A DNA stretch of 64,000 bases from Bacteroidota bacterium (GCA_031424495.1 JANPHP010000343.1:11218-75217), one strand, 5' to 3'; shown: positions 1-64,000, counted from the first letter of the stretch. Numbers and translations are program-made. Notes: a model not told the origin generated them from the letters alone.

Positions 1-2339
1 GAGGTGGACGTGTGTACGAGACGAGTTACCTCGTCGAGGGCGTGAGCGCTCGTGACCCGCTGGCGGGTACCGGCATGGGCGTGTCCGTTTCGGCGAGCTC
101 GGTTGAGGAAATCGACCTGATCACAGGTGGCGGCGATGCCGAGTTTGGAAACGGCACAGCGGGGGTGATCAATACCAAAATCAAAGAAGGCGGCGACAAG
201 CTCGAAGTCAAGGGCAGCTGGCAACGCGACAACCTTGGTTTCAAGCAGCATGGCGCCATGAGCTGGAATACCGACGTCGGCAACTTGAGCATCAGCGGGC
301 CGATCCCATTCACGAATAAGAAATTGTCCTTTTTCGCGAGTGGCGACATGGACTTAAGCGACGACTATTTCAAGATTTACGCCAAGCAAGAGCACAGCTC
401 GGTGTTTTCCAAAAACGACTCGATGTGGTCTCCTCGCCAAAGCAATAGCTGGGCGAATACGGTCAAACTCGGCTGGGACATTGGCAAGGGAAGCAAGCTC
501 TCGCTTACCAATCAGCACAGCTTGAATATCAACCAAAACTCGCGTACCCTGCAAGTCGTCGGCAACAACGCCATTATGCAGCCGGGATTCCCCTACGCCA
601 ATAGCTTGAACCTGGACAATGCGACGGTATATACCCACCAAAGCAACCTCACGATCCTGAACTTCAAGACCCTGATCGATACCTCTTGGGGCCTCGACAT
701 CACAGCCGGCCGGCTTTTCACCTATTTGCAAGCCGATGCCAATGGTCGTCCATTCCGCGACAGCACGGTCGATCAGATCTATGATCCGCAATCCATCGTC
801 ACCGATCCTATTTCAGTGTTCAATCCCGGCGACTCGGTAGCTTATGTCTATCCCAGCAATGGTTTGTACAACAACAATGGCATCGGCACCATCTGGCACA
901 ACCACCATGCACAGGAATATACGCTGAAATACAAGTTCACACACGTGAGCGCAAGCGGCGTGCACCACCTCACACTGGGTCAGGAGCACAAGGAGCAGGA
1001 ATACCAATGGATCGACGTGAGCCGCCCTTGGGTGGGTGCGCCTATTCGGGTGAATGACACGACATTCACACCCTCGACGAGCATTGGGTCGAGCAGCGAC
1101 CTCTGGTTGGCGCGGCCGGCTCAGGGTGGCTTTTTTGTGCAGGACGAGATCAAATACAAGGGCATCATCGGCTCCTTGGGTTTGCGCTATGATTATTGGG
1201 CACCGGGCAAGTTTGCCGACCAGGCCATTGCCAACCCTGATGCGCCTGTGACAGACGCGACGCGCCAATCTTATTTGGATCACACGACGCAGTTTTTGGG
1301 CAAGAGCTGGAAGGCACGTTTGCTCCCCAAGTTGCGGATTTCATTCCCCGTCACAGAAAACAACGTCTTGTATTTCAACTACGGTCACGCGACGCAGTTG
1401 CCACACCCAAGATTTTTGTATGCTGGCTTGGACCCTGTTTATCAAGACCGCTCATTCCTCTCCAACCTCGGCAACCCCAACTTGAATCCTGAAGTCACGG
1501 TTTCCTATGAGGTCGGCATCAAATCCAAAATCAACAAGAATCTCGCGGTAACGGTAACGGCGTTTTACAACGACAAGTTTGACTACATCGTGAGCCGCAA
1601 CGTGATCATCAAGGATCAAACGGGCCGTTTTGTTTCCAAGACCTTTTTCATCAACCAAGACTATGCCCGCATCAGGGGTTTGGAAGTGGGCGTGAAGCAA
1701 CGCATTGGCAAGATGCTCACTTTCACCTTCAACGGCACCTATCAAATCGCAACTGGCAAGAGCAATACCGCTGCCGAGTCTGCCCTGCAGATCAAGACCC
1801 AAGGTTTTGTGAATGCATCCAAGGAGAATTATTTGGCCTGGGATCGTCCATTTGACTTGAAAGCATCGTTGATTTTGAAGCCAGATACTTCGGTGCGTAT
1901 TTTCGGTGTCTCGATGAATGGTTTCAGGGTATTTGCGTCATCGACTTTGAAGTCGGGCTTGCGCTACACGCCTTATGAGCAGACAGGTATTGCCGCCAAT
2001 GGCCGCCCGATTTACGAAATCATTCAGGATGCGCCATTCAGCAAAATCGGAGCGCCTTGGTTTTGGACGGATGTGCGCTTAACGAGAGACTTCAAATTTG
2101 GCAAGGAAAAACACAGCCGTGCCTCCTTGTCCTTTGAGGTGCGCAACGTGTTCAACAACAAAAATTCGCAGATCATCAATCCTGTCACTGGGAAAGCATA
2201 TCGCAATGGCGACCCGCTGCCGTTCACGGTGCGCGACCCCAATTATCCTGATCCACAAGACAAGGGATTGCCACCGACAGATCCTGCTCGTTACATGACA
2301 CCACGCCAAATGATGTTGGGCCTAAGCTTTTTGCTCTAA
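1..2339 (+). CDS. TonB-dependent outer-membrane receptor (5'-truncated by window edge)
   Basis: Frame open from window start with plug motif GGRVYETSYLVEG...ITGGGDAEFGN. Also has GNPNLNPE, alternating beta-strands, and terminal NVFN...PRQMMLGLSF. Confidence 0.9.
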   Translation, partial: GGRVYETSYLVEGVSARDPLAGTGMGVSVSASSVEEIDLITGGGDAEFGNGTAGVINTKIKEGGDKLEVKGSWQRDNLGFKQHGAMSWNTDVGNLSISGPIPFTNKKLSFFASGDMDLSDDYFKIYAKQEHSSVFSKNDSMWSPRQSNSWANTVKLGWDIGKGSKLSLTNQHSLNINQNSRTLQVVGNNAIMQPGFPYANSLNLDNATVYTHQSNLTILNFKTLIDTSWGLDITAGRLFTYLQADANGRPFRDSTVDQIYDPQSIVTDPISVFNPGDSVAYVYPSNGLYNNNGIGTIWHNHHAQEYTLKYKFTHVSASGVHHLTLGQEHKEQEYQWIDVSRPWVGAPIRVNDTTFTPSTSIGSSSDLWLARPAQGGFFVQDEIKYKGIIGSLGLRYDYWAPGKFADQAIANPDAPVTDATRQSYLDHTTQFLGKSWKARLLPKLRISFPVTENNVLYFNYGHATQLPHPRFLYAGLDPVYQDRSFLSNLGNPNLNPEVTVSYEVGIKSKINKNLAVTVTAFYNDKFDYIVSRNVIIKDQTGRFVSKTFFINQDYARIRGLEVGVKQRIGKMLTFTFNGTYQIATGKSNTAAESALQIKTQGFVNASKENYLAWDRPFDLKASLILKPDTSVRIFGVSMNGFRVFASSTLKSGLRYTPYEQTGIAANGRPIYEIIQDAPFSKIGAPWFWTDVRLTRDFKFGKEKHSRASLSFEVRNVFNNKNSQIINPVTGKAYRNGDPLPFTVRDPNYPDPQDKGLPPTDPARYMTPRQMMLGLSFLL

Positions 2340-3367
2340 TGCGTAGAATCCTACATATCACTTTTTTGCTGCTCGTCGTCTCGACGGTGCAGGCCCAGCT
2401 TTTGCCAAGACTGGGAGGGCAGCGCGCCGGCATCTCGGCACTCACCTTTCTCAAAATCGACCCGAGTCCGCGCTCGGCCGCTATGGCCAGCGCAAACGTG
2501 TCGGTGGTCGGTGACATGTATGCCACCAACACCAACCCAGCGGCATTGGCAGACGTGGACAAGCTGAGCTTTGCGGCTTCCAATACCTTTTGGGCGGCGG
2601 GTATCAACCACGCCTATTTCACCGGTGTGAAGCCTACACGCATCGGCGTATTTGGCCTGAGCATCACCTCGCTCATGACCGGCAGGATGGAGCGCCGCAC
2701 CGAGTTTCAGCCAGACGGCACCGGCCAATACTTTTCAGCCTCCAATACGGCTGTCGGCCTGAGCTATTCCAAGCGCCTCACAGATTACTTTTCTTATGGC
2801 GTCACGCTCAAGTATGTGAATGAGCAATTGGCAGAATATGTCGCCCAAACCGCAGTCGTCGATTTGGGATTTTTGTACCGCACCGATTGGAAGGGACTCA
2901 GCTTTGCTGTGGCCATGCACAGCTTCGGCACCAACAGCAAGCTCAAGGGTGATTACCAACCCGATGGCCTCAACAGTAAGCCTGTCACCCTGAACCAATA
3001 TCCCGCCCCAACGACCTTCAAGCTCGGCGTGTCGATGATCCCTTGGAAGACCGACGACAAGAGCCTCACCGTGATAGCTCAACTCAATCACCCGAGTGAC
3101 AATGCTGAAAACATTCGTCTCGGGGTAGAATTTGAGTACAAGCAACTGTTGTACCTGCGCGCAGGCTACAAAATCAATGTCGATGATCAGAAGTACCCGA
3201 CGGCTGGGCTAGGCGTGCGCACCCACTTGGGCAAGCATTCCTTGCACATCGATTACGCAGTGGACCCTACCCGCTATTTGGGTTGGATCCATCGCTTTGG
3301 AATTTCGTTTGCTGTGAACAAGTTGGATCGTGAAGAGAAAAAAAATGAAACACCCGCAGTTCAGTAA
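2339..3367 (+). CDS. PorV/PorQ (UPF0164)-family outer-membrane beta-barrel protein
   Basis: Signal peptide, FLKIDPSPRSAAMA and NPAALA motifs typical of PorV-like barrels. TAATG stop/start overlap with the receptor. Confidence 0.8.
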   Translation: MRRILHITFLLLVVSTVQAQLLPRLGGQRAGISALTFLKIDPSPRSAAMASANVSVVGDMYATNTNPAALADVDKLSFAASNTFWAAGINHAYFTGVKPTRIGVFGLSITSLMTGRMERRTEFQPDGTGQYFSASNTAVGLSYSKRLTDYFSYGVTLKYVNEQLAEYVAQTAVVDLGFLYRTDWKGLSFAVAMHSFGTNSKLKGDYQPDGLNSKPVTLNQYPAPTTFKLGVSMIPWKTDDKSLTVIAQLNHPSDNAENIRLGVEFEYKQLLYLRAGYKINVDDQKYPTAGLGVRTHLGKHSLHIDYAVDPTRYLGWIHRFGISFAVNKLDREEKKNETPAVQ

Positions 3368-4532
3368 TCTCTTTTTGGCGGCTGTCGTGGCAATATTGCT
3401 CGGCAGTGGCTGCGAAGGCTTCTTTGGCAAGAAGCTGGATCCCAGCTTTATCGACGTGCCCGTTTACAACACGCGCCAAGTCGCTTATGTGCCGATACAA
3501 CCTGTTTGGAGCAATTATCAGCATCCCGTGGACATCGCCATCGGCTTTGACGAGCTGATTTATGTGGCTGATGACCTCGCTGGAGAGATCGTATGTCTCG
3601 ATCAAGCTGGGGCAGAACTGGGTCGCATGAGCGTGCCTGGCGTGCACGCCATCGTGCAAGACCGCTCACTTGATCTGATCGCATTGGGCACTTTTGATAC
3701 GCTGGGAGTATCGCTCCAGACGATCTACCGCATCCAACTCGACAATACAGGCGGCTATGGCCTCGCGAATGCGCGCATCGAGCGCAAGACTGTGCATCCG
3801 TTCTATTACAAAGCGACCTTTGCACCCAATGTTGACGACCTCGTTTCCCTCAATGGCATCGGCCTCAAAGCCGACAATTCCTATTTTGTGACGCGCAGCG
3901 GCAACAACACCTCGCAGGTTTTTGGGCCTGACGATGCCGTCTTGCGCTTTGACCAACAGGATGATTTTGTGTCCACCGTCAGTGTGAACACGAGCTTGGG
4001 CATCTTGGGCGATTACTTTGACAAACCCACGGGCATTGTGACCAAGTGCCAGCCTCCTCAGTCGCCTTTTGTGAGCACCGAGGAGGATTTTGTATTCACC
4101 TCCATGTCCACCAATACGCAATTGAAAGTGCAATACATCAACGTCGCGGTGAGCGATGCGGGCACCGACTACTTTGTCGAGGAATTGGTAGTAGGTGACA
4201 CGACCAAAGCAGACGGATTTCTGTATGGCCCAGACCGCTTTGCAGCGCCTATCGACGTGGCCTACAGCGGCGATGGTACCAACTACATCTTTGTCGTCGA
4301 TCGTGAAAAAGACTCCCTTTATCAGTTCACGAACACGGGCTTGGAAGGAGTGAAAGCACCTGCCGGCAGCAATACCACCAAGAACATCAGGGTATCCTTC
4401 GGCGGAACAGGTATCGGCCTTACGCAATTCAGAGAGCCGACAGCCGTCGCCTACTACGACCGCATTCTCTATGTAGCCGATGCAGGCAATCGCCGCGTGC
4501 TGCGCTTCAAGCTCACGACAGACTTCGATTGA
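3345..4532 (+). CDS. Lipoprotein with NHL-type beta-propeller repeats
   Basis: Lipobox LGSGC. NHL-like repeats (PVDIAIG..LIYVAD; FREPTAVAY..LYVADAGNRRV). Overlaps the upstream gene end. Confidence 0.75.
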   Translation: MKHPQFSNLFLAAVVAILLGSGCEGFFGKKLDPSFIDVPVYNTRQVAYVPIQPVWSNYQHPVDIAIGFDELIYVADDLAGEIVCLDQAGAELGRMSVPGVHAIVQDRSLDLIALGTFDTLGVSLQTIYRIQLDNTGGYGLANARIERKTVHPFYYKATFAPNVDDLVSLNGIGLKADNSYFVTRSGNNTSQVFGPDDAVLRFDQQDDFVSTVSVNTSLGILGDYFDKPTGIVTKCQPPQSPFVSTEEDFVFTSMSTNTQLKVQYINVAVSDAGTDYFVEELVVGDTTKADGFLYGPDRFAAPIDVAYSGDGTNYIFVVDREKDSLYQFTNTGLEGVKAPAGSNTTKNIRVSFGGTGIGLTQFREPTAVAYYDRILYVADAGNRRVLRFKLTTDFD

Positions 4533-4737
4533 GCGACGAGTTAGCTCACTTGCTGATGGCTTTTTCGGTGACGGTTTCGCTCCGATCAAATCTAGAATGC
4601 AGGAAGTTTGCGCTGTAATGAAACGGCAATAGTTTTTGCGTTGGATTCAGCATTTTGAGTCCTCAGAACCGAGGAAAGGCAGTGGCAAATTAGTGCGTGT
4701 AGGAAGGCGGAATGCCCCTTCTTTTAAATCGATCCCC

Positions 4738-4986
4738 TCAAGCCTCTCCTTCTTCGTCTCCGAGGATGTCTTCCCATCCCGATTTGTTTTTGTTGGTGCG
4801 GCCTTGGGCCTTGGCTTTTTTGGCGCGGTCATAAAGCAAGATGCCGCCACCGACGAGAAATGGAATCAGGGCCGAGAGGCGCACCCAACCTTTACCGGGG
4901 ATCTCCGTGAGCTGCATCACCCATGAAATGCTGTAGAGCGCGATTGCTGCGATGCCGCAAATGACCATCCACCGTTGCCTGTCCAT
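4738..4986 (-). CDS. Small two-TM membrane protein, hypothetical
   Basis: 82 aa with two hydrophobic segments and a charged tail. Starts 1 nt after the upstream gene's stop. Confidence 0.6.
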   Translation of the reverse strand: MDRQRWMVICGIAAIALYSISWVMQLTEIPGKGWVRLSALIPFLVGGGILLYDRAKKAKAQGRTNKNKSGWEDILGDEEGEA

Positions 4987-4987
4987 A

Positions 4988-5569
4988 TCAATTGTTCTTT
5001 TTGTTGATGTACCATCCGTCGTCTTTCTCGCGGGCGATGCCCGGGTGCAAGACGCGCTCCTTCAAGATAAACCGCACACTTTCCAACCTCACCTTGGCAC
5101 CCCAATCGCCTTTTTCAATGCGGCAGATGAAGGTGCGGTCATCGACAGGAAAATTGAAGGTGGTATTGAGTCCGGCGGCAAGAAACTGACGGATGTATTC
5201 CTTTTCGAAGTCCTTTTTGTATTCGGCATAAGTCGGATCGTTGAAATAGACGCGCTTGAGCATCACCAGCATTTCAGAAATCCAGAAGCGATCATTGTCC
5301 TCGATGGCATCGAGATCCACATGCATCGCAAACAATACGTGGTGCCGCAGACAGGCTTTTTGTTTGATCACGACCACGCGACTCGGGTCGAGACGGGCCG
5401 TCTCGGTCTTGGTATCATCTTCCCAAGTATGGTCGGTGAAGAAGGGATTGTAGCGATCGATGATCGGCACGATTTGTTCCGCAGACATGCGACAATCGTC
5501 ATCTTGTGCATAGACGCGCCCTACCAAAAGGAGGAGCAACAATCCAAAATATCTGAGGGAGTTATTCAT
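4988..5569 (-). CDS. Secreted hypothetical protein
   Basis: ATG 5569 gives the signal peptide [21 protein letters not shown]. Overlaps the thiD end. Confidence 0.7.
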   Translation of the reverse strand: MNNSLRYFGLLLLLLVGRVYAQDDDCRMSAEQIVPIIDRYNPFFTDHTWEDDTKTETARLDPSRVVVIKQKACLRHHVLFAMHVDLDAIEDNDRFWISEMLVMLKRVYFNDPTYAEYKKDFEKEYIRQFLAAGLNTTFNFPVDDRTFICRIEKGDWGAKVRLESVRFILKERVLHPGIAREKDDGWYINKKNN

Positions 5570-6383
5570 GGACGAGTTGGAGGCTGAGGTAATGGTGGCG
5601 CAATGAGCCATGGCCGTGACCGTGGCCGTGCCAAGCATGGCGGATAGCACCCGTCACATACGATTTTGCATGAAGCACAGCCTCAGGGACTGTCATGCCC
5701 AGCGCAAGGTTGGCGGTGATGGCAGCAGAGAGCGTGCAGCCGGTGCCGTGGGTGTCAGATGTAGGAATGTAATCCTCTTCAAGCCAAATGGGCGATTGGT
5801 CGAGCTTGAAAAGCAGGTCACTAGCCTTGCCATCTGTGAGATGCCCGCCCTTGATCAGGATCCAAGTGTCGGGGCATAAGTTGGCGATGCGCAAGGCGGC
5901 GACCTCCATGTCTTCCTTCGTAGCGACCGTGATGCCTGAGAGGATGGCGGCCTCCTGCAAGTTGGGCGTAACGATAGTCGCGACCGGCAGCAACATATCT
6001 GCCAGGGATTGTAGGGCATCGGGTTGTAGCAAGGCGTCGCCCGAGGTCGAGACGATCACGGGATCGACCACGAGCGGAAAATTGCCCTCAATTACAGCAT
6101 CACAGACCTCTTGGATGGTTTCGATGTTGTAGAGCATGCCCGTTTTGGCTGCGCGAATGTCGAAATCATCCAAAATCGAACGCAATTGAGCGCGCACCAT
6201 CTCAGGAGGGACGGGCATCGCAAACTGTACGCCGACCGTGTTTTGGGCGGTGAGCGCTGTGATCACCGTCGTGCCAAATACCCGATGGGCCTCAAAGGTC
6301 TTGAGGTCGGCTTGGATGCCAGCGCCGCCGCCCGAGTCGGAACCGGCGATGCTCAAAACGGTGATGGGAGTGCTAGAGGCCAT
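5562..6383 (-). CDS. thiD: Hydroxymethylpyrimidine/phosphomethylpyrimidine kinase
   Basis: [45 protein letters not shown] and THGTGCTLS motifs. Confidence 0.95.
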
Positions 6384-6618
6384 GAGAATCAACAAAATTA
6401 ATCGCTTTCATGGAAATCACGCGGTTTATATGCTGTTGGCAATGTAATGCGCCGTCTTGGAAATGGTACAACTGCGGATGAGGCCGGAGGAATGCTGGCG
6501 AAATGGTTTCGATTTTGATCGAACCTCAAAAATCTGCGAAAACAGGGGGAATTTCGAGTTTAAATTCTAGTTGATCCAAGCTAGTTCCGCAGGAATGGCG
6601 ATTTTGCATGACGATCAT

Positions 6619-6650
6619 GAGTAGAGGCAGGGCATGCCCGGCCTCTACTC
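6619..6650. repeat. 32-bp GTAG-type REP-like palindrome
   Basis: gagtagaggcagggcatgcccggcctctactc is self-complementary except for one pair. Intergenic. Confidence 0.7.
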
Positions 6651-6780
6651 AATACCCGTAACGAAAATGCCAATACTGCGGAATTGGCCATATTTTTTGA
6701 TTAATTTCTATTGCACAGATCACATTCATCAGGGTTTTTGCACAAAACCCAACGCAAGCTTTACCAAGACTCGCACAGCC

Positions 6781-7368
6781 TCACATCCAGCAGCGTATCC
6801 CAGCCCACCCAGCGGCGCCAGCCTGCAGGCAGGCGCCGGCCGTCCCAAAGTCGATCCCGCCCAGCGCGATCACGGGCAATTGCACGCGCTTGCAGGCATC
6901 AGCCAGCAAGCCCAGGCCCAAGGGCGCAGCTTCGGGATGCGTCTCCGTCGCAAAAATCGGAGAGAGAAACGCATAGTCCATGCCTTCCTGCAAGGCCATT
7001 TCCAGTTCGGCGATGCTGTGGCAGGAGATGCCCAAAAGGGATGTTTGATCAGTAGGCATTCTCCCCAACCGCAAAAAAGACGCCATCGAATAATGCCAAG
7101 CGCAAACACCAAGCTGCGGATCATACAGGCTCGCGGGTGCCAGCACCCGCGCGCCCGCGTCCACGAGCGCTTGCAGCAAAGCGACCGCCGCAGGCGCATG
7201 GGCCACGCGCGCATACACGGCGTCGGCGCCGCGCGACTGCGCGAGCGCATGCCAGGCCCGCAACTCAGCCTGCATTTGCCGATCAAAAACAAGATTGCCC
7301 GGCTGCGAAAATGCCAATTCAGGCGACAGAATCGCCACTTGCGCAAATGGAAGGGAGAATGACATCAA
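6781..7368 (-). CDS. Thiamine-phosphate synthase/TenI-like protein
   Basis: ISCHS..EL, DYAFLSPIFATETHP and PVIALGGI motifs of the TMP-TENI fold. Near thiD; N-terminus divergent. Confidence 0.75.
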   Translation of the reverse strand: MMSFSLPFAQVAILSPELAFSQPGNLVFDRQMQAELRAWHALAQSRGADAVYARVAHAPAAVALLQALVDAGARVLAPASLYDPQLGVCAWHYSMASFLRLGRMPTDQTSLLGISCHSIAELEMALQEGMDYAFLSPIFATETHPEAAPLGLGLLADACKRVQLPVIALGGIDFGTAGACLQAGAAGWAGIRCWM

Positions 7369-8018
7369 TCGAAGTGAAGCCGCTTTTTCTGGACTTTCTT
7401 GGCAGGCTTCTCTTTGAAATAGTGCGGGAACTGCTGCACATGCTCCTTGCGGCTCAAGAAAATGCCACCGATCCTCACTTCGCCCATGGGCGCGAAGTGG
7501 TCACCCGCCGAGCGGATGGTCTTGTCGGGATTGAAAATCCGCTCATGTTGATACATCAATCCGCCAGAGACCTCAAAAAAAATGGTGCCGCGGTGGTCCA
7601 GATTCACGTGGATGCCCGGCATGAGCATCCACACATGTTGATCGCGCCTGAATTCAGCCGATTTTTTATTGGCGAGGAGCCAATCGTTGTGGTAATAGAG
7701 GCTCAGGATGATGATCCTGTCGTGGCGGGTCTTGGGGCTGAAGTGGGCCAAGTGGTAGGTGACGCCGCCGCTCAGGTATTTGAGTCCGGGCGCAAAACGA
7801 GCCGTCCAGCGGCCATAGATCAGGTCGAGGCTAGGCTTGCCCCAGCCATGCACGCCGCCAAATCCGCCCGACATGCCGACATAGAGGCGTGTCGGTTCCA
7901 GCCATTGCGCCTGCACGGCATTGCCGCCAACGAAGCTGAGGACGATAGCCAACAGGGCGATCATCACGCCTTTGCGCAAGCCAGACTTGGAGAAATATGC
8001 GCTGGGGGAAGCGATCAT
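7365..8018 (-). CDS. Exported hypothetical protein, probable small beta-barrel
   Basis: Signal peptide (AVQAQ), amphipathic strands, basic tail. TATCTTTG promoter just upstream. Confidence 0.65.
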   Translation of the reverse strand: MIASPSAYFSKSGLRKGVMIALLAIVLSFVGGNAVQAQWLEPTRLYVGMSGGFGGVHGWGKPSLDLIYGRWTARFAPGLKYLSGGVTYHLAHFSPKTRHDRIIILSLYYHNDWLLANKKSAEFRRDQHVWMLMPGIHVNLDHRGTIFFEVSGGLMYQHERIFNPDKTIRSAGDHFAPMGEVRIGGIFLSRKEHVQQFPHYFKEKPAKKVQKKRLHFD

Positions 8019-8092
8019 TATTTCAAAGATAATGAGGTTTTGCAGAAGTTGGGAGGGGAATGGGGAAATCGAGGATTTGAATCAGTGCTGGC

Positions 8093-8701
8093 TCAGCACT
8101 GAAAAAGAAACTTGGCCGAGCCTGTACAAGCGCAGTCAAACAAGTAGGCGCATCCTCCGCCACCAAAATTCATTTCGGTTTCAGGATTTGGGCCTTGCTC
8201 GAGCTGTGCGACAAATCGCATGGGCAGATAACAATCACCACAATAGGTCGTCTCATCGCCTTGAATCCAAGCAGGCTCGCCATGGAGTTGCCCGAGAATG
8301 TTGCGTCCTATTCCGCCCTCGTTCTTTACCCAAATTTCTCTCGCCTCGTCATAATCTTTTGCCGCTATGCCCACGATCATCGCACCATATTCTGGCCCGC
8401 GTGTCGTCTCGCCGATGGCGGGTGCGGGCACGATTTCCAGTTCCGAGGGCTGGATGACGATGACCTTGTTGCCTCCGATTTCTGGATGGTTCTCATCGCA
8501 CATGCCAGGATCGTTTTGGCACATAAAAATGAGCTCTAGCCCGATGTTGGTGGCGATTTTGCCGAGGTATTGCAGGGGCAAATCACAAATCGTGCAACAT
8601 GGCCAATCCATGGATTCGCCCACATTTTTCACAGGAAGGCCGCCAAAGCTTGTGGCTGCGAGATCGCTGGGCGCCGGGGAATTGATAAGGAGATAGATCA
8701 T
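8093..8701 (-). CDS. YwqG/DUF1963-like Cys-rich protein
   Basis: FGGLP..WPCC..C..PLQYL, GEPAWIQGDE..C..C..PMRFVAQL and MNFGGGG.AYLF.C motifs. Confidence 0.65.
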   Translation of the reverse strand: MIYLLINSPAPSDLAATSFGGLPVKNVGESMDWPCCTICDLPLQYLGKIATNIGLELIFMCQNDPGMCDENHPEIGGNKVIVIQPSELEIVPAPAIGETTRGPEYGAMIVGIAAKDYDEAREIWVKNEGGIGRNILGQLHGEPAWIQGDETTYCGDCYLPMRFVAQLEQGPNPETEMNFGGGGCAYLFDCACTGSAKFLFQC

Positions 8702-8779
8702 GAGATGTGAAGGTGGTAGGGAAATAGGAATTGCAGGAGGATCAATGAATTGCTGCCGTGTTGGATAAAAAATCACACC

Positions 8780-9325
8780 TTATTCATGCCCAAAATATTC
8801 CTGGTACATCTCAAAGCTATCCATCAAGATCTTCATCGCCTCTGCCCGGCCTAGAAAGTCTTCCACGACAACAGTCTTTTGCTCCAGCTTTTTGTAGTCT
8901 TCAAAAAAATTGCGGATTTCGGCGACGAAATGGGCTCCGAGCTCTGTAATATCCCTGATATGGCTGAAGCTGGGGTCGCCCGCAGCGACGGCAATGATTT
9001 TGTCGTCGGCCTCGCCACCATCGAGCATGCGCATGACGCCGATGACCTTTGCAGGCACGATGCACATGGGCACGACATCGATTTGCGACAAAATCAGAAT
9101 GTCAAGCGGGTCTTTGTCCTCGCAATAGCTGCGCGGAATGAATCCATAATTAGCTGGATAATAGACAGATGAATACAATACCCGATCCAGTCGCAAAAGG
9201 CCGCTTTCTTTGTCGAGCTCATATTTGGCCCTGGAACCTTTGGGAATTTCGATGATGCCATTGACGATTTCTGGAATCAGGTCGCCGGGGGAAACGTGGT
9301 GCCATGGGTTGAATGTGTTTTTCAT
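8780..9325 (-). CDS. ppa: Inorganic pyrophosphatase (family I)
   Basis: [38 protein letters not shown] and FFEDYKKLE motifs. Confidence 0.96.
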
Positions 9326-9422
9326 AATTTGTATTGTGATCAAATTGTTCTGGGTTTTTTAGATTCCCAAATCTCACCAAAATCGCCGTGAATGGGCGTA
9401 CTTTTTTGCGAATGAAATGCAC

Positions 9423-10178
9423 TCACTTCGCAAAATCCACCAGTACAAATTTCAGTCCCGCAGAGAGCAGCACCAGAAACAAAAAAGCGGTGACGACTTT
9501 GTTGTTGAATTTCATCGTGCCGAGGTAGGAGCCGATCACACCGCCGATCACGACGGCGACTAGCCAATAGGCGATGTTGCCATCCAACTGCTGAAATCCC
9601 GAAATATGCCCGGCTAAACCCGCCAACGAGTTGCACAGGATGAACAAAGCCGAGACGCCGCCGGCGTTTTTGACCGTCGCCCAGTTGCCCATGATAAGGA
9701 TGGGGGATAGGAAAATGCCGCCGCCGACCCCGATCAGCCCAGAGAGCAGCCCGATGACCGCTCCCAAAACCAAGCCCGTCCACAAGGGCATCGGGCGGAT
9801 CGGTGAGTCTTTGGGCCGAATGTATTGTTTGGCAAACAGCAGCAAGGCCGAGACGATGAGAAAAATGCCCGCGAGCAGCTTGAAATATTTGGGTCCGACC
9901 GTGATATAACCGCCCAAGAAAGCCATGGGCAAGGACGTGGCGATGAATGCAAAAAAGATCTTGCGGTCAAAAAATCCGGCTTGGATGAATTTGACAGATG
10001 CGATCAGAGCGACGGCGCTGTTGAGCACCAAGCTCGTCGGCTTGATGCTGAGTGTCGCAAACGACAGCAAGGCCATGATCGCAAGATAACCCGAGGCACC
10101 TGCGTGCCCCACCGAGGAGTAGAGCACTGCGATCGCCATGAACAGAAAAAAGGCCAAGGCTATGCTTTCAGTGGTCAT
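9423..10178 (-). CDS. Sulfite exporter TauE/SafE family membrane protein
   Basis: YSSVGHAGASGY and SGLIGVGGGIFLSP motifs, about 8 TM segments. Confidence 0.88.
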   Translation of the reverse strand: MTTESIALAFFLFMAIAVLYSSVGHAGASGYLAIMALLSFATLSIKPTSLVLNSAVALIASVKFIQAGFFDRKIFFAFIATSLPMAFLGGYITVGPKYFKLLAGIFLIVSALLLFAKQYIRPKDSPIRPMPLWTGLVLGAVIGLLSGLIGVGGGIFLSPILIMGNWATVKNAGGVSALFILCNSLAGLAGHISGFQQLDGNIAYWLVAVVIGGVIGSYLGTMKFNNKVVTAFLFLVLLSAGLKFVLVDFAK

Positions 10179-10308
10179 CCCGACCTCCCTGAGCTAGTGA
10201 TTGATCACCTGAAATTACCTGCGCCTGAATTCCTGCTTTCATCAGCCCCAACATCGCAAAACGAGTTCAGATTTGCAAGCTACAGACTCGGCCACTTGCC
10301 AACGCCGG

Positions 10309-10884
10309 TCAGGAATTCTGGCTGTGGTAGCCCTGCATTTCGCACACGCGCTCGGCCTGCAAAACATGGCGCTCGATATGGTAAACAAAGAAACGAAAGG
10401 TATCTCCAAGTCGTAGCCGGATGAGTTTGCTGAGCGAAATTGCCGTCTTGGTGCGTTGCAAGTCGACCTTTTTGGATTGCAGGAGCAGAGAGTGCAGCAA
10501 TTCCTGTTGCTTGAGAAATCGGTCGATCGTCATGCGTGTCAATTTGGAATGGGAAGGATCCTTGTCCTTGGGGGATTTCATTTTCTTCATTTTCCCATCC
10601 TTTGCTTGCATCAGTCCCGCAAAATAGTTGCCGAGCAGACCACTTTTGAAGATCGGCGATGCTTGGCCGCCCTTTTGTGCCAAAATTTGGTTCTGGATTT
10701 CCGGTAGATAGTAGTCGCCATAACGATTCAGGTGCTCGATACATTCTAAAATGCTCCAAGTACTTGTATTTTGCTTGAAATTGAGTTGCAAATCGGAAAG
10801 CGACTGTAGTTTTCGCGCTACAACCGTTGATTTATCGGTGATTTGTAGCATTTCTGCGATCAGAAGTGAAGATTCTATTTTCAT
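10309..10884 (-). CDS. DinB-family protein
   Basis: WSILECIEHL and H.ERH..Q metal-binding motifs. Downstream of a Crp regulator, a common Bacteroidota pairing. Confidence 0.85.
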   Translation of the reverse strand: MKIESSLLIAEMLQITDKSTVVARKLQSLSDLQLNFKQNTSTWSILECIEHLNRYGDYYLPEIQNQILAQKGGQASPIFKSGLLGNYFAGLMQAKDGKMKKMKSPKDKDPSHSKLTRMTIDRFLKQQELLHSLLLQSKKVDLQRTKTAISLSKLIRLRLGDTFRFFVYHIERHVLQAERVCEMQGYHSQNS

Positions 10885-10940
10885 GACGGAGTTATTTCCA
10901 CAAAGTTGCTGGGTATCTCCTGCATGTTCCTTGATTGAGA

Positions 10941-11483
10941 TCAAGAATTTCGAATGCGGCTCAGCGTTTCGGGTTTCATCCGCAGGTAGTTGGCGATGTA
11001 TTTGAGCGGAATCTGCTGAAAAAGGAGTGGGCTGCGTTGCAGCACGCGCTGCAATCGCTCGGCAGGGGAGGTGATGAGCAGATCGATCTCGCGGTCGATT
11101 TGCTGTGTCACAAGATTTTCCAGCAGGGCTAGGTATTGTTGCAGGCTCTCCGTGCTCGCATGCACGCGATGCATCAAGACCTCTTTGGAGACCACGTGCA
11201 ACGTCGTTTTGCGAATTGCGGCAATGTATAGCTCAGAAGGCTTCTCATTGAGAAACGAGGACAGCGATGTGATGAGCGAGCCTTCGTAACCCAAGCGCAC
11301 GATTTTTTCCTCGTACGCTGAAAGGTAGAATGCGCGCACAGCCCCCGTTTCGATCCAGTAAAAATTGCGCTCGATATCACCTTCACGCAGGAGGAACTCA
11401 TCTTTGGAGAGCACTCTGGGTTGCCCGATTTCATGGATATCGGCAATCAGCTGTGCGGCAAAGGCGGGCGGTGTAGGCGGCAT
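10941..11483 (-). CDS. Crp/Fnr-family transcriptional regulator
   Basis: LLREG cNMP-binding start and C-terminal IPLKYIANYLRMKPETLSRIR HTH. Confidence 0.9.
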   Translation of the reverse strand: MPPTPPAFAAQLIADIHEIGQPRVLSKDEFLLREGDIERNFYWIETGAVRAFYLSAYEEKIVRLGYEGSLITSLSSFLNEKPSELYIAAIRKTTLHVVSKEVLMHRVHASTESLQQYLALLENLVTQQIDREIDLLITSPAERLQRVLQRSPLLFQQIPLKYIANYLRMKPETLSRIRNS

Positions 11484-11507
11484 AAATGATCGCGGCGAGG
11501 AAAGATT

Positions 11508-11915
11508 TTATTTCGCGCGCATTTTGTTGCCCTTGGCTTCATGGGTCACCTCGGCGAGCCCGATGGCCTCCATGAGCGGGGGGATGTACATGCCCACGCG
11601 GCCGCGCAAGCCCTTTTTGAGGCCATACCACCCACCTACAGGGTTGGATTCTGAGCGGCCCCAGGCCTCGACGGTGCCTTCCTTGGCGGGCTTTTGCTCG
11701 TCGGCGCTGCCGAGCTCCATCCAGTCGCCATGGGCTTTGAGCATGGCATGCAGATCGTTCAGAATGCGGATGTCATAGTGCAAGACGGTCTTGCCGACCG
11801 TGCAGACCAAGATTTCCTTGCCGTCCTTTTCGTCGACGTGCATCGTGTACTCAGAGCTGAGCGGTGGCGTCTGCAACTGGAGCGGTTTTTCTTTGGTGCC
11901 AATTTGCTGTTTCAT
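11508..11915 (-). CDS. Conserved hypothetical protein (DUF6855-like)
   Basis: TPPLSSEY, LGSADEQKPAKEGTVEAWGR and NPVGGWYGLKKGLRGR. Family name recalled, not searched. Confidence 0.7.
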   Translation of the reverse strand: MKQQIGTKEKPLQLQTPPLSSEYTMHVDEKDGKEILVCTVGKTVLHYDIRILNDLHAMLKAHGDWMELGSADEQKPAKEGTVEAWGRSESNPVGGWYGLKKGLRGRVGMYIPPLMEAIGLAEVTHEAKGNKMRAK

Positions 11916-12016
11916 AATCTGGATATCGAAAATAAGAGGGCGGTGAATGGAGTGAAAATAGACAAATAATTTGGATCAAGACATGGAATCGCTGGTCTTG
12001 TGGTCGAGGCCGCTTG

Positions 12017-12325
12017 CTAGAGCAGGGGTTGCGAACCGCCTACGAGCGTGAGCAATTCCTGCTGCGGTGGCACTTCGGGGCCGCTTGCGCGCAGCTGTGC
12101 TTGAAAGTCTTGAAAGCTTTGCAGCGCGAACAGCTCCTTTTGGTCGGCATCGGTTGCAAAAAAAGCCGTGTGGGTAAATGTCTTGCCATCCGCCCCCAAG
12201 CATACAAAATAATTGATGCCGCGGTTGTCGAGCGCTTGTAAGTCGCGCATCACTTGGGCGATGTTGGCGCTGTTTTGCGGCACGTAGTCGGGCGAAGCAG
12301 TGTAGGTAACCTTTACAATTTTCAT
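12017..12325 (-). CDS. Small dimeric alpha/beta-barrel (ABM-like) hypothetical protein
   Basis: 102 aa, VKVTYT...N.ANI..V...DGKTFTH pattern. AT-rich upstream region. Confidence 0.65.
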   Translation of the reverse strand: MKIVKVTYTASPDYVPQNSANIAQVMRDLQALDNRGINYFVCLGADGKTFTHTAFFATDADQKELFALQSFQDFQAQLRASGPEVPPQQELLTLVGGSQPLL

Positions 12326-12514
12326 AAACGATTTCAGCTAAATTTTTGAAAGACGCCTTTTGGGCGGTGCAGCGCTGCAAAACGATAGGGTGGACGCGTT
12401 TTTTCTGAAAATTAATGAAGTGATTTCATTGTCAATGCATTAAGATTGAAATTTCAGGCGTCCTGACCTCGTGTAAACTAATTGGGATGAATTGGACTAA
12501 TGATTTGCAATGAA

Positions 12515-12706
12515 GCTTTCGCCCCTGCAGGGCTTGTTTTTCATGCATGTCGCAAGCGATGGGCCTTGCCCATCGCTGATTGCTTGTGCCCTTACAGGGC
12601 TGTTGAGCTGGCCAACAGCCCTGTAAGGGCATAAGCCACCAGCATAGGGCAAAGCCCTATGCACCCCAGCCGACATGTTATCATCCAGCCCTGTAAGGGC
12701 GAAAGC
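12515..12706. repeat. 192-bp composite palindrome (REPIN/BIME-like) of two inverted three-hairpin units
   Basis: Four GCCCTGTAAGGGC-type motifs and two ATGGGC/ATAGGGC hairpins arranged symmetrically about ~12609. Confidence 0.8.
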
Positions 12707-12855
12707 AAAAGAGTAGTAGTTGACAGGCACTCCCGCGACAGCATGATTGTATGCGATCTTGAGAAATCAACGTGATTTCTGATTGCGGGAATCGCGCTTT
12801 TTGACCACAATTTCGGGGATATGTCAGGAGTTCTGAATGTACACAGCATGGATTG

Positions 12856-13170
12856 TCATTGTGCCTTCAGCTCCACGATCTCACCGCTACTAAAGCTGCT
12901 GAAGGAGCGCTTGCAATCTGCGTAACCCTCCTTCGAGAAATTGATCACGACCCTCGGGCAACCGAATAGTCCTCCCGAAATGCCACGGTACCCAAATTGC
13001 CCAGTCGAGTCGGTTTCCATCCGATGGGTATAGGCGGATTTTATGTGGATACTCACACCCGTCAATGGCTGATGGGTGGCGCTGTCGCGTACGGTGCCCG
13101 AGACAGATTGGATGCAGTCGCAGGCGGTGAGGGCTAGGCAGCCGATGGTCAATAAGACGATTTTTTTCAT
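12856..13170 (-). CDS. Small lipoprotein with carboxypeptidase-regulatory-like domain
   Basis: Lipobox LTAC, then VSGTVRD...PL.GVSI...TDSTGQF...KEGY. Confidence 0.75.
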   Translation of the reverse strand: MKKIVLLTIGCLALTACDCIQSVSGTVRDSATHQPLTGVSIHIKSAYTHRMETDSTGQFGYRGISGGLFGCPRVVINFSKEGYADCKRSFSSFSSGEIVELKAQ

Positions 13171-13229
13171 GCTGCAACGATCATTTTCAAGAATGGGCTA
13201 TTCCCAAGTCGGGTGGGGCCTCCTAAATC

Positions 13230-13679
13230 TCAAAGTGTTTTCTGGAAACAAACGCTGCTCGCGACCTCCGCATACTGCCCAAAATTGGGGATGCGCGCAT
13301 AACCACGTTTTGTATAGAGCGCGATCGCCTCCGGCTGCCGGATACCCGTTTCCAGAATGCAAGCGGCGTAGCTCAGCTCCCTGACCCAAGTTTCCAATGT
13401 GGCGAGCACCTGTGAGGCGATGCCCTGGCCACGGTGGTCGGGCAAGACATACATGCGCTTGATTTCCATCACGCCCGGCGCATATTCCTTGAATGCGCCG
13501 CAGCCCACGGGGACGGCATCGACGTAACAAACTACCGTGTGTTTGATGTGGTCGAGCTTGTTGTACTGGGCAAAAAATGCGTGCTCCTCGCCGTCGCGGA
13601 TGCGCAAGTCTTGGTCGAGCAGGGCGACAAGCCCTTGGAAGTCAGTGTTTTCGGAATTGGTTCTGAGCAGGGTAATCAT
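13230..13679 (-). CDS. GNAT-family N-acetyltransferase
   Basis: VGCGA, EIKRMYV, RGQGIA and LETG.RQPEAIALY motifs. Confidence 0.92.
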   Translation of the reverse strand: MITLLRTNSENTDFQGLVALLDQDLRIRDGEEHAFFAQYNKLDHIKHTVVCYVDAVPVGCGAFKEYAPGVMEIKRMYVLPDHRGQGIASQVLATLETWVRELSYAACILETGIRQPEAIALYTKRGYARIPNFGQYAEVASSVCFQKTL

Positions 13680-13734
13680 GCCCAAAAGATAACGCATCAT
13701 CGGCAATCTTGAAAACGATGTTTGCAGGAGTGGC

Positions 13735-14736
13735 CTAGGCTCCGCCCGTGACAAAGATGTCGTTCAATTCAGCATAGCGCCGCACGAGGGCTTGGACAAA
13801 GCGCTTCAAATAGGCTTCGCTCAAAAAGGAATTGGACCAGTTTTCATAGCGGCGGCATTGCACGCCGAGGTAAAAGAAATAGAGGCTGAGGCCCAATTGC
13901 GGAAGCAAGCGTTGTTCCTCGGGGTCGATCGCGGTGACGGATGTGTAACCCGCCATGAAATGATCGATTTTGGAAGCAACTTGCTCGGCGTCGCGCTCGA
14001 CATTGTGGAGTTGCAAGACGTAGTAGGCAATGTCCATGCACAACCATCCATTCCCACAAAAGTCAAAATCAAATAGCGTCACATTCCCCGCCGCATCCAC
14101 ATTCAGATTGTCGACCCAAATATCCAAATGCACGGCCCCAACGCGTATTTGGTCCAAGCTAACGGTACCCAGATCGGCTAGCAGGCGTTGTTGCAATGCC
14201 TTGAGGTAAGTCATTTCCTCCGCATCGGCAGACAAGTATCGCCCGATTTCCAGTAGCGGATCAATCAGCAAGACCTCGGTCGAATAGGTGGTGCGCTCCA
14301 AATGCAGATTGTGGGTGACGCTGTGCAGCTTAGCCATCAACTGACCGATCAAAAAATGCGTTTCATTCGATAGGCTGTGCAGTTTTTTGCCTGCGGCGAA
14401 TGTGAAGAGCACGCCCATGCGCGCGCCTTCGGGCGCTGCCAGCGTGTGGATGTAAGCACCCTCGCGGTCCGCGAGCGCATGCGACACGGGCACATGCTGC
14501 GCATGGAGCAAATTCAGCAGCCTGATTTCCTCCAGAATTTCCGCCTGCGTGCGCCAATTCAGGCTGTAGACGCGGTAGACATATTGCTGCGCCGCATCCT
14601 CGACCAGGTAGGTGTCGTTGATACCCGAGCGGATGAGCTTGCAAGCGACCGCGCCATTTAATGCGTAATGCGCCTGCAAATAAGCGGCGAGGTGGCTTGC
14701 CGAGAGGTTGGAATGCGAGACGGGAAAGGGTTGCAT
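13735..14736 (-). CDS. Phosphotransferase (APH / type II homoserine kinase-like)
   Basis: GINDTY, VHLDIWVDNL (HxDxxxxN) and FDFDFCG motifs. Start could be 14754. Confidence 0.85.
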   Translation of the reverse strand: MQPFPVSHSNLSASHLAAYLQAHYALNGAVACKLIRSGINDTYLVEDAAQQYVYRVYSLNWRTQAEILEEIRLLNLLHAQHVPVSHALADREGAYIHTLAAPEGARMGVLFTFAAGKKLHSLSNETHFLIGQLMAKLHSVTHNLHLERTTYSTEVLLIDPLLEIGRYLSADAEEMTYLKALQQRLLADLGTVSLDQIRVGAVHLDIWVDNLNVDAAGNVTLFDFDFCGNGWLCMDIAYYVLQLHNVERDAEQVASKIDHFMAGYTSVTAIDPEEQRLLPQLGLSLYFFYLGVQCRRYENWSNSFLSEAYLKRFVQALVRRYAELNDIFVTGGA

Positions 14737-14792
14737 GGAAAATGGATCGGGCATTTCAGGCTGACAATTGACTTCGCACGACGGACTTCGAA

Positions 14793-15407
14793 CTAGGCAA
14801 TCTGCACAATGCGAGCGCCCTTGCACAGCGGATAGGTGTCGACAAGCCCTTGGATCGCGCGTTTCATTGCCTCAAAAGAATCGCCATATACATAGATCGC
14901 CGTCTCAGCCGGTCCCTGCCAATACCTGAGCACATCCGACTCGTCTCCAGTCAGCCGCTTGACCTCGGCCAAGACATAGTTGGAATCACAGGTTTGGTAG
15001 GTCTCAGGGGACAGGTTGCGGCCATCGAGGTAGAGCGCAAGGCCCTCGCGCTTACCGATTTTAAACTCCTGTTTGGTTTTGGCGATCCACAAGCGAGAGC
15101 CCTTGGGCGCTCCTTTGGCCTCCAGCATTTGGATGATTTTTTGAAGGAGAACCGGATTGACCTCGTCTGAAAAAACGTGGATGTCGACATCGCAACCTGT
15201 GATTTCGCCATGTTCAGAGGTCATCGTGCCGCCGCCATTCACCTCGCCCAGGCCACCGGCTTGCAGCATCTCGTCCACCGGATCTTCATACAATTCGCCC
15301 CTGTCGATGGGCAAGATGCGGTCATTGAGCGACGCAACGATCATCGTATCGCTAGGGATCGGTGCCGGGTTTTCCTTCTTGCCAAATAGCCGCTTGAATA
15401 GACTCAT
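14793..15407 (-). CDS. Conserved hypothetical protein
   Basis: MSLFKRLFG amphipathic start and PIDRGELYEDP...GGGT motif. Function unknown. Confidence 0.75.
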   Translation of the reverse strand: MSLFKRLFGKKENPAPIPSDTMIVASLNDRILPIDRGELYEDPVDEMLQAGGLGEVNGGGTMTSEHGEITGCDVDIHVFSDEVNPVLLQKIIQMLEAKGAPKGSRLWIAKTKQEFKIGKREGLALYLDGRNLSPETYQTCDSNYVLAEVKRLTGDESDVLRYWQGPAETAIYVYGDSFEAMKRAIQGLVDTYPLCKGARIVQIA

Positions 15408-15539
15408 CGATCTTGTACTTTTTGGGGAATGACGAACATGCTAACTCCTGCTGAGGAAGGCTTGCAGCCGCAAGGTAAAAGTTTTGTTCCAGAATTGGGG
15501 TGGTAGGAGCAGTTGCCGACTTCTCGGGAAATGCAAAAC

Positions 15540-16442
15540 CTACACAGCCCGCAAAGCCGCGAGCTTTCCAAACAATTCCTTTTCCTCCTCAGTGAGTTGG
15601 GTCGGCATAACAATTTGAAATGTGATGTACAAGTCCCCGAATTCGCCTTCTTTTTTGTACTTGGGAAAGCCTTTTCCTTTGAGTTTGACCTTCGAGCCAT
15701 TGGGGGTCTCGGGGGCAATCTTGAGTTTGACCTTGCCGTCGAATGTGTCGACCATCATGTCGCCACCGAGGATGGCCTTGTACAGGTCGAGGTCGGTGGT
15801 AACGTGGAGGTTGTCGCCGTCGAGCTTGAACTTGGTGGTGTTTTCGATGCGAAATGTGAGCAAGAGGTCGCCGTTGGGGCCGCCATTGGCGCCCTCGCCC
15901 CCGATTCCCGGGATTTTGACTACCTGACCGTCCTTGACGCCGGCCGGGATCGTGATGCGGATGCTTTGACCGTTGATCGTGAGGGTGCGCTTCTCGGTTT
16001 TGAAAACCTCGTCGAGGCGCAAATGCAGCTCCGCTTGCGCGTCTTGCCCCTTGTATCGGCCTTGCCTTCCCCTGCCTCCTCCGCCACCTGCTCCGCCAAA
16101 TAGTGACTCAAAGAAATCAGAGAATCCGCCGCCGTTGCCGCCGAAATCAGCACCTGTAAAGTTGCCGCCGACCTGCCCGCCGCGCTGTTGCTTGCGGGCG
16201 CGCTCGATCTCGTCGGCATGTTTCCAATCCTTGCCGTAGTCGTCATACTTCTTGCGGTTTTCAGGATGGCTTAAAACCTCGTTGGCTTCGTTGATTTCCT
16301 TGAACTTGGTCTCGGCGGCCTTGTTGTTGGGGTTCAGGTCGGGGTGGTATTTGCGCGCGAGCTTGCGGTAGGCTTTTTTGATCTCGTCTACCGATGCCTG
16401 CTTATCGACTCCCAATACTGCGTAATAATCTATGAATGCCAT
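15540..16442 (-). CDS. cbpA: J-domain co-chaperone, CbpA-like (no Zn finger)
   Basis: [14 protein letters not shown]-rich linker and DnaJ C-terminal domain. Confidence 0.88.
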
Positions 16443-16722
16443 TGAATTTCCTCTATCAAATTTTATCAGTCGTCAACGCTGTGCAAGCCAGCTTAGAAAT
16501 GCCATGCCGCGGGCAGCAATATCGTGAATGTTCGTGCAAATTTACGGTAATCGCGTGCGGAATGGGTACAAAACTGAGTGATGTCATCCGAGAGGAACGG
16601 GTGGCTTTACTTTTCCTGTCGGCGGTCATCTTTTGCGGCGAGCAACTTGGCCTTGGGTCGGATGGAATACAGGATGCAACTGCGAAACAGTCATTGGGCG
16701 AAAAATTCCGCACGGCAGAAGC

Positions 16723-17244
16723 TTATTCTTTGACCGGAAGCAATTCAAAACCCTCCATGCCGACTACCCATCCACTGGCCACCTTGCCGGCGTCTTTGAG
16801 TTTGAGCAGGTATTTCTTGCCGCTGTAGCTGATGTCCATTTCGATGTTGGCGAGTTCGTTGTCGGGGCCTTGCCAAGTCTCGCAGCGGATGTCGCCTAGC
16901 TTGGCCTTGGACAAAACGACGCCATCGCGCGATGCGTGGTCAGAAGTGGACTCGTAGGACTTTGTGGCCGCATCCAAAAACTCGCCTATGATGAGTTTCA
17001 TTTCCGCCTTGAAGGCCTTCAGCTCATCCTCGGGCATGTCGGCGGTCGCCAAATAGCTCTCCAGATCACTTTCCTGCGGAATGATCATTTTGAGACCTGC
17101 GGCATCTTGGTGACGCAAAATTTTGAATATCGTCTTCCCGAGCTTTTTGGGTGAGCTGTGGTTGTAAGACGAAATGCATCCGGTAGCCGCCGCGAGCAGG
17201 AGGATAATGAAGAGGCTCCGCAAGGATAATGCGATAGATTTCAT
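16723..17244 (-). CDS. Hypothetical lipoprotein
   Basis: Signal peptide ending ATGC. Starts 3 nt downstream of the cytochrome c gene. Confidence 0.7.
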   Translation of the reverse strand: MKSIALSLRSLFIILLLAAATGCISSYNHSSPKKLGKTIFKILRHQDAAGLKMIIPQESDLESYLATADMPEDELKAFKAEMKLIIGEFLDAATKSYESTSDHASRDGVVLSKAKLGDIRCETWQGPDNELANIEMDISYSGKKYLLKLKDAGKVASGWVVGMEGFELLPVKE

Positions 17245-17247
17245 GGC

Positions 17248-18294
17248 TCAGATGTCGCCCGAAAAGAAGTAGGCGCGCAAATCTTCTACCTGCGCATTGC
17301 TCATGCGCTCAGCGGTGTAGTTGGGCATATAGGCTCGGTGGCCGGTGTCGGCGTAGGTGCCGTGGCGCACGATTTCATAAAGCGAGAGATGGCCTTTGCT
17401 TTTGAGGTGCTCGCGAAACATGCTCAGCGAGACTTTGCCATTGTCGAGCTTGAGGTAGTTGCTCGGCCCCTGCTCATCGTGGCACATCAAGCAACTGTTG
17501 TCATAGATCAATCGTCCGCGCTTTGCGTCGGGCTTGCGATCGATTGCATAGCCCTTGCCTTTGTCTTCGGGTGCCTCGACAAATGTCGCTGGCGATCCCG
17601 AACGATAATAGGTGTGCAACCATTTGGCCATGGCAGGATTGGGGCCCTTGCCTTCGGCTTCGCGCAGTTTTTTCCAGTCATCGGCGCTCAAGCGCAAATC
17701 GCCAAGCTTGTATTCAATCGACCAGTAATAGCTCAGCATAGCCTTCATTTCCCATGGCGTGAAGTCGCGGCCTTGGCTGCAGACGGTCGCACACAGGTGA
17801 ATCGCATATTCTAAGCTGTTGTAGGCAGGCTTCACGAGGTCGCCATATTTTTTGAGGTAATCGTCGTTGTACCAGCTCGATTTGTTCACTGTGCCATACA
17901 TGGTCGTCGCGGGAAGGAATGCCATGCGGTTTTTGAGCACGTAATCGAGGCGCAGATCGGGATCGCTCACACGCAAATCTGGATCTTCTTGAGCCGAGTT
18001 GTGACAGTTGTTGCAGGTGAAGTGTCGGCTTTGTAGACGAATGTTTTTCCCATCGGCACCCACGGTCGTGCCGGTAAAAAAGATTTCCTTGCCTTTTTGT
18101 GCTAACTCGGGCGTCATATCTGCTGGACGATGTTTCGGGTCAGGCTCGCCCAAGGCGCGCAAGACCTCAGAGACCGGAGTATTTTTGTCCCATTGTGATG
18201 CTGGCGGCAAGTCGGTGGAGCGCAAATAGCGCGTGGCGGTCAGGCCCAAACCGAGCGCGACGATCCCTATGAGAAATACAATGTGACGTTTCAT
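17248..18294 (-). CDS. Periplasmic diheme c-type cytochrome
   Basis: Signal peptide, CNNCH and CLMCH heme motifs, distal MP, extra CATVC. Confidence 0.85.
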   Translation of the reverse strand: MKRHIVFLIGIVALGLGLTATRYLRSTDLPPASQWDKNTPVSEVLRALGEPDPKHRPADMTPELAQKGKEIFFTGTTVGADGKNIRLQSRHFTCNNCHNSAQEDPDLRVSDPDLRLDYVLKNRMAFLPATTMYGTVNKSSWYNDDYLKKYGDLVKPAYNSLEYAIHLCATVCSQGRDFTPWEMKAMLSYYWSIEYKLGDLRLSADDWKKLREAEGKGPNPAMAKWLHTYYRSGSPATFVEAPEDKGKGYAIDRKPDAKRGRLIYDNSCLMCHDEQGPSNYLKLDNGKVSLSMFREHLKSKGHLSLYEIVRHGTYADTGHRAYMPNYTAERMSNAQVEDLRAYFFSGDI

Positions 18295-18393
18295 CTTTTC
18301 AAATACGTTGTAGCCATCCGAAACTAATCAAAAATTGGGGAAAAGCATGGACTTCCTCCCAGCAGACGCAAAATTATCGCATCTGGCCAAACA

Positions 18394-19686
18394 TCAATGG
18401 CGCATGAGCAGCACCTTCTCAGTTCTCAAGACCTGCTCGTCCGACAGCAATTGTAGGAAATAGGCACCTGCGGGGATGCTACTCGCATCCAATTCAAGCG
18501 ATTGGTTTTTGGCGGAGCCATCGACGGACCATGACTTCAGCGACTGCCCATTCAGATTGAGCAGCTTGAGCTCATAGTTTGCAACAACAAGACCTTGCAG
18601 TTGCACGCCAATCACCCCATTGCTAGGATTGCCGCGCAATTGCAACATCGGCGTTGTGGCGCGGGGATCGGTGGTGCCGACCGTTGTGGACACTTCAAAG
18701 TCGAGCACAACAGGAAAGTGATCGCTTGAAAGTTTCAAGTTGTTGAGTACGGTCGCATTCACGCTTGCGTTGGGTGCATGCGGGTTGCCGGGCACCCAAT
18801 AGGTGCTCGGCAGTGCACGAATGCCGTCGGTTTGGTTGAGCACGGCATTGGAAACCAAAATGTGGTCAAACCGATCGTCGAGGGCGCCGCCCGAGCCGCA
18901 GGGATTTGCGGGGCTCGACGAGGTCGCCTGTGTCATGGCAGGAAGCGTGCTGCCGTTGCTGTGCCAGTTGCCCACGAGGTTCAGTACATCGTTGAGTTTG
19001 CAATCGGCATTGGAATGGGCGATCATATTTTGAAATGAGGCCGCGGTAGAACCGTCCAAGTTAAAATCGCCCTGCACGATAAAATTGCCGCTACGCCCCA
19101 ATCCATCTAGGAAATTCATGATGTCGGCAGTTTGCACTTGACGAGTATTTTCATCGGATGCATGCAAATGCACCTGAATGACCTCCAAAAACGTGGTGTC
19201 GCCCGTGGCGAGCCCCGGGCCTTTGTGGTAAAATTTGTAGTAGTTGATGTCGCGCAGCGTCAAGGTAGGCTCTGGAACCACGGCTTGCATTGCCAGTCCA
19301 AATTTGTCGCTGTTGTAGTACATGCAATTGGCGACGTCTTGGCTGTTGTTGAATGTCATCGTTGTGGTGCGATAGGCGGGGTTCACGTTTTGCAACACGT
19401 TGATGAGCAAATTGTTGGCGGGGCTGGTCGGTCCAGCGAAAGGGCCTATTTCATTTACCCCAAAGATGTCTGGCCGTGTCGTGCTCAAGATGCTTGTGAG
19501 GTAAGGATTCCGCGTGGTCACACCTGTGGGCGTGCAGCCGATCCCCTGAGCGCCGTAGCGCAAAAGATTGTAGGTCATCACCCTGATGGTGTCTTGCGAC
19601 AAGGCGCTTCCAGATAGCGTCAGCACAAGCAACAAGCTCAGGCTCCACCTCCGTACAATCGTTGATTTCATCTTGATTTCCGTCAT
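18394..19686 (-). CDS. Secreted endonuclease/exonuclease/phosphatase with T9SS C-terminal domain
   Basis: VMTYNL, GVNE, QGDFN, FDHILVS and SDHFPV motifs. CTD GNPS...PAGAYFLQL...KVLL. Confidence 0.88.
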   Translation of the reverse strand: MTEIKMKSTIVRRWSLSLLLVLTLSGSALSQDTIRVMTYNLLRYGAQGIGCTPTGVTTRNPYLTSILSTTRPDIFGVNEIGPFAGPTSPANNLLINVLQNVNPAYRTTTMTFNNSQDVANCMYYNSDKFGLAMQAVVPEPTLTLRDINYYKFYHKGPGLATGDTTFLEVIQVHLHASDENTRQVQTADIMNFLDGLGRSGNFIVQGDFNLDGSTAASFQNMIAHSNADCKLNDVLNLVGNWHSNGSTLPAMTQATSSSPANPCGSGGALDDRFDHILVSNAVLNQTDGIRALPSTYWVPGNPHAPNASVNATVLNNLKLSSDHFPVVLDFEVSTTVGTTDPRATTPMLQLRGNPSNGVIGVQLQGLVVANYELKLLNLNGQSLKSWSVDGSAKNQSLELDASSIPAGAYFLQLLSDEQVLRTEKVLLMRH

Positions 19687-19738
19687 TTACCTAGCCAAAA
19701 GTAGTGAGATATTCGGTAAAAAGCCCTATTTTTCATCT

Positions 19739-21058
19739 GTGAATGCAAATTTGAGTATCTCTCGGCAGGTGTCGAAGGTCAGTCTTTGGCTGATCGTGGG
19801 AGTGGTGATGTGCGTCGATAGCGTCTTTGCACAATGGGCTTTTTTGGGACCACAATGGCTGCTCAACGACAGCGTGAGCGGGCATGCGATCTGCCTCAAT
19901 GACCACCGACAAGTACATGTCGCCACTGCAAGTGCAGGGGCTGTGCATGTGCAGCGGTTTGATGGCACCGATTGGCTGGACTTGGGTCCTGGCTTGCCGA
20001 TCACAGGTCAACTCGCCTGTGACTTGACCATGGACCATGAAGACGAGCCATTGCTGGTAACTGCACCGCTGCTTTCGCTCTATTCGTTTGACAATGGTCA
20101 CTGGACCTCAGAGGCGCTGCCTGTGGTGCAGGGCGCACGCGGGCCACGCATTTTGGAGTCGGTGGACGAGGTGAAGTGGCTGGCGTGGTGGCAGGCAGGC
20201 AGCGTGGACAGCACCTTTGTGATGCGCGACAGTGGATCGCTTGGCTGGCAGGTGGTCGGAGCATTTGCGGGGCGCCTCAACGATGTCGCGCTCAACGAGT
20301 CTAGCCGTCCAGTTTTGCTATTGCGCGGTGCGCCTGCGCTGCGCTATTATGCACAGGGCACATGGCGCTCGCTTCCCAATTTCTACCATGCAGACCAAGA
20401 ATACATCGCGCTGGCACCAGCACTCGATGGCTCAGGCTCGGGCGTTGCCGTTTTGCGGCGCGACAGCAGCAACGATCTCTCGGTGGAGCTGCTCAGCAAT
20501 GGCGCTTGGACCCAACTCGGCCCCAACGGATTTGCGTCGGGCGATTTGGCAGACCTCGCCCTGAGCCCCAACGGCGTTTTTCATGTGCTCAGCGAAGCCC
20601 ATGCGGTGCAAGGGCTGCCCCAAGTGTACCGTTTTGTCGCGGGCACCTGGCAATTGCTGGGTGGGCAATATGTCTACAACAATCCAGTGAGCGCACCACT
20701 GCTGGCTTTTGACATGGGTGCTGCCTTTGTCCTGTTTCAGGATGATGAGCAGGGCTTTCGCAACAGTGTGATGTACCTCGGCAATCCGGTAGCGACCGAT
20801 GGCTTGCCCGCCGCACCGCTCGTTAAACTGTATCCCAATCCAGCCATCGATATCGTGCACCTGCGGTTGTCAACAGCATCCGGCGGGGGTATTTTGCACT
20901 TGAGCGATGCTTTTGGCAGGGAGATCGAGCATTGGGATGTGGCTGGGCGATCGCAAATGGATTTGGCCGTTGGTCATCTTCCGGCCGGGCGGTATTGGTT
21001 GAGTTTGCAACATCTTCATGGCCTGCCTAGCATTGGCACATTCCTCAAAATAAACTGA
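19739..21058 (+). CDS. T9SS-secreted beta-propeller-like protein
   Basis: Repeats of (F/Y).G..W..LG. CTD LYPNPA...LPAGRYWL. Start (GTG 19739) uncertain. Confidence 0.75.
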   Translation: MNANLSISRQVSKVSLWLIVGVVMCVDSVFAQWAFLGPQWLLNDSVSGHAICLNDHRQVHVATASAGAVHVQRFDGTDWLDLGPGLPITGQLACDLTMDHEDEPLLVTAPLLSLYSFDNGHWTSEALPVVQGARGPRILESVDEVKWLAWWQAGSVDSTFVMRDSGSLGWQVVGAFAGRLNDVALNESSRPVLLLRGAPALRYYAQGTWRSLPNFYHADQEYIALAPALDGSGSGVAVLRRDSSNDLSVELLSNGAWTQLGPNGFASGDLADLALSPNGVFHVLSEAHAVQGLPQVYRFVAGTWQLLGGQYVYNNPVSAPLLAFDMGAAFVLFQDDEQGFRNSVMYLGNPVATDGLPAAPLVKLYPNPAIDIVHLRLSTASGGGILHLSDAFGREIEHWDVAGRSQMDLAVGHLPAGRYWLSLQHLHGLPSIGTFLKIN

Positions 21059-21062
21059 ATCC

Positions 21063-21692
21063 ATGCGCATCGTACTCATCTCAGATACCCACGGTCAGCA
21101 CGACGGGCTCATTTTGCCCGAAGGCGACTTGCTCATTCATGCTGGCGATTTCTCTGCCAAGGGCCGCTTGCAAGAAGTGCAAGATTTCATGCACTGGTTT
21201 GGGCGTCGGCCCCATCCGCACAAAGTCTTGATCGCTGGCAATCACGACTTCCTAGCCGAGCAAGATCCGACCTTGTTTCAGTCGCTCATTCCCGAGGGCG
21301 TCACTTACCTCAACGACAGCGGTACCGAGATCGGCGGACTCAAGATCTGGGGCTCGCCGATACAGCCTTGGTTTTATGACTGGGCATTTAACAGGCAGCG
21401 TGGCGCCGACATTCGCAAGCATTGGGACCTCATTCCGCCTGATACCGACATCTTGATCACCCATGGCCCACCGCATGGCATTCAGGACAGGACCGAGAGT
21501 GGTCTCTTGGTCGGGTGTGAGGACTTGATGGCTCGGGTTAACGAGATCCAGCCGCAGCTCCATGTATTTGGCCATATCCATGAGGCACATGGCCAGCAAA
21601 AAGTTGGAAAGACGACTTTTGTGAATGCATCGGTGCTCAATCTTCGGTACATGTTGGTTTGGGGCGCGACGGAGGTGGAGCTGGGCGTTTAG
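21063..21692 (+). CDS. Metallophosphoesterase (MPPED/239FB-like)
   Basis: ISDTH, HAGD, AGNHD, THGPP and FGHIHE motifs. Confidence 0.92.
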   Translation: MRIVLISDTHGQHDGLILPEGDLLIHAGDFSAKGRLQEVQDFMHWFGRRPHPHKVLIAGNHDFLAEQDPTLFQSLIPEGVTYLNDSGTEIGGLKIWGSPIQPWFYDWAFNRQRGADIRKHWDLIPPDTDILITHGPPHGIQDRTESGLLVGCEDLMARVNEIQPQLHVFGHIHEAHGQQKVGKTTFVNASVLNLRYMLVWGATEVELGV

Positions 21693-21718
21693 CATTTGAC
21701 TACGAACCGGTTGGCAAC

Positions 21719-21753
21719 AAAAAAGGGGAACAAATCGATTGTTCCCCTTTTTT
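21719..21753. terminator. Bidirectional intrinsic terminator
   Basis: aaaaaaggggaacaa-atcga-ttgttcccctttttt between convergent genes. Confidence 0.85.
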
Positions 21754-21783
21754 ATACCGGGCATGAGCCTGGGCTTGTGTCCC

Positions 21784-22323
21784 TTAGAGCGTCGAGCCGT
21801 ATTCGCCGCCTTTGGGCTTCAAGTCGCCGACGATGATGCGGATGAAGTCAATCAGCCACAGAATGCCAAACAAGCCGCCTGTGAAGAGCATCAAGATGCC
21901 GACACCAGTATAGCCAAGGTAGAAGCGGTGAACGCCAAGCCCACCCAAAAAGAAGCACAAGAGCAATGCAACAAGTTGGCTTTTGCCGCCGTTGGTTTCC
22001 TTGATATCGGCTTTGCGCTGCGCTTTTTCCATGCGCTTCTCCAGCATTTTGGGCGCGTGGGTCATCGTTGTTGTTGTCGCTGCTTGGCGGACGGTTTTTG
22101 CAGCTGGCGCGGCAGCGGCCTTGGGTGTTGTAGCTTCTGGGGCTACGGCAGTTGAAGGGCTGGCGAGCATTTCGTCGTTGGCGAGCATGGTCTCGTTAAC
22201 GGGGGCGCTCATGGCTGTAGCCTCTGAGCGCGGCGCGGCTGTTTCCGAGCCTTTTGCGGCCATCAACGTTGTGGCCGAGAAGGCCATGCATGCAGCGATT
22301 GCGTAAATCTTAATCATTTTCAT
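21784..22323 (-). CDS. TM2-domain protein with signal peptide and Ala/Thr-rich linker
   Basis: KSQLVALLLCFFLGGLGVHRFYLG...TGGLFGILWLIDFIRI motif. Confidence 0.9.
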   Translation of the reverse strand: MKMIKIYAIAACMAFSATTLMAAKGSETAAPRSEATAMSAPVNETMLANDEMLASPSTAVAPEATTPKAAAAPAAKTVRQAATTTTMTHAPKMLEKRMEKAQRKADIKETNGGKSQLVALLLCFFLGGLGVHRFYLGYTGVGILMLFTGGLFGILWLIDFIRIIVGDLKPKGGEYGSTL

Positions 22324-22472
22324 ACGTTTTGTGTTTAGAGTGATGAATAAAACGGAGGTGAATTTAGAAAATAGATTTTTGCCAGTAACAAAAATGCTGC
22401 CAATCATACCGCAATTTGATTAGATGCAATCAACACAGTTGATATTCAAGGCCAAAAATTGAAATACGCTTG

Positions 22473-22958
22473 TTAGGGCTTATCTCCACCGGAAGAAGCA
22501 GGCACTTCATATTGAAAAGTGTCCCGTTTGATCGTCGTGGTGGTTGTCGTCTTGGTGGTGGAATGCGAAGTCTCGTAACCTGACAACTTGCCTCGCAGGC
22601 GCTCATCGAGCACATATTTCCAGATGAGCCACGCGGCACCGCCTATGATGGCCGTGGTGATGATGAATCTGAAAAGGCGGCCAAGGAAGCTGCCGCCGCT
22701 TGCGGGGGCATTGATGGCGGGTGTATAGGCAGCCATGCCCGCCGCCACGGCCGCCGCCTTGGCGACCGCCATTTCCTTTTTCATGGACGCGCTTGCCGTC
22801 TGTTGCGTCGCGGCCTCCATTTGCAGCATCATCGACAGCATCTCCGCCAATGCAGGTTCGGCTCGCAGGCGTGCCTCGCATGCCTGCAAATCCTCTCCCG
22901 CCAATTCCCCGGCGAGGTAGGCTTCCAACAGCGCGATATCTTGTTCCTGCAATTCCAT
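22473..22958 (-). CDS. Putative anti-sigma factor, single TM
   Basis: LEAYLAGEL...EARL..EP.LA N-terminus, one TM. Directly follows the ECF sigma gene. Confidence 0.65.
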   Translation of the reverse strand: MELQEQDIALLEAYLAGELAGEDLQACEARLRAEPALAEMLSMMLQMEAATQQTASASMKKEMAVAKAAAVAAGMAAYTPAINAPASGGSFLGRLFRFIITTAIIGGAAWLIWKYVLDERLRGKLSGYETSHSTTKTTTTTTIKRDTFQYEVPASSGGDKP

Positions 22959-23513
22959 TTATGCCTTGCCTTGCTTTTCCTCCATCAATTTTTTCAAACG
23001 CAAAATGCACTTGTATTTCTGCGTTTTCACCGTGTCGGCATTGGTATAGCCGAGTTCGGATGCGATTTCGTCCATGCTCATTTTCAAGAAATAGAAGCGC
23101 TCCAAGACTTTGCGGCATGCGTCGCCGATTGTTTCGAGGCATTCGCGCAGACTTTTGAGAAGCGGCTCATTGGATTCCTCTGCCTCCTCTTGCGCGACGT
23201 CGATCGGGTTTTCAAAGTCGATGAGCTTGGTCTTGCCCTTTTCGCGCAAGCGCTTGAGCCAGATGTTGCGACACACCGAATAAATATAGGTCTTGAGCGT
23301 CGCCGTCAGTTGCAATTCGCCCAGCCGCAGCTTGCCGATCAAAACCATGAGCGCATCCTGAAAGACATCATCCGCCTCGGTCGGCGTCCCCGAATTCTGC
23401 ACAACAAGAAACCGCACCATCGGATAATGCTGCTGGTAGAGGCGGGTAAACGCCTCTTGCTTGCCTGTGCGCAAGCCTTGCAACAATTCCTGATCTGGTA
23501 GGGCGCCTTTCAT
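22959..23513 (-). CDS. ECF-type RNA polymerase sigma factor
   Basis: Region 2 ADDVFQDA...TYIYSVCRNIW and region 4 SMDEIASELGY...KTQKYKC. Confidence 0.92.
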   Translation of the reverse strand: MKGALPDQELLQGLRTGKQEAFTRLYQQHYPMVRFLVVQNSGTPTEADDVFQDALMVLIGKLRLGELQLTATLKTYIYSVCRNIWLKRLREKGKTKLIDFENPIDVAQEEAEESNEPLLKSLRECLETIGDACRKVLERFYFLKMSMDEIASELGYTNADTVKTQKYKCILRLKKLMEEKQGKA

Positions 23514-23667
23514 GTTGTGATTGGATGCCACAATTTAGGAAAAGTAACCATTGATAGGAGGATAAATTTAAGATCCTGCTGATCACAACCGCTTGCGATC
23601 GCCGCCGCGAATTCATTTAACCCATGAAGCCCCTGCATTGCCCACTGAATTCTGATAAATTTGCAGC

Positions 23668-24537
23668 ATGATATCAGCAATGGAGTTGCAACACCGGGCT
23701 TTGGACAGCTATGAGGCTGGCGATTTGGAAGGCGCGATCCAGGATTTGACCGCTGTGCTCGCACAGCTCCCCGCCAATGCGACGGCTTGGTACAACCGGG
23801 GCGTGATCTATGCCGAGGCCGGCGACCACGTCATGGCGCTGTACGACTTGGGCAAGGCGCTCGACTTGCTGCCCGACAATGCCGACTTGTACCATGCGCG
23901 TGCGCTCTCGCACCGCGCCCTCAGCGACGATGTGGCCGCACTCGCAGACATCGACCGCGCGATTTTGCTGCTACCTGATGATCCCGATTTCCATCTCTTG
24001 CGGGGCAATTGCTTGGTCAAGCTATCTGATCGGCCGGGCGCATTGGCGGCTTATGCCGAGGCGATCCGCATTTTTCCAGACTTTTTGTCGGCTTGGTACA
24101 ACCGCGCCCTCACCTTCATCGAACACAAGGATTATTATCCTGCCCTCAGGGACCTGGCCAAATGCATCGCCCTCGAGCCGCAGGCACCCGCCTACCTCGT
24201 CGATCGTGCAGGTGTGCACGCGACCCTTGGCGATTTTGCCAAAGCACTTGCCGACTATGACCTTGCCCTCGGCCTCAATCCCAGGCATCCTGAAATTCAC
24301 TTCCTGCGCGCACACATGCTCGTCAAGCTCGACCGTGTGACCGAGGCGGTCGCCGCCTACGACAAATCGATCGCACTTTACCCCGCCAAAGCCGAGGTCT
24401 ATCGGTTTAGAGGTGCTGCAAAATTGCATTTGAAGCAACGAGCGGCTGCTTATGCGGATTTTGCGAAGGCAGCCGCCATGGGTGACCATGAGGCGCAAGC
24501 CTATTTGGAACGCAATCCAGAAAACGGGTCCAATTGA
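23668..24537 (+). CDS. Tetratricopeptide-repeat protein
   Basis: About 8 34-aa repeats (AWYNRG..., A..D...A..L.P). Confidence 0.9.
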   Translation: MISAMELQHRALDSYEAGDLEGAIQDLTAVLAQLPANATAWYNRGVIYAEAGDHVMALYDLGKALDLLPDNADLYHARALSHRALSDDVAALADIDRAILLLPDDPDFHLLRGNCLVKLSDRPGALAAYAEAIRIFPDFLSAWYNRALTFIEHKDYYPALRDLAKCIALEPQAPAYLVDRAGVHATLGDFAKALADYDLALGLNPRHPEIHFLRAHMLVKLDRVTEAVAAYDKSIALYPAKAEVYRFRGAAKLHLKQRAAAYADFAKAAAMGDHEAQAYLERNPENGSN

Positions 24538-24552
24538 TTGGAGGCGTGGCTG

Positions 24553-25656
24553 TCAAGCCTCGGATTTGGGCCAAGTGAACCAGAAGGCTGCTCCATGGCC
24601 GAGCGATGACTCCACCCAGATTTTGTGGCCTGCATCCTCGACGATGCGCTTGACAATCGACAGGCCTATGCCCGGCGTGTCGTCATCGTCCTTGCTTTTG
24701 AGCGTCTGAAAAATCTCGAAAATGCGTTCGTGGTGGATGGGATCGATACCTAGGCCATTGTCAATCACCCCAAACTTGTAGTGCTGCCCCATATCTACAA
24801 AGCGCACTTCGATCTGACAATTTGCTTGGTTGTTGTGCTTGCAGGCGTTGATGAGCAGGTTGGAAAAGACTTGGTAAAGAGCAGTACGGGATGAGTGCAC
24901 CGTCGGCAAATCGGTGGGCAAATGTATCTCGCAGTGATTGGGGTTGATGAGTGTCTCCTGAATTTCCAGCAACAAGCTCCTTAGACCGATCTCTTCCTGT
25001 GACTGCCCCTCATAACCCGCCCGATGGTAACGAAAGATGCCATCGATCAGGCCCTCCATGCGCTGCACCCGGCTGTGCATGAGGCGGATGAATTTTGGCA
25101 ATTCCTGCAAGTCTCCCGCTTCAAAAGCTTCACTGATCCATGTCGCCAGGTTGCCGATGGTGCGCAAGGGTGCCTTGAGGTCGTGGGAAACGATATAGGA
25201 AAACCGTTGCAGGGCTTGGTGGGCCTCTTCCAGCTGCTGCGTGTACTCCCTGAGCGTCTGCTCCTGCTCGGTCATGTGCTCCAAGCCGATGTGGATCTCG
25301 TTGCGATCTTGCTGTATGTGGCGCAGCCGTTCAGAAGGCATGTCTTCATGGTTCATCAACCACAAAATACCCTCGACTCCCTCTTGGGCCCAGAGATCGA
25401 TGCTCAGCAAATATTCCTTGTCGTCATAAGGAAAGGCGAGCATGGGTAGGTGAATGTGGGGATCGCCAGGTTGCAATTGCAGGATGGTTTGCTCCAAGCC
25501 TTGAAACATGAAAAACAAGGACAATACCTCTTGACCCGCGTGCTGCATGAGGGGCATGATGCTGTCGCAGCTCGCCGTCAAATGACCCGTGCGGTCAATG
25601 ACCACCAATTGATGTCGGCGAGCGACAATCTCATTTTTGAGCGTGGTGATGTTCAT
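24553..25656 (-). CDS. Cytoplasmic sensor histidine kinase
   Basis: H-box SHDLKAPLR, N-box NLLINACKH, DNGLGI, IFEIFQ and GIGLSIV. No TM segment. Confidence 0.93.
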   Translation of the reverse strand: MNITTLKNEIVARRHQLVVIDRTGHLTASCDSIMPLMQHAGQEVLSLFFMFQGLEQTILQLQPGDPHIHLPMLAFPYDDKEYLLSIDLWAQEGVEGILWLMNHEDMPSERLRHIQQDRNEIHIGLEHMTEQEQTLREYTQQLEEAHQALQRFSYIVSHDLKAPLRTIGNLATWISEAFEAGDLQELPKFIRLMHSRVQRMEGLIDGIFRYHRAGYEGQSQEEIGLRSLLLEIQETLINPNHCEIHLPTDLPTVHSSRTALYQVFSNLLINACKHNNQANCQIEVRFVDMGQHYKFGVIDNGLGIDPIHHERIFEIFQTLKSKDDDDTPGIGLSIVKRIVEDAGHKIWVESSLGHGAAFWFTWPKSEA

Positions 25657-26141
25657 GATAGCATGCCTAGGCCGAGTGCAATGAATAATTCCTCGACATT
25701 TTCGCCCGTTTTTGCGCTGCTCAGATAGTCATAGTGGCCGCGAAACCGCTCCCGAAAGTCGCGCAGTTGCACCTCGTCGATGAGGTCACGCTTGTTGCCG
25801 ATGATGCGCACGGTTGCCGTCGGCAATCGCTCGACAAAGTACTGCAATTCTGCCTCGATCGCCTCCCAAGTTGCAGGCCGCGTGAGGTCAAACACGTAGA
25901 CGATGCCGTGTGCCCCCGCAAAATAAGAAGGGGGCAAGTGTTGTTGGGACTTGCCGCCCTCGATGTCCCAAAGGATCATCGTGAGGTGATGGTCACCGAT
26001 GATCACTTCTTTTTTGTCGATCTTCACCCCGATCGTCGTCTGGTATTCCTCAGAGAATTTTTGCACGACAAACCGCTTGACGAGCGAAGTCTTGCCGACG
26101 CCAAAATGGCCCAAGAGGATGACTTTCTTACTGATTTTCAT
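25653..26141 (-). CDS. Rab-like small GTPase (Ras superfamily)
   Basis: G1 GHFGVGKTS, G2 TTIGV, G3 WDIEG, G4 NKRD, G5 SAKTG. 162 aa. Confidence 0.93.
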   Translation of the reverse strand: MKISKKVILLGHFGVGKTSLVKRFVVQKFSEEYQTTIGVKIDKKEVIIGDHHLTMILWDIEGGKSQQHLPPSYFAGAHGIVYVFDLTRPATWEAIEAELQYFVERLPTATVRIIGNKRDLIDEVQLRDFRERFRGHYDYLSSAKTGENVEELFIALGLGMLS

Positions 26142-26988
26142 GGATGATGGACGCTAGGTGTACCTGCAGGGCTTTCGAATTATTGATGACCAATTCTTCC
26201 GTGATCTGATCCTTGGTTACGATCTTGTGCTGCTCTGCAAAATGCAAGAGCATGTCGGTGAGGAGCAGTTTGAATTCTGAATTGACCGAGCCCGACACCA
26301 CGACCGCAATGTAATAGGTGTGAAAATTGTTGAGCACGATCTTGTAGGAGTCATATTCGATGGTCTCCAAGGCCTGCTCTCCCTTGCTGAAGGCGTGTTC
26401 GACAAATGACTTGATGGCTGTGAGCATGCCAGCGATCATGTCGCGATCGGCGAGCTCGTTTCGCGACCATGACCCGGCGAGTAAACCGCTCGCATTGTCG
26501 ATGATGAAAACCTCCTCGACCCGTGTGCGCATCAAGTCTTGCACCATGCGGTCCTTTTCCGATTCACCCTTGAACCAACCCTTGAACCGGCGCAGCCAAG
26601 CCTGCCAGGAAAACGTTTGGTTGATCTGCTGATCGATGCGCTCGGTGAGGGCCTCGATCTCCTTGGCCACAAACTTGCGAATGAGCTTGCCGATGATCGG
26701 GTACAAGGCATCGACCATCTCGTCTTGCGACTCCGCGATCTGTCGCTTGATCGTGCTGCTGAGCACCGGTCCAAACAACTCCGGAAAATTTTCCTGCAAA
26801 TATTTGACCTTGTCCTCGATGAATGGGCTCACCCGCGCTTGGATCTCGGCGGGGGAGACGAGTTGCTGGCGCAAGCCGTCGATCTCTTCCTTGATCTGCG
26901 TAGACAACGCGCGATCATCCTCCAGCAACAATTGCTGTAGGCGTTGGAAGCGCTCTTGCGTCTTCAGATCGTGCTCAGTCTCGTTCAA
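26128..26988 (-). CDS. Helical protein with C-terminal longin/roadblock-like domain
   Basis: Coiled/helical N-terminus, then VEEVFIID..SGLL...DMIAGMLTAIKSFV..AF...IAVVVSG. Overlaps the GTPase start. Confidence 0.75.
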   Translation of the reverse strand: MNETEHDLKTQERFQRLQQLLLEDDRALSTQIKEEIDGLRQQLVSPAEIQARVSPFIEDKVKYLQENFPELFGPVLSSTIKRQIAESQDEMVDALYPIIGKLIRKFVAKEIEALTERIDQQINQTFSWQAWLRRFKGWFKGESEKDRMVQDLMRTRVEEVFIIDNASGLLAGSWSRNELADRDMIAGMLTAIKSFVEHAFSKGEQALETIEYDSYKIVLNNFHTYYIAVVVSGSVNSEFKLLLTDMLLHFAEQHKIVTKDQITEELVINNSKALQVHLASIIHENQ

Positions 26989-27006
26989 TGCGGGTTAATG
27001 ATAGGC

Positions 27007-27414
27007 TTATTCCTGCAGCGAGCGACCCAGGGCCTCCAGAGCCTGCCCGAGTTTGAAGCGGTCTGCCTTGTGGTGATCCACGCGGTCGATCTCCGATTTG
27101 AGATCCATCTCGACTTCGTCGAGCTTGTGGTTGAGCGTGCGATCCAAGTCTTTGATCACGGCGCTCAGATGATCGTCGAGGGTCGCGATCTTGTTTTCAA
27201 ACTTCTCGTCGAGTTGCGCCAGCTTCTGGGCATATTTCTCGTCGAGTTCTTTGAGGGAAAGCCGCAAGGCGGCATAGTCCTCGCCAAAGATGATGTCCTT
27301 GATCGCCTCGATCTTGGAGTTGTAGTGCGATGTGGAGACCGTTGGTTCCACGGGTGGTTGCGGCTCAGGAGCCTGCTTTTTCACCTCTTGCTTTTTTTCT
27401 TCCTGCTTTGCCAT
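27007..27414 (-). CDS. Coiled-coil protein
   Basis: IEAIKDIIFG followed by a heptad/11-mer charged helix. Confidence 0.75.
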   Translation of the reverse strand: MAKQEEKKQEVKKQAPEPQPPVEPTVSTSHYNSKIEAIKDIIFGEDYAALRLSLKELDEKYAQKLAQLDEKFENKIATLDDHLSAVIKDLDRTLNHKLDEVEMDLKSEIDRVDHHKADRFKLGQALEALGRSLQE

Positions 27415-27427
27415 CGGGTTTCGACAA

Positions 27428-28078
27428 TTAGTGGGTTTTGAGTGGAGCTTTTTGGGAAAGTATGCTCAGGGTATGCAGATCGGCGACCCCTGATGCAAAC
27501 AATTGTTCTTTGACTTGGAATGCTTTCACAGCCGCTTCGGTTTCCAGCATGTAATAGCCGTCGGTAGGGATCGCATAGGCAAGGGAGAGCAATTGCCGCT
27601 GCAGCAACAGCACGCCTGCAGTGCGGTCACCCTTGGTGAGCATGGGCGCACCATAGGTATGCATCGCAAGTGCATCATTGAGGCTGATGTCGGCAGTTTC
27701 CATGTACTTGATTTCGACGTTGGTGAGGCCCTGTGCCTTGAGGTTTTTGGATCTGCTCAGGCGATTGCCGAGCGAGTCGGTATAGGCTTTCAGGCTATTG
27801 TAGTGCAGCGTGGCGGCTTGTGAAGCGGCATCGTCGCTCGTGGGAAATCGCACGTCGAGGCCGCGCTCTTGCCACATTTCGCGAGCGAATGAACCTACGG
27901 CATAGCCCGTTGCATAATAATCCTTAATCGCTTTCTGATCATGGTAATCAGCATCGACATCCACACGAAAGCTGTATTCGTAATCTGCAGGCGGGTTCAG
28001 GCGCCTGAGTTTGTATGCCATCACAATGACAGCGATGCACAAGGCAGCAATTGCCGAGGCAAATAGTATTTTCTTCAT
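27428..28078 (-). CDS. Membrane-anchored peptidoglycan-binding-domain protein
   Basis: N-terminal TM. C-terminal LTKGD...V..LQ..L...Y....DGYY..ETEAAVKAFQ....L..SGVAD..T (PG_binding_1). Confidence 0.85.
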   Translation of the reverse strand: MKKILFASAIAALCIAVIVMAYKLRRLNPPADYEYSFRVDVDADYHDQKAIKDYYATGYAVGSFAREMWQERGLDVRFPTSDDAASQAATLHYNSLKAYTDSLGNRLSRSKNLKAQGLTNVEIKYMETADISLNDALAMHTYGAPMLTKGDRTAGVLLLQRQLLSLAYAIPTDGYYMLETEAAVKAFQVKEQLFASGVADLHTLSILSQKAPLKTH

Positions 28079-28378
28079 CGGGGTACCCAAAATTTACCAA
28101 ACACCGAGCCTTCGATTCCGACGATTTCAAGAATCGACAGGGAATTCAGCCAAAATCACGGACTAAGGTAGCGACTTCGCATCAATTTTCATGGAAATGC
28201 ACGGAAAATGTCATGCAAGCATTGCTCGTGCAGCCCTCATCGCGCCTACAAGTGGCATGTGCTGCGTGGCTTTTCCCGAGATTCGAATTGTCATAAGTGA
28301 TAAAAGAAACCTACGGCTGGGTGAGAATGCCTTAATTTGCATTCCGATTCCAATTATTCATCCCAAAATTCATGCACG

Positions 28379-28513
28379 ATGGGACTCATGGATCCGTCTG
28401 AAGACGACCAAGGATACGAGAAAAAGCCGCGGTTTTTGCAAGATTTTGCGGTTGTATTCATTTTTTTGGCTGCAGGTTTGATCTATTTGCTACTGGAGTG
28501 GCTGGTATTTTGA
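28379..28513 (+). CDS. Putative 44-aa single-pass membrane protein (below ORF-track cutoff)
   Basis: Hand translation: MGLMDPSEDDQGYEKKPRFLQDFAVVFIFLAAGLIYLLLEWLVF*. Confidence 0.5.
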   Translation: MGLMDPSEDDQGYEKKPRFLQDFAVVFIFLAAGLIYLLLEWLVF

Positions 28514-28567
28514 GGCAGAGTAGAGCATGATGATGTACAGGGATATGCAATTCTCTCGACCAAGCAT

Positions 28568-28575
28568 TATATTTG
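28568..28575 (+). promoter_or_regulatory. Bacteroidota sigmaA -7 element TATATTTG
   Basis: Exact TAnnTTTG consensus 5 nt before ATG 28581. Confidence 0.7.
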
Positions 28576-28580
28576 GGTGA

Positions 28581-29288
28581 ATGAAAAAGTTTTTCGCTAT
28601 TTCCTTGTTGCTGTTGCTTGGCTGCACCCTCGGTGCTCAGCAGCCCGCCCAAAAGCCTTTGCGTTTGGGCTTGGGGTTGATGGGCACTTCTTATGTAGGT
28701 GACCTCAACACGCAAGGCGGATCGTGGGAGCGGTTTTCAGCTGGTGCCAACTTGTCCCTGCAATTTGCCTCAGACCACCTGCTGTCGCCCCAACTCAATG
28801 CTGGGTTTGGAAAATTTCTCGCCCAAGACCGCGACATTGCCGCCGTCGAAGGCGTGCAACCCAACACCTTTGTCCAAACGACCTTTTTCTGCGTGGATTT
28901 GCGGCTCAAGGCCCGCTTTTTACGCGAAAAAGCAGTGCATCCCTACCTGAGTGCCGGCATCGGCTTGGTAGGCTTTACCCCGCGTGATACAGATGGCTAT
29001 AACCTGATCGACAATTTTGCCTCCCGCAACGTCGGGGAAACTTTTGGCTCGATGACAGCGGGCTTTCCCTTGAGTACCGGCCTTGAGGTGCAGATGAGCA
29101 GCATACTTCATTTGGGTCTGGAGTACACCTATCGCCCAACGGCTAGCGACTACCTCGACAACATCGGGCAGCTCGGCCCGCGCAAAGGTAAAGACAAGCT
29201 GCAAGCACTGCTGCTCACGCTCTACATTACCTTTGACCCCGACGCAGCCCGCAGCAACAACGGATTGCGTGGACGGGACCGGAACTAA
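28581..29288 (+). CDS. Outer-membrane beta-barrel protein (DUF6089-like)
   Basis: Signal peptide, G.SYVGDL, HPYLSAGIG and EYTYRPTASDYLD motifs. Confidence 0.78.
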   Translation: MKKFFAISLLLLLGCTLGAQQPAQKPLRLGLGLMGTSYVGDLNTQGGSWERFSAGANLSLQFASDHLLSPQLNAGFGKFLAQDRDIAAVEGVQPNTFVQTTFFCVDLRLKARFLREKAVHPYLSAGIGLVGFTPRDTDGYNLIDNFASRNVGETFGSMTAGFPLSTGLEVQMSSILHLGLEYTYRPTASDYLDNIGQLGPRKGKDKLQALLLTLYITFDPDAARSNNGLRGRDRN

Positions 29289-29297
29289 GGAATGAAA

Positions 29298-29455
29298 TTT
29301 CAATAAGTTCCAACATTATGCTTGTCTTTTTGGCCCCTGACTGCGTTGCAAATTGGGTCCGTCCCGGCGTCGGGACGAACCCAATTTGCGCCTTGCCAGC
29401 AGCGATGAGAAGCATCGCCAAAAAGCCGGCGCATAAAAATTGGAACTTATTGAAA
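29298..29455. mobile_element. 158-bp MITE-like structured element with perfect 16-bp terminal inverted repeats
   Basis: tttcaataagttccaa / ttggaacttattgaaa termini with nested internal stems and a central 19-bp hairpin. Mobility is inferred. Confidence 0.6.
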
Positions 29456-29470
29456 AACTATTCCTAGGCC

Positions 29471-30055
29471 TCAAGAACGCTGCGCAGCGCCATAAGCCTC
29501 AAGCACTTCACACATTTGGTTGTAAAAAGCCTCCCCAAACTTGCGGGTGAGCGGCGCTTTCAAAAACTTGTAAAGCGGCACTTTGAGGGAAACGCCGAGC
29601 TTGCAGGCAGGTGAGCAGATTTGCCAGCGCTCATAATTGATCGCCTGCATCTCCATCATGCGCATGTCTTTGAGCCGCACGGGATAGAGGTGGCAACTGA
29701 TTGGCTTTTGAAAGGGAATTTTGCCATCCTTCCAAGCCATCTCGATGCCACAGAGGGCTTTTTTGTCTTGAAAAACGACAAATGCACACTCCCGGCCATT
29801 GAGCAGCGAGGTGCTGTGGCGACCGTCTCCATCCGTCACGTAAGGCCCGTTTTCTGCCAAAGTCTTTTGCGATGCCATGCTCAAATAGGGCATGACCAAT
29901 GGCAGCACCTCATCCATCGTGGACAGTTCGTCGGCATCGAGCGGGGCACCGACGTCGCCCTCGACGCAACAAGCGCCTTTGCAAGCCTCAAGGTCGCAAA
30001 CGAAATGTATGCGCAACAGGTCTTCGCTGACCAATTTGTCGTCGATAGCAATCAT
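29471..30055 (-). CDS. DUF3109-family Cys-cluster protein
   Basis: FVCDL.ACKGACCVEGD.GAP, ECAF, CGIE and KPISCHLYP motifs. Confidence 0.88.
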   Translation of the reverse strand: MIAIDDKLVSEDLLRIHFVCDLEACKGACCVEGDVGAPLDADELSTMDEVLPLVMPYLSMASQKTLAENGPYVTDGDGRHSTSLLNGRECAFVVFQDKKALCGIEMAWKDGKIPFQKPISCHLYPVRLKDMRMMEMQAINYERWQICSPACKLGVSLKVPLYKFLKAPLTRKFGEAFYNQMCEVLEAYGAAQRS

Positions 30056-31209
30056 GATGTAATAAATTGAATGGAGGGTAATGGCGGCATCGTCCGCAAA
30101 AGGCCTTGAAATTCAGGTAGATGAATGCAAATAGGTCGGAGCCCCGGAGCGATCTCAAAGCGCGAGGCATCGATGCCCAGCGCGACGGCACCATTGCGGG
30201 TAGCCCAGCGCAGCAAGGTTGCTGTCGAAATTTCGCTTTTGGCTTCCAAGAGTTGGGCCTCGGCAAATATGCTGAGGCCTGTATTCCCGGCAAGGCTGTC
30301 AGTGCCTAGGCCGATGCGATCTGGGTAGGCCGCAAACATGGCCGCATCGGGCAGGCGATCGTGGATGTAGGCATTGGCGCGCGGACATAGCACAATGTAG
30401 GTGCGCGGCCATCCGTCCATGATGTGGGCGAGCTCCTCGGGGCGCAACTCGGTCGCGTGCACGAGCAAGACATTGCAATTTTGGGGAATGGCCTCCATGA
30501 CAAAATCCACGACACTATTATATGTGTGCGCTTGAAACACCGCACCGATGCCACGGATGAAGTCCATCAAAGGGCCTTCCAATTCCTCAAACAATTGCCG
30601 CTCCTCCTGGGACTCGAGCAAGTGTATGCTCTGCGGCCAAGCGCGCCGCTGTGCATATTGCAACAGCTTGTCGCGCAGGGCGACCGACATGCTGTAAGGG
30701 GCATGTGGCGTGATCGAACTCTGCTTGCCAAAGTCCCGCAGCAGATCCAAGCCTTTGATGAAGATCTCCTCAGCCATGCTGGGATTCAGCCCAAATAGCT
30801 CAATGAAATTGTGAAATTGAAACTCTGGATGGGCTTGTTTGATCGGCAGACTGCTCAAGCCATTGCAGATGTCGCCGATGGCTGCAATGCCGCCTTGGCG
30901 CATTTCGAGGAGTGCGGCCTCCATGGCGGCAGCTCGTTCTTGATCGCTAAACCCGTCTCGGATTGGTTGTAGGGCACGCACAAAACCGGCCATGCCTGTG
31001 TGCTGCGGTATCAAGCCCTTCAAATGTGAAAGCTCAAGGTGACAGTGTGCATTGACAAAAGCCGGTGTGAGTAGGCCCTGCAAATGTGTGGCCCCAGGAG
31101 CAAAGCCGGGAGTGATGGACATGACCACTCCATCTTCGTCCAGACTTACGGTCTGGTCCTGCAGCAATTCGATTCCCGTAAACAACCAATCACAAGCAAA
31201 AGCACGCAT
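30052..31209 (-). CDS. Metal-dependent amidohydrolase (deaminase-like)
   Basis: NAHCHLELS, PHAPYS, IHLLES, LLVH, LCPRAN and GTDSLA motifs. Confidence 0.9.
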   Translation of the reverse strand: MRAFACDWLFTGIELLQDQTVSLDEDGVVMSITPGFAPGATHLQGLLTPAFVNAHCHLELSHLKGLIPQHTGMAGFVRALQPIRDGFSDQERAAAMEAALLEMRQGGIAAIGDICNGLSSLPIKQAHPEFQFHNFIELFGLNPSMAEEIFIKGLDLLRDFGKQSSITPHAPYSMSVALRDKLLQYAQRRAWPQSIHLLESQEERQLFEELEGPLMDFIRGIGAVFQAHTYNSVVDFVMEAIPQNCNVLLVHATELRPEELAHIMDGWPRTYIVLCPRANAYIHDRLPDAAMFAAYPDRIGLGTDSLAGNTGLSIFAEAQLLEAKSEISTATLLRWATRNGAVALGIDASRFEIAPGLRPICIHLPEFQGLLRTMPPLPSIQFITS

Positions 31210-31340
31210 CCCACAAAGTTAGGGCAGGATTTTTAGGATTACATGATTTTTGCTGGAAGAAGATTTTGGGGATGCGGTCTGGATTTGATCCAATTGAAAT
31301 CAGCTTTGGTTTGCAGGTTGTTGTTTCAATGCATTGCAAC

Positions 31341-31366
31341 AAAAAACCCGCCGTGAGGCGGGTTTT
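31341..31366 (-). terminator. Intrinsic terminator
   Basis: aaaaaacccgcc-gtga-ggcgggtttt, 16 nt past the stop at 31383. Confidence 0.85.
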
Positions 31367-31382
31367 CGATATCTATAGCCGA

Positions 31383-32231
31383 TCATTGACCGTCGTCTTC
31401 ATCGTCCAAATCATCGAGATCGAGATCATCATCAAGGTCGTCGGTGCCATCGAGCAAGTCTGAGTCATCGTCGGCAGGGTCATCGAGATTGATATCATCC
31501 CAGTTTTCGTCATCGTTGAGCAAATCGTCGAGATCACCGTCATCTTCCAGCAGATCGCCAAGATCGGAATCGATCAAGTCGTCATTTGCTTTGGTAGAAG
31601 TTGTAGCAGACTCGCCGCGCATCGCCATCGGCTGTGACACCGGCTTTGGATTTGCAACTGCGGGCGCTGGCTTGGCTGCTGCAACGGGTGCTGGCTTGGC
31701 GGCTGCAACGACTGGGGTCGGTTTTGCAGGCGTAGCCACACTTGCCGTGAGCTGACCAGAAGCCGGCGGCGTCGCAGCCATGCTGGTTTTGCCGATTGGC
31801 TTGCCTTCCAAGCTGAAACGCATGCGATCGGTGGAAGCTGCATTGGCCACCTCGACCTCATAAAATTTTTGATTGGTGCGATCCACGACCTTGAACGCGC
31901 GCTGCACCTTACCCGCAGGGTAGGCCGCAGTGATCGACGAGTTCACACTTGCAGGGAAAGCCGACATTGCAGACACAATTTTCTTTTGCTGGAGCTGGCC
32001 GGCTTGGTCATAACAATAGACCATTTTTTGACCTTCCTTCAGCCAACTGGCTTCCCAAGAGTTGTTGGGGCCGAGGCTCCATGTTGCATTCGCGCCACCA
32101 CTGGAGGCTTGGAATGCCTTCATCGCATTGGGGTTCACGGTCTGTGCCGAGACACTGCCCAAAACCACAAACAGAAACAACGCAGCACTAAGGATAGATT
32201 TTCCCAAACGTTCGCGCATCTTATATTTCAT
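31383..32231 (-). CDS. Exported protein: PepSY-like domain, Pro/Ala/Lys linker, Asp-rich tail
   Basis: Signal peptide (VSAQ), W...WEA...YD..G...P..V...YP...YEVEV pattern, AAAKPAPV repeats, acidic C-terminus. Confidence 0.75.
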   Translation of the reverse strand: MKYKMRERLGKSILSAALFLFVVLGSVSAQTVNPNAMKAFQASSGGANATWSLGPNNSWEASWLKEGQKMVYCYDQAGQLQQKKIVSAMSAFPASVNSSITAAYPAGKVQRAFKVVDRTNQKFYEVEVANAASTDRMRFSLEGKPIGKTSMAATPPASGQLTASVATPAKPTPVVAAAKPAPVAAAKPAPAVANPKPVSQPMAMRGESATTSTKANDDLIDSDLGDLLEDDGDLDDLLNDDENWDDINLDDPADDDSDLLDGTDDLDDDLDLDDLDDEDDGQ

Positions 32232-32385
32232 CTTTCGTGAAGTAGGGAGCGCATAGTTGTACTCCCGAACATAAAAATACGAGTTTTTCTGATGTAAGAA
32301 AGAAATCCACAAAAAGTTTACACATCCTGAGGAAAATTTTCTCGCTTCTGTATTTGCTTGTCTGAAATGGTTGAAATTCGGAGGA

Positions 32386-33309
32386 ATGAATTTTGGAAAA
32401 CTGCATGTACTCACGCAGGTCGATTTCTCCCTGCCTCCAGACCATGAGCGAACGACGCGCGTGCTTGCTCGCGCCTTGCAATCGCCTCATTCACAGCGCA
32501 AAATTTACCTTGGCGCAACAGGTTGGAGCAACAAAGAGTGGGTTGGGTCGATGTATCCGCCCAAGGCCAAGCCGCCCGAATACCTCTCGCACTACAGCCG
32601 CATTTTCAATACCATCGAATTCAACACGACCCATTACCGCATTCCCGACCAGGATCTTGTACAGCGCTGGCATGACGAGGCCGCGCCGGGATTTGCATTT
32701 TGCCCCAAGGTGCCTCAACAAATCAGTCACCGTGCACGGTTGCGGGCTGAGGAACCCACCCTGCGATTTGCGGAAGTGATGGGGGGGCTCGGCGACAAGC
32801 TTGGCCCTTGCTTCATTCAACTTCCAGATCACCATGGCACACAAGGGCTTTCGCTGATCCAAGACTATTTGCAGGTATGGCCGCAGGAGGTGCCCCTGCA
32901 CTGGGAATTGCGCAATCCAGATTGGTTCTCGGCGGATGGCGGGCCCGCAAGAGAAGGCTTTGATGCAATGGAGGCAGCGGGACACGGCACCGTGATCACC
33001 GACGTCGCAGGTCGCCGCGACGTCTTGCACATGCAGCTAACCACGCCGGTCTTGATGTTGCGCTTTGTAGGGAATGGATTGCATCCCACAGATTACCAAC
33101 GCAGCGACGACTGGATCGCGCGCATCGCCGATTGGTGGCGGCGCGGTCTGCAAGCAGCCTATATCTTCATTCATCAACCCGACATGATGCAGGTTCCCGC
33201 CTTCACCGGCTACTGGGCGCGTGGGTTGAATGCTGCAATTGGCTTACACCTCAACGATCCGCAGCCGATACTGCCGCCCACAATGGGCGTGCAAGGCACA
33301 TTGTTTTAA
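32386..33309 (+). CDS. DUF72-family protein
   Basis: YLGATGW, FNTIEFNTTHYR, FCPKVPQ.ISH, LGPCFIQLP and ELRN motifs. Confidence 0.9.
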   Translation: MNFGKLHVLTQVDFSLPPDHERTTRVLARALQSPHSQRKIYLGATGWSNKEWVGSMYPPKAKPPEYLSHYSRIFNTIEFNTTHYRIPDQDLVQRWHDEAAPGFAFCPKVPQQISHRARLRAEEPTLRFAEVMGGLGDKLGPCFIQLPDHHGTQGLSLIQDYLQVWPQEVPLHWELRNPDWFSADGGPAREGFDAMEAAGHGTVITDVAGRRDVLHMQLTTPVLMLRFVGNGLHPTDYQRSDDWIARIADWWRRGLQAAYIFIHQPDMMQVPAFTGYWARGLNAAIGLHLNDPQPILPPTMGVQGTLF

Positions 33310-33329
33310 CGATCCCAATCATCCCCTAC

Positions 33330-34019
33330 ATGGAAAATCAACCTTTGGATTCGATACGCAGTGAAATGAGCGCCGTGCGGCGCCTCAGTGACCGCGGGCA
33401 CTATGACCGCGCGACCATCGATGCCATCCTCGATGCGCAAATGATGTGTCAGATAGGTTTTGTGTGGCAAGGCCGGCCGCAGGTGATCCCGACACTCTAT
33501 GGCCGCGATGGCAATCGCGTCTTGTTTCATGGCTCGGCATTGAGTCGCATGTTGCAGGCTGCGGAGGAGGGACCCGAGATTTGCTTCAGCGTCACCATCC
33601 TTGATGCATTGGTGCTGGCACGATCCGGATTCAACCACAGCGCTAATTATAGGAGTGTGGTTTTGTATGGAAAGCCCTACCGCATCGAGGGCGATTCGGC
33701 AAAAACTGCTGCTTTGCGCTTGATCTCAGAGCATTTTTTGCCAGGGCGTTGGGATGAATGCCGCGGCCCCAATGCCAATGAACTCAAAGCCACGACGGTG
33801 CTCGCGCTGGACATCTCGGAGGGAGCCGCAAAGGTGAGGGATTACGGCGTGAAGGACGATCCCAGAGACATGGATTCCGATTATTGGGCAGGGCTGTTGC
33901 CGCTGAGCATGGTCGCGGGTGAAGCGCAGCCTTCGCCCGATTTGAAACAGGGCTTGCAGGTGCCTGACAGTGTGAAGAATGCAGAAAACCGACCGTTTTT
34001 CGGCCAAAAACCTCAATAA
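33330..34019 (+). CDS. Pyridoxamine 5'-phosphate oxidase-like flavin-binding protein
   Basis: R..YD...I.AILD, PQVIPT, HGS, LVLARS.FNHSANYRSVV and WAG.LP motifs. Confidence 0.9.
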   Translation: MENQPLDSIRSEMSAVRRLSDRGHYDRATIDAILDAQMMCQIGFVWQGRPQVIPTLYGRDGNRVLFHGSALSRMLQAAEEGPEICFSVTILDALVLARSGFNHSANYRSVVLYGKPYRIEGDSAKTAALRLISEHFLPGRWDECRGPNANELKATTVLALDISEGAAKVRDYGVKDDPRDMDSDYWAGLLPLSMVAGEAQPSPDLKQGLQVPDSVKNAENRPFFGQKPQ

Positions 34020-34714
34020 TTTTTCTTGAACCGCGTTCTTGTCTTGCCTTTGTGGTAACCATACCGGTCATGAAAGAGCTCCCAACGAAAGGCCGCCATC
34101 GGTTGGATCGTGATGCTGCGGATGGGCAACCAAGTAAATCCAAGCCCCGAAAAATAATCGCGCTCACCCAGTGGCGGCGCACTGCTCCAAAATGGATAAC
34201 CGACTTGCAATCCAAAATCAACCAGAAAACGCTGATAGATCGTCTTGCGCCGCAAAGGATTCCAAGTATAGCCAAAATTGATGGCGCCGCTCATCACGTT
34301 GATTTGCTGCGCAAATACAACCGGCGGTTCCGTTGCGGCGGTGCAAGAATTGATGCGTGCGCTTTCATTTTGGCGGCTGTAAATCAGGTCTGCGCCCCAA
34401 AAAATATGATTGGCGTGGTGATCGGTCGTGAAGCCGTTGCGCAAGCCGAGGCGAATGTGCCAACCGCCATTTTTGAACTGTCGCAGGCACTCTGCCTCGC
34501 GGCGTGCAAAATACATGGGGCCATGCATTGTATAGCCGCCTCCAAGCGAGACGGCGATCCAATCCTCATTTTTGGGATAATACAGCGCACCGATCTCCAA
34601 TGTTCGACCAAGCAGACCACCCACATTGGGGCCGACAAATAGCTGCGCAGAAGCCATATCGCGGCAAGCGATCAGCAATCCCAGCACCAATAGGGTAATT
34701 TTGAGCAAACGCAT
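34013..34714 (-). CDS. Exported hypothetical protein, probable beta-barrel
   Basis: Signal peptide (ASAQ), amphipathic strands, basic tail. Confidence 0.65.
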   Translation of the reverse strand: MRLLKITLLVLGLLIACRDMASAQLFVGPNVGGLLGRTLEIGALYYPKNEDWIAVSLGGGYTMHGPMYFARREAECLRQFKNGGWHIRLGLRNGFTTDHHANHIFWGADLIYSRQNESARINSCTAATEPPVVFAQQINVMSGAINFGYTWNPLRRKTIYQRFLVDFGLQVGYPFWSSAPPLGERDYFSGLGFTWLPIRSITIQPMAAFRWELFHDRYGYHKGKTRTRFKKNY

Positions 34715-34778
34715 CCTAGGGGTAAAGGTAGGGAATTTGGAAATGGCTTGGTAGCGGGCGACTGATTGCAAACTGCTT

Positions 34779-35864
34779 TTATGCAGTCGTCGCCATGCCG
34801 TCGGCATGGGCTGCGGCGGCAAAGTCATCAATCGCACGGTGCATCACGAAAAACCAAAGTGGGGGCAAGGTCGCCAGCACCAGCATGCCGGGGTAGCCCG
34901 TCGGCATCTGCGGACTGCCATGCATGTGGCGCAAGTTTTGGTATTTGCGGGCGGCGCGGTAGTGGTGGTCGCTGTGGCGGCTCAACTCAAACAGCAGCAA
35001 TCGGCCGATGAGGTGGTCAGAATTCCAAGAGTGTTGATGCGTCACGGCCTCGTACACGCCCGTGGGAGAGCATTTGCGTTGCAGGCCGTAGTGCTCGATA
35101 TAATTCACCGCCTCCAACAACAAAAAACCTGCCGTGGCGGCAGCCACAAAACCGATGAGCGCAAATCCGCCAAAAACAAAACCGATGAGCGCCAGGAAAC
35201 CGATCTGTATCAATTGAAACACGAGCATCTCGTTGCGCAGGGTAAATGGCGACTTGCCCAATTTGCGCAGGCGCTTATTCTCCAAATCCCAAGCGCCCCA
35301 ATAAGAACCCCAAACCGATCTGAAGACGAAGGTGTACAACATCTCGCCCCTGCGGGAACTCGCCGGATCCTCGGGCGTCGAGACATTTTTGTGATGCCCG
35401 CGATTGTGCTCGATGAAAAAATGCATGTACAGCGAGGATAGCAGCAAGATTTTGGCCATCCATTGCTCGTACCAAGTATTGCGGTGGCCGAGTTCGTGGG
35501 CGACATTGATGCCCATGACCCCGCAACCGATACCAGTGGACCAAGTCTTGCCCACAATTTCGGCGGTGGTGAGGCTCTCATCGGTGAGTTTCCAGCAAAG
35601 GAGCGTGATCAAGCCCAATTGCACCGGCACGATGAGGTAGAGCTGAATGTCATAAGCGCGATCGGCTTTGACCATTTCTTGCTCGGCATCGCTCAGATTA
35701 TTGGGGTCTGCGGGCAGCGTGAGCTCCAGCAGCGGCACCAATACAAAGGCATAGATCGCCAATGAATAGCTCCAAATTCCAGCTCCCAGCAAGGAAAGCA
35801 AGCCAGCGCCGACGCCGGTCCAGATGAAAAGATATTTGAGCGCACGCATTCTAGACATGGCCAT
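34779..35864 (-). CDS. alkB: Alkane 1-monooxygenase
   Basis: HELGH, EHNRGHH, NYIEHYGL and LSRHSDHH histidine boxes, plus TM helices. Confidence 0.92.
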   Translation of the reverse strand: MAMSRMRALKYLFIWTGVGAGLLSLLGAGIWSYSLAIYAFVLVPLLELTLPADPNNLSDAEQEMVKADRAYDIQLYLIVPVQLGLITLLCWKLTDESLTTAEIVGKTWSTGIGCGVMGINVAHELGHRNTWYEQWMAKILLLSSLYMHFFIEHNRGHHKNVSTPEDPASSRRGEMLYTFVFRSVWGSYWGAWDLENKRLRKLGKSPFTLRNEMLVFQLIQIGFLALIGFVFGGFALIGFVAAATAGFLLLEAVNYIEHYGLQRKCSPTGVYEAVTHQHSWNSDHLIGRLLLFELSRHSDHHYRAARKYQNLRHMHGSPQMPTGYPGMLVLATLPPLWFFVMHRAIDDFAAAAHADGMATTA

Positions 35865-35966
35865 GTCACGAGGGCAATTATTTCCCTTAGACAATGATAG
35901 TGATTATTTTTGAACGATATGTCTGTTAAGTAGTTACCCTTTCTACGAAATGCCTAATTTTTCCGA

Positions 35967-36887
35967 ATGAAGGACAGAACCAATTTCTACCGATTTCTGG
36001 TCATTCTGGCCACATTCTGCGGCTGGAAGAGCACCCACGCGCAAATGCAGATCCCCAATGGCGGATTTGAAAACTGGACCACGCCGTCTGGCGCGCAGTA
36101 CCAGGAGCCGACCGGCGGATGGTGGACGACGCTCAACGCTTTGCGTTCGCTCAGCGCGCCTGTCACCGTTGAAAAGTCGACAGACGCCCATAGCGGCAGT
36201 TTTTCGGCCAAGCTCACCACCGTAAGCTGGGGCACGGTTTTGCTGCCGGGATTGCTGGTTTCTGGTGAATTTGACATTCAAAATCCCAATTTTTTGGTGC
36301 AAGGGCAGCCTTGGATAGACTTGCCGCTTGCTTTTCAAGGTTGGTACAAATACACATCGGTGAACAATGACAGTGCAGGGATCGCCGCGCTGCTCACACG
36401 TTGGAATGTAGGAGCCGGCCGCCGTGACACCTTGGCGGCCGCCGCCGTGGTGATCACTGCCTCGCAAGCGGCATGGACGGCCTTTGACCTTCCTTTTTAT
36501 TATGTGCAGGGAGGGGCGCCCGACAGTATTTTGGTGGCGCTCGTGTCGAGCGGCGAAGGCCAAAATTTTGTCGGGCAGACGGGTAGCACCCTCTGGATCG
36601 ATGATTTGGCATTTGAATATGCGACAGCTGCGCCCTCGCCTGTGGGCGCCCAAGATCGGCCGCTTGTACACATGCAAGCAGGTGCGCTCGTGATCGAGCT
36701 GCCTGCGCAGTCGGGGGCGGCCGATTGCCGCATCATGGATTTGCAGGGCCGCGTCTTGGCGCAGCATCCATTGCGGAGCGGTGCGCGCAGCATCCCCATG
36801 GACCTAGCCGATGGCATCTATGTCGTCGAGATCTCCACCGTCGCGGGCGTCACATTCCGAGAAAAACTCATTTATTTTCAGCCATGA
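35967..36887 (+). CDS. PCMD (putative carbohydrate-metabolism) domain protein with T9SS CTD
   Basis: IPNGGFENW, DAHSG.FSAKL, GWYKY and GSTLWIDD motifs. CTD DLQGR...DGIYVV. Confidence 0.8.
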   Translation: MKDRTNFYRFLVILATFCGWKSTHAQMQIPNGGFENWTTPSGAQYQEPTGGWWTTLNALRSLSAPVTVEKSTDAHSGSFSAKLTTVSWGTVLLPGLLVSGEFDIQNPNFLVQGQPWIDLPLAFQGWYKYTSVNNDSAGIAALLTRWNVGAGRRDTLAAAAVVITASQAAWTAFDLPFYYVQGGAPDSILVALVSSGEGQNFVGQTGSTLWIDDLAFEYATAAPSPVGAQDRPLVHMQAGALVIELPAQSGAADCRIMDLQGRVLAQHPLRSGARSIPMDLADGIYVVEISTVAGVTFREKLIYFQP

Positions 36888-37609
36888 AACACATTCTGAT
36901 TTTGTCGGTGTTGGCATGGCTCTTTACGGGGATTGTTTTTGGGCAATCTCCATGGCAGTGGGGAGTGCGTGCCGGTGTGATCTTGGGTGGGCCGATTCCC
37001 GCACAATCAGATCCCGACAGCAGCAGCGGGCACCTGGCAGTCGGGCCGTCCCTCGGCGCCTTTGTCAATTACCAGTTGGCGGAGCGGTGGCGCTTGCAAG
37101 TCGGCTTGGCCTATGCTTTCAAAGGAGCAACGTATCAGCAGCTCTACCGCAACGATACCATGATGCCTTTGCAGATATTGCCAGGCGTCGTCGATACAGT
37201 ACCTACCTATTATTATGCCGATGCCAATGGCAAGATGAGCCTGCATTACATCGACCTGCCGATTTTGGTGCAATGGAGGGCCACAAAGCATGCTTGGATA
37301 CAGTTTGGGCCCTACCTGAGCGGATTGATCGGCGGCAAAGATGCCGGCAAGGCTGACATTCAAATTGGTGACGGCATGCTTTTCCCAGATACAACGATCA
37401 CATTCGACAATATCAAAGAGATCCGCAGGCTCGACATGGGCCTGTGCCTCGGCGGCAGTTATGAACTAGACAACGGACTTTTTTTGGAAATGCGCGCACA
37501 GCGCAGTTTGCGAGGCCTTTACCGCAAGGGTTTTTTGAGCAGCCAAGGCCTGCCCGAGATTCCGCTCTACCACACCCAGTTTTTTGTTGGCTTGGGCTGG
37601 CGGTTTTGA
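36884..37609 (+). CDS. Outer-membrane beta-barrel (porin/OMP_b-brl_2-like)
   Basis: WGVRAG, Y..KGA, LHYIDLPIL, GPY and terminal GWRF. ATGA overlap with the upstream gene. Confidence 0.8.
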   Translation: MKHILILSVLAWLFTGIVFGQSPWQWGVRAGVILGGPIPAQSDPDSSSGHLAVGPSLGAFVNYQLAERWRLQVGLAYAFKGATYQQLYRNDTMMPLQILPGVVDTVPTYYYADANGKMSLHYIDLPILVQWRATKHAWIQFGPYLSGLIGGKDAGKADIQIGDGMLFPDTTITFDNIKEIRRLDMGLCLGGSYELDNGLFLEMRAQRSLRGLYRKGFLSSQGLPEIPLYHTQFFVGLGWRF

Positions 37610-37633
37610 CGAATGAAGTAATCGAAATTTGGC

Positions 37634-39913
37634 TTATTGCTTTACCATTTTCAAATGGTAACTCTCACCTTGCCGTGCGCATTTGAGGATGTACACGCCT
37701 GCCGGCAACGCGTGAACCGCAGCTTCAAAGTCGTGCTGTACACTCGCCGATGCGCCCGACCATTTGGATATAGCAGAACCGTCGATGCGGATGAGCTCCA
37801 AGCGCCAGTCGGCTTGGCTGTCTAACTGCAACTGCACGCTGCCTTGATTGGGATTGGGCCACAGCGCAGGGGCCATGCTGCCACTGCGCGCATTGAGCAC
37901 TTCGTCGCTTGCAGCCAAGGTACGGCTGCCGTCCAAGTCGGTATGGTAGAGGCTGTAACGCAGCAAGCCGCTCGGCGCATCAAGGTCTTGCGCAGCTATG
38001 CTGAGGTCATTGCCAATTTGCCATTCGCCCAAACCTTGCAAATGCCCATCATGAACGCGCTCCAAATCAAACTTGCCTTGCACCAAGCGATCCGTCCAAT
38101 TCCACTCAATCGCAACATTGCCATCGCCTTGCGGCTCGGCGCTCATGCCCAAGTCGTCGAGTGGTGTGATCACGGTATTGCTGAGGGCAATCGCTAAGTC
38201 ATTGAAAGTTGTGAGGCCATTGCGCACGCAAGTCACAACCGAGCCGATTTCCGAAAAAGACATGTGGGAACCGGGGTTGTTCCACACGCCGGCTGCATTG
38301 GTGCGGTTCACGTCGATGTAGCGCAATGCCCCGCCATTGGTATAGCCGCGCTCCACGAGTGTGAGATTGAAGGTGCCCGAGTAGGGCGCGTTTGGTGCCA
38401 ATGTCCAAACACCAGCATTGAGGATGTCGTCATACAATGACCCCGTCTCCGTGATCGCTGGCGCGAGGCCCCCGATGGCAGGATTGAAAAAGCCGCCAAT
38501 TGTGGTAAAGCCCGAGGGATTGATGAGCTCAAGACTCGCCAATTCGTAGTTTGCGGCAGTGCCGAGTGGGTAGTCGTAAATGCGGGTGCCGGGGCCGGTG
38601 AGGATGAGCCGGGCGAGGTTGCCATTGATATAGGATGCCGTGCTATAAGCCGCGACGGCGGCGGGCAACGGGTTGGTGACGGCCATGGCATTGGCGCCCG
38701 TCGTGACCTTGCCATTGTTGAGCGTGAGGATGCTCGACACCTGCACGCTCTTGGCGAGCACGAGGTCGCCACTGGGCTTGTTGACCGTGAGGTTGCCAAA
38801 ATCCTCGGTGAGTTGGATCGTGGGCATTGAAATCGTTTGGTTGGCGCTGCCGACAAAGTTCACCGTGCTTTCGCCCTCGACAAAGTCGCCCGAGCTGGAA
38901 TTGTTGGTCCAGTTGCCAGAGAGGTTGATCACGCCGTCGGGCGTGCCGGGTGTGCCATCGCTAAAATTGAGCACAGTACTGCCAGCGGTGGTACTGTTGG
39001 TGAGGTTGCCAAAGACAGTGAGCATCTTGGTGGGGCTGCCGGTGGCATTGATCCGACGACCGACACCACCTGTGCAGGTGATGTTGTTGCATTGGCAATT
39101 TTGGCCGGGCTGAATTACGATGTCATTGAAACTGCCGGTTGGGAAAGTCACATTGGTCGCCGCAGTCGGGACCAAGCGATCGTCCCAATTGCAGGCATTG
39201 AACCAATTGTCATCTGCGACGCCATTCCATAAGCCTGCCGTCCCTGGAAAGCTGTAAGCGGTTGAGGTCGTCGTAAGCGTCACGTCATCGATGTAAAAGA
39301 CCTCGTCTGAGCGATTGACCGTGGACCGCACCCTGAATTCAAAGGTGTTGGTATTGGCAGGCACCGCATAGATCCATGGATTGGGGACTGTGGCCGGGAT
39401 GCCTGCTGGATTGGTGGCGTAGCTCCACAAGTAGTCGCCCGTCGTCGCCATGGTCTGGATGGTAGTCCAAGCGCCGCCGTCTAGGCGCACTTCAAAATTG
39501 AGATTGTCGCTGCCGTCAAAACCTGCTCCTGAGCAGGCGCTCGGTTGTGCGCGATGGGACACACTGAGTTGGACGCCAGACAAGCAGGAAACATTGACGG
39601 CGTTGAATTGAATCGTGTTTCCATGCATGGGGCAACCCGATGCAGTATTGGCGCCACCCGTGATGCAATTGGTGCCTGTGGTGCAGCCCAGATTGCTGCC
39701 GCCACCTGCGCGGATTGAGAAGGTGCCCGTTTTGGGGCTCGCGGCAACGATACCCGGCGTGATTGGTCCGCCAGCATTCGTGATCGGCAAGAAGCCCCAA
39801 TTGTCTGCGGGAGTACCTTCGCCACCTTGAAATGCGACGACCGTTTGCGCATCTATCCTTTGGAAAATCAGCAACAGCGCAGCAAGTAGGCTATATCGGA
39901 AAATAATTCTCAT
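37634..39913 (-). CDS. Large T9SS-secreted surface protein (beta-helix/adhesin-like)
   Basis: Signal peptide, Gly/Thr/Asn-rich, W....NW....VP motif. CTD LWPNP...LPAGVYIL...KMVKQ. Confidence 0.82.
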   Translation of the reverse strand: MRIIFRYSLLAALLLIFQRIDAQTVVAFQGGEGTPADNWGFLPITNAGGPITPGIVAASPKTGTFSIRAGGGSNLGCTTGTNCITGGANTASGCPMHGNTIQFNAVNVSCLSGVQLSVSHRAQPSACSGAGFDGSDNLNFEVRLDGGAWTTIQTMATTGDYLWSYATNPAGIPATVPNPWIYAVPANTNTFEFRVRSTVNRSDEVFYIDDVTLTTTSTAYSFPGTAGLWNGVADDNWFNACNWDDRLVPTAATNVTFPTGSFNDIVIQPGQNCQCNNITCTGGVGRRINATGSPTKMLTVFGNLTNSTTAGSTVLNFSDGTPGTPDGVINLSGNWTNNSSSGDFVEGESTVNFVGSANQTISMPTIQLTEDFGNLTVNKPSGDLVLAKSVQVSSILTLNNGKVTTGANAMAVTNPLPAAVAAYSTASYINGNLARLILTGPGTRIYDYPLGTAANYELASLELINPSGFTTIGGFFNPAIGGLAPAITETGSLYDDILNAGVWTLAPNAPYSGTFNLTLVERGYTNGGALRYIDVNRTNAAGVWNNPGSHMSFSEIGSVVTCVRNGLTTFNDLAIALSNTVITPLDDLGMSAEPQGDGNVAIEWNWTDRLVQGKFDLERVHDGHLQGLGEWQIGNDLSIAAQDLDAPSGLLRYSLYHTDLDGSRTLAASDEVLNARSGSMAPALWPNPNQGSVQLQLDSQADWRLELIRIDGSAISKWSGASASVQHDFEAAVHALPAGVYILKCARQGESYHLKMVKQ

Positions 39914-40249
39914 TGGAAGGAAGGCAATTTTGACTCCCCAAGTTACCAAAACCCGATGACATAGCGAACGGACTCCTGTCGATGTGGATGGAATGTGGGT
40001 ATCTAGCCATCCGAGATTGCGGTGGAAACCAAGGGATTCGAAGCGAATTTTAGTTCTGCGGATTCAAGACATTTGCGTCGAATCCTACAAATGCCGTTTT
40101 CGATTCAAGGCAACAATTGCCGTGGCTCAATGGCATAGAGGATCAACCTTGGCGAGGGGCGACAACCCTGCCCAATCATCAATCGCAGTCACGACCAAGC
40201 AATTTTCTCGGAACCGGACCTATTTCTTGCTGCTTAGTGAGACTTTTTC

Positions 40250-41818
40250 TCAGAAAGTGATATCCCTTAACAGCGGCATCGACATGCAATGCGATCCGCC
40301 GCGCGCACGTGACAGCTCAGACGAAGGCAGCAAAATCAAGGTATTGGTCACGTCTTGGGGCTTGCGCTCCTCGTTTTCAAATTGCGAAAGCAACTCCTCG
40401 GCGGTGATGACATCAAAGTCGAGCACGTCTTCAAACTCGACCGCTGTGCGCTCGTTGCGGTCATAGCCTAGTACGACGCCTTCCTTCAGTGCCAATACAT
40501 TACAAGAGTCGGTCCATTGCTCGCGCTCGTCAAAGGGGAAGTGCTCGCTGCCGCCGCCGCTGTACACGACCCTGACATCTTCGGGCTTCACCCCAAAATC
40601 CTCGATGCTGATGCGGTGCAGCAAGGTCTCCAAGCCGGGCAATTCCTCGCTTGTGATGCCCTCGCCATTCTTGTTGTAGGGCACGCTGAGCGGCTTGCGA
40701 AACTGCACTACGCTTGTCGTGTGTTCCTCAGGGGCATCGGAGAAAATCTTGGAAAAGTCGACCTTTTCCTCGCCCCGCTTGCGCTTGTGGATGTCGGAAT
40801 ATTCGCCAAACATGACCCATGCATGACGGCTCACTTGCGTGAAAATCGTATCGATGTGCATCACCGTGCGCTCTTGCGGGATCTTCACGACCGACACCTT
40901 CTCAATGCCGAGCGTGGGCACAGCAAAGAGGCGGTGAATGATGGCATCGACGGCACTCGCGGTCGAGCGCTCGCTCACGCCCACGATCAAGTGGTTGGGC
41001 GATATCATCATGACGTCGCCGCCCTCAATAGTGATGCGCTTGTATTTTTGCACATCCTCATCCTCCAAGAAAAAGTCGCTGTCTTCCGTGATCTCGATGA
41101 TGCGCTCGCGGTGATCCTTGAGCAGGCCGTAATAGGTCACATATTTCATGAGGAGCGACTCGCGCTTGCGGGCAGGCATCGAGAGCTTGCTCACGAGGAT
41201 GTGGTCCTTGATCGTGATGCCGATGTCGCGTGTGAAGACGAAGTTGGGAACGGGTGGGAAGATGAATTTCATCTTCTTTTTCGTCTTGTTTTTGCTTTTG
41301 ACCTTGCGCTCATTGCCCTCAGGCTCATAGGAAATGAATCCTGAGATGAACGTCTTGGCGAGGTCCTCGGGCTCCATGAGCTCGAGCTCGTCTTGGATCT
41401 CACGGCTCAAGCCTTCAAAAGCCGAGATGGCGACGATCATGCGGGTGCGCACATCCTTGTCCTTGAGGATGTTGGCCATGAGGCGCTGCACCTCGACGAC
41501 ACGCTCGCTGTTGTGAAAGTGTGGGCTTGTAGGCTTGAAAAAATCTTGCCGTTCGCCCTTTTCAGTTTTGTTGTAGCGGCGCAAAACCTCAGGATCCAGA
41601 AACCAAAGCAAGATTTTGACATATTGGTCATACTCCTTTTGCATGCGCGTGAGCTGCACGGTGTCGTCATACAACCAAGCGTTGAACTTGCTCGGGATAA
41701 TCTTGCCGATGCCGCCGTCTGGGCTGTGAATGAGGAGCTTGCGCAAGCGTCCCACTTCATTGGCGACAAAAATATCCTTGACGGTTTGTGGCGGGTGCGA
41801 AGCTGTATCCATGATCAT
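40250..41818 (-). CDS. Arginine deiminase-family protein
   Basis: EVGRLR, PNFVFTRD, IEGGD, MHIDT and SELSRARGGSHCMSMPL motifs. Confidence 0.88.
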   Translation of the reverse strand: MIMDTASHPPQTVKDIFVANEVGRLRKLLIHSPDGGIGKIIPSKFNAWLYDDTVQLTRMQKEYDQYVKILLWFLDPEVLRRYNKTEKGERQDFFKPTSPHFHNSERVVEVQRLMANILKDKDVRTRMIVAISAFEGLSREIQDELELMEPEDLAKTFISGFISYEPEGNERKVKSKNKTKKKMKFIFPPVPNFVFTRDIGITIKDHILVSKLSMPARKRESLLMKYVTYYGLLKDHRERIIEITEDSDFFLEDEDVQKYKRITIEGGDVMMISPNHLIVGVSERSTASAVDAIIHRLFAVPTLGIEKVSVVKIPQERTVMHIDTIFTQVSRHAWVMFGEYSDIHKRKRGEEKVDFSKIFSDAPEEHTTSVVQFRKPLSVPYNKNGEGITSEELPGLETLLHRISIEDFGVKPEDVRVVYSGGGSEHFPFDEREQWTDSCNVLALKEGVVLGYDRNERTAVEFEDVLDFDVITAEELLSQFENEERKPQDVTNTLILLPSSELSRARGGSHCMSMPLLRDITF

Positions 41819-42176
41819 GTGTCCTTGTGAGAACCTATTATTTACATTCTGTGCTGCATGTTTCCTAGCCTCTGCCAACTGGCAAGACTTTTGAAAACGG
41901 GTTGCAATTTAGGTAAATTCTGGGAATGCTAAGGCTCCGACCTGCTCCAAAACAGGGCAACTTGTCGCCTCCCCAACCACTTACCTTATCCCTTCTGTCT
42001 GATCCCAACAGCAATCTCTTTCATCTGTGCAGGTTGATGCAATCCCAAATTTCCAATAGCCATCAGCATGAGGCTTGAAACCGTTGATGGCGATGCGGGT
42101 GGCATTGAGATTTCCCCGCATTCCCCCCCGACGAACCCAAAAAGAAAGCGTAGATTTGCCCCTAAATCCAACAGAA

Positions 42177-42998
42177 ATGAAGGCTTGCGCAATAGGACTC
42201 TTGGCAGTGTTGATGGCAATGACAGCTTGCACCAAGCTGCCCTTGGTGAATGCTCCCCGTGAAAAGGAAGGCATCAGCTTGGTGCAAAATGCACACTATG
42301 ATGCCGGGTCCAAGATTAGGTATATGGTGAGCAACGACAATACCCACGTGTATTTGCGCTTTGACACCGACAACTATGCAACGATTGTGCGCATCCGCAA
42401 GTATGGCGCCATCGTGCATTTTGATACCGAGGGCAAGAAAAAAGGTCCCTTTTGGCTCAAATATCCCGTCTATTTGCAGGAGGATGGAAATCGGATGCCG
42501 ATCAAAGGCGATGACGAAATGGTGCAAGGCGGCTACTTGCAACGCAACCTTTTCCCACCCACCACAGCCGCCATCTGGCACCAAGGCACAGAGACCCGAG
42601 CCATTGACCTCGGAATCAACGCTGAGAAATTTGTCTGCAAGGCTGGGCTTGATAGCACCGATGTACTGGTGTACATGGTCGGTGTGCCTTTTCAATTATT
42701 GGGTGTGGAGCGCCCCGAGGACCTTTCCAACTTGAACATGCTGTTGGAAATTCCAGCTTCTCCAGACGAGCAAAAGCCGAGCGGCAACGACATGAGCAAT
42801 AGCAGTGGCGTCCCAGGTGGCAGCATGGCAGGAAGCACGATGCCCGGACAAAATGGCGGCGGTATGAACCAAAATATGCCCGGCAGCATGGGCGGCGGCA
42901 TGACAGGCGGCGCACTGTCGTCTGCGCGCCAACCTAGCGGCCCCACCTCGGTCAGGATTTGGATGGAAGTGAAGCTGAGTCCCACAGCCGTGCAATAA
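42177..42998 (+). CDS. Hypothetical lipoprotein with Gly/Met-rich low-complexity segment
   Basis: Lipobox MTAC. TAGATTTG promoter upstream. Confidence 0.72.
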   Translation: MKACAIGLLAVLMAMTACTKLPLVNAPREKEGISLVQNAHYDAGSKIRYMVSNDNTHVYLRFDTDNYATIVRIRKYGAIVHFDTEGKKKGPFWLKYPVYLQEDGNRMPIKGDDEMVQGGYLQRNLFPPTTAAIWHQGTETRAIDLGINAEKFVCKAGLDSTDVLVYMVGVPFQLLGVERPEDLSNLNMLLEIPASPDEQKPSGNDMSNSSGVPGGSMAGSTMPGQNGGGMNQNMPGSMGGGMTGGALSSARQPSGPTSVRIWMEVKLSPTAVQ

Positions 42999-43040
42999 TC
43001 GGCAGGCCCATCGCGCCACATTAACCCCTAAGCTGTTGTC

Positions 43041-45218
43041 ATGAAGGTCTTGCTCATCACACCGCCATTCACCCAGCTCAATACACCCTATCCGGCGACC
43101 GCCTACCTCCAAGGCTTTCTCAAAACGATTGGCCACGAGCCGCACCAGGCCGATCTGGGCATCGAGGTGATCTTGCGCCTGTTTTGTCGCAAGGGCTTGC
43201 AGCGCGTATTTGAGCGGGCGGCAACAGCGAATGTTGAACTTACGGAAAATGCCCAGCGCATCCTCCAGCTTCAGGCCACCTACCTGCGCACGATCGACCC
43301 TGTGATCGCCTTTTTGCAGCACAAAAACCCCACGCTCGCCCATGCCATCGCCGACCGCAGCTACTTGCCCGAGGGCGGCCGATTTGCAGAATTGGAAGAT
43401 TTGGAATGGGCTTTTGGCACGATGGGCAGCCAAGACCAGGCCCGCCACTTAGCGACCTTGTACTTGGAAGATCTGGGCGACCTGATCACCGAGGCCATCG
43501 ATCCGCATTTTGGTTTCAGCCGCTACGCCGAGCGGCTAGGCCGCACCGCCACGCATTTTGATGAGTTGGACGCGGCGCTTCGAATAGAAAATTCGTTGGT
43601 ATCGCAGGTTTTGGTGGATGTATTGGCCGAGAAAATGGCGCTGTGGCAGCCGGAAGTCGTGGGCTTGACGGCACCATTCCCCGGCAATCTCTTTGGCGCT
43701 TTCAAATGTGGCCAATACCTGCATCAGCATTTCCCCCAAGTGAAAATCGTGCTCGGCGGCGGCTTCGCCAATACCGAATTGCGCTCCTTGCGCGACCCCC
43801 GAGTATTTGATTATGTCGACTTCGTCTCCCTCGACGACGGCGAGGCGCCCCTGCAATTTCTATTGGAGCACCTGCAAGGCCGCCGCGAAAAAGGCAAGCT
43901 CAAACGCATATTCGCCAGAGAAGGCGACCGCGTCGTCTACTACAACGGCACCCTCGAAAAAGACATTCCCCAGCGCGAAACCGGTACGCCAGACTATGCA
44001 GATCTGCCCTTGCAAGACTACCTGAGCGTGATCGAAATCGTGAATCCCATGCACCGCCTCTGGAGCGACGGCCGCTGGAATAAGCTCACCCTTGCCCATG
44101 GTTGCTATTGGGGCAAATGCAGTTTCTGCGATGTGAGCCTCGACTACATCCAGCGTTACGAGCCCATGACGGCCGCCTTGCTGTGTGATCGCATCGAGGA
44201 AATCATCGCCCAGACAGGGCAACATGGCTTTCACTTTGTCGACGAGGCCGCCCCGCCCGCGCTCATGCGCGACCTGGCTTTGGAGATCTTGCACCGTGAG
44301 CTCACGGTTGTCTGGTGGACGAATATTCGCTTTGAAAAGAGCTTCACGCCCGACTTGTGCAGGTTGCTCAAGGCATCGGGCTGCATCGCAGTCTCCGGCG
44401 GATTGGAGGTGGCGAGCGATCGCCTCCTCGCCAAGATGAAAAAGGGCGTGACCGTCGCGCAGGTCGCGCGCGTCGCAGACGCCTTCACCGATGCGGGCAT
44501 CATGGTGCACGCCTACCTCATGTATGGTTTCCCGACGCAGACTGCGCAGGAAACCATTGATGCTTTGGAAATGGTGCGGCAGTTGTTTGAGCAGGGTGTC
44601 GTGCAAAGCGGCTTTTGGCATCGCTTTGCGATGACGGCCCATAGCCCTGTCGGCTTGGATCCTGCCGCCTTTGGCGTGCTGGAATCTGGCCCGACCTTCG
44701 GCGGATTTGCCGACAACGACCGCTACCACGACGACCCAGAGGGGGCCGACCACGACTTGTTTTCAGAAGGCTTGCGCAAAAGCCTCTTTAACTATATGCA
44801 GGGCGCTGGTTTTGAATTGCCCTTGAAAAAATGGTTTGGCCACAAGGTGCCCCGCACCAGCATTGCCCCCGACTACATTGCCGATTGCCTTGCCGATGCG
44901 GAGGAGGGAATGCGGAGCAATGCGCTGCTCGTTTGGTTGGGTGAAGCGCCTCAGTTGCGGCCATCAGAGGAGGATCCGGACATCGTGGAGCTGGAATTCA
45001 TGGACCGCAAGGAGGATTTTGTCTTTGAGATGAGCCTGGCATTTGCGGAGTTGCTTACGCTGCAACTCACGGCAGCCCGGCCTGGGCGGGAGCTGTTGTT
45101 TCAGGACTTCAAGGCTGCGTATGAGGCGGCCGAGATCGAGGACTTTGAGACTTTTGAGGATTTTTGGGCAGGGGAAATGGCCGAGCGGCTGCGCGAGGGT
45201 GGTTTGTTGGTGGTTTGA
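43041..45218 (+). CDS. B12-binding radical SAM protein
   Basis: PPFTQLNTPYPA, GCYWGKCSFC (CxxxCxxC) and FVDE motifs. Confidence 0.92.
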   Translation: MKVLLITPPFTQLNTPYPATAYLQGFLKTIGHEPHQADLGIEVILRLFCRKGLQRVFERAATANVELTENAQRILQLQATYLRTIDPVIAFLQHKNPTLAHAIADRSYLPEGGRFAELEDLEWAFGTMGSQDQARHLATLYLEDLGDLITEAIDPHFGFSRYAERLGRTATHFDELDAALRIENSLVSQVLVDVLAEKMALWQPEVVGLTAPFPGNLFGAFKCGQYLHQHFPQVKIVLGGGFANTELRSLRDPRVFDYVDFVSLDDGEAPLQFLLEHLQGRREKGKLKRIFAREGDRVVYYNGTLEKDIPQRETGTPDYADLPLQDYLSVIEIVNPMHRLWSDGRWNKLTLAHGCYWGKCSFCDVSLDYIQRYEPMTAALLCDRIEEIIAQTGQHGFHFVDEAAPPALMRDLALEILHRELTVVWWTNIRFEKSFTPDLCRLLKASGCIAVSGGLEVASDRLLAKMKKGVTVAQVARVADAFTDAGIMVHAYLMYGFPTQTAQETIDALEMVRQLFEQGVVQSGFWHRFAMTAHSPVGLDPAAFGVLESGPTFGGFADNDRYHDDPEGADHDLFSEGLRKSLFNYMQGAGFELPLKKWFGHKVPRTSIAPDYIADCLADAEEGMRSNALLVWLGEAPQLRPSEEDPDIVELEFMDRKEDFVFEMSLAFAELLTLQLTAARPGRELLFQDFKAAYEAAEIEDFETFEDFWAGEMAERLREGGLLVV

Positions 45219-45363
45219 GGGGGATCAACACCAGCAATGGAACCCTTTGAATTCGCATCCGCCGCCCCGTTCGGCCTTGCTCCCCGCTTTTTGAGCGGGA
45301 CGTGGCAGGGCAGGCTCCGGCGTCGCATCGATATCCCTGTGGCCGGAGGCCACGGGATCAGGA

Positions 45364-45783
45364 TCAAATGGTGGCCATTACCTTCAATTCGATGCCGATC
45401 GGGGTCGGCAGGCAATTGATTTCCAGCGTGGTGCGGCAGGGTGGATTGACGGCGAAATATTCTGCCCAGAGCTTATTGTAGATTGGGAAGTCGTCTTTCA
45501 TATTGGTGAGATAGACGGTCACATCCACGATTTTGTCCCAGCTTGATCCTGCATCCTCCAAAACCGATTTCACATTCGCGAATACAGAACGGCATTGCAC
45601 GGCGATGTCGTAAGAGACGATCTCGCCTTGTTCATTCAGCTCGACGCCGGGGATTTTTTTCGTGCCCCGCTCGCGCGGGCCGATGCCGCTCAAAAACAAA
45701 AGGTTGCCCACACGGCGTGCATGAGGGTAGTGGCCGACTGGTTCGGGGGCCTTTTGTGAATGTGTGACTTCTTGCTCTTCCAT
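45364..45783 (-). CDS. RidA/YjgF-family deaminase
   Basis: APEPVGHYPHA, LFLSG, DVTVYL, PCRTT and IELK motifs. Confidence 0.92.
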   Translation of the reverse strand: MEEQEVTHSQKAPEPVGHYPHARRVGNLLFLSGIGPRERGTKKIPGVELNEQGEIVSYDIAVQCRSVFANVKSVLEDAGSSWDKIVDVTVYLTNMKDDFPIYNKLWAEYFAVNPPCRTTLEINCLPTPIGIELKVMATI

Positions 45784-45793
45784 CTGATGATCC

Positions 45794-47293
45794 TCAATTC
45801 AAGAGGCGATTGCGTTTCCAATTGCTTTGCGTCTGGCGCACGGGCCCGTTTCCAGACGCTGCTGGTCCAGCTGCGGCACCTGTACCCAAAATTGTGGCTG
45901 CCACAATGGCTGCCACTTCATTTTCTGCTGCGCTGAGTTCCTGGGCCAGGTACTCAGGCTTGAAATGCTTCTCGACAAATTTGGTATCAAAGTGGCCCGA
46001 GACAAATGCCTCATGCTCCAGCACAAATTCGCAGAAGCGCAGGGTCGTCTCAAAGCCCACGATCTCAAATTCCCGAATCGCGCGCAGCATCTTGGCGATG
46101 GCCGCTGGTCGGTCTGCGGCATGGGCGATGAGCTTGCCGATCATCGGATCGTAATAGATCGGAATCTGCATGCCCTCCTCAAAACCATCGTCGAGGCGAA
46201 TGCCGTGGCCCTGCGGGCGCTTGTACACCTCCAACTTGCCGATATCGGGCAAGAAATTGTTGGTGGGATCCTCGGCATAGACCCTGATCTCGATGGCATG
46301 GCCCAAGATCTGCAAGTCTTCCTGCTTGATGCTGAGCACCTCTCCGCGGGCGATTTTGATTTGCTCTTGCACCAAATCGAGGCCTGTGATCATCTCCGTG
46401 ACCGGATGCTCGACCTGCAAGCGCGTATTCATTTCCAGGAAATAAAAATTGAGCGTCTCGTCGACAAGAAACTCGACGGTGCCTGCATTGAAGTAGTCGC
46501 AGGCGCGGGCGACTGCGACGGCGGCCTCGCCCATCCGCTTGCGCAACTCGGGCGTGAGCACCGACGACGGGGCCTCCTCGACCACCTTTTGGTGGCGGCG
46601 TTGCACGGAGCATTCGCGCTCAAACAGGTAAAGGATATTGCCGTGGCGGTCACCGAGAACTTGGATCTCGATGTGGCGCGGCGAACCCACATATTTTTCA
46701 ATGAAGACGGCACCATCGCCAAAGCTGCTCACAGCCTCGCTCACGGCACGGTCCATCTGCTCCTCAAAATCCTCGACGCGCTCGACAATGCGCATGCCTT
46801 TGCCACCGCCGCCTGCGCTGGCTTTGATCAAGATCGGGAAGCCGATCTGCTGCGCAATCGCCTTGGCGGCTGGAATGTCGCTGATGGCCTCGGCTGTGCC
46901 AGGAACGAGGGGTACATCAAAATTCTTGACAGCCGCCTTGGCGGCGAGTTTGCTGCCCATCACGTCCATGGACTCAGGGCTGGGCCCGATGAAGGTGATT
47001 CCGGCCTCGCCGACCTTGCGTGCAAATGCGGAATTTTCGCTCAAGAAGCCGTAGCCAGGGTGGATGCCGTCCACGCCGTGCTCCAAGCAAAGAGCGATGA
47101 TCTTGTCGCCCAGCAGATAACTCTGGTTGCTCGGGGCAGGGCCGATGCAATAAGCCTCGTCTGCAAAACGCACGTGAGGCGACTGGCGGTCGGCCTCAGA
47201 ATAGATGGCCACCGTGCGAATGCCCATTTCTTTTGCGCTGCGCATCACACGCAAAGCGATCTCTCCACGGTTGGCGACAAGGATTTTCTTCAT
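45794..47293 (-). CDS. accC: Biotin carboxylase
   Basis: ANRGEIA, HPGYGFLSEN, GGGGKGMR, ECSVQRRHQK and EMNTRLQVEHPVTE motifs. Confidence 0.95.
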   Translation of the reverse strand: MKKILVANRGEIALRVMRSAKEMGIRTVAIYSEADRQSPHVRFADEAYCIGPAPSNQSYLLGDKIIALCLEHGVDGIHPGYGFLSENSAFARKVGEAGITFIGPSPESMDVMGSKLAAKAAVKNFDVPLVPGTAEAISDIPAAKAIAQQIGFPILIKASAGGGGKGMRIVERVEDFEEQMDRAVSEAVSSFGDGAVFIEKYVGSPRHIEIQVLGDRHGNILYLFERECSVQRRHQKVVEEAPSSVLTPELRKRMGEAAVAVARACDYFNAGTVEFLVDETLNFYFLEMNTRLQVEHPVTEMITGLDLVQEQIKIARGEVLSIKQEDLQILGHAIEIRVYAEDPTNNFLPDIGKLEVYKRPQGHGIRLDDGFEEGMQIPIYYDPMIGKLIAHAADRPAAIAKMLRAIREFEIVGFETTLRFCEFVLEHEAFVSGHFDTKFVEKHFKPEYLAQELSAAENEVAAIVAATILGTGAAAGPAASGNGPVRQTQSNWKRNRLLN

Positions 47294-47431
47294 GCAAAGT
47301 CCAATTTCAAATGGCCGTAAACATACGAAAAATTGAAGCGCTGGCGGAATCGGTGAGGGGGAGATAGAAAAACTATATGAAGGCATAAAATAGTAAGAGT
47401 GCCGAAATATAGAAATTATTAACTTTGGAAA

Positions 47432-48160
47432 GTGGGAGAGAAAATAGCAATATCAGAAGCCTTTGACGGGAGGTCACAGTTGCCCAAGGCAGCCCTTGCC
47501 CACTATTTGCTCAGCAAGCAGCCCCATTCGAGTAAAACGGCTCTCAATTGGCGCATCCATGAGTTATTGCAGCAAGGGCAAATCTTGAGTATCGGCAGAG
47601 GTCGTTATGCCTTGCCACAAAAAGCAGAATATCGACCCGTGATTGGAGAGCGGATGCGATCGATAGGGGCACTGGTAAAGACAGGCTTTCCTTTTTTGGA
47701 AAGTTCGATCTTTCATACAGAGCAATTGAGCAGCTTCATGCAGCATATACCGGGAAGGCACTTTTTGCTGTTGGAGGTGGAACGTGTGGGAATGGAAGCC
47801 CTGTTCTATAAATTGAAAGATGCTGGGCTGCCGTGCTATTTGCAGCCTGATGTAGCGACGATGCAGCGATATGTCGCCTTTGAACACGAGCCTTTGATCA
47901 TACAACCTTTGCTTACTGAGGCGCCTTTGCTTGGCTCAGGGGAGGTAGCAATGCCATCCTTGGAAAAACTGTTGGTAGACCTGGCATGTGAAAAGGCTAT
48001 CTATAGCGCTTTTCAAGGGGCTGAATTGAGGTATATCTACCAAAATGCGTTTGCGGCATACCAGATTAGAATAGATCGCATGTTACGGTATGCGGATCGG
48101 CGCCGTCGTAGAGATTTGATCTTGAGCTATTTGAATATTTTCGGAATTGAAGTTGTCTGA
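47432..48160 (+). CDS. AbiEi-like antitoxin/regulator (DUF6577-like)
   Basis: N-terminal wHTH (IGRGRY), P.LEKLLVD and MLRYADRR motifs. Precedes an AbiEii gene. Confidence 0.78.
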   Translation: MGEKIAISEAFDGRSQLPKAALAHYLLSKQPHSSKTALNWRIHELLQQGQILSIGRGRYALPQKAEYRPVIGERMRSIGALVKTGFPFLESSIFHTEQLSSFMQHIPGRHFLLLEVERVGMEALFYKLKDAGLPCYLQPDVATMQRYVAFEHEPLIIQPLLTEAPLLGSGEVAMPSLEKLLVDLACEKAIYSAFQGAELRYIYQNAFAAYQIRIDRMLRYADRRRRRDLILSYLNIFGIEVV

Positions 48161-48189
48161 CATTTCATTGGTATTCGTAGGTTTGTGGC

Positions 48190-49257
48190 ATGATAGACCC
48201 TCATTCGCAAACGCTACGGTGGATACAAACTGTTTCTGTGCAACAGAAGATTTCAGACAAAGTTTTGCTTGAAAAGACCATTCGTGCATTGACGCTATTG
48301 GAGTGCCTGGTCGCTCAGGACTTGCAATTTGTCTTCAAAGGTGGTACTGCCTTAATGCTCCTCCTTCAAACCAGCCGAAGGCTGTCGATCGATATTGATA
48401 TCATCATGGTGCAAGCACGCGAGGATCTCATGTCACAGTTGCAGTTGGCAGCGGCACGAGGAGGTTTTTTGCGGGTTGAGGAACATGCACGTGGACACCG
48501 TACAGGGTTAAGAAAGGCGCATTTCAAGTTTTGGTATGTGCCAAGCTTTCAAACCAATCAAAAGGAAGACTACGTTTTGCTTGATATTGTCTTTGAGCCA
48601 ATTCGCTATCTGAAAGTGACCAATCTCCCGATCACATCACCCTTGTTGATGCAGAGCGATATTCCCATGTTGGTGCCGATGCCCTCGGTCGAAGACATCC
48701 TGGGCGACAAACTCACTGCTTTTGCCCCAGCGACGACCGGAATCCCTTATTTCAAGGATGGAGTTTCCAAGTCGATGGAAATCATCAAACAACTTTTCGA
48801 CATCGGCTGTCTTTTCGATCTCGTGGAGGATCTTGATCGTTTGCAGGCAGCCTTTTTTGCATTTGTACGCTCAGAATTGGCTTATCGCAGCATCGAATCG
48901 CAAGACTTGACCGTTGTCCTCAATGATATAATCGATACAGCATATTGTATATCCACACGAGGAAAGTATGCACCTCAAGATTTTGGCGAATTGCAAGCGG
49001 GAATCCAACGCGTGCAATCATTCATTTTCTCGGAGAGCTACCACTTGGACAAGGCTATCACCCATGCTGCAAAGGCGGCCTATCTCGCCAAAGCAATTAT
49101 GGCAAATGCAGAGAAGCTATATTTCTTTGATCGGGAGCACGCGATCGGCTTGGAGTTGATTGCAGGTGCCGAAAGAAATCATTTGAACAAACTAAAGAAG
49201 TCGAATCTGGAAGCTTTCTTTTTTTGGCATCAAGCGCTTGCCTTAGATGCTGGCTAA
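48190..49257 (+). CDS. AbiEii/AbiGii nucleotidyltransferase toxin
   Basis: FKGGTAL, RLSIDIDI, GDKLTAF and KQLFD motifs. Confidence 0.9.
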   Translation: MIDPHSQTLRWIQTVSVQQKISDKVLLEKTIRALTLLECLVAQDLQFVFKGGTALMLLLQTSRRLSIDIDIIMVQAREDLMSQLQLAAARGGFLRVEEHARGHRTGLRKAHFKFWYVPSFQTNQKEDYVLLDIVFEPIRYLKVTNLPITSPLLMQSDIPMLVPMPSVEDILGDKLTAFAPATTGIPYFKDGVSKSMEIIKQLFDIGCLFDLVEDLDRLQAAFFAFVRSELAYRSIESQDLTVVLNDIIDTAYCISTRGKYAPQDFGELQAGIQRVQSFIFSESYHLDKAITHAAKAAYLAKAIMANAEKLYFFDREHAIGLELIAGAERNHLNKLKKSNLEAFFFWHQALALDAG

Positions 49258-49366
49258 TTTTTTCAATATCCCCCCCCCCGTCCAATAATCTGTGCAACCC
49301 CAGGCCTGCAAGTGCAGTATTATTCATGCAGGTGCTTTTAATTCGCAGACTTGAAAATTGCTGGAT

Positions 49367-50149
49367 ATGCAGAAGAATGAGAATCGCGCGCAATGGATGC
49401 GGCAAATGGGTTTGAAGGGTGGACTGTTGCTCACGCTTGTGATGCTGCTGATTGCCTGCGTGGCCAAGCAGTCTCCGCATCATGCTGCGGAACCGCAGCT
49501 GATCGGCAGTCAGCAAATCAGCGATGTGGAGCTGAACAAGTTTGAGCCCGAGATGATGCGTTTTGATTCCTTGCTGCTTTCGGCAGTCGAGCCCAAGGGT
49601 GGCATCGTGTTCGCTGGTAGTTCCAGCATCCGCAAATGGGATAGCCTTGTCAAGGACATGAAGCCCTTGCCAGTGGTAAACCGTGGTTTTGGCGGTGCCA
49701 TTATCAAACAAGTCACTCATCAATCGACACGCTTGATCGTGCCACTGCATCCCAAGCTCATCGTATTTTACTGTGGCGAAAACGACATTGCCAACGATGT
49801 CTATCCCGCCGAGATGCCTCTGAACGATTTCAAGGCATTCACCAAGTCGATGCACCAAAAACTTCCCGGCACTGGCATCCTCTTTGTCTCCCTCAAACCT
49901 TCACCACTGCGCTGGAAATATTGGGGCAAGTTTCAGCAGACCAACCGACTCATCAAGGACTATGTACAAACGCAAGAACGCATGTGGTATGTCGATGTAA
50001 GTGCTCCGATGCTCAATCCCCAAGGATTGCCACGTCCAGAGCTGTTTGGCAGCGATTCCTTGCACATGAGTCTCGCAGGATATGCCCTCTGGACCCGCAT
50101 CCTGAAACCGCATGTGGCGCAGTACTTTGATGAATTGAGCCAAAACTAG
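49367..50149 (+). CDS. SGNH/GDSL hydrolase lipoprotein
   Basis: Lipobox LIAC, then GSSS, NRGFGG, GEND and DSLH motifs. Confidence 0.88.
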   Translation: MQKNENRAQWMRQMGLKGGLLLTLVMLLIACVAKQSPHHAAEPQLIGSQQISDVELNKFEPEMMRFDSLLLSAVEPKGGIVFAGSSSIRKWDSLVKDMKPLPVVNRGFGGAIIKQVTHQSTRLIVPLHPKLIVFYCGENDIANDVYPAEMPLNDFKAFTKSMHQKLPGTGILFVSLKPSPLRWKYWGKFQQTNRLIKDYVQTQERMWYVDVSAPMLNPQGLPRPELFGSDSLHMSLAGYALWTRILKPHVAQYFDELSQN

Positions 50150-50214
50150 CATTGAGGGCCACGGTCCGTGAACATCGGTAGTGGAGAAGCGTGGAAAATT
50201 TCTAAATTTGGATC

Positions 50215-51825
50215 GTGGGATTCATGGAGTTAAACTATTATCGACTCAGGCGCTTGTTCTGCGGTATCGTTGTGCTTTTTTGCACGGGGTCGGTCGATGC
50301 CCAAGTGATTTCCACCTATCCGGGACTCAATGCCCAAGCCCAACTCATATTGCATTTGGATGGCCTAGAAAGCAGCTGGGAGGTGATGAATGCACGGGCT
50401 CTGGAATCCAATATGGAATCGACCGCTCCCGAGGTGGTGCTGCCGACAGAGGAGGCACTCGCCAAGGAACTTCGATTGGTAATGGGGGATGTGAAACTCT
50501 CGCTCACGCAACGCGTTCGTGACTTTATCATACTTTTTGCGAAGCAGCGCCGCCATAGTACGGAGGCGATGCTAGGCGTTGCGACCATCTATGCACCCGT
50601 CATCGATCGCAAAATCACCGAACTCAAAATGCCGCCCGTGCTTGGGTTCTTTCCGGCAGCCCTGTCGGCCTTTCACCTGCGGGCGATTTCACAAGACGGC
50701 GCAGCCGGGCTCTGGCAACTCAATTATTATGTGGCCATCAAGCAGGGCTTGGTCTGCAATGCAACAGTCGATGAGCGTCGTGACCTCTACCTGAGCACGC
50801 GCGCAGCCCTCAATTACCTCGCCGAACTGAACAAGGATTACCACGACTGGGCTGTGAGTCTAGCGGCTTACACCTGTGGGCCTGCAGGGATAGCGCGTGC
50901 GCGGCAACGCGCTGGCGCAAATGCGGGTTTTGATCAGCTCTATGCTTTTCTCCCAGCAAGTGGGCGCGACTATGTGCCCGCATTCGCGGCAGCCGTTTAT
51001 GTGTTTACGCATACGAGGCAGCTGGGTCTCAGGCCCCTCGCAATGGAGGTGATGCCTTTGCCAGACCGCATTCAACTACAGGAACCACTCCGTTTTTCCC
51101 ATGTGGCCCAAGCGCTCGGCATTCCTGAGGACAAATTGCGCAACCTCAATCCCGTTTGCCGCACAGAGATCATCCCTGGCATCAACATGCCCGTGCAGCT
51201 TTGTTTGCCGCAGGGTTATGGGCAACGATTTGCCGCGCTCAAGGACTCCATCTACACGTTGCAACTCCGCACCGACGCCGCTGAAAAGAAACTTGAACCC
51301 AAGCCCGAGGCCACGAGTGGCGAAACCAATGAGCCTAGCAAGCTCAAAAGCATATCGGTGGCACCAGTGCCGATCAAGCCCTATGCGCCGCCAACAGGCA
51401 CGGTACCGCTCGTGTACACCATCAAGTCGGGCGACAATACAGGCCTCATTGCGCAGTGGTTTGGCATCCCCGTCAAGGATTTGAAACTGATGAATGGCTT
51501 GAAAAGCGACAATATCAAGGCTGGCGATCAACTCACCATCCACGTAGCCAAAGCAAGGGCAGCAAGCCTCGGCAAGCTCGACGGCATGAGCTTCGAGCAA
51601 AAGCAAGCCTCCGTCGGCGGCACGGCGCCCGCGCCGCTGCCCAAAATTGAGGCGCTGCCTAGCAATGGTGCCTATGTCATTCACACCGTAAAATCAGGCG
51701 AAAACCTCTGGCTCATCGCCAAGCAATATCCTGGCGTCACCACCGAGGCGATCATGAAAGCCAACGGCGTGACACCCAAATTGCAACCTGGAATGAAACT
51801 CAAAATCCCGAAGGTCACCAAGTGA
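50215..51825 (+). CDS. MltD-like SLT + LysM protein, catalytic Glu apparently lost
   Basis: GAAGLWQL, VDERRD...TRAA..YL, AAYTCG and two or three LysM domains. PAALSA where PxxESA is expected. Confidence 0.85.
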   Translation: MGFMELNYYRLRRLFCGIVVLFCTGSVDAQVISTYPGLNAQAQLILHLDGLESSWEVMNARALESNMESTAPEVVLPTEEALAKELRLVMGDVKLSLTQRVRDFIILFAKQRRHSTEAMLGVATIYAPVIDRKITELKMPPVLGFFPAALSAFHLRAISQDGAAGLWQLNYYVAIKQGLVCNATVDERRDLYLSTRAALNYLAELNKDYHDWAVSLAAYTCGPAGIARARQRAGANAGFDQLYAFLPASGRDYVPAFAAAVYVFTHTRQLGLRPLAMEVMPLPDRIQLQEPLRFSHVAQALGIPEDKLRNLNPVCRTEIIPGINMPVQLCLPQGYGQRFAALKDSIYTLQLRTDAAEKKLEPKPEATSGETNEPSKLKSISVAPVPIKPYAPPTGTVPLVYTIKSGDNTGLIAQWFGIPVKDLKLMNGLKSDNIKAGDQLTIHVAKARAASLGKLDGMSFEQKQASVGGTAPAPLPKIEALPSNGAYVIHTVKSGENLWLIAKQYPGVTTEAIMKANGVTPKLQPGMKLKIPKVTK

Positions 51826-53348
51826 AGCTAGAGCAACCCGATAAGGAAATCAAAGCTGCAAGCGTGCAACCGTGGTACGTGTTGGTTTTTGTGAGTGCGG
51901 TAATCGCCGTATTGGGTGTCATTTCGTTTTTTTATCCCAAGGGTGGCATTCACGTGGGCTTGTCGGTTGGGGACACAGAGATCGTCCCTGAGTTCAGATT
52001 GTTTTTCCCGACTTGGGCGGATTGGTTTGAGCGCGATACGACCAAAGCTGCCGACATCAACACGATCGTTGCCAATTTGGAGGGGCCTGTCGAGTCCTCG
52101 GCCGCCGCTAGCTTGGATACCAACGGGCGGTTTGTGAAATCGGCCGACCTTGCCAGCCAACCCAAGTCGATCCAATATCCTGACAACGATCCCAGCATTC
52201 TTTTTTCTGTTTTTGAGGGTTTGGAGCAATCCCAAAATGCCAGCAAGCCAGTGCGGGTTTTGCACTTTGGGGATTCGCAGATCGAGGGCGACCGCATGAG
52301 TTCCCTGTTCCGTGCACGCATCCAGGAAAAGTTTGGCGGCGGCGGGCCGGGTTTGGTCGCTGCCAAGCCCCTCACCAGCTCGATGTCGGTGGTTGTGGAG
52401 TATGCCGAATCCATGCAGCGCTATGCCCAGTTTGGCTTTGGTGACAATTCCGTCAAGCATCGTCGCTACGGAGCCATGGCGACCTTTTGCCGATTTGGGC
52501 CGATTACCCCAGACAGCACGTTCACCGAAACTGAATTGCAAACAGGATGGGTGAGCTTGAGCGTGTCGCGGGCAGCCTACGCGACCAGCAAAAATTTCAA
52601 TACCTTGAAAATGTTCTACGGCTTCAACCGCAGCGAGGTCAATGTCAAGGTCTTCTTGGACGATGTCTTGTTTGCGGATGATAATCTGCCTGCCAATAAG
52701 ACGCTCAAGGTCAAGCGTTGGAAACTGGACAAGACCCCCAACAAGATCATGATCATCATGGAGGGATTTGACAGTCCAGACTTGTATGGATTGAGTTTGG
52801 AAAGCAGTGCAGGGGTCGTGCTCGACAATATTTCCATGCGGGGCAGTTCGGGAACCTCCTTTACAGCCTTGGAGACAGTGCCTTTCAGGCCGATGGTGGA
52901 TAGTTTGAATCCGAAGCTCATTCTCTTGCAATATGGCGGTAATACAGTGCCTTACATCAAGGATATCAAAGCGGCCCAGGGTTATGGGCACAACTTCAAG
53001 GCGCAGATTATGCACCTCAAGAACATGTTTCCAGGTGTGGGCATCATTGTGATCGGCCCGAGCGACATGAGCACGATGATCGATGGCAAGATGCAGAGCT
53101 ACCCCAACTTGCCCAATGTACGAGATGCGTTGCGGCAGGCGGCATTTGATGCTGGAGCGGCATTTTTTGATATCTACGAAGCCATGGGCGGTCAAAATTC
53201 GATGATCGAATGGGCCGAGGCCGACCCGCCTTTGGCGGCTGCAGATTATGTACACTTCTCGCCGCAAGGCGCGCGCATCATCGCCGAGGCCTTTATCAAG
53301 TCATTCATGGCCGACTATGAGGCCTACCACCGAGCACGCATCAATTGA
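51822..53348 (+). CDS. Membrane-anchored SGNH protein (PatB/Ape-like O-acetyltransferase or esterase)
   Basis: TM anchor, HFGDSQIEGD, QYGGN and ADYVHF motifs. GTGA overlap with the upstream gene. Confidence 0.82.
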   Translation: MKLEQPDKEIKAASVQPWYVLVFVSAVIAVLGVISFFYPKGGIHVGLSVGDTEIVPEFRLFFPTWADWFERDTTKAADINTIVANLEGPVESSAAASLDTNGRFVKSADLASQPKSIQYPDNDPSILFSVFEGLEQSQNASKPVRVLHFGDSQIEGDRMSSLFRARIQEKFGGGGPGLVAAKPLTSSMSVVVEYAESMQRYAQFGFGDNSVKHRRYGAMATFCRFGPITPDSTFTETELQTGWVSLSVSRAAYATSKNFNTLKMFYGFNRSEVNVKVFLDDVLFADDNLPANKTLKVKRWKLDKTPNKIMIIMEGFDSPDLYGLSLESSAGVVLDNISMRGSSGTSFTALETVPFRPMVDSLNPKLILLQYGGNTVPYIKDIKAAQGYGHNFKAQIMHLKNMFPGVGIIVIGPSDMSTMIDGKMQSYPNLPNVRDALRQAAFDAGAAFFDIYEAMGGQNSMIEWAEADPPLAAADYVHFSPQGARIIAEAFIKSFMADYEAYHRARIN

Positions 53349-54631
53349 GGAAGGCGACCACATATCGTCGATGGGTCGTGCAGGCCCTGCTGCGGGGAAT
53401 GCTAGGCTTCCTTTGCTTGGGTGGACTGGCGCAGGCGCAGCAAGATTTCCCCTACGCCGTGAAGCGCTATGAATTCCTGCAACTCGATAAAAACCAATTG
53501 ACCTTGCCGGGCTCGCAGAATGTGCTCGACAAGCTTTTTACAAAATTTGACCGCATCCTCTTCTCAGGCATTGGGCAGGCCCATATCGTGCACATCGGCG
53601 GCTCACATATCCAGGCGGATATGTGGAGCGACCGCATGCGGCAGCGCCTGCAGCACTTCTTTCCCGGCACCGAGGCGACGCGTGGCTTGCTGTTCCCTTA
53701 CAACATGGCCCACACCAACAATCCCTCCAATTACTTCACAGAATATACCGGTTCTTGGGAGTCCTGTCGCAATGTGCAATGGAATCGCGCCTGTGACCTC
53801 GGGCTCACGGGCATCTCAGTCACCACACGCGATAGCCTTTGCCGTATCAAGGTCAGCTTCAGAGGAGCAGGTTATCCGCAGTATGAATTCAATCGCCTAC
53901 GGGTATTTCACTCGATGGACAGCACTTCCTACGGGTTGCGTGTGATCAATTCCGGGGTGAATGCAGGAGCGGAGCAAGTGTTGCAAGAGGGATGCACGCG
54001 GTTCAAGCTCGGCACTTTTCAAAGTTATATCGAGTTAGAAATCAAGAAGACCGCACCTTGGCAAAACCATTTTACCTTGTTTGGCATCAGCATGGAGAGC
54101 GATGACCCCGGCTTTGTGTACCATGCAATGGGGGTGAATGGCGCCGCGACCAATAGCTACCTGCGCTGCAACCTCATGGAGCAGCACCTACGGGCGCTCA
54201 AACCCGACATGGTGATCTTCTCGGTCGGCATCAACGATGCCAACACCACCGAATTCAACAGCCCGCTCTATGAGCGCAACTACGATTCGCTTGTCGCACG
54301 TGTGCATCGTGCCTCGCCCGATGCCGCGGTGATGTTTACCACCAACAACGACAGCTATTACCAGAAAAGATACCCCAACAAAAACGCCGAAAAAGTGCGT
54401 GCGTCGATGCTCAAGCTCGCCAAAAAGCACAATGCGGTCGTTTGGGACCTCTACGAGGTCATGGGTGGGTTGGGCGCGATCAAGGAGTGGCAGGCCGCAG
54501 GCCTCGCCAATTCAGACAAGATCCACCTGCTCAAACCCGGCTACGAGCTCGTAGCCGACCTCATGTTCAGTGCGCTCATGCAAGCCTATGAGCAGCATCT
54601 GCATCTCATGTACCAAGCCAACCAAAAATAG
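53345..54631 (+). CDS. Periplasmic SGNH protein (PatB/Ape-like)
   Basis: HIGGSHIQAD, GVNGA, GIND and DKIH motifs. TTGA overlap with the upstream gene. Confidence 0.82.
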   Translation: MRKATTYRRWVVQALLRGMLGFLCLGGLAQAQQDFPYAVKRYEFLQLDKNQLTLPGSQNVLDKLFTKFDRILFSGIGQAHIVHIGGSHIQADMWSDRMRQRLQHFFPGTEATRGLLFPYNMAHTNNPSNYFTEYTGSWESCRNVQWNRACDLGLTGISVTTRDSLCRIKVSFRGAGYPQYEFNRLRVFHSMDSTSYGLRVINSGVNAGAEQVLQEGCTRFKLGTFQSYIELEIKKTAPWQNHFTLFGISMESDDPGFVYHAMGVNGAATNSYLRCNLMEQHLRALKPDMVIFSVGINDANTTEFNSPLYERNYDSLVARVHRASPDAAVMFTTNNDSYYQKRYPNKNAEKVRASMLKLAKKHNAVVWDLYEVMGGLGAIKEWQAAGLANSDKIHLLKPGYELVADLMFSALMQAYEQHLHLMYQANQK

Positions 54632-54644
54632 GAAACCGACGACT

Positions 54645-56342
54645 GTGGAACTGCTGCGCAACATATTTGGACTGAATATTGAGATCCCACTCTTGTTCAC
54701 GCAGTTTTATTTCTGGGGATTTTTTGTGACCGTGTTGGCGGTGTTTGCGGTGATTCAGCGCGAGAAATTGGCGAGGAATACCTTTCTGTTTGTGGTGAGC
54801 ATATTCTTCTACTACAAGACAGGCGGATTCTTCTTTGTCTTGTTGCTGTCCTCCACAGTCATCGACTATTTTGTAGGCCTTTCGATCCACCGCGCGGCGC
54901 GAAAGGGGGAAAAGCTCGGGTTTCTGATTTTTGCGATCGTTTACAACTTGCTGGTCTTGAGCTATTTCAAGTACAGCTACTTCTTTACCGAATCTTTCAA
55001 CGATGTGTTTGGCACCTCGGTGGTGTACCATAACCATTTCAGTGTCTGGGTCAATCAGATTCAAGACGTACTTTCAGCGGCGTTGGACATGAAAATCGGG
55101 CGCACCTTGCCCATCGACAAGCTCATCCCGCCGATCGGTGTTTCGTTTTTCACCTTTCAGACGATTTCTTATGCCATCGACGTGTACCGTGGCGATGTGA
55201 AGCCCGTGCGCAACATTCTGGACTTCGGCTTTTTTGTGAGCTACTTCCCGCAGCTCGTGGCTGGGCCGATCGTGCGTGCATCGGATTTCATTCCGCAGAT
55301 CTATCAGCCCTATCAGGTGACGCGCCGCGAGTTTGGCATCGCCGTGTTTTGGGTGCTGCGCGGACTCATCAAAAAGCTGGTCTTTGCCGACTTCATCGCC
55401 GTGAATTTTGTGGACCGCATTTTTGCGAATCCTGAGCTCTATACGGGTTTTGAAAATCTAGTTGGGGTATACGGCTATTCGCTCGTGGTCTATGGCGACT
55501 TCTCAGGCTATACCGACATCGCCATCGGCATTTCGCTCATGATGGGATTCAGGTTGCCAGTCAATTTCAATTCGCCTTACAAAGCGCGCAGCGTGGCCGA
55601 GTTTTGGCGGCGATGGCATATTTCCTTGTCGACTTGGTTGCGCGACTACTTGTACAAGCCGCTGGGCGGCAACAAAGGTGCTACTGTGGTGACTTGGGCG
55701 TTTTATGGCCTGTTGCCCTTGATCGCCTTGGCTGTTTTTGGGTGGGATTACCTACCCGCAATTTTGATTGTGAGTGCGGGCGTTGCTGCCTTGCTGCTCT
55801 TTCTCGACCTCAAGTATCCGGAGACGCGGTTGGAAATGGCCGTGAGCGCCAACCTGCTCATCACCATGCTGCTCGGCGGCTTCTGGCATGGCGCAAGTTG
55901 GATGTTCATTATCTGGGCGGCGCTCAATGGATCTGCCCTCGTCGTGTACAAGTATTGGAAACGAATCAGCCCCTACGAGGGCCGCACGGAGTGGTATTGG
56001 GTGGCTTGGTCGGTGTTTTTTACCTTCAGTTTCATCTCATTCACCCGCATCTGGTTCCGCTCCCCCAACCTCGAGATCGCCAATGCACTGTTGCACAACA
56101 TCAGGCACAACTTTGGTTTTGAACACATCCGAGCAGTGATCGACAACTACTTCAGGGTGTTTTATGTAATGTATGCTGGCTTGGTAATCCACTGGGCGCC
56201 AAGTAGCTTTAAGCAAGAGGTGATCGATAAATTTGTCGATCTGCCTTTGGTAGCCAAGGTCCTCGTCACAGCAGGGATCATATTCTTGGTTTTGCAAGTG
56301 ACTTCGAGCGGCTTGCAGCCGTTTATCTACTTCCAATTCTGA
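54645..56342 (+). CDS. MBOAT O-acyltransferase (PatA/AlgI-like)
   Basis: PIGVSFFTFQ, FPQLVAGPI, DFSGYTD, FWRRWHISLS, GFWHGA and terminal FIYFQF. Confidence 0.93.
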   Translation: MELLRNIFGLNIEIPLLFTQFYFWGFFVTVLAVFAVIQREKLARNTFLFVVSIFFYYKTGGFFFVLLLSSTVIDYFVGLSIHRAARKGEKLGFLIFAIVYNLLVLSYFKYSYFFTESFNDVFGTSVVYHNHFSVWVNQIQDVLSAALDMKIGRTLPIDKLIPPIGVSFFTFQTISYAIDVYRGDVKPVRNILDFGFFVSYFPQLVAGPIVRASDFIPQIYQPYQVTRREFGIAVFWVLRGLIKKLVFADFIAVNFVDRIFANPELYTGFENLVGVYGYSLVVYGDFSGYTDIAIGISLMMGFRLPVNFNSPYKARSVAEFWRRWHISLSTWLRDYLYKPLGGNKGATVVTWAFYGLLPLIALAVFGWDYLPAILIVSAGVAALLLFLDLKYPETRLEMAVSANLLITMLLGGFWHGASWMFIIWAALNGSALVVYKYWKRISPYEGRTEWYWVAWSVFFTFSFISFTRIWFRSPNLEIANALLHNIRHNFGFEHIRAVIDNYFRVFYVMYAGLVIHWAPSSFKQEVIDKFVDLPLVAKVLVTAGIIFLVLQVTSSGLQPFIYFQF

Positions 56343-56668
56343 GCAGAATTTACAGAATTTTCCGAATCAGTTTTGGTGTTGAATTCTGGGTGGCTAGTGT
56401 TGGGCAGTATTTGGAGCAGAATATACAGAATTTTCCGAACCGATGTTGGTGTTGAATTCTGGGTGTTGAGCTGAGTAGAATTTGGAGCAGAATATACAGA
56501 ATTTTCCGAATCAATTCTGGTGTTGAATTCTGGGTGGCTAGTGTTGGGCGGTATTTGGAGCAGAATTTACAGAATTTTCGGAACTGATTCTGGTGTTGAA
56601 TTAGCTGCGCTGAATGGCGTAGAATTCAACATAGCGCTGAATTCTGGAAATTCGGAAAATTCTGCTCA
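56340..56668. repeat. Array of four 71-73 bp tandem units closed by an inverted end
   Basis: Units start at 56341, 56414, 56485 and 56558 (gagcagaatWtacagaattttcSgaa). Inverted head at 56640-56668. Confidence 0.9.
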
Positions 56669-59600
56669 ATTCTGATCTATTTGGAGGCGTATCCTTTGGG
56701 CGTTTCCAGCTTGCCAGACTTCTACAATGTACATGCCACTGGCTATGCCTTTGAGATCTAGTTTGCAGCTTGACCGTTGCGACGTGACTTGGGAGAGGAT
56801 GGTGCGTCCTTGCAAATCGATCAGTTTCACGGTTGCTGTGCCTAGGTCTTCGACCGCCCATGAGACCGTCACCATTTCTGATGCCGGGTTGGGAATCAGT
56901 ACCAAGCCACTATTTTGGCTTTGATCGACGTGCACCATCGTGACGTCGCGCAGCACCATGCTGTAGTCCTCGACCTCGCCAAAGTAGTTGTTACATGGGT
57001 CGGCGACCAAGTTGTTGCCGTAGATGCAGCGCACGCGCATCACGACTGTGTCGGGAATGATCGGCACGTGAGGCACTGTAAACGATGCATAACTCTTGTG
57101 ATCGCTATCAAGATCGCTCATCACCGCCTGTTCGGTGGCTTGGAAGTCGCCATCATGATTCCAGTCGATCCAGAGAAACATCGAGTCTGAGGTGAATGAG
57201 TAATTGAGCGATGCCATGAGGGAATAGCTGCTGTCGCGGTACAGATCGGTATAGGTCGATCTGAAGTCGCCGTAGTAGTCTTGGGCGGATGCATTGTTCA
57301 GCGCGGCGACGCGCACCGTGTCGATGAAGTCAAATGTCGTGCCTGCTGAGCCGGAGGCTGGGCAAGGAATACCCAGTTTGACCAGGTACATCAGCCGCTC
57401 GGTGCGGGCACTGTCGCCATTGGGAGCCGTGCCTGTGATGCGGTAGTAGACATGGGTGCCTTGCGGCTGCTGCGGAATCGTAGCTCTGAAGGTGTCGCCT
57501 TGCAGGTGTTGCATGGCGACGAGATTGGCTTGACTTCCGACACTGATGCCCCAGCGCAGGGCAGCGCTCTGGATGCCACCTGCGTTGCGGATCACGGCGG
57601 TAACTTGAACAGTATCCGATGGTTTGGGTCGCAGCCCAAAACTGGCAGGGTTCGTGATCACCTTCACGATTTGAGGCTTGCCTTCGCGGCCCGGGATCGG
57701 CGCCTCCCAGACGCCACGGCCCCAAGTGCCGACGCGGATCAGGCCCGCGCCTTCCAATACCTCCAAGTCGTTGATGACGACAGCCGGCAGGCTGTCGGCG
57801 TAGAGCGTCCAAGTACTCGTGCCCGCATCCGCATAATACACACCTACATCCATGCCCAAGAGCATGCGCGCAGGAGGGCCAGCGGTAAAGGCTAGCGCAT
57901 CTGCAGGCAGATTGGGCAGGTTGCCTGTGCGATTGACCCAGGTGGTGCCGCCATTGCTGCTTGTGAAAACTTTGTTGGCGGCGTTGAATCCGCTCATGCA
58001 GACGGCAACTTGATCTGGGTCGTCGGGGTGAACCGCAATGCGGTTGATGTACAAATTGGGCAATCCGGCATTCACATAAGTCCAATTATGGCCATTGTTG
58101 GTGCTGCGCTTGATCTCGCTGCCGCGCGAGACATAGAGCCTGTTGGAGTCGCTCGGGGCGATGGCGATTTCGTCGTGGTTGCCGCCTTGCAGGCCTGCGA
58201 GGCCCTGCCAAGTGTCGCCATTGTCATTGCTTTTGAAAATCGAATCGTAGGCCATGAAAATCGTATTCTCATTGCTCGGGTCGATGACTGAGGGCGTGAT
58301 CCAGGTGCCATTGGAGGTTGGGGAAACGCCGACAGCGTTTTGGCCACCTTGGTCGGTGCGTTGTAGGTTGCCGTTTTGGATGGTGCCAAACCAGATCTCC
58401 GGATTGTTCCAGTCAAAGTGGGCTTGCATACCATCCGCCCCGATCCACTCATGCCAGACCCCATTGAGCATCGCACTGGTCCCATTGTCTTGCGAGCCGC
58501 CCACGATGTCTTCGGCATCCATCACCGAGCAACCGATGCGGTAAAACTCCTTGACGCCAACGCCTTGATTGATCTTGGTCCAGGTCTGCCCATTGTCGCT
58601 GCTGTAGCCGAGAAAGCCATCTGTGCCTGTGAAAATGCGATTTCCCCAAGTCCGGAAGACCCGCATGTCGGCATGGAGATAATTGTTGCCAAAGAAGTTG
58701 GTCCATTCGGCAAAGACGGTCCAGTTGAGGCCGCCATTGATGCTTTTGTATTGGTTGAGGCTGCCGGCATAGATTTCATTGGGTTGCGTGGCCGAGACGC
58801 CGAGGGTCATGATGCCCGAGTTGGTGGGATCCACGCTGATGCTGGACCAAGTGATGCCTTGGTCAGTGCTTTTGAAAATGCCCGATCCCGAGCCGACATA
58901 GAGCCAATCGGGCGCGGCGGCGCTCACGGCCATGAAGGGGTAGCCATTCTGCCCAGCGATGGCATGATTGGTCCAAGTCTGGCCGCCATTGGTGCTGCGG
59001 CGCAACTGGTTGTAGCTGTTGCTGTCGAATGCATACAAGACCTGCGAATTGGTGGGGTGGCCCACCATTGTGGTGATGTTGCCATTGTAGCAGCTCGTCC
59101 AGGCGTTGCCGCCGTCGACGCTGCGTTGGACGCCGCTGTTGGTGGAGACAAAAAAGGAGTCGGCGCTGGCCATTACAAATTCGCCAGCGTAGGCCTGTTG
59201 CTGGGTGTAGCTGAGGCCCGTCGTGCCCCAGGTCTCGCCAAAGTCTGTGCTTTTGAGCAGGCCATAGCTGTAGCCGGCGGCGTGGCGGGTGAGGATCCAG
59301 ACCTCGTTGCGGCGGTCAGGGTGCACCTCGATGTCCACGACGCCCACGGCTGGCAGGTCTTGCGTGGTTGCATGCCAATTGAGGCCGCCATCGGTGGTTT
59401 TCCAGAATCCACCGCTTCGCGAGCCGAGATAGACCGTGTCCGCGGTGACGGCACCGCCCCAGACGGCGGCGATTTGGCCGAGACCAGCCGCCCAGCTGGG
59501 CGGCAAGATATTGCCAGCGCTGCTCGGGCCTCTGACGGTCCAGCTGCCCGGCATGCCGGCAGCCTTGGCTGTGGGCTGGGTAGCGATGAATTGGCTATAT

Positions 59601-59866
59601 TCCTTGGTGGCGATTTGTGCATCAAATTGGCTGCGGTCGCCGCTGGGGTAAAATCGGCGCTCGTACTCGTAGCGCCAGCGCTGGTAGGTCTTCCAGCCTT
59701 TGCCTGGGCCCGTGCCATTGGCCGCAAACCATGCATCCGCCTCTTGGATCAGCGCATTCACATTCACATTGGGATCAAAATATTTCTGCTTGAATGGCTG
59801 GCTCAGGGCCATTAGGGGCAGTAGTGTGAGCAGGAAAATGGCGGCGTAGCGCAGAGCAGATTTCAT
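56666..59866 (-). CDS. T9SS-secreted BNR/Asp-box (VPS10-like) propeller protein with GEVED domain
   Basis: Many (S/T).(D/N)GG..W boxes, GTWGRG, FGEVEDY. CTD IPNPA...SGMYIV. Confidence 0.9.
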   Translation of the reverse strand: MKSALRYAAIFLLTLLPLMALSQPFKQKYFDPNVNVNALIQEADAWFAANGTGPGKGWKTYQRWRYEYERRFYPSGDRSQFDAQIATKEYSQFIATQPTAKAAGMPGSWTVRGPSSAGNILPPSWAAGLGQIAAVWGGAVTADTVYLGSRSGGFWKTTDGGLNWHATTQDLPAVGVVDIEVHPDRRNEVWILTRHAAGYSYGLLKSTDFGETWGTTGLSYTQQQAYAGEFVMASADSFFVSTNSGVQRSVDGGNAWTSCYNGNITTMVGHPTNSQVLYAFDSNSYNQLRRSTNGGQTWTNHAIAGQNGYPFMAVSAAAPDWLYVGSGSGIFKSTDQGITWSSISVDPTNSGIMTLGVSATQPNEIYAGSLNQYKSINGGLNWTVFAEWTNFFGNNYLHADMRVFRTWGNRIFTGTDGFLGYSSDNGQTWTKINQGVGVKEFYRIGCSVMDAEDIVGGSQDNGTSAMLNGVWHEWIGADGMQAHFDWNNPEIWFGTIQNGNLQRTDQGGQNAVGVSPTSNGTWITPSVIDPSNENTIFMAYDSIFKSNDNGDTWQGLAGLQGGNHDEIAIAPSDSNRLYVSRGSEIKRSTNNGHNWTYVNAGLPNLYINRIAVHPDDPDQVAVCMSGFNAANKVFTSSNGGTTWVNRTGNLPNLPADALAFTAGPPARMLLGMDVGVYYADAGTSTWTLYADSLPAVVINDLEVLEGAGLIRVGTWGRGVWEAPIPGREGKPQIVKVITNPASFGLRPKPSDTVQVTAVIRNAGGIQSAALRWGISVGSQANLVAMQHLQGDTFRATIPQQPQGTHVYYRITGTAPNGDSARTERLMYLVKLGIPCPASGSAGTTFDFIDTVRVAALNNASAQDYYGDFRSTYTDLYRDSSYSLMASLNYSFTSDSMFLWIDWNHDGDFQATEQAVMSDLDSDHKSYASFTVPHVPIIPDTVVMRVRCIYGNNLVADPCNNYFGEVEDYSMVLRDVTMVHVDQSQNSGLVLIPNPASEMVTVSWAVEDLGTATVKLIDLQGRTILSQVTSQRSSCKLDLKGIASGMYIVEVWQAGNAQRIRLQIDQN

Positions 59867-60006
59867 ACTTTGGTGCAATTGAGGCAGCAAGGTAGGTCTT
59901 CGCGCGTAAATGGACAAAGCAGAATTGGCGGGAGGATGACGCTCTTGCCGAATTTTAATTCATTTCAGGCGGTCGCGTGAAACGAATTGCGGGCCCAAGG
60001 CAAGCG

Positions 60007-60852
60007 CTACCTGATCTGCACGTGTAGGTGGTCATCGTGCCGCGCCGCCTGGCAGCCGTGGTAACGAATCTTGGGCGAAGACAAATCCATCCGCGCCTTG
60101 AGATGCGGCTCGATGAACATTTTGGCAATCGCAGGTTGCGCCGCAAACAGCTCCACCATGGCCTTGGTGCGTGCTTCGTCCAGCTCAAAGGCATCCTTGG
60201 ACCATTGCGGAACGATTGATTGCATGATGCTGTATTGCCAGTGGCCGCCTTGTCCACAGATGGCAGGCTGATCCTGCTCGCCTTTTTTGGGATCGGCGTA
60301 GACGCCATATCCTAGCCAAGAAGGGCTGTCATTTTTGGTTTCGCCCGTCGCAGGGTCCATGTAGCAAAACGCAAGATCGAGCTTTTTGCCATCGTCGTGG
60401 CTGCGGTGTGGCAAGAGCGAAAAGCCATCCCAAAACGGGAAATTGGCATCGAGATAATACAAATCCGTGCCCGGGAATCGCGCCGCCATCTGGTCGGCGA
60501 CCGCGATTGTCGCCTCGCGCAGCTCGGCGCGCACGTAGTGGCGATTGAGCAGACAGGTGAATGCGCGCAGCGGTCGCAAGTGCCCGCTGCCCCACATCGG
60601 CAAGGGTGCGCGGCCGAGCGGCCGCGCCAGCAAGGGCACGATGAGCAACGTCGCCACCAAGTACAAGGCCATGAAATAGCCCAGCTTGGCCAGCCGCAGC
60701 TTCCACGGATGGCTGATGCGGCGCTCGATCCAGCCTTGTGATGCGATGGCGGCCAAATAAAGCACGCCGCCCACTTGCGTGAGCACCGTAAGCAAGGCCG
60801 CCACGAGTGCGATCGCGAAAACCTTCAAGACTCTGGAAAGGATGGGAGACAT
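60007..60852 (-). CDS. Membrane-anchored MepA-like (LAS) metallopeptidase candidate
   Basis: Two or three N-terminal TMs, HRSHDDGKKLD and RHDDHLHV Zn motifs. Confidence 0.65.
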   Translation of the reverse strand: MSPILSRVLKVFAIALVAALLTVLTQVGGVLYLAAIASQGWIERRISHPWKLRLAKLGYFMALYLVATLLIVPLLARPLGRAPLPMWGSGHLRPLRAFTCLLNRHYVRAELREATIAVADQMAARFPGTDLYYLDANFPFWDGFSLLPHRSHDDGKKLDLAFCYMDPATGETKNDSPSWLGYGVYADPKKGEQDQPAICGQGGHWQYSIMQSIVPQWSKDAFELDEARTKAMVELFAAQPAIAKMFIEPHLKARMDLSSPKIRYHGCQAARHDDHLHVQIR

Positions 60853-60899
60853 CGTTGGAGTTGTACGGAATGAAAAAATAAGCGTTTGGTTGATGGAAA

Positions 60900-60928
60900 T
60901 GTTACAAAAAATGAGTATATTTGTAACA
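60900..60928 (+). promoter_or_regulatory. Inverted-repeat operator overlapping the TATATTTG promoter of the AbiE pair
   Basis: tgttacaaa-N11-tttgtaaca perfect 9-bp IR. The -7 box lies at 60916-60923. Confidence 0.7.
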
Positions 60929-60932
60929 AGAA

Positions 60933-61556
60933 ATGAATGAAAAAATGGTGGATTCTATTCATAACCAAGTAGAAATGCGGATCAAATCAAGGCCGAGAGG
61001 CACGGTCATATTTCCCGCAGACTTCAAGCAGATCGGTGGCGTCGATGCCGTAAAAATGGCCTTGTCGCGGCTCGCCAAGGAAAATACCATTGTGCGCGTA
61101 GCCCAAGGAGTTTACCTCTATCCCAAAGTAGATCGCGAGTTGGGGCAGCTGTCGGCGTCGATCGAGGCGATCGCCGAGGCGATCGCGCGGCGCGACCGTG
61201 CGCGGATCATGCCGACGGGAGTGCTTGCGATGCAATTGCTAGGCTTCTCCACCCAGGTGCCCATGAAAACGGTGTTCCTCACCGATGGATCTCCGCGTAA
61301 AATACAATTGGGGCGCCGCTCGATTACTTTCAAGCGCACTAGCCCCAAACTCTTGGCCATGAAAGGAAAAATTACTAGCTTGGTCGTTGTAGGCTTGCAG
61401 GAGCTCGGAAAAGAGGCGGTGACGCAAGAGGTCATGACATTGGTTGCGGCGGCATTGCGGCGAGAAACCAAGGAGGTGATCGCACACGATATCCTGTTGG
61501 CTCCGGCGTGGGTGGCAAGCCTCATGCAGGCAGCAATCGATCAAAACAACAATTGA
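60933..61556 (+). CDS. AbiEi-like antitoxin (DUF6088-like)
   Basis: DF......AV..ALSRL......RVAQGVY.YP, LG.STQVP and LTDG..R motifs. Confidence 0.88.
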   Translation: MNEKMVDSIHNQVEMRIKSRPRGTVIFPADFKQIGGVDAVKMALSRLAKENTIVRVAQGVYLYPKVDRELGQLSASIEAIAEAIARRDRARIMPTGVLAMQLLGFSTQVPMKTVFLTDGSPRKIQLGRRSITFKRTSPKLLAMKGKITSLVVVGLQELGKEAVTQEVMTLVAAALRRETKEVIAHDILLAPAWVASLMQAAIDQNNN

Positions 61557-61558
61557 AA

Positions 61559-62557
61559 ATGGAGTGGTACAAACTTACAGCTAGTAGAAAACGCACAATT
61601 ATCGAAGAGGTCGCGGCCCGGCAAGGACTGCCCACGCAAGCCGTCGAAAAAGATTGGTGGGTGACGCAGTGCCTTCGCGCAATTTTTCAGTCAAGCGTAG
61701 CATCCCATATCATTTTCAAAGGCGGGACATCGCTGAGCAAGGGCTGGGGGCTGATCGACCGGTTTTCGGAGGACATCGACCTTTCCATCGACCGGGAATT
61801 GTTGGGATTTTCTGGAGAATTGTCCAAAAGTCAGATCACGAAGCTCAGAAAACGATCCTGCGAATTTGTCTCAAAAGACCTTGCCACTATTGTTCAGGAT
61901 GGTTTGTCTGCGTTTGGGGCCAAGGATTTTGAAATGCACATTCCACCATCTCCCAATTCAGATACTGATCCGCAAACAATTTATGTCACCTATCCCTCCT
62001 TGGTGCCGATGTTGGACTATTTGCCAGCGAGGGTTAAGATCGAAGTCGGGGCGAGGGCATTGATGGAGCCAATCGAATCTCGGCCCATTCGTTCGATGAT
62101 AGGCCTCAGCTATGGTGACGCAGCCTTTGCCGACGATACATTTCCAGTAGCGTCGGTATTGCCGAAGCGCACTTTTTTGGAAAAGGTATTTTTGCTGCAC
62201 GAATTGCTGGCCTCTACGCCTGAGCGCGTGGGTGCAAGGTTGACAAGGCATCTCTATGATTTGGAAAGAATCATGGACACCGAGCATGGTGAGGCTGCCA
62301 TTTCGGATGTTGAATTGTTTCAACAAATCGCCAATTTCAGAAGGCAATACAACGCCATCAAAAACGTCGACTATGATATGCATCAACATGAGCATATCGC
62401 GATTGTCCCGAGCCTGCAATTTCGGTCGGCTTGGGAAGCGGATTACGAGGGCTTGGCAAGCAATATGATTTTTGGGGATGCGCTTACGTTTTCACAATTG
62501 CTGGATCGAATGGACGTTTTGCAAGCAAGATTCAATGGCGTGCCCAAGGCCAATTGA
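61559..62557 (+). CDS. AbiEii/AbiGii nucleotidyltransferase toxin
   Basis: VEKDWWV, FKGGTSLSKG..LIDRFSEDIDL, RTFLEK and RHLYD motifs. Confidence 0.92.
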   Translation: MEWYKLTASRKRTIIEEVAARQGLPTQAVEKDWWVTQCLRAIFQSSVASHIIFKGGTSLSKGWGLIDRFSEDIDLSIDRELLGFSGELSKSQITKLRKRSCEFVSKDLATIVQDGLSAFGAKDFEMHIPPSPNSDTDPQTIYVTYPSLVPMLDYLPARVKIEVGARALMEPIESRPIRSMIGLSYGDAAFADDTFPVASVLPKRTFLEKVFLLHELLASTPERVGARLTRHLYDLERIMDTEHGEAAISDVELFQQIANFRRQYNAIKNVDYDMHQHEHIAIVPSLQFRSAWEADYEGLASNMIFGDALTFSQLLDRMDVLQARFNGVPKAN

Positions 62558-62614
62558 ACCCTGTGATTCGGTTGCAGCCTCATGTTGTCATCCGAAAACC
62601 CACTAAATTGCCCC

Positions 62615-64000
62615 ATGCTTGAAAAACTCAAAGCCCTGGAGGCCATTGCCCGACAACTCGACCCTGATGCCTGTGACCGCGAAGCCTATCGCAATGCTGC
62701 CGTAGCCCACGGCGAGCAATTCCTGGAAACGATGGACAGCCTGCCAGCCTACCGGCAGACGGCAGACAAGGGCGCAGCCCTGCTCGACGCACCGATCGCC
62801 GAGCAAGGCATCGCAATGAGCCAAGCCCTGCAACTCGTGCATGACAATGTCGACCGTCCCGGTCTCAATCCGGCGAGTGGTGGGCACCTCGGCTACATCC
62901 CGGGCGGCGGCTTGTACCTGAGCGCGCTGGGCGACATGATTGCCGACATCACCAATCGTTATGCAGGCGTATTTTTTGCCAATCCCGGCGCCGTGCGCAT
63001 GGAGAATATGCTCGTGCGCTGGATGGCCGATGCCATCGGCTACCCCGAGGGCGCATCAGGGACGCTGCTCAGCGGCGGATCCCTTGCGAACCTTGCCTGC
63101 ATCGTGACTGCGCGCGATGCCATGGGCATCACGAGCAGCGAAGTGCATCGCTCGGTGATCTACCTCACCGAGCAAGTGCACCACTGCGTGACCAAGGCCT
63201 TTCGCATAGCAGGGCTCGGCGAGGCGCAGCTGCGCTACGTGCCGCTCGACCGCAACTACCGCATGGATGTGAGCGCCCTGCGGGCGCTCGTGCAGGCAGA
63301 CCAAGGCGCGGGCCTGCGGCCCTTTCTCGTGGTCGGCAGCACAGGCACCACCGACACCGGCGCGGTAGACCCCGCCGACGAGATCGCCGACGTGACCGAG
63401 CAATACAAAATGTGGCTGCACATCGACGCCGCCTACGGCGGCTTTTTCATCCTCTGCGAAGAGGGCCGGCGCGCCATCAAGGGCTTGGAGCGCAGCGACA
63501 GCATCGTCATGGATCCGCACAAGGGCCTTTTCTTGCCCTACGGCACGGGTGCGGCCCTCGTGAAAGACGGCAAGCGCCTCGCGGCTTCCCATTATTACAC
63601 CGCCAATTATCTCCAAGACGCGCTCAGCTACACCGACGAAAGCAGCCCTGCCGACTTGAGCCCCGAGCTCACGCGCCACTTCCGTGGCTTGCGCATGTGG
63701 TTGCCGCTCAAAGTGCACGGCGTCGCTGCATTCAGGGCCTGCATCGCCGAGAAGCTCTGGCTCGCGCGCTACTTTTGGGATCAGCTGGCAACCATTCCCC
63801 ACATGGAGCGCGGCCCCTATCCAGACTTGAGCGTTGTGCTTTATCGCTACGTGCCCGAGGATGGCGACGCCAATGAATTCAATGAATTGCTTGTCAAAAA
63901 CCTGCATGAAGATGGGCGGGTCTTTCTCACATCCACCAAAATCGAGGAGGTGTTTTACCTGCGCTTGGCTTGTCTATCGTTCAGGACCCACCTGCACACG
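62615..64000 (+). CDS. Group II PLP-dependent (aromatic) amino-acid decarboxylase, 3'-truncated by window edge
   Basis: Absent from the ORF track because there is no stop. Hand translation: MLEKLKALE..., SGGSLAN, GTTDTGAVD, WLHIDAAYGG, MDPHKGLFLPYG. Confidence 0.9.
   Translation, partial: MLEKLKALEAIARQLDPDACDREAYRNAAVAHGEQFLETMDSLPAYRQTADKGAALLDAPIAEQGIAMSQALQLVHDNVDRPGLNPASGGHLGYIPGGGLYLSALGDMIADITNRYAGVFFANPGAVRMENMLVRWMADAIGYPEGASGTLLSGGSLANLACIVTARDAMGITSSEVHRSVIYLTEQVHHCVTKAFRIAGLGEAQLRYVPLDRNYRMDVSALRALVQADQGAGLRPFLVVGSTGTTDTGAVDPADEIADVTEQYKMWLHIDAAYGGFFILCEEGRRAIKGLERSDSIVMDPHKGLFLPYGTGAALVKDGKRLAASHYYTANYLQDALSYTDESSPADLSPELTRHFRGLRMWLPLKVHGVAAFRACIAEKLWLARYFWDQLATIPHMERGPYPDLSVVLYRYVPEDGDANEFNELLVKNLHEDGRVFLTSTKIEEVFYLRLACLSFRTHLHT

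Follow-up and report, generated by a model that had tools for sequence, protein, structure and literature searches.

A five-gene operon around a small GTPase

The operon at positions 24553 to 28078 of a 64,000-nt Bacteroidota DNA stretch (the window, meaning the whole stretch that was analyzed) raises the question of whether a peptidoglycan-binding protein (PGB), a coiled-coil type protein (CC), a partner protein with a longin-type domain (PART), a Rab-like small GTPase, and a histidine kinase act as one signaling pathway, and whether that pathway is new. All five open reading frames (ORFs) are on the minus strand (Table 1). Direct reading of the sequence confirmed the tight packing described in the earlier note, with intergenic gaps of 13 and 18 nt, after which the genes overlap by 14 nt and then by 4 nt (ATGA). 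For PGB, the frame also stays open to a TTG at 28090, an alternative start, and the TTG of PART is the earliest start possible downstream of an in-frame TAA. Our explanation is that the operon probably encodes a Rup1 small-GTPase signaling module of Bacteroidota, in which the GTP form would act through a PAS-helix module of the kinase. All interactions among the operon proteins discussed below are predictions.

Table 1. Positions of the operon genes and their domains, numbered along the window
Feature	Position	Strand	Length or basis
PGB, peptidoglycan-binding protein	27428-28078	-	216 aa counted from ATG
PGB hydrophobic segment, residues 4-22	28013-28069	-	Kyte-Doolittle
PGB PG_binding_1 domain, residues 154-207	27458-27619	-	Pfam PF01471
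CC, charged helical coiled-coil type protein (putative)	27007-27414	-	135 aa
PART, longin-domain partner protein (predicted fold)	26128-26988	-	286 aa, TTG start
PART longin-type domain, residues 154-286	26131-26529	-	AlphaFold2 model
Rup-type (Rab-like) small GTPase	25653-26141	-	162 aa
Histidine kinase, whole ORF	24553-25656	-	367 aa
Kinase N-terminal module (N-module), residues 1-140	25237-25656	-	PAS-like fold plus long helix, predicted
Kinase core, HisKA plus HATPase_c	24553-25236	-	Pfam

Synteny of all five genes was retained in four family-level relatives with sufficient contig, and a contig end interrupted the locus in a fifth. A broader survey identified a relative in at least 552 species genomes and took the 80 best-matching loci. 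Among these 80 best loci, the four-gene core of CC, PART, GTPase, and output protein was complete at 64 and the full five-gene set at 27; the GTPase was directly downstream of PART in 78 (tblastn), an N-module ORF came next at 72, and a CC-homologous ORF of 106 to 139 aa was directly upstream of PART in 69. With synteny kept in relatives and the core conserved phylum-wide, the arrangement far exceeds chance. Individual departures included a locus (L047) with PART and no GTPase on a contig long enough to hold one, a genome (G035) with PART and PGB and no N-module, and a genome (G009) with an N-module kinase and no PART. Conservation of the cluster, whose absence the earlier note had named as a ground for refutation, was borne out at family level and in the core, but of the five genes originally grouped together, PGB proved to be no universal member, as it was adjacent in 29 of the 80 best loci.

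Relationship to described GTPase systems

The GTPase matches the Pfam Ras family (7.2e-28) and contains each of the motifs G1 to G5: GHFGVGKT at 11, YQTTIG at 33 (with switch I residue T36), WDIEG at 58, NKRD at 116, and SAK at 142. Gly63, after WDIEG, takes the place of the Ras-family Gln, and the C terminus (...GLGMLS) has neither Cys nor lipidation tail, all in agreement with the earlier reading of a GTPase that keeps its motifs without a G3 Gln or a prenylation tail.

Gene neighborhoods of Group 1 Rup GTPases, whose carriers include Bacteroidetes, were described from genomes by Wuichet and Sogaard-Andersen in 2014 as consisting of rup, a coiled-coil gene, a gene with an unassigned domain to which a transmembrane (TM) helix plus OmpA is often appended, and an output gene encoding a kinase or c-di-GMP enzyme, the N-terminal region of which is conserved and contains an invariant Gln (PMC4316618). 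According to that paper, the G3 Gln is missing from Group 1 Rup and none of 121 Rup genes is coupled to MglB; an analogy to the actinobacterial conservon is also proposed there. Because this description fits feature for feature, the operon is not undescribed, although the earlier note had called it its best candidate for an undescribed system. The GTPase is a Ras-superfamily protein below the 240-aa limit with eukaryote-like G1 to G5 and no G3 Gln; its CC neighbor is a putative cytoplasmic coiled coil; PART has a conserved domain and longer homologues with BON/OmpA; and the output protein has an invariant Gln (Q16) in its N-terminal region. Assignment to the Rup1 class was made by matching motifs and neighborhood to the description, and the nearest solved sequences are Rab7 (3.4e-21).

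The operon differs from the 2014 description in that its peptidoglycan-binding part is a separate PG_binding_1 protein rather than a fused OmpA. In addition, the two unassigned domains can now be given longin-type and PAS-like folds by prediction, and PP2C phosphatases, a sigma-54 activator, and standalone modules are added to the outputs. Literature searches found no bench work on a Group 1 Rup system, and we did not find in print the longin and PAS-like fold assignments, the predicted interface between GTPase and PAS helix, or the split peptidoglycan-binding architecture, for which neighborhood table S2 of the 2014 paper was outside the comparison.

Conservons (AGPS; CvnA-D, Mfp) have a GTPase of the MglA family and a roadblock protein that is MglB-type by sequence, and their core includes CvnC, a domain of unknown function with no counterpart among the five operon proteins. 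The lack of a CvnC-type family, together with a GTPase that retains the G3 Asp, sets the operon apart from a conservon. CvnA is sensor kinase-like and membrane-bound; the kinase of this operon is a soluble protein and one of several exchangeable outputs. MglA-MglB of Myxococcus xanthus likewise combines a small GTPase with a roadblock-fold regulator, and PART aligned with MglB at Z 9.7 (rmsd 2.9, 102 residues; VIA-align). MglA is without the G3 Asp that is present in all other GTPases, according to the 2014 paper (PMC4316618). The operon is set apart from MglA/MglB by the invariant D59, by the absence of any Robl_LC7 match in PART at E <= 1 (Pfam), and by a likeness that is at fold level only; unlike MglB, the PART domain has two longin C-terminal helices and is preceded by a 150-residue helical N-terminal half.

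The kinase N-module as a candidate GTPase effector

Pfam placed HisKA at kinase residues 149 to 213 (2.3e-6) and HATPase_c at residues 257 to 365 (3.8e-23). The H, N, G1, and G2 boxes of a HisKA-type kinase are all present (SHDLKAPL at 157, with phospho-acceptor His158; NACKHN at 270; DNGLGI at 299; GIGLSI at 329). Because its hydropathy maximum is only 1.03 (Kyte-Doolittle), the kinase is considered soluble, as the earlier note had stated. The accompanying claim that the window lacks a response regulator also held, as Pfam scans found no Response_reg domain in the five operon genes, in 52 window ORFs at E <= 1e-5, or in 8 additional short window ORFs at E <= 1e-3, with two antisense ORFs (22803-23501 and 26944-27441) omitted from the window scan.

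The kinase N terminus is modeled as a PAS-like fold (residues 1 to 107) with a long helix (residues 108 to 139; model pLDDT 92.2). All 50 of 50 VIA-align rows were PAS domains, the best being PYP (Z 11.2, rmsd 2.4, 91 residues), and the best Foldseek rows were mostly PAS and PAS-containing photosensors (E ~1e-3). At the level of sequence, residues 1 to 140 matched no PAS family in Pfam at E <= 1, and a profile of the N-module had no match among PDB sequences. The helix carries Q115, Q116, R118, and an invariant N119; Q16 was present without exception (54 of 54 N-modules), and conservation was 87% for each of Q115 and Q116.

This module was found in 509 cluster representatives and is specific to these Rup1-type systems. 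Among the 150 representatives listed, it began no more than 14 residues from the N terminus in 149, and many of the proteins were about 130 aa long. Elsewhere the module is standalone or fused to hybrid kinases, PAS-kinases, or PP2C phosphatases; 20 proteins scanned comprised 8 kinases (6 with a receiver), 2 PAS-kinases, 4 SpoIIE phosphatases, 2 proteins with HisKA only, and 4 without another domain. In other Bacteroidota classes, the GTPase is followed by a sigma-54 activator, either directly (4 loci) or one ORF later (1 locus). The module is fused N-terminally to no fewer than four unrelated kinds of output, as expected of an input domain controlling the part downstream, and judged by these architectures the N-module behaves as one.

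A complex model of the GTPase with the monomeric 140-residue N-module fragment scored 0.66, and the best of three controls scored 0.01. In a calibration run without small molecules or user-made alignments, 58 of 80 solved complexes attained the 0.66 mark, as did 2 of 110 mismatched pairs. Contact between the GTPase and the N-terminal domain of the kinase, which the earlier note had put forward for modeling, was thereby supported. Runs shared at least 92% of contacts, with a pLDDT of at least 91 for the binding partner. In the model, the P-loop, switch I, and switch II of the GTPase pack on the N-module helix close to N119, and the lowest-error contacts are N119-F13 and N119-T35. Interface residues of the N-module were more conserved than its remaining residues (2.21 versus 1.65 bits; permutation p 0.0034). 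As part of the full-length kinase, the helix probably pairs in a dimeric coiled coil that continues into the DHp domain, and its exposed face in the fragment could therefore draw a false contact. Q16 is outside the predicted interface, and the model thus gives no specific backing for Q16 as the Gln that, in the published proposal, would be provided in trans.

Under the Rup1-module explanation, PART, perhaps with CC, would set which nucleotide the GTPase carries or where it is located, and PART may sit at the inner membrane next to periplasmic PGB. The GTP-bound GTPase would bind the PAS-helix module and move the helix leading into the phospho-acceptor domain, a shift that would switch kinase autophosphorylation and a putative response regulator. 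N119, with Q115 and Q116 close by, may complete the GTPase active site in trans, and effector binding would thereby also time GTP hydrolysis. As a whole, the interpretation in the earlier note, a eukaryote-like GTPase switch coupling cell-wall state or polarity to phosphorelay, is partly supported, with a part in polarity and GEF or GAP activity of PART as candidate roles.

The direction of signaling could instead be reversed, or the GTPase could act elsewhere, with the PAS-helix module mainly a GAP or sink, the kinase upstream as proposed for CvnA, or the real effectors being unlinked polarity, gliding, or envelope-growth proteins, as for MglA. The model puts N119 beside the P-loop and switch I, a place suited to a catalytic residue, and Rap, which likewise has no catalytic Gln, relies on RapGAP acting in trans, a GAP that supplies no Arg finger (PMC2265111). 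Standalone N-modules without an output domain exist and account for 10 of the 11 loci in one related family, and in Myxococcus the effectors of MglA are encoded away from mglA (PMC4316618). We consider this account unlikely, given that the module is fused N-terminally to unrelated outputs as input domains are, and that the helix on which the GTPase packs continues into the kinase core; it is also compatible with the Rup1-module explanation. RapGAP reportedly supplies an Asn, the "asparagine thumb." The likeness to the predicted complex is a Gln-less GTPase with an invariant N119 that the model brings into contact with the P-loop and switch I, and the differences are an unrelated fold (PAS domain plus helix) and a candidate catalytic role for N119 drawn from the model.

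Conservation of the nucleotide-binding site

Two positions depart from the Ras pattern across the GTPase family. Gln occupied position 63 in 8 of 81 sequences and another residue did so in 73, and at position 13 the 80 aligned sequences had mostly Phe (63) or Tyr (14). F13 aligned with the Ser of Rab7 GDSGVGKT, and we take it to be at the position of Ras Gly12. These substitutions would suit a GTPase that does not cycle and is permanently GTP-bound or a nucleotide-independent structural subunit, with PART as its scaffold or membrane anchor rather than its GEF or GAP, and longin and roadblock domains can also serve as plain platforms (PMC3747258). Such a non-cycling GTPase seems quite improbable, as the nucleotide-binding motifs were invariant in 46 homologues (G11, G16, K17, D59, G62, N116, K117, D119, and SAK), as expected of a working switch, the invariant N119 is at the active site in the model, and Rap hydrolyzes GTP without the Gln.

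A predicted longin-type domain in the partner protein

PART consists of a helical half with an invariant LYPIxG motif (residues 1 to 153) and a C-terminal domain that AlphaFold2 models in the order beta-beta-alpha-beta-beta-beta-alpha-alpha. Model pLDDT was about 70 to 80 for the C-terminal domain and <50 over long stretches of the N-terminal half (36 to 50). The Foldseek search suggested in the earlier note returned longin-type matches for the C-terminal domain, with Fuzzy, Ragulator, AP sigma, Mon1-Ccz1, and TRAPP as the best (E ~1e-4, probability 1.00). VIA-align gave Fuzzy (Z 12.3), MON1A (Z 11.9), and BLOC-3 (Z 11.7), each over 123 to 127 residues at 9 to 14% sequence identity, and the range of Z 10.3 to 12.3 also covered an archaeal Roadblock-Longin protein, TRAPP, and VAMP7 longins. 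The longin/roadblock-like C terminus that had been recognized from sequence was in this way borne out by predicted fold, and the C-terminal half of PART is modeled as a longin-type domain. In Pfam, PART had a match to Fuz_longin_1 alone, below threshold (E 0.0085; 16.7 bits, with a cut-off of 26.1), and its profile found no roadblock chain among PDB sequences. The longin fold is a GTPase platform in Rab GEFs such as Mon1-Ccz1 and Fuzzy-Inturned and in MglB-type regulators. Some PART homologues carry the automatic JGI name "Roadblock/LC7/MglB family."

The tri-longin Rab GEFs (Mon1-Ccz1 for Rab7, Fuzzy-Inturned for Rab23, and BLOC-3) thus provide the best structural matches to PART, and the GTPase here is closest to Rab7 among solved sequences; PART differs in having one longin domain rather than three and in its low identity. 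Taken jointly, these likenesses allow a reading that we find doubtful and offer tentatively, in which PART would be a single-longin GEF of the Mon1/Fuzzy type for a Rab7-like GTPase, and the PAS exit helix would be a new kind of effector that clamps the P-loop and switch I and gives an Asn in trans. If this were true, a single event would combine effector binding with hydrolysis of GTP and regulation of the output, be it a kinase, a phosphatase, or a sigma-54 activator, and the Rab-longin GEF partnership would be older than eukaryotes, on the bacterial side. This would fit the proposal that Rab, Ras, Rho, and Ran originated from Group 1 Rup via gene transfer.

Homologues of PART numbered 662 of similar length and 195 longer, and most of the longer ones among the matches listed were fused to BON and OmpA. 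For example, PART residues 49 to 254 aligned with residues 177 to 382 of a 699-aa cyanobacterial protein (34% identity, 1e-36) that runs on into BON and OmpA. Cyanobacteria have such fusions, and so do other Bacteroidota classes, in which the fused forms directly precede a GTPase.

A possible envelope link

PGB has a PG_binding_1 domain (2.9e-10) and a hydrophobic segment with a 19-residue Kyte-Doolittle mean of 2.63, and it is the sole operon product with a membrane-type segment on this scale. It is predicted from these features to be an exported or membrane-anchored peptidoglycan-binding protein. Only three residues precede the segment, so any coupling to cytoplasmic proteins would be via the membrane segment or indirect. 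Among 41 related genomes, PGB and PART co-occurred exactly, with 17 having both and PGB in none of the 24 others; because these genomes are related and therefore not independent, the matching pattern overstates its support. Together with the PART-BON-OmpA fusions, this co-occurrence lends indirect support to the envelope link that had been proposed.

No curated Pfam family was found in CC, whose helical or coiled-coil matches were weak and below cut-off (e.g., Apolipoprotein, 2.9e-4), and hydropathy gave no TM segment. Its N terminus is rich in Lys, Glu, and Pro, charged residues make up 38% of the protein, and its character is consistent with a putative coiled coil.

PGB is a lineage-specific member of the gene set, and it is very improbable that the genes are merely adjacent, with PGB and CC serving an unrelated envelope function and the PART-GTPase pair as the sole unit, for although PGB is missing from 51 of the 80 best loci, with fructose-1,6-bisphosphatase in its position in Flavobacteriia, and is encoded at a separate locus in one related family, it tracks PART across the 41 genomes, PART homologues are fused to periplasmic BON/OmpA in other lineages, CC keeps its place before PART at most best loci, and a CC homologue still comes after PGB in 3 of 8 cases of the separate locus.

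Layout of the GTPase operon

The operon is a real, well-conserved system and a further case of Group 1 Rup (Rup1), the GTPase class of Wuichet and Sogaard-Andersen (PMC4316618), whose neighborhoods are known from comparative genomics. Five minus-strand open reading frames (ORFs) occupy positions 24553 to 28078 of the window, and the five-gene anatomy proposed in an earlier note, made from sequence alone, was correct. Genes 1 and 2 are separated by 13 nt and genes 2 and 3 by 18 nt, the end of gene 3 overlaps the start of gene 4 by 14 nt, and gene 4 terminates in ATGA, which contains the start of gene 5. The TTG assigned to gene 3 is the earliest start codon past an in-frame TAA, and the first residue is also non-ATG in relatives of this gene. 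Because a TPR gene converges on them from one side (ending at 24537) and a beta-barrel gene diverges from the other (starting at 28581), the five genes form one block. Scans for promoters (5 versus a shuffled expectation of 3.9) and terminators (10 versus 6.2) were near background.

Genes of the operon, in order of transcription
Gene	Product	Start	End	Strand	Pfam
1	PG-binding protein	28078 (ATG)	27428	minus	PG_binding_1
2	Coiled-coil protein	27414	27007	minus	No family above threshold
3	Partner protein	26988 (TTG)		minus	Fuz_longin_1, sub-threshold (E 0.0085)
4	GTPase	26141 (ATG)	25653	minus	Ras; Roc and Arf secondary
5	Kinase	25656	24553	minus	HisKA and HATPase_c

Among the five products, only that of gene 1 has a membrane-type segment. 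The GTPase contains GHFGVGKT, T36, WDIEG followed by Gly, NKRD, and SAK; as the earlier note stated, its G3 motif is without Gln and it has no C-terminal Cys. That note also held that no response regulator lies in the window, and the domain scan of the window's ORFs returned no receiver domain. The partner protein had no match in NCBIfam. A defense-system reading was dropped because PADLOC matched none of the five proteins.

Within the GTPase P-loop, residue 13 (the Phe of G-H-F-G-V-G-K-T) is Phe in 63 of 80 homologues and Tyr in 14, and it aligns with Ser in the GDSGVGKT of Rab7. We take this residue to be at the position of Ras Gly12, where bulky residues block GAP-assisted hydrolysis.

A longin-type domain predicted in the partner protein

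In a structure model built from 37 homologues, the first 150 residues of the partner are long helices of low confidence, and residues 154 to 286 form a beta-beta-alpha-beta-beta-beta-alpha-alpha domain with a pLDDT of about 70 to 80. The best Foldseek matches to this domain were Fuzzy, Ragulator subunits, AP sigma chains, Mon1-Ccz1, TRAPP, and Rag C-terminal domains (E about 1e-4, probability 1.00). A Foldseek-independent aligner returned Fuzzy (Z 12.3, rmsd 2.7 over 123 residues), MON1A (Z 11.9), BLOC-3 (Z 11.7), and an archaeal Roadblock-Longin protein (Z 11.3), along with MglB (Z 9.7) and LAMTOR (Z 9.6), each of the last two over about 100 residues. Both aligners thus agree with the longin/roadblock-like C terminus of the earlier note, and because the two C-terminal helices are spanned by longins but not by roadblock proteins, the modeled domain is assigned as longin-type rather than roadblock. 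At the level of sequence, searches of Pfam and of PDB sequences with a partner profile gave no link to longins beyond the sub-threshold Fuz_longin_1 match, the PDB search returning coiled-coil noise alone (best E 0.04, apolipoprotein A-I). Clusters returned by the protein atlas belong to unnamed families only, with the automatic label “cell envelope biogenesis protein OmpA,” which most likely derives from fused homologues.

A PAS-like input module and its predicted contact with the GTPase

Residues 1 to 140 of the kinase (here, the N-module) were modeled from 54 homologues with a pLDDT of 92.2, and the model is a PAS-like fold followed by a 30-residue helix. All 50 aligner rows were PAS domains (top, PYP; Z 11.2), and the top Foldseek rows were mostly PAS domains and PAS-containing photosensors (E about 1e-3). 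The N-module profile had zero matches to PDB sequences at an E of ≤10. A second roadblock/longin domain at the kinase N terminus, considered by analogy with heterodimeric longin GEFs, was rejected because the predicted fold is PAS-like. Q16 and N119 are invariant in the module, and Q115, Q116, and R118 are highly conserved.

A HMMER search with the N-module returned 509 cluster representatives; 149 of the 150 listed have a match that begins within the first 14 residues, and protein lengths fall into classes. Twenty scanned representatives comprised eight kinases (six with a receiver and one with an Hpt as well), two PAS-PAS-kinases, four SpoIIE (PP2C) phosphatases, two proteins with HisKA only, and four without any other domain. 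In other classes of the phylum, a coiled-coil gene is followed by a partner-BON-OmpA fusion (577 to 637 aa), the GTPase, and a sigma-54 activator with PAS, a kinase taking the place of the activator at one locus. The profile matched just one sigma-54 activator of these loci, and three of the four activators directly after the GTPase (loci L115, L117, and L118) gave no match at an E of ≤1e-4. The N-module behaves as an exchangeable input domain, feeding at least four kinds of signaling output.

A model of the N-module with the GTPase, including GTP and Mg, supports the contact between GTPase and kinase N-domain that the earlier note envisaged, with a score of 0.66 (runs of 0.66, 0.69, and 0.65) versus 0.01 for the best of three controls. 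Of the solved complexes, 58 of 80 attain this score, as do 2 of 110 mismatched pairs; both counts apply only approximately here, since the input included custom alignments and small molecules. At least 92% of the contacts recur between runs, and the pLDDT of the partner chain in the complex is at least 91. The predicted interface comprises residues 49 to 54, 68 to 74, 83, and a helix face at 108 to 130 (including Q115, Q116, and N119) of the N-module, facing residues 13 and 14 (P-loop), 33 to 43 (switch I), 61, 70 to 76, and 88 to 90 of the GTPase, with the lowest predicted error for the pairs N119-F13 and N119-T35. Interface residues of the N-module are more conserved than the remainder, although the same alignment was fed to the model. 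Solved complexes of a PAS domain with a small GTPase are not known to us, and since the N-module profile also lacks a PDB match, the model seems unlikely to owe its score to a structure already seen. The main caveat is that the modeled fragment is a monomer, whereas in the full-length kinase its helix probably forms a dimeric coiled coil; counting against this, standalone N-module homologues retain the helix.

Proposed signaling and its alternatives

In the best reading, which we consider fairly probable, the longin-type protein, possibly aided by the coiled-coil protein, would control the GTPase close to the PG-binding protein at the membrane. The GTP form of the GTPase would then clamp the exit helix of the PAS-like fold and thereby set the kinase, and N119 may complete the GTPase active site in trans. 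A comparable case would be Rap, to which RapGAP provides an Asn. Rap too is without the Gln and receives help in trans, with no Arg finger coming from RapGAP (PMC2265111). Computation gave the gene order, the conservation, the folds, the domain fusions, the presence/absence patterns, and the controlled complex model; from these we infer every activity and the direction of signaling. A reversed direction, or GTPase effectors that are unlinked, is unlikely.

A GTPase that does not cycle is less probable again; the absence of the G3 Gln would suit such a protein, and Rap offers a precedent for the other side.

Conservation, distribution, and the envelope link

The GTPase, partner, and N-module are present in one copy each in the 7.7-Mb genome. 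The partner occurs in 16 of 40 relatives, in two families. Loci of the window's own family keep the five-gene order (four complete, one interrupted by a contig end). In the second family, 10 of 11 loci have, after the partner and GTPase, a 128- to 140-aa ORF homologous to kinase residues 1 to 130 only; the PG-binding gene is at a separate locus, and a coiled-coil homologue is next in 3 of the 8 such loci retrieved. The 128- to 140-aa ORF is followed by LpxK and further housekeeping genes; LpxK and the genes past this three-gene core look like housekeeping neighbors and were not counted as parts.

Scanning one genome per species placed partner relatives in at least 552 genomes. The best 80 were all Bacteroidota by label except for one MAG labeled Gammaproteobacteria, and their cultured carriers include members of Roseivirga (Roseivirga spongicola), Fulvivirga, Flexithrix (Flexithrix dorotheae DSM 6795), Flavobacterium (Flavobacterium croceum DSM 17960 and Flavobacterium gelidilacus DSM 15343), Polaribacter (Polaribacter glomeratus ATCC 43844), Aquimarina (Aquimarina litoralis), and Tamlana. 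Among these best 80 loci, the GTPase lies downstream of the partner in 78 by tblastn (77 as a complete ORF), an N-module ORF is next in 72, and a coiled-coil ORF is upstream in 69. Of the 80, 64 have the complete four-gene core, bearing out the conservation on which the earlier note depended, and 27 have all five genes. Several misses were contig ends; locus L047, where the partner gene is followed by 8 kb of contig without a GTPase, is a genuine exception. When the phylum was sampled evenly, the partner turned up in 17 of 401 genomes, so the system is patchy.

Two related genomes hold partial sets. G035 carries the partner and PG-binding gene, lacks an adjacent GTPase, and has no N-module anywhere in its genome; in G009 an N-module kinase is present, and the queries used found neither partner nor PG-binding gene. 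Near the partner-GTPase pair, a second GTPase gene is present at the Flavobacteriaceae loci L086, L087, and L089, and extra standalone N-module ORFs (127 to 223 aa) at L086, L087, L097, L106, and L110, suggesting local duplication of the GTPase-effector pair in these six Flavobacteriaceae loci.

The PG-binding gene is found in the window's clade and in Cytophagales; Flavobacteriia carry fructose-1,6-bisphosphatase at that position. It co-occurs with the partner in exactly the same 17 of 41 genomes, a pattern that is suggestive rather than statistical proof because kin are not independent. There were 195 longer partner homologues. Most of the 120 listed contain BON and OmpA domains, and those listed with an organism name are cyanobacterial; in one fusion, a partner-like region (residues 177 to 382) precedes BON (453 to 513) and OmpA (596 to 675). 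Together, fusions and common presence/absence patterns in sequence data are suggestive of a link between the module and peptidoglycan-binding periplasmic domains. They make it very unlikely that the outer genes are unrelated to the rest, as the separate PG-binding locus of the second family could be taken to mean.

Relation to known systems

Among bacterial GTPases, those of Group 1 Rup are the nearest to eukaryotic Rab, Ras, Rho, and Ran. The parts of the 2014 study covered here (PMC4316618) state that no Rup protein had been characterized and describe a Group 1 neighborhood in which a rup gene that lacks the G3 Gln is accompanied by genes for a coiled-coil protein, for a protein whose unassigned domain often has a TM helix and OmpA behind it, and for an output that is a c-di-GMP enzyme or kinase, with an N-terminal invariant Gln proposed to act in trans. 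The same parts liken Group 1 to the conservon and couple 0 of 121 rup genes to MglB. The operon matches this neighborhood in all points described there, and it is not the undescribed system for which the earlier note made it a candidate. The literature searched gave no later bench or structural work on Rup systems, and in the papers found Rup1 appears as a tree label only. The closest characterized analogue, judged from the covered part of PMC13343842, is the actinobacterial G protein system, which differs in GTPase family, CvnC component, and kinase type.

Not found in print were the assignment of the two domains to longin-type and PAS-like folds, the predicted interface of the GTPase with a helix bearing an invariant Asn, and the wider output set of the N-module. 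Nor was the split PG_binding_1 architecture with its matching presence/absence pattern, although table S2 of PMC4316618, outside the part covered, may list Bacteroidetes neighborhoods. Two “unknown” proteins of Rup systems thereby become testable parts, a putative longin-fold regulator and a PAS-helix effector module, the latter now with a predicted interface and candidate catalytic residues (N119, Q115, and Q116). If true, the proposal would give bacteria a G-protein input into two-component and sigma-54 signaling and would bear on the origin of Rab-longin GEF pairs.

Other genes in the window

On the far side of the convergent TPR gene at the operon's end, a minus-strand stretch (21784 to 23531) encodes an ECF-type sigma factor (Sigma70_r2; 22959 to 23531), an abutting 161-aa ORF without a family that is possibly an anti-sigma factor (22473 to 22958), and a TM2-domain protein (21784 to 22407). 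Two AbiEii-type toxin genes (PF08843), one preceded by a small DUF6577 gene (47432 to 49257; small gene, 47432 to 48160) and the other by a small DUF6088 gene (60933 to 62557; small gene, 60933 to 61556), resemble two type IV toxin-antitoxin pairs lying within 15 kb. Plus-strand genes at 49358 to 56342, for a GDSL lipase/acylhydrolase, a LysM-SLT transglycosylase, two further GDSL proteins, and an MBOAT O-acyltransferase, look like a cell-wall or polysaccharide O-acetylation cluster. A 1,083-aa protein (56666 to 59917) combines Sortilin-Vps10 and GEVED domains with a type IX secretion C-terminal sorting domain, and its sorting-domain tail is resembled by the tail of a 490-aa ORF without a Pfam match at 19586 to 21058.
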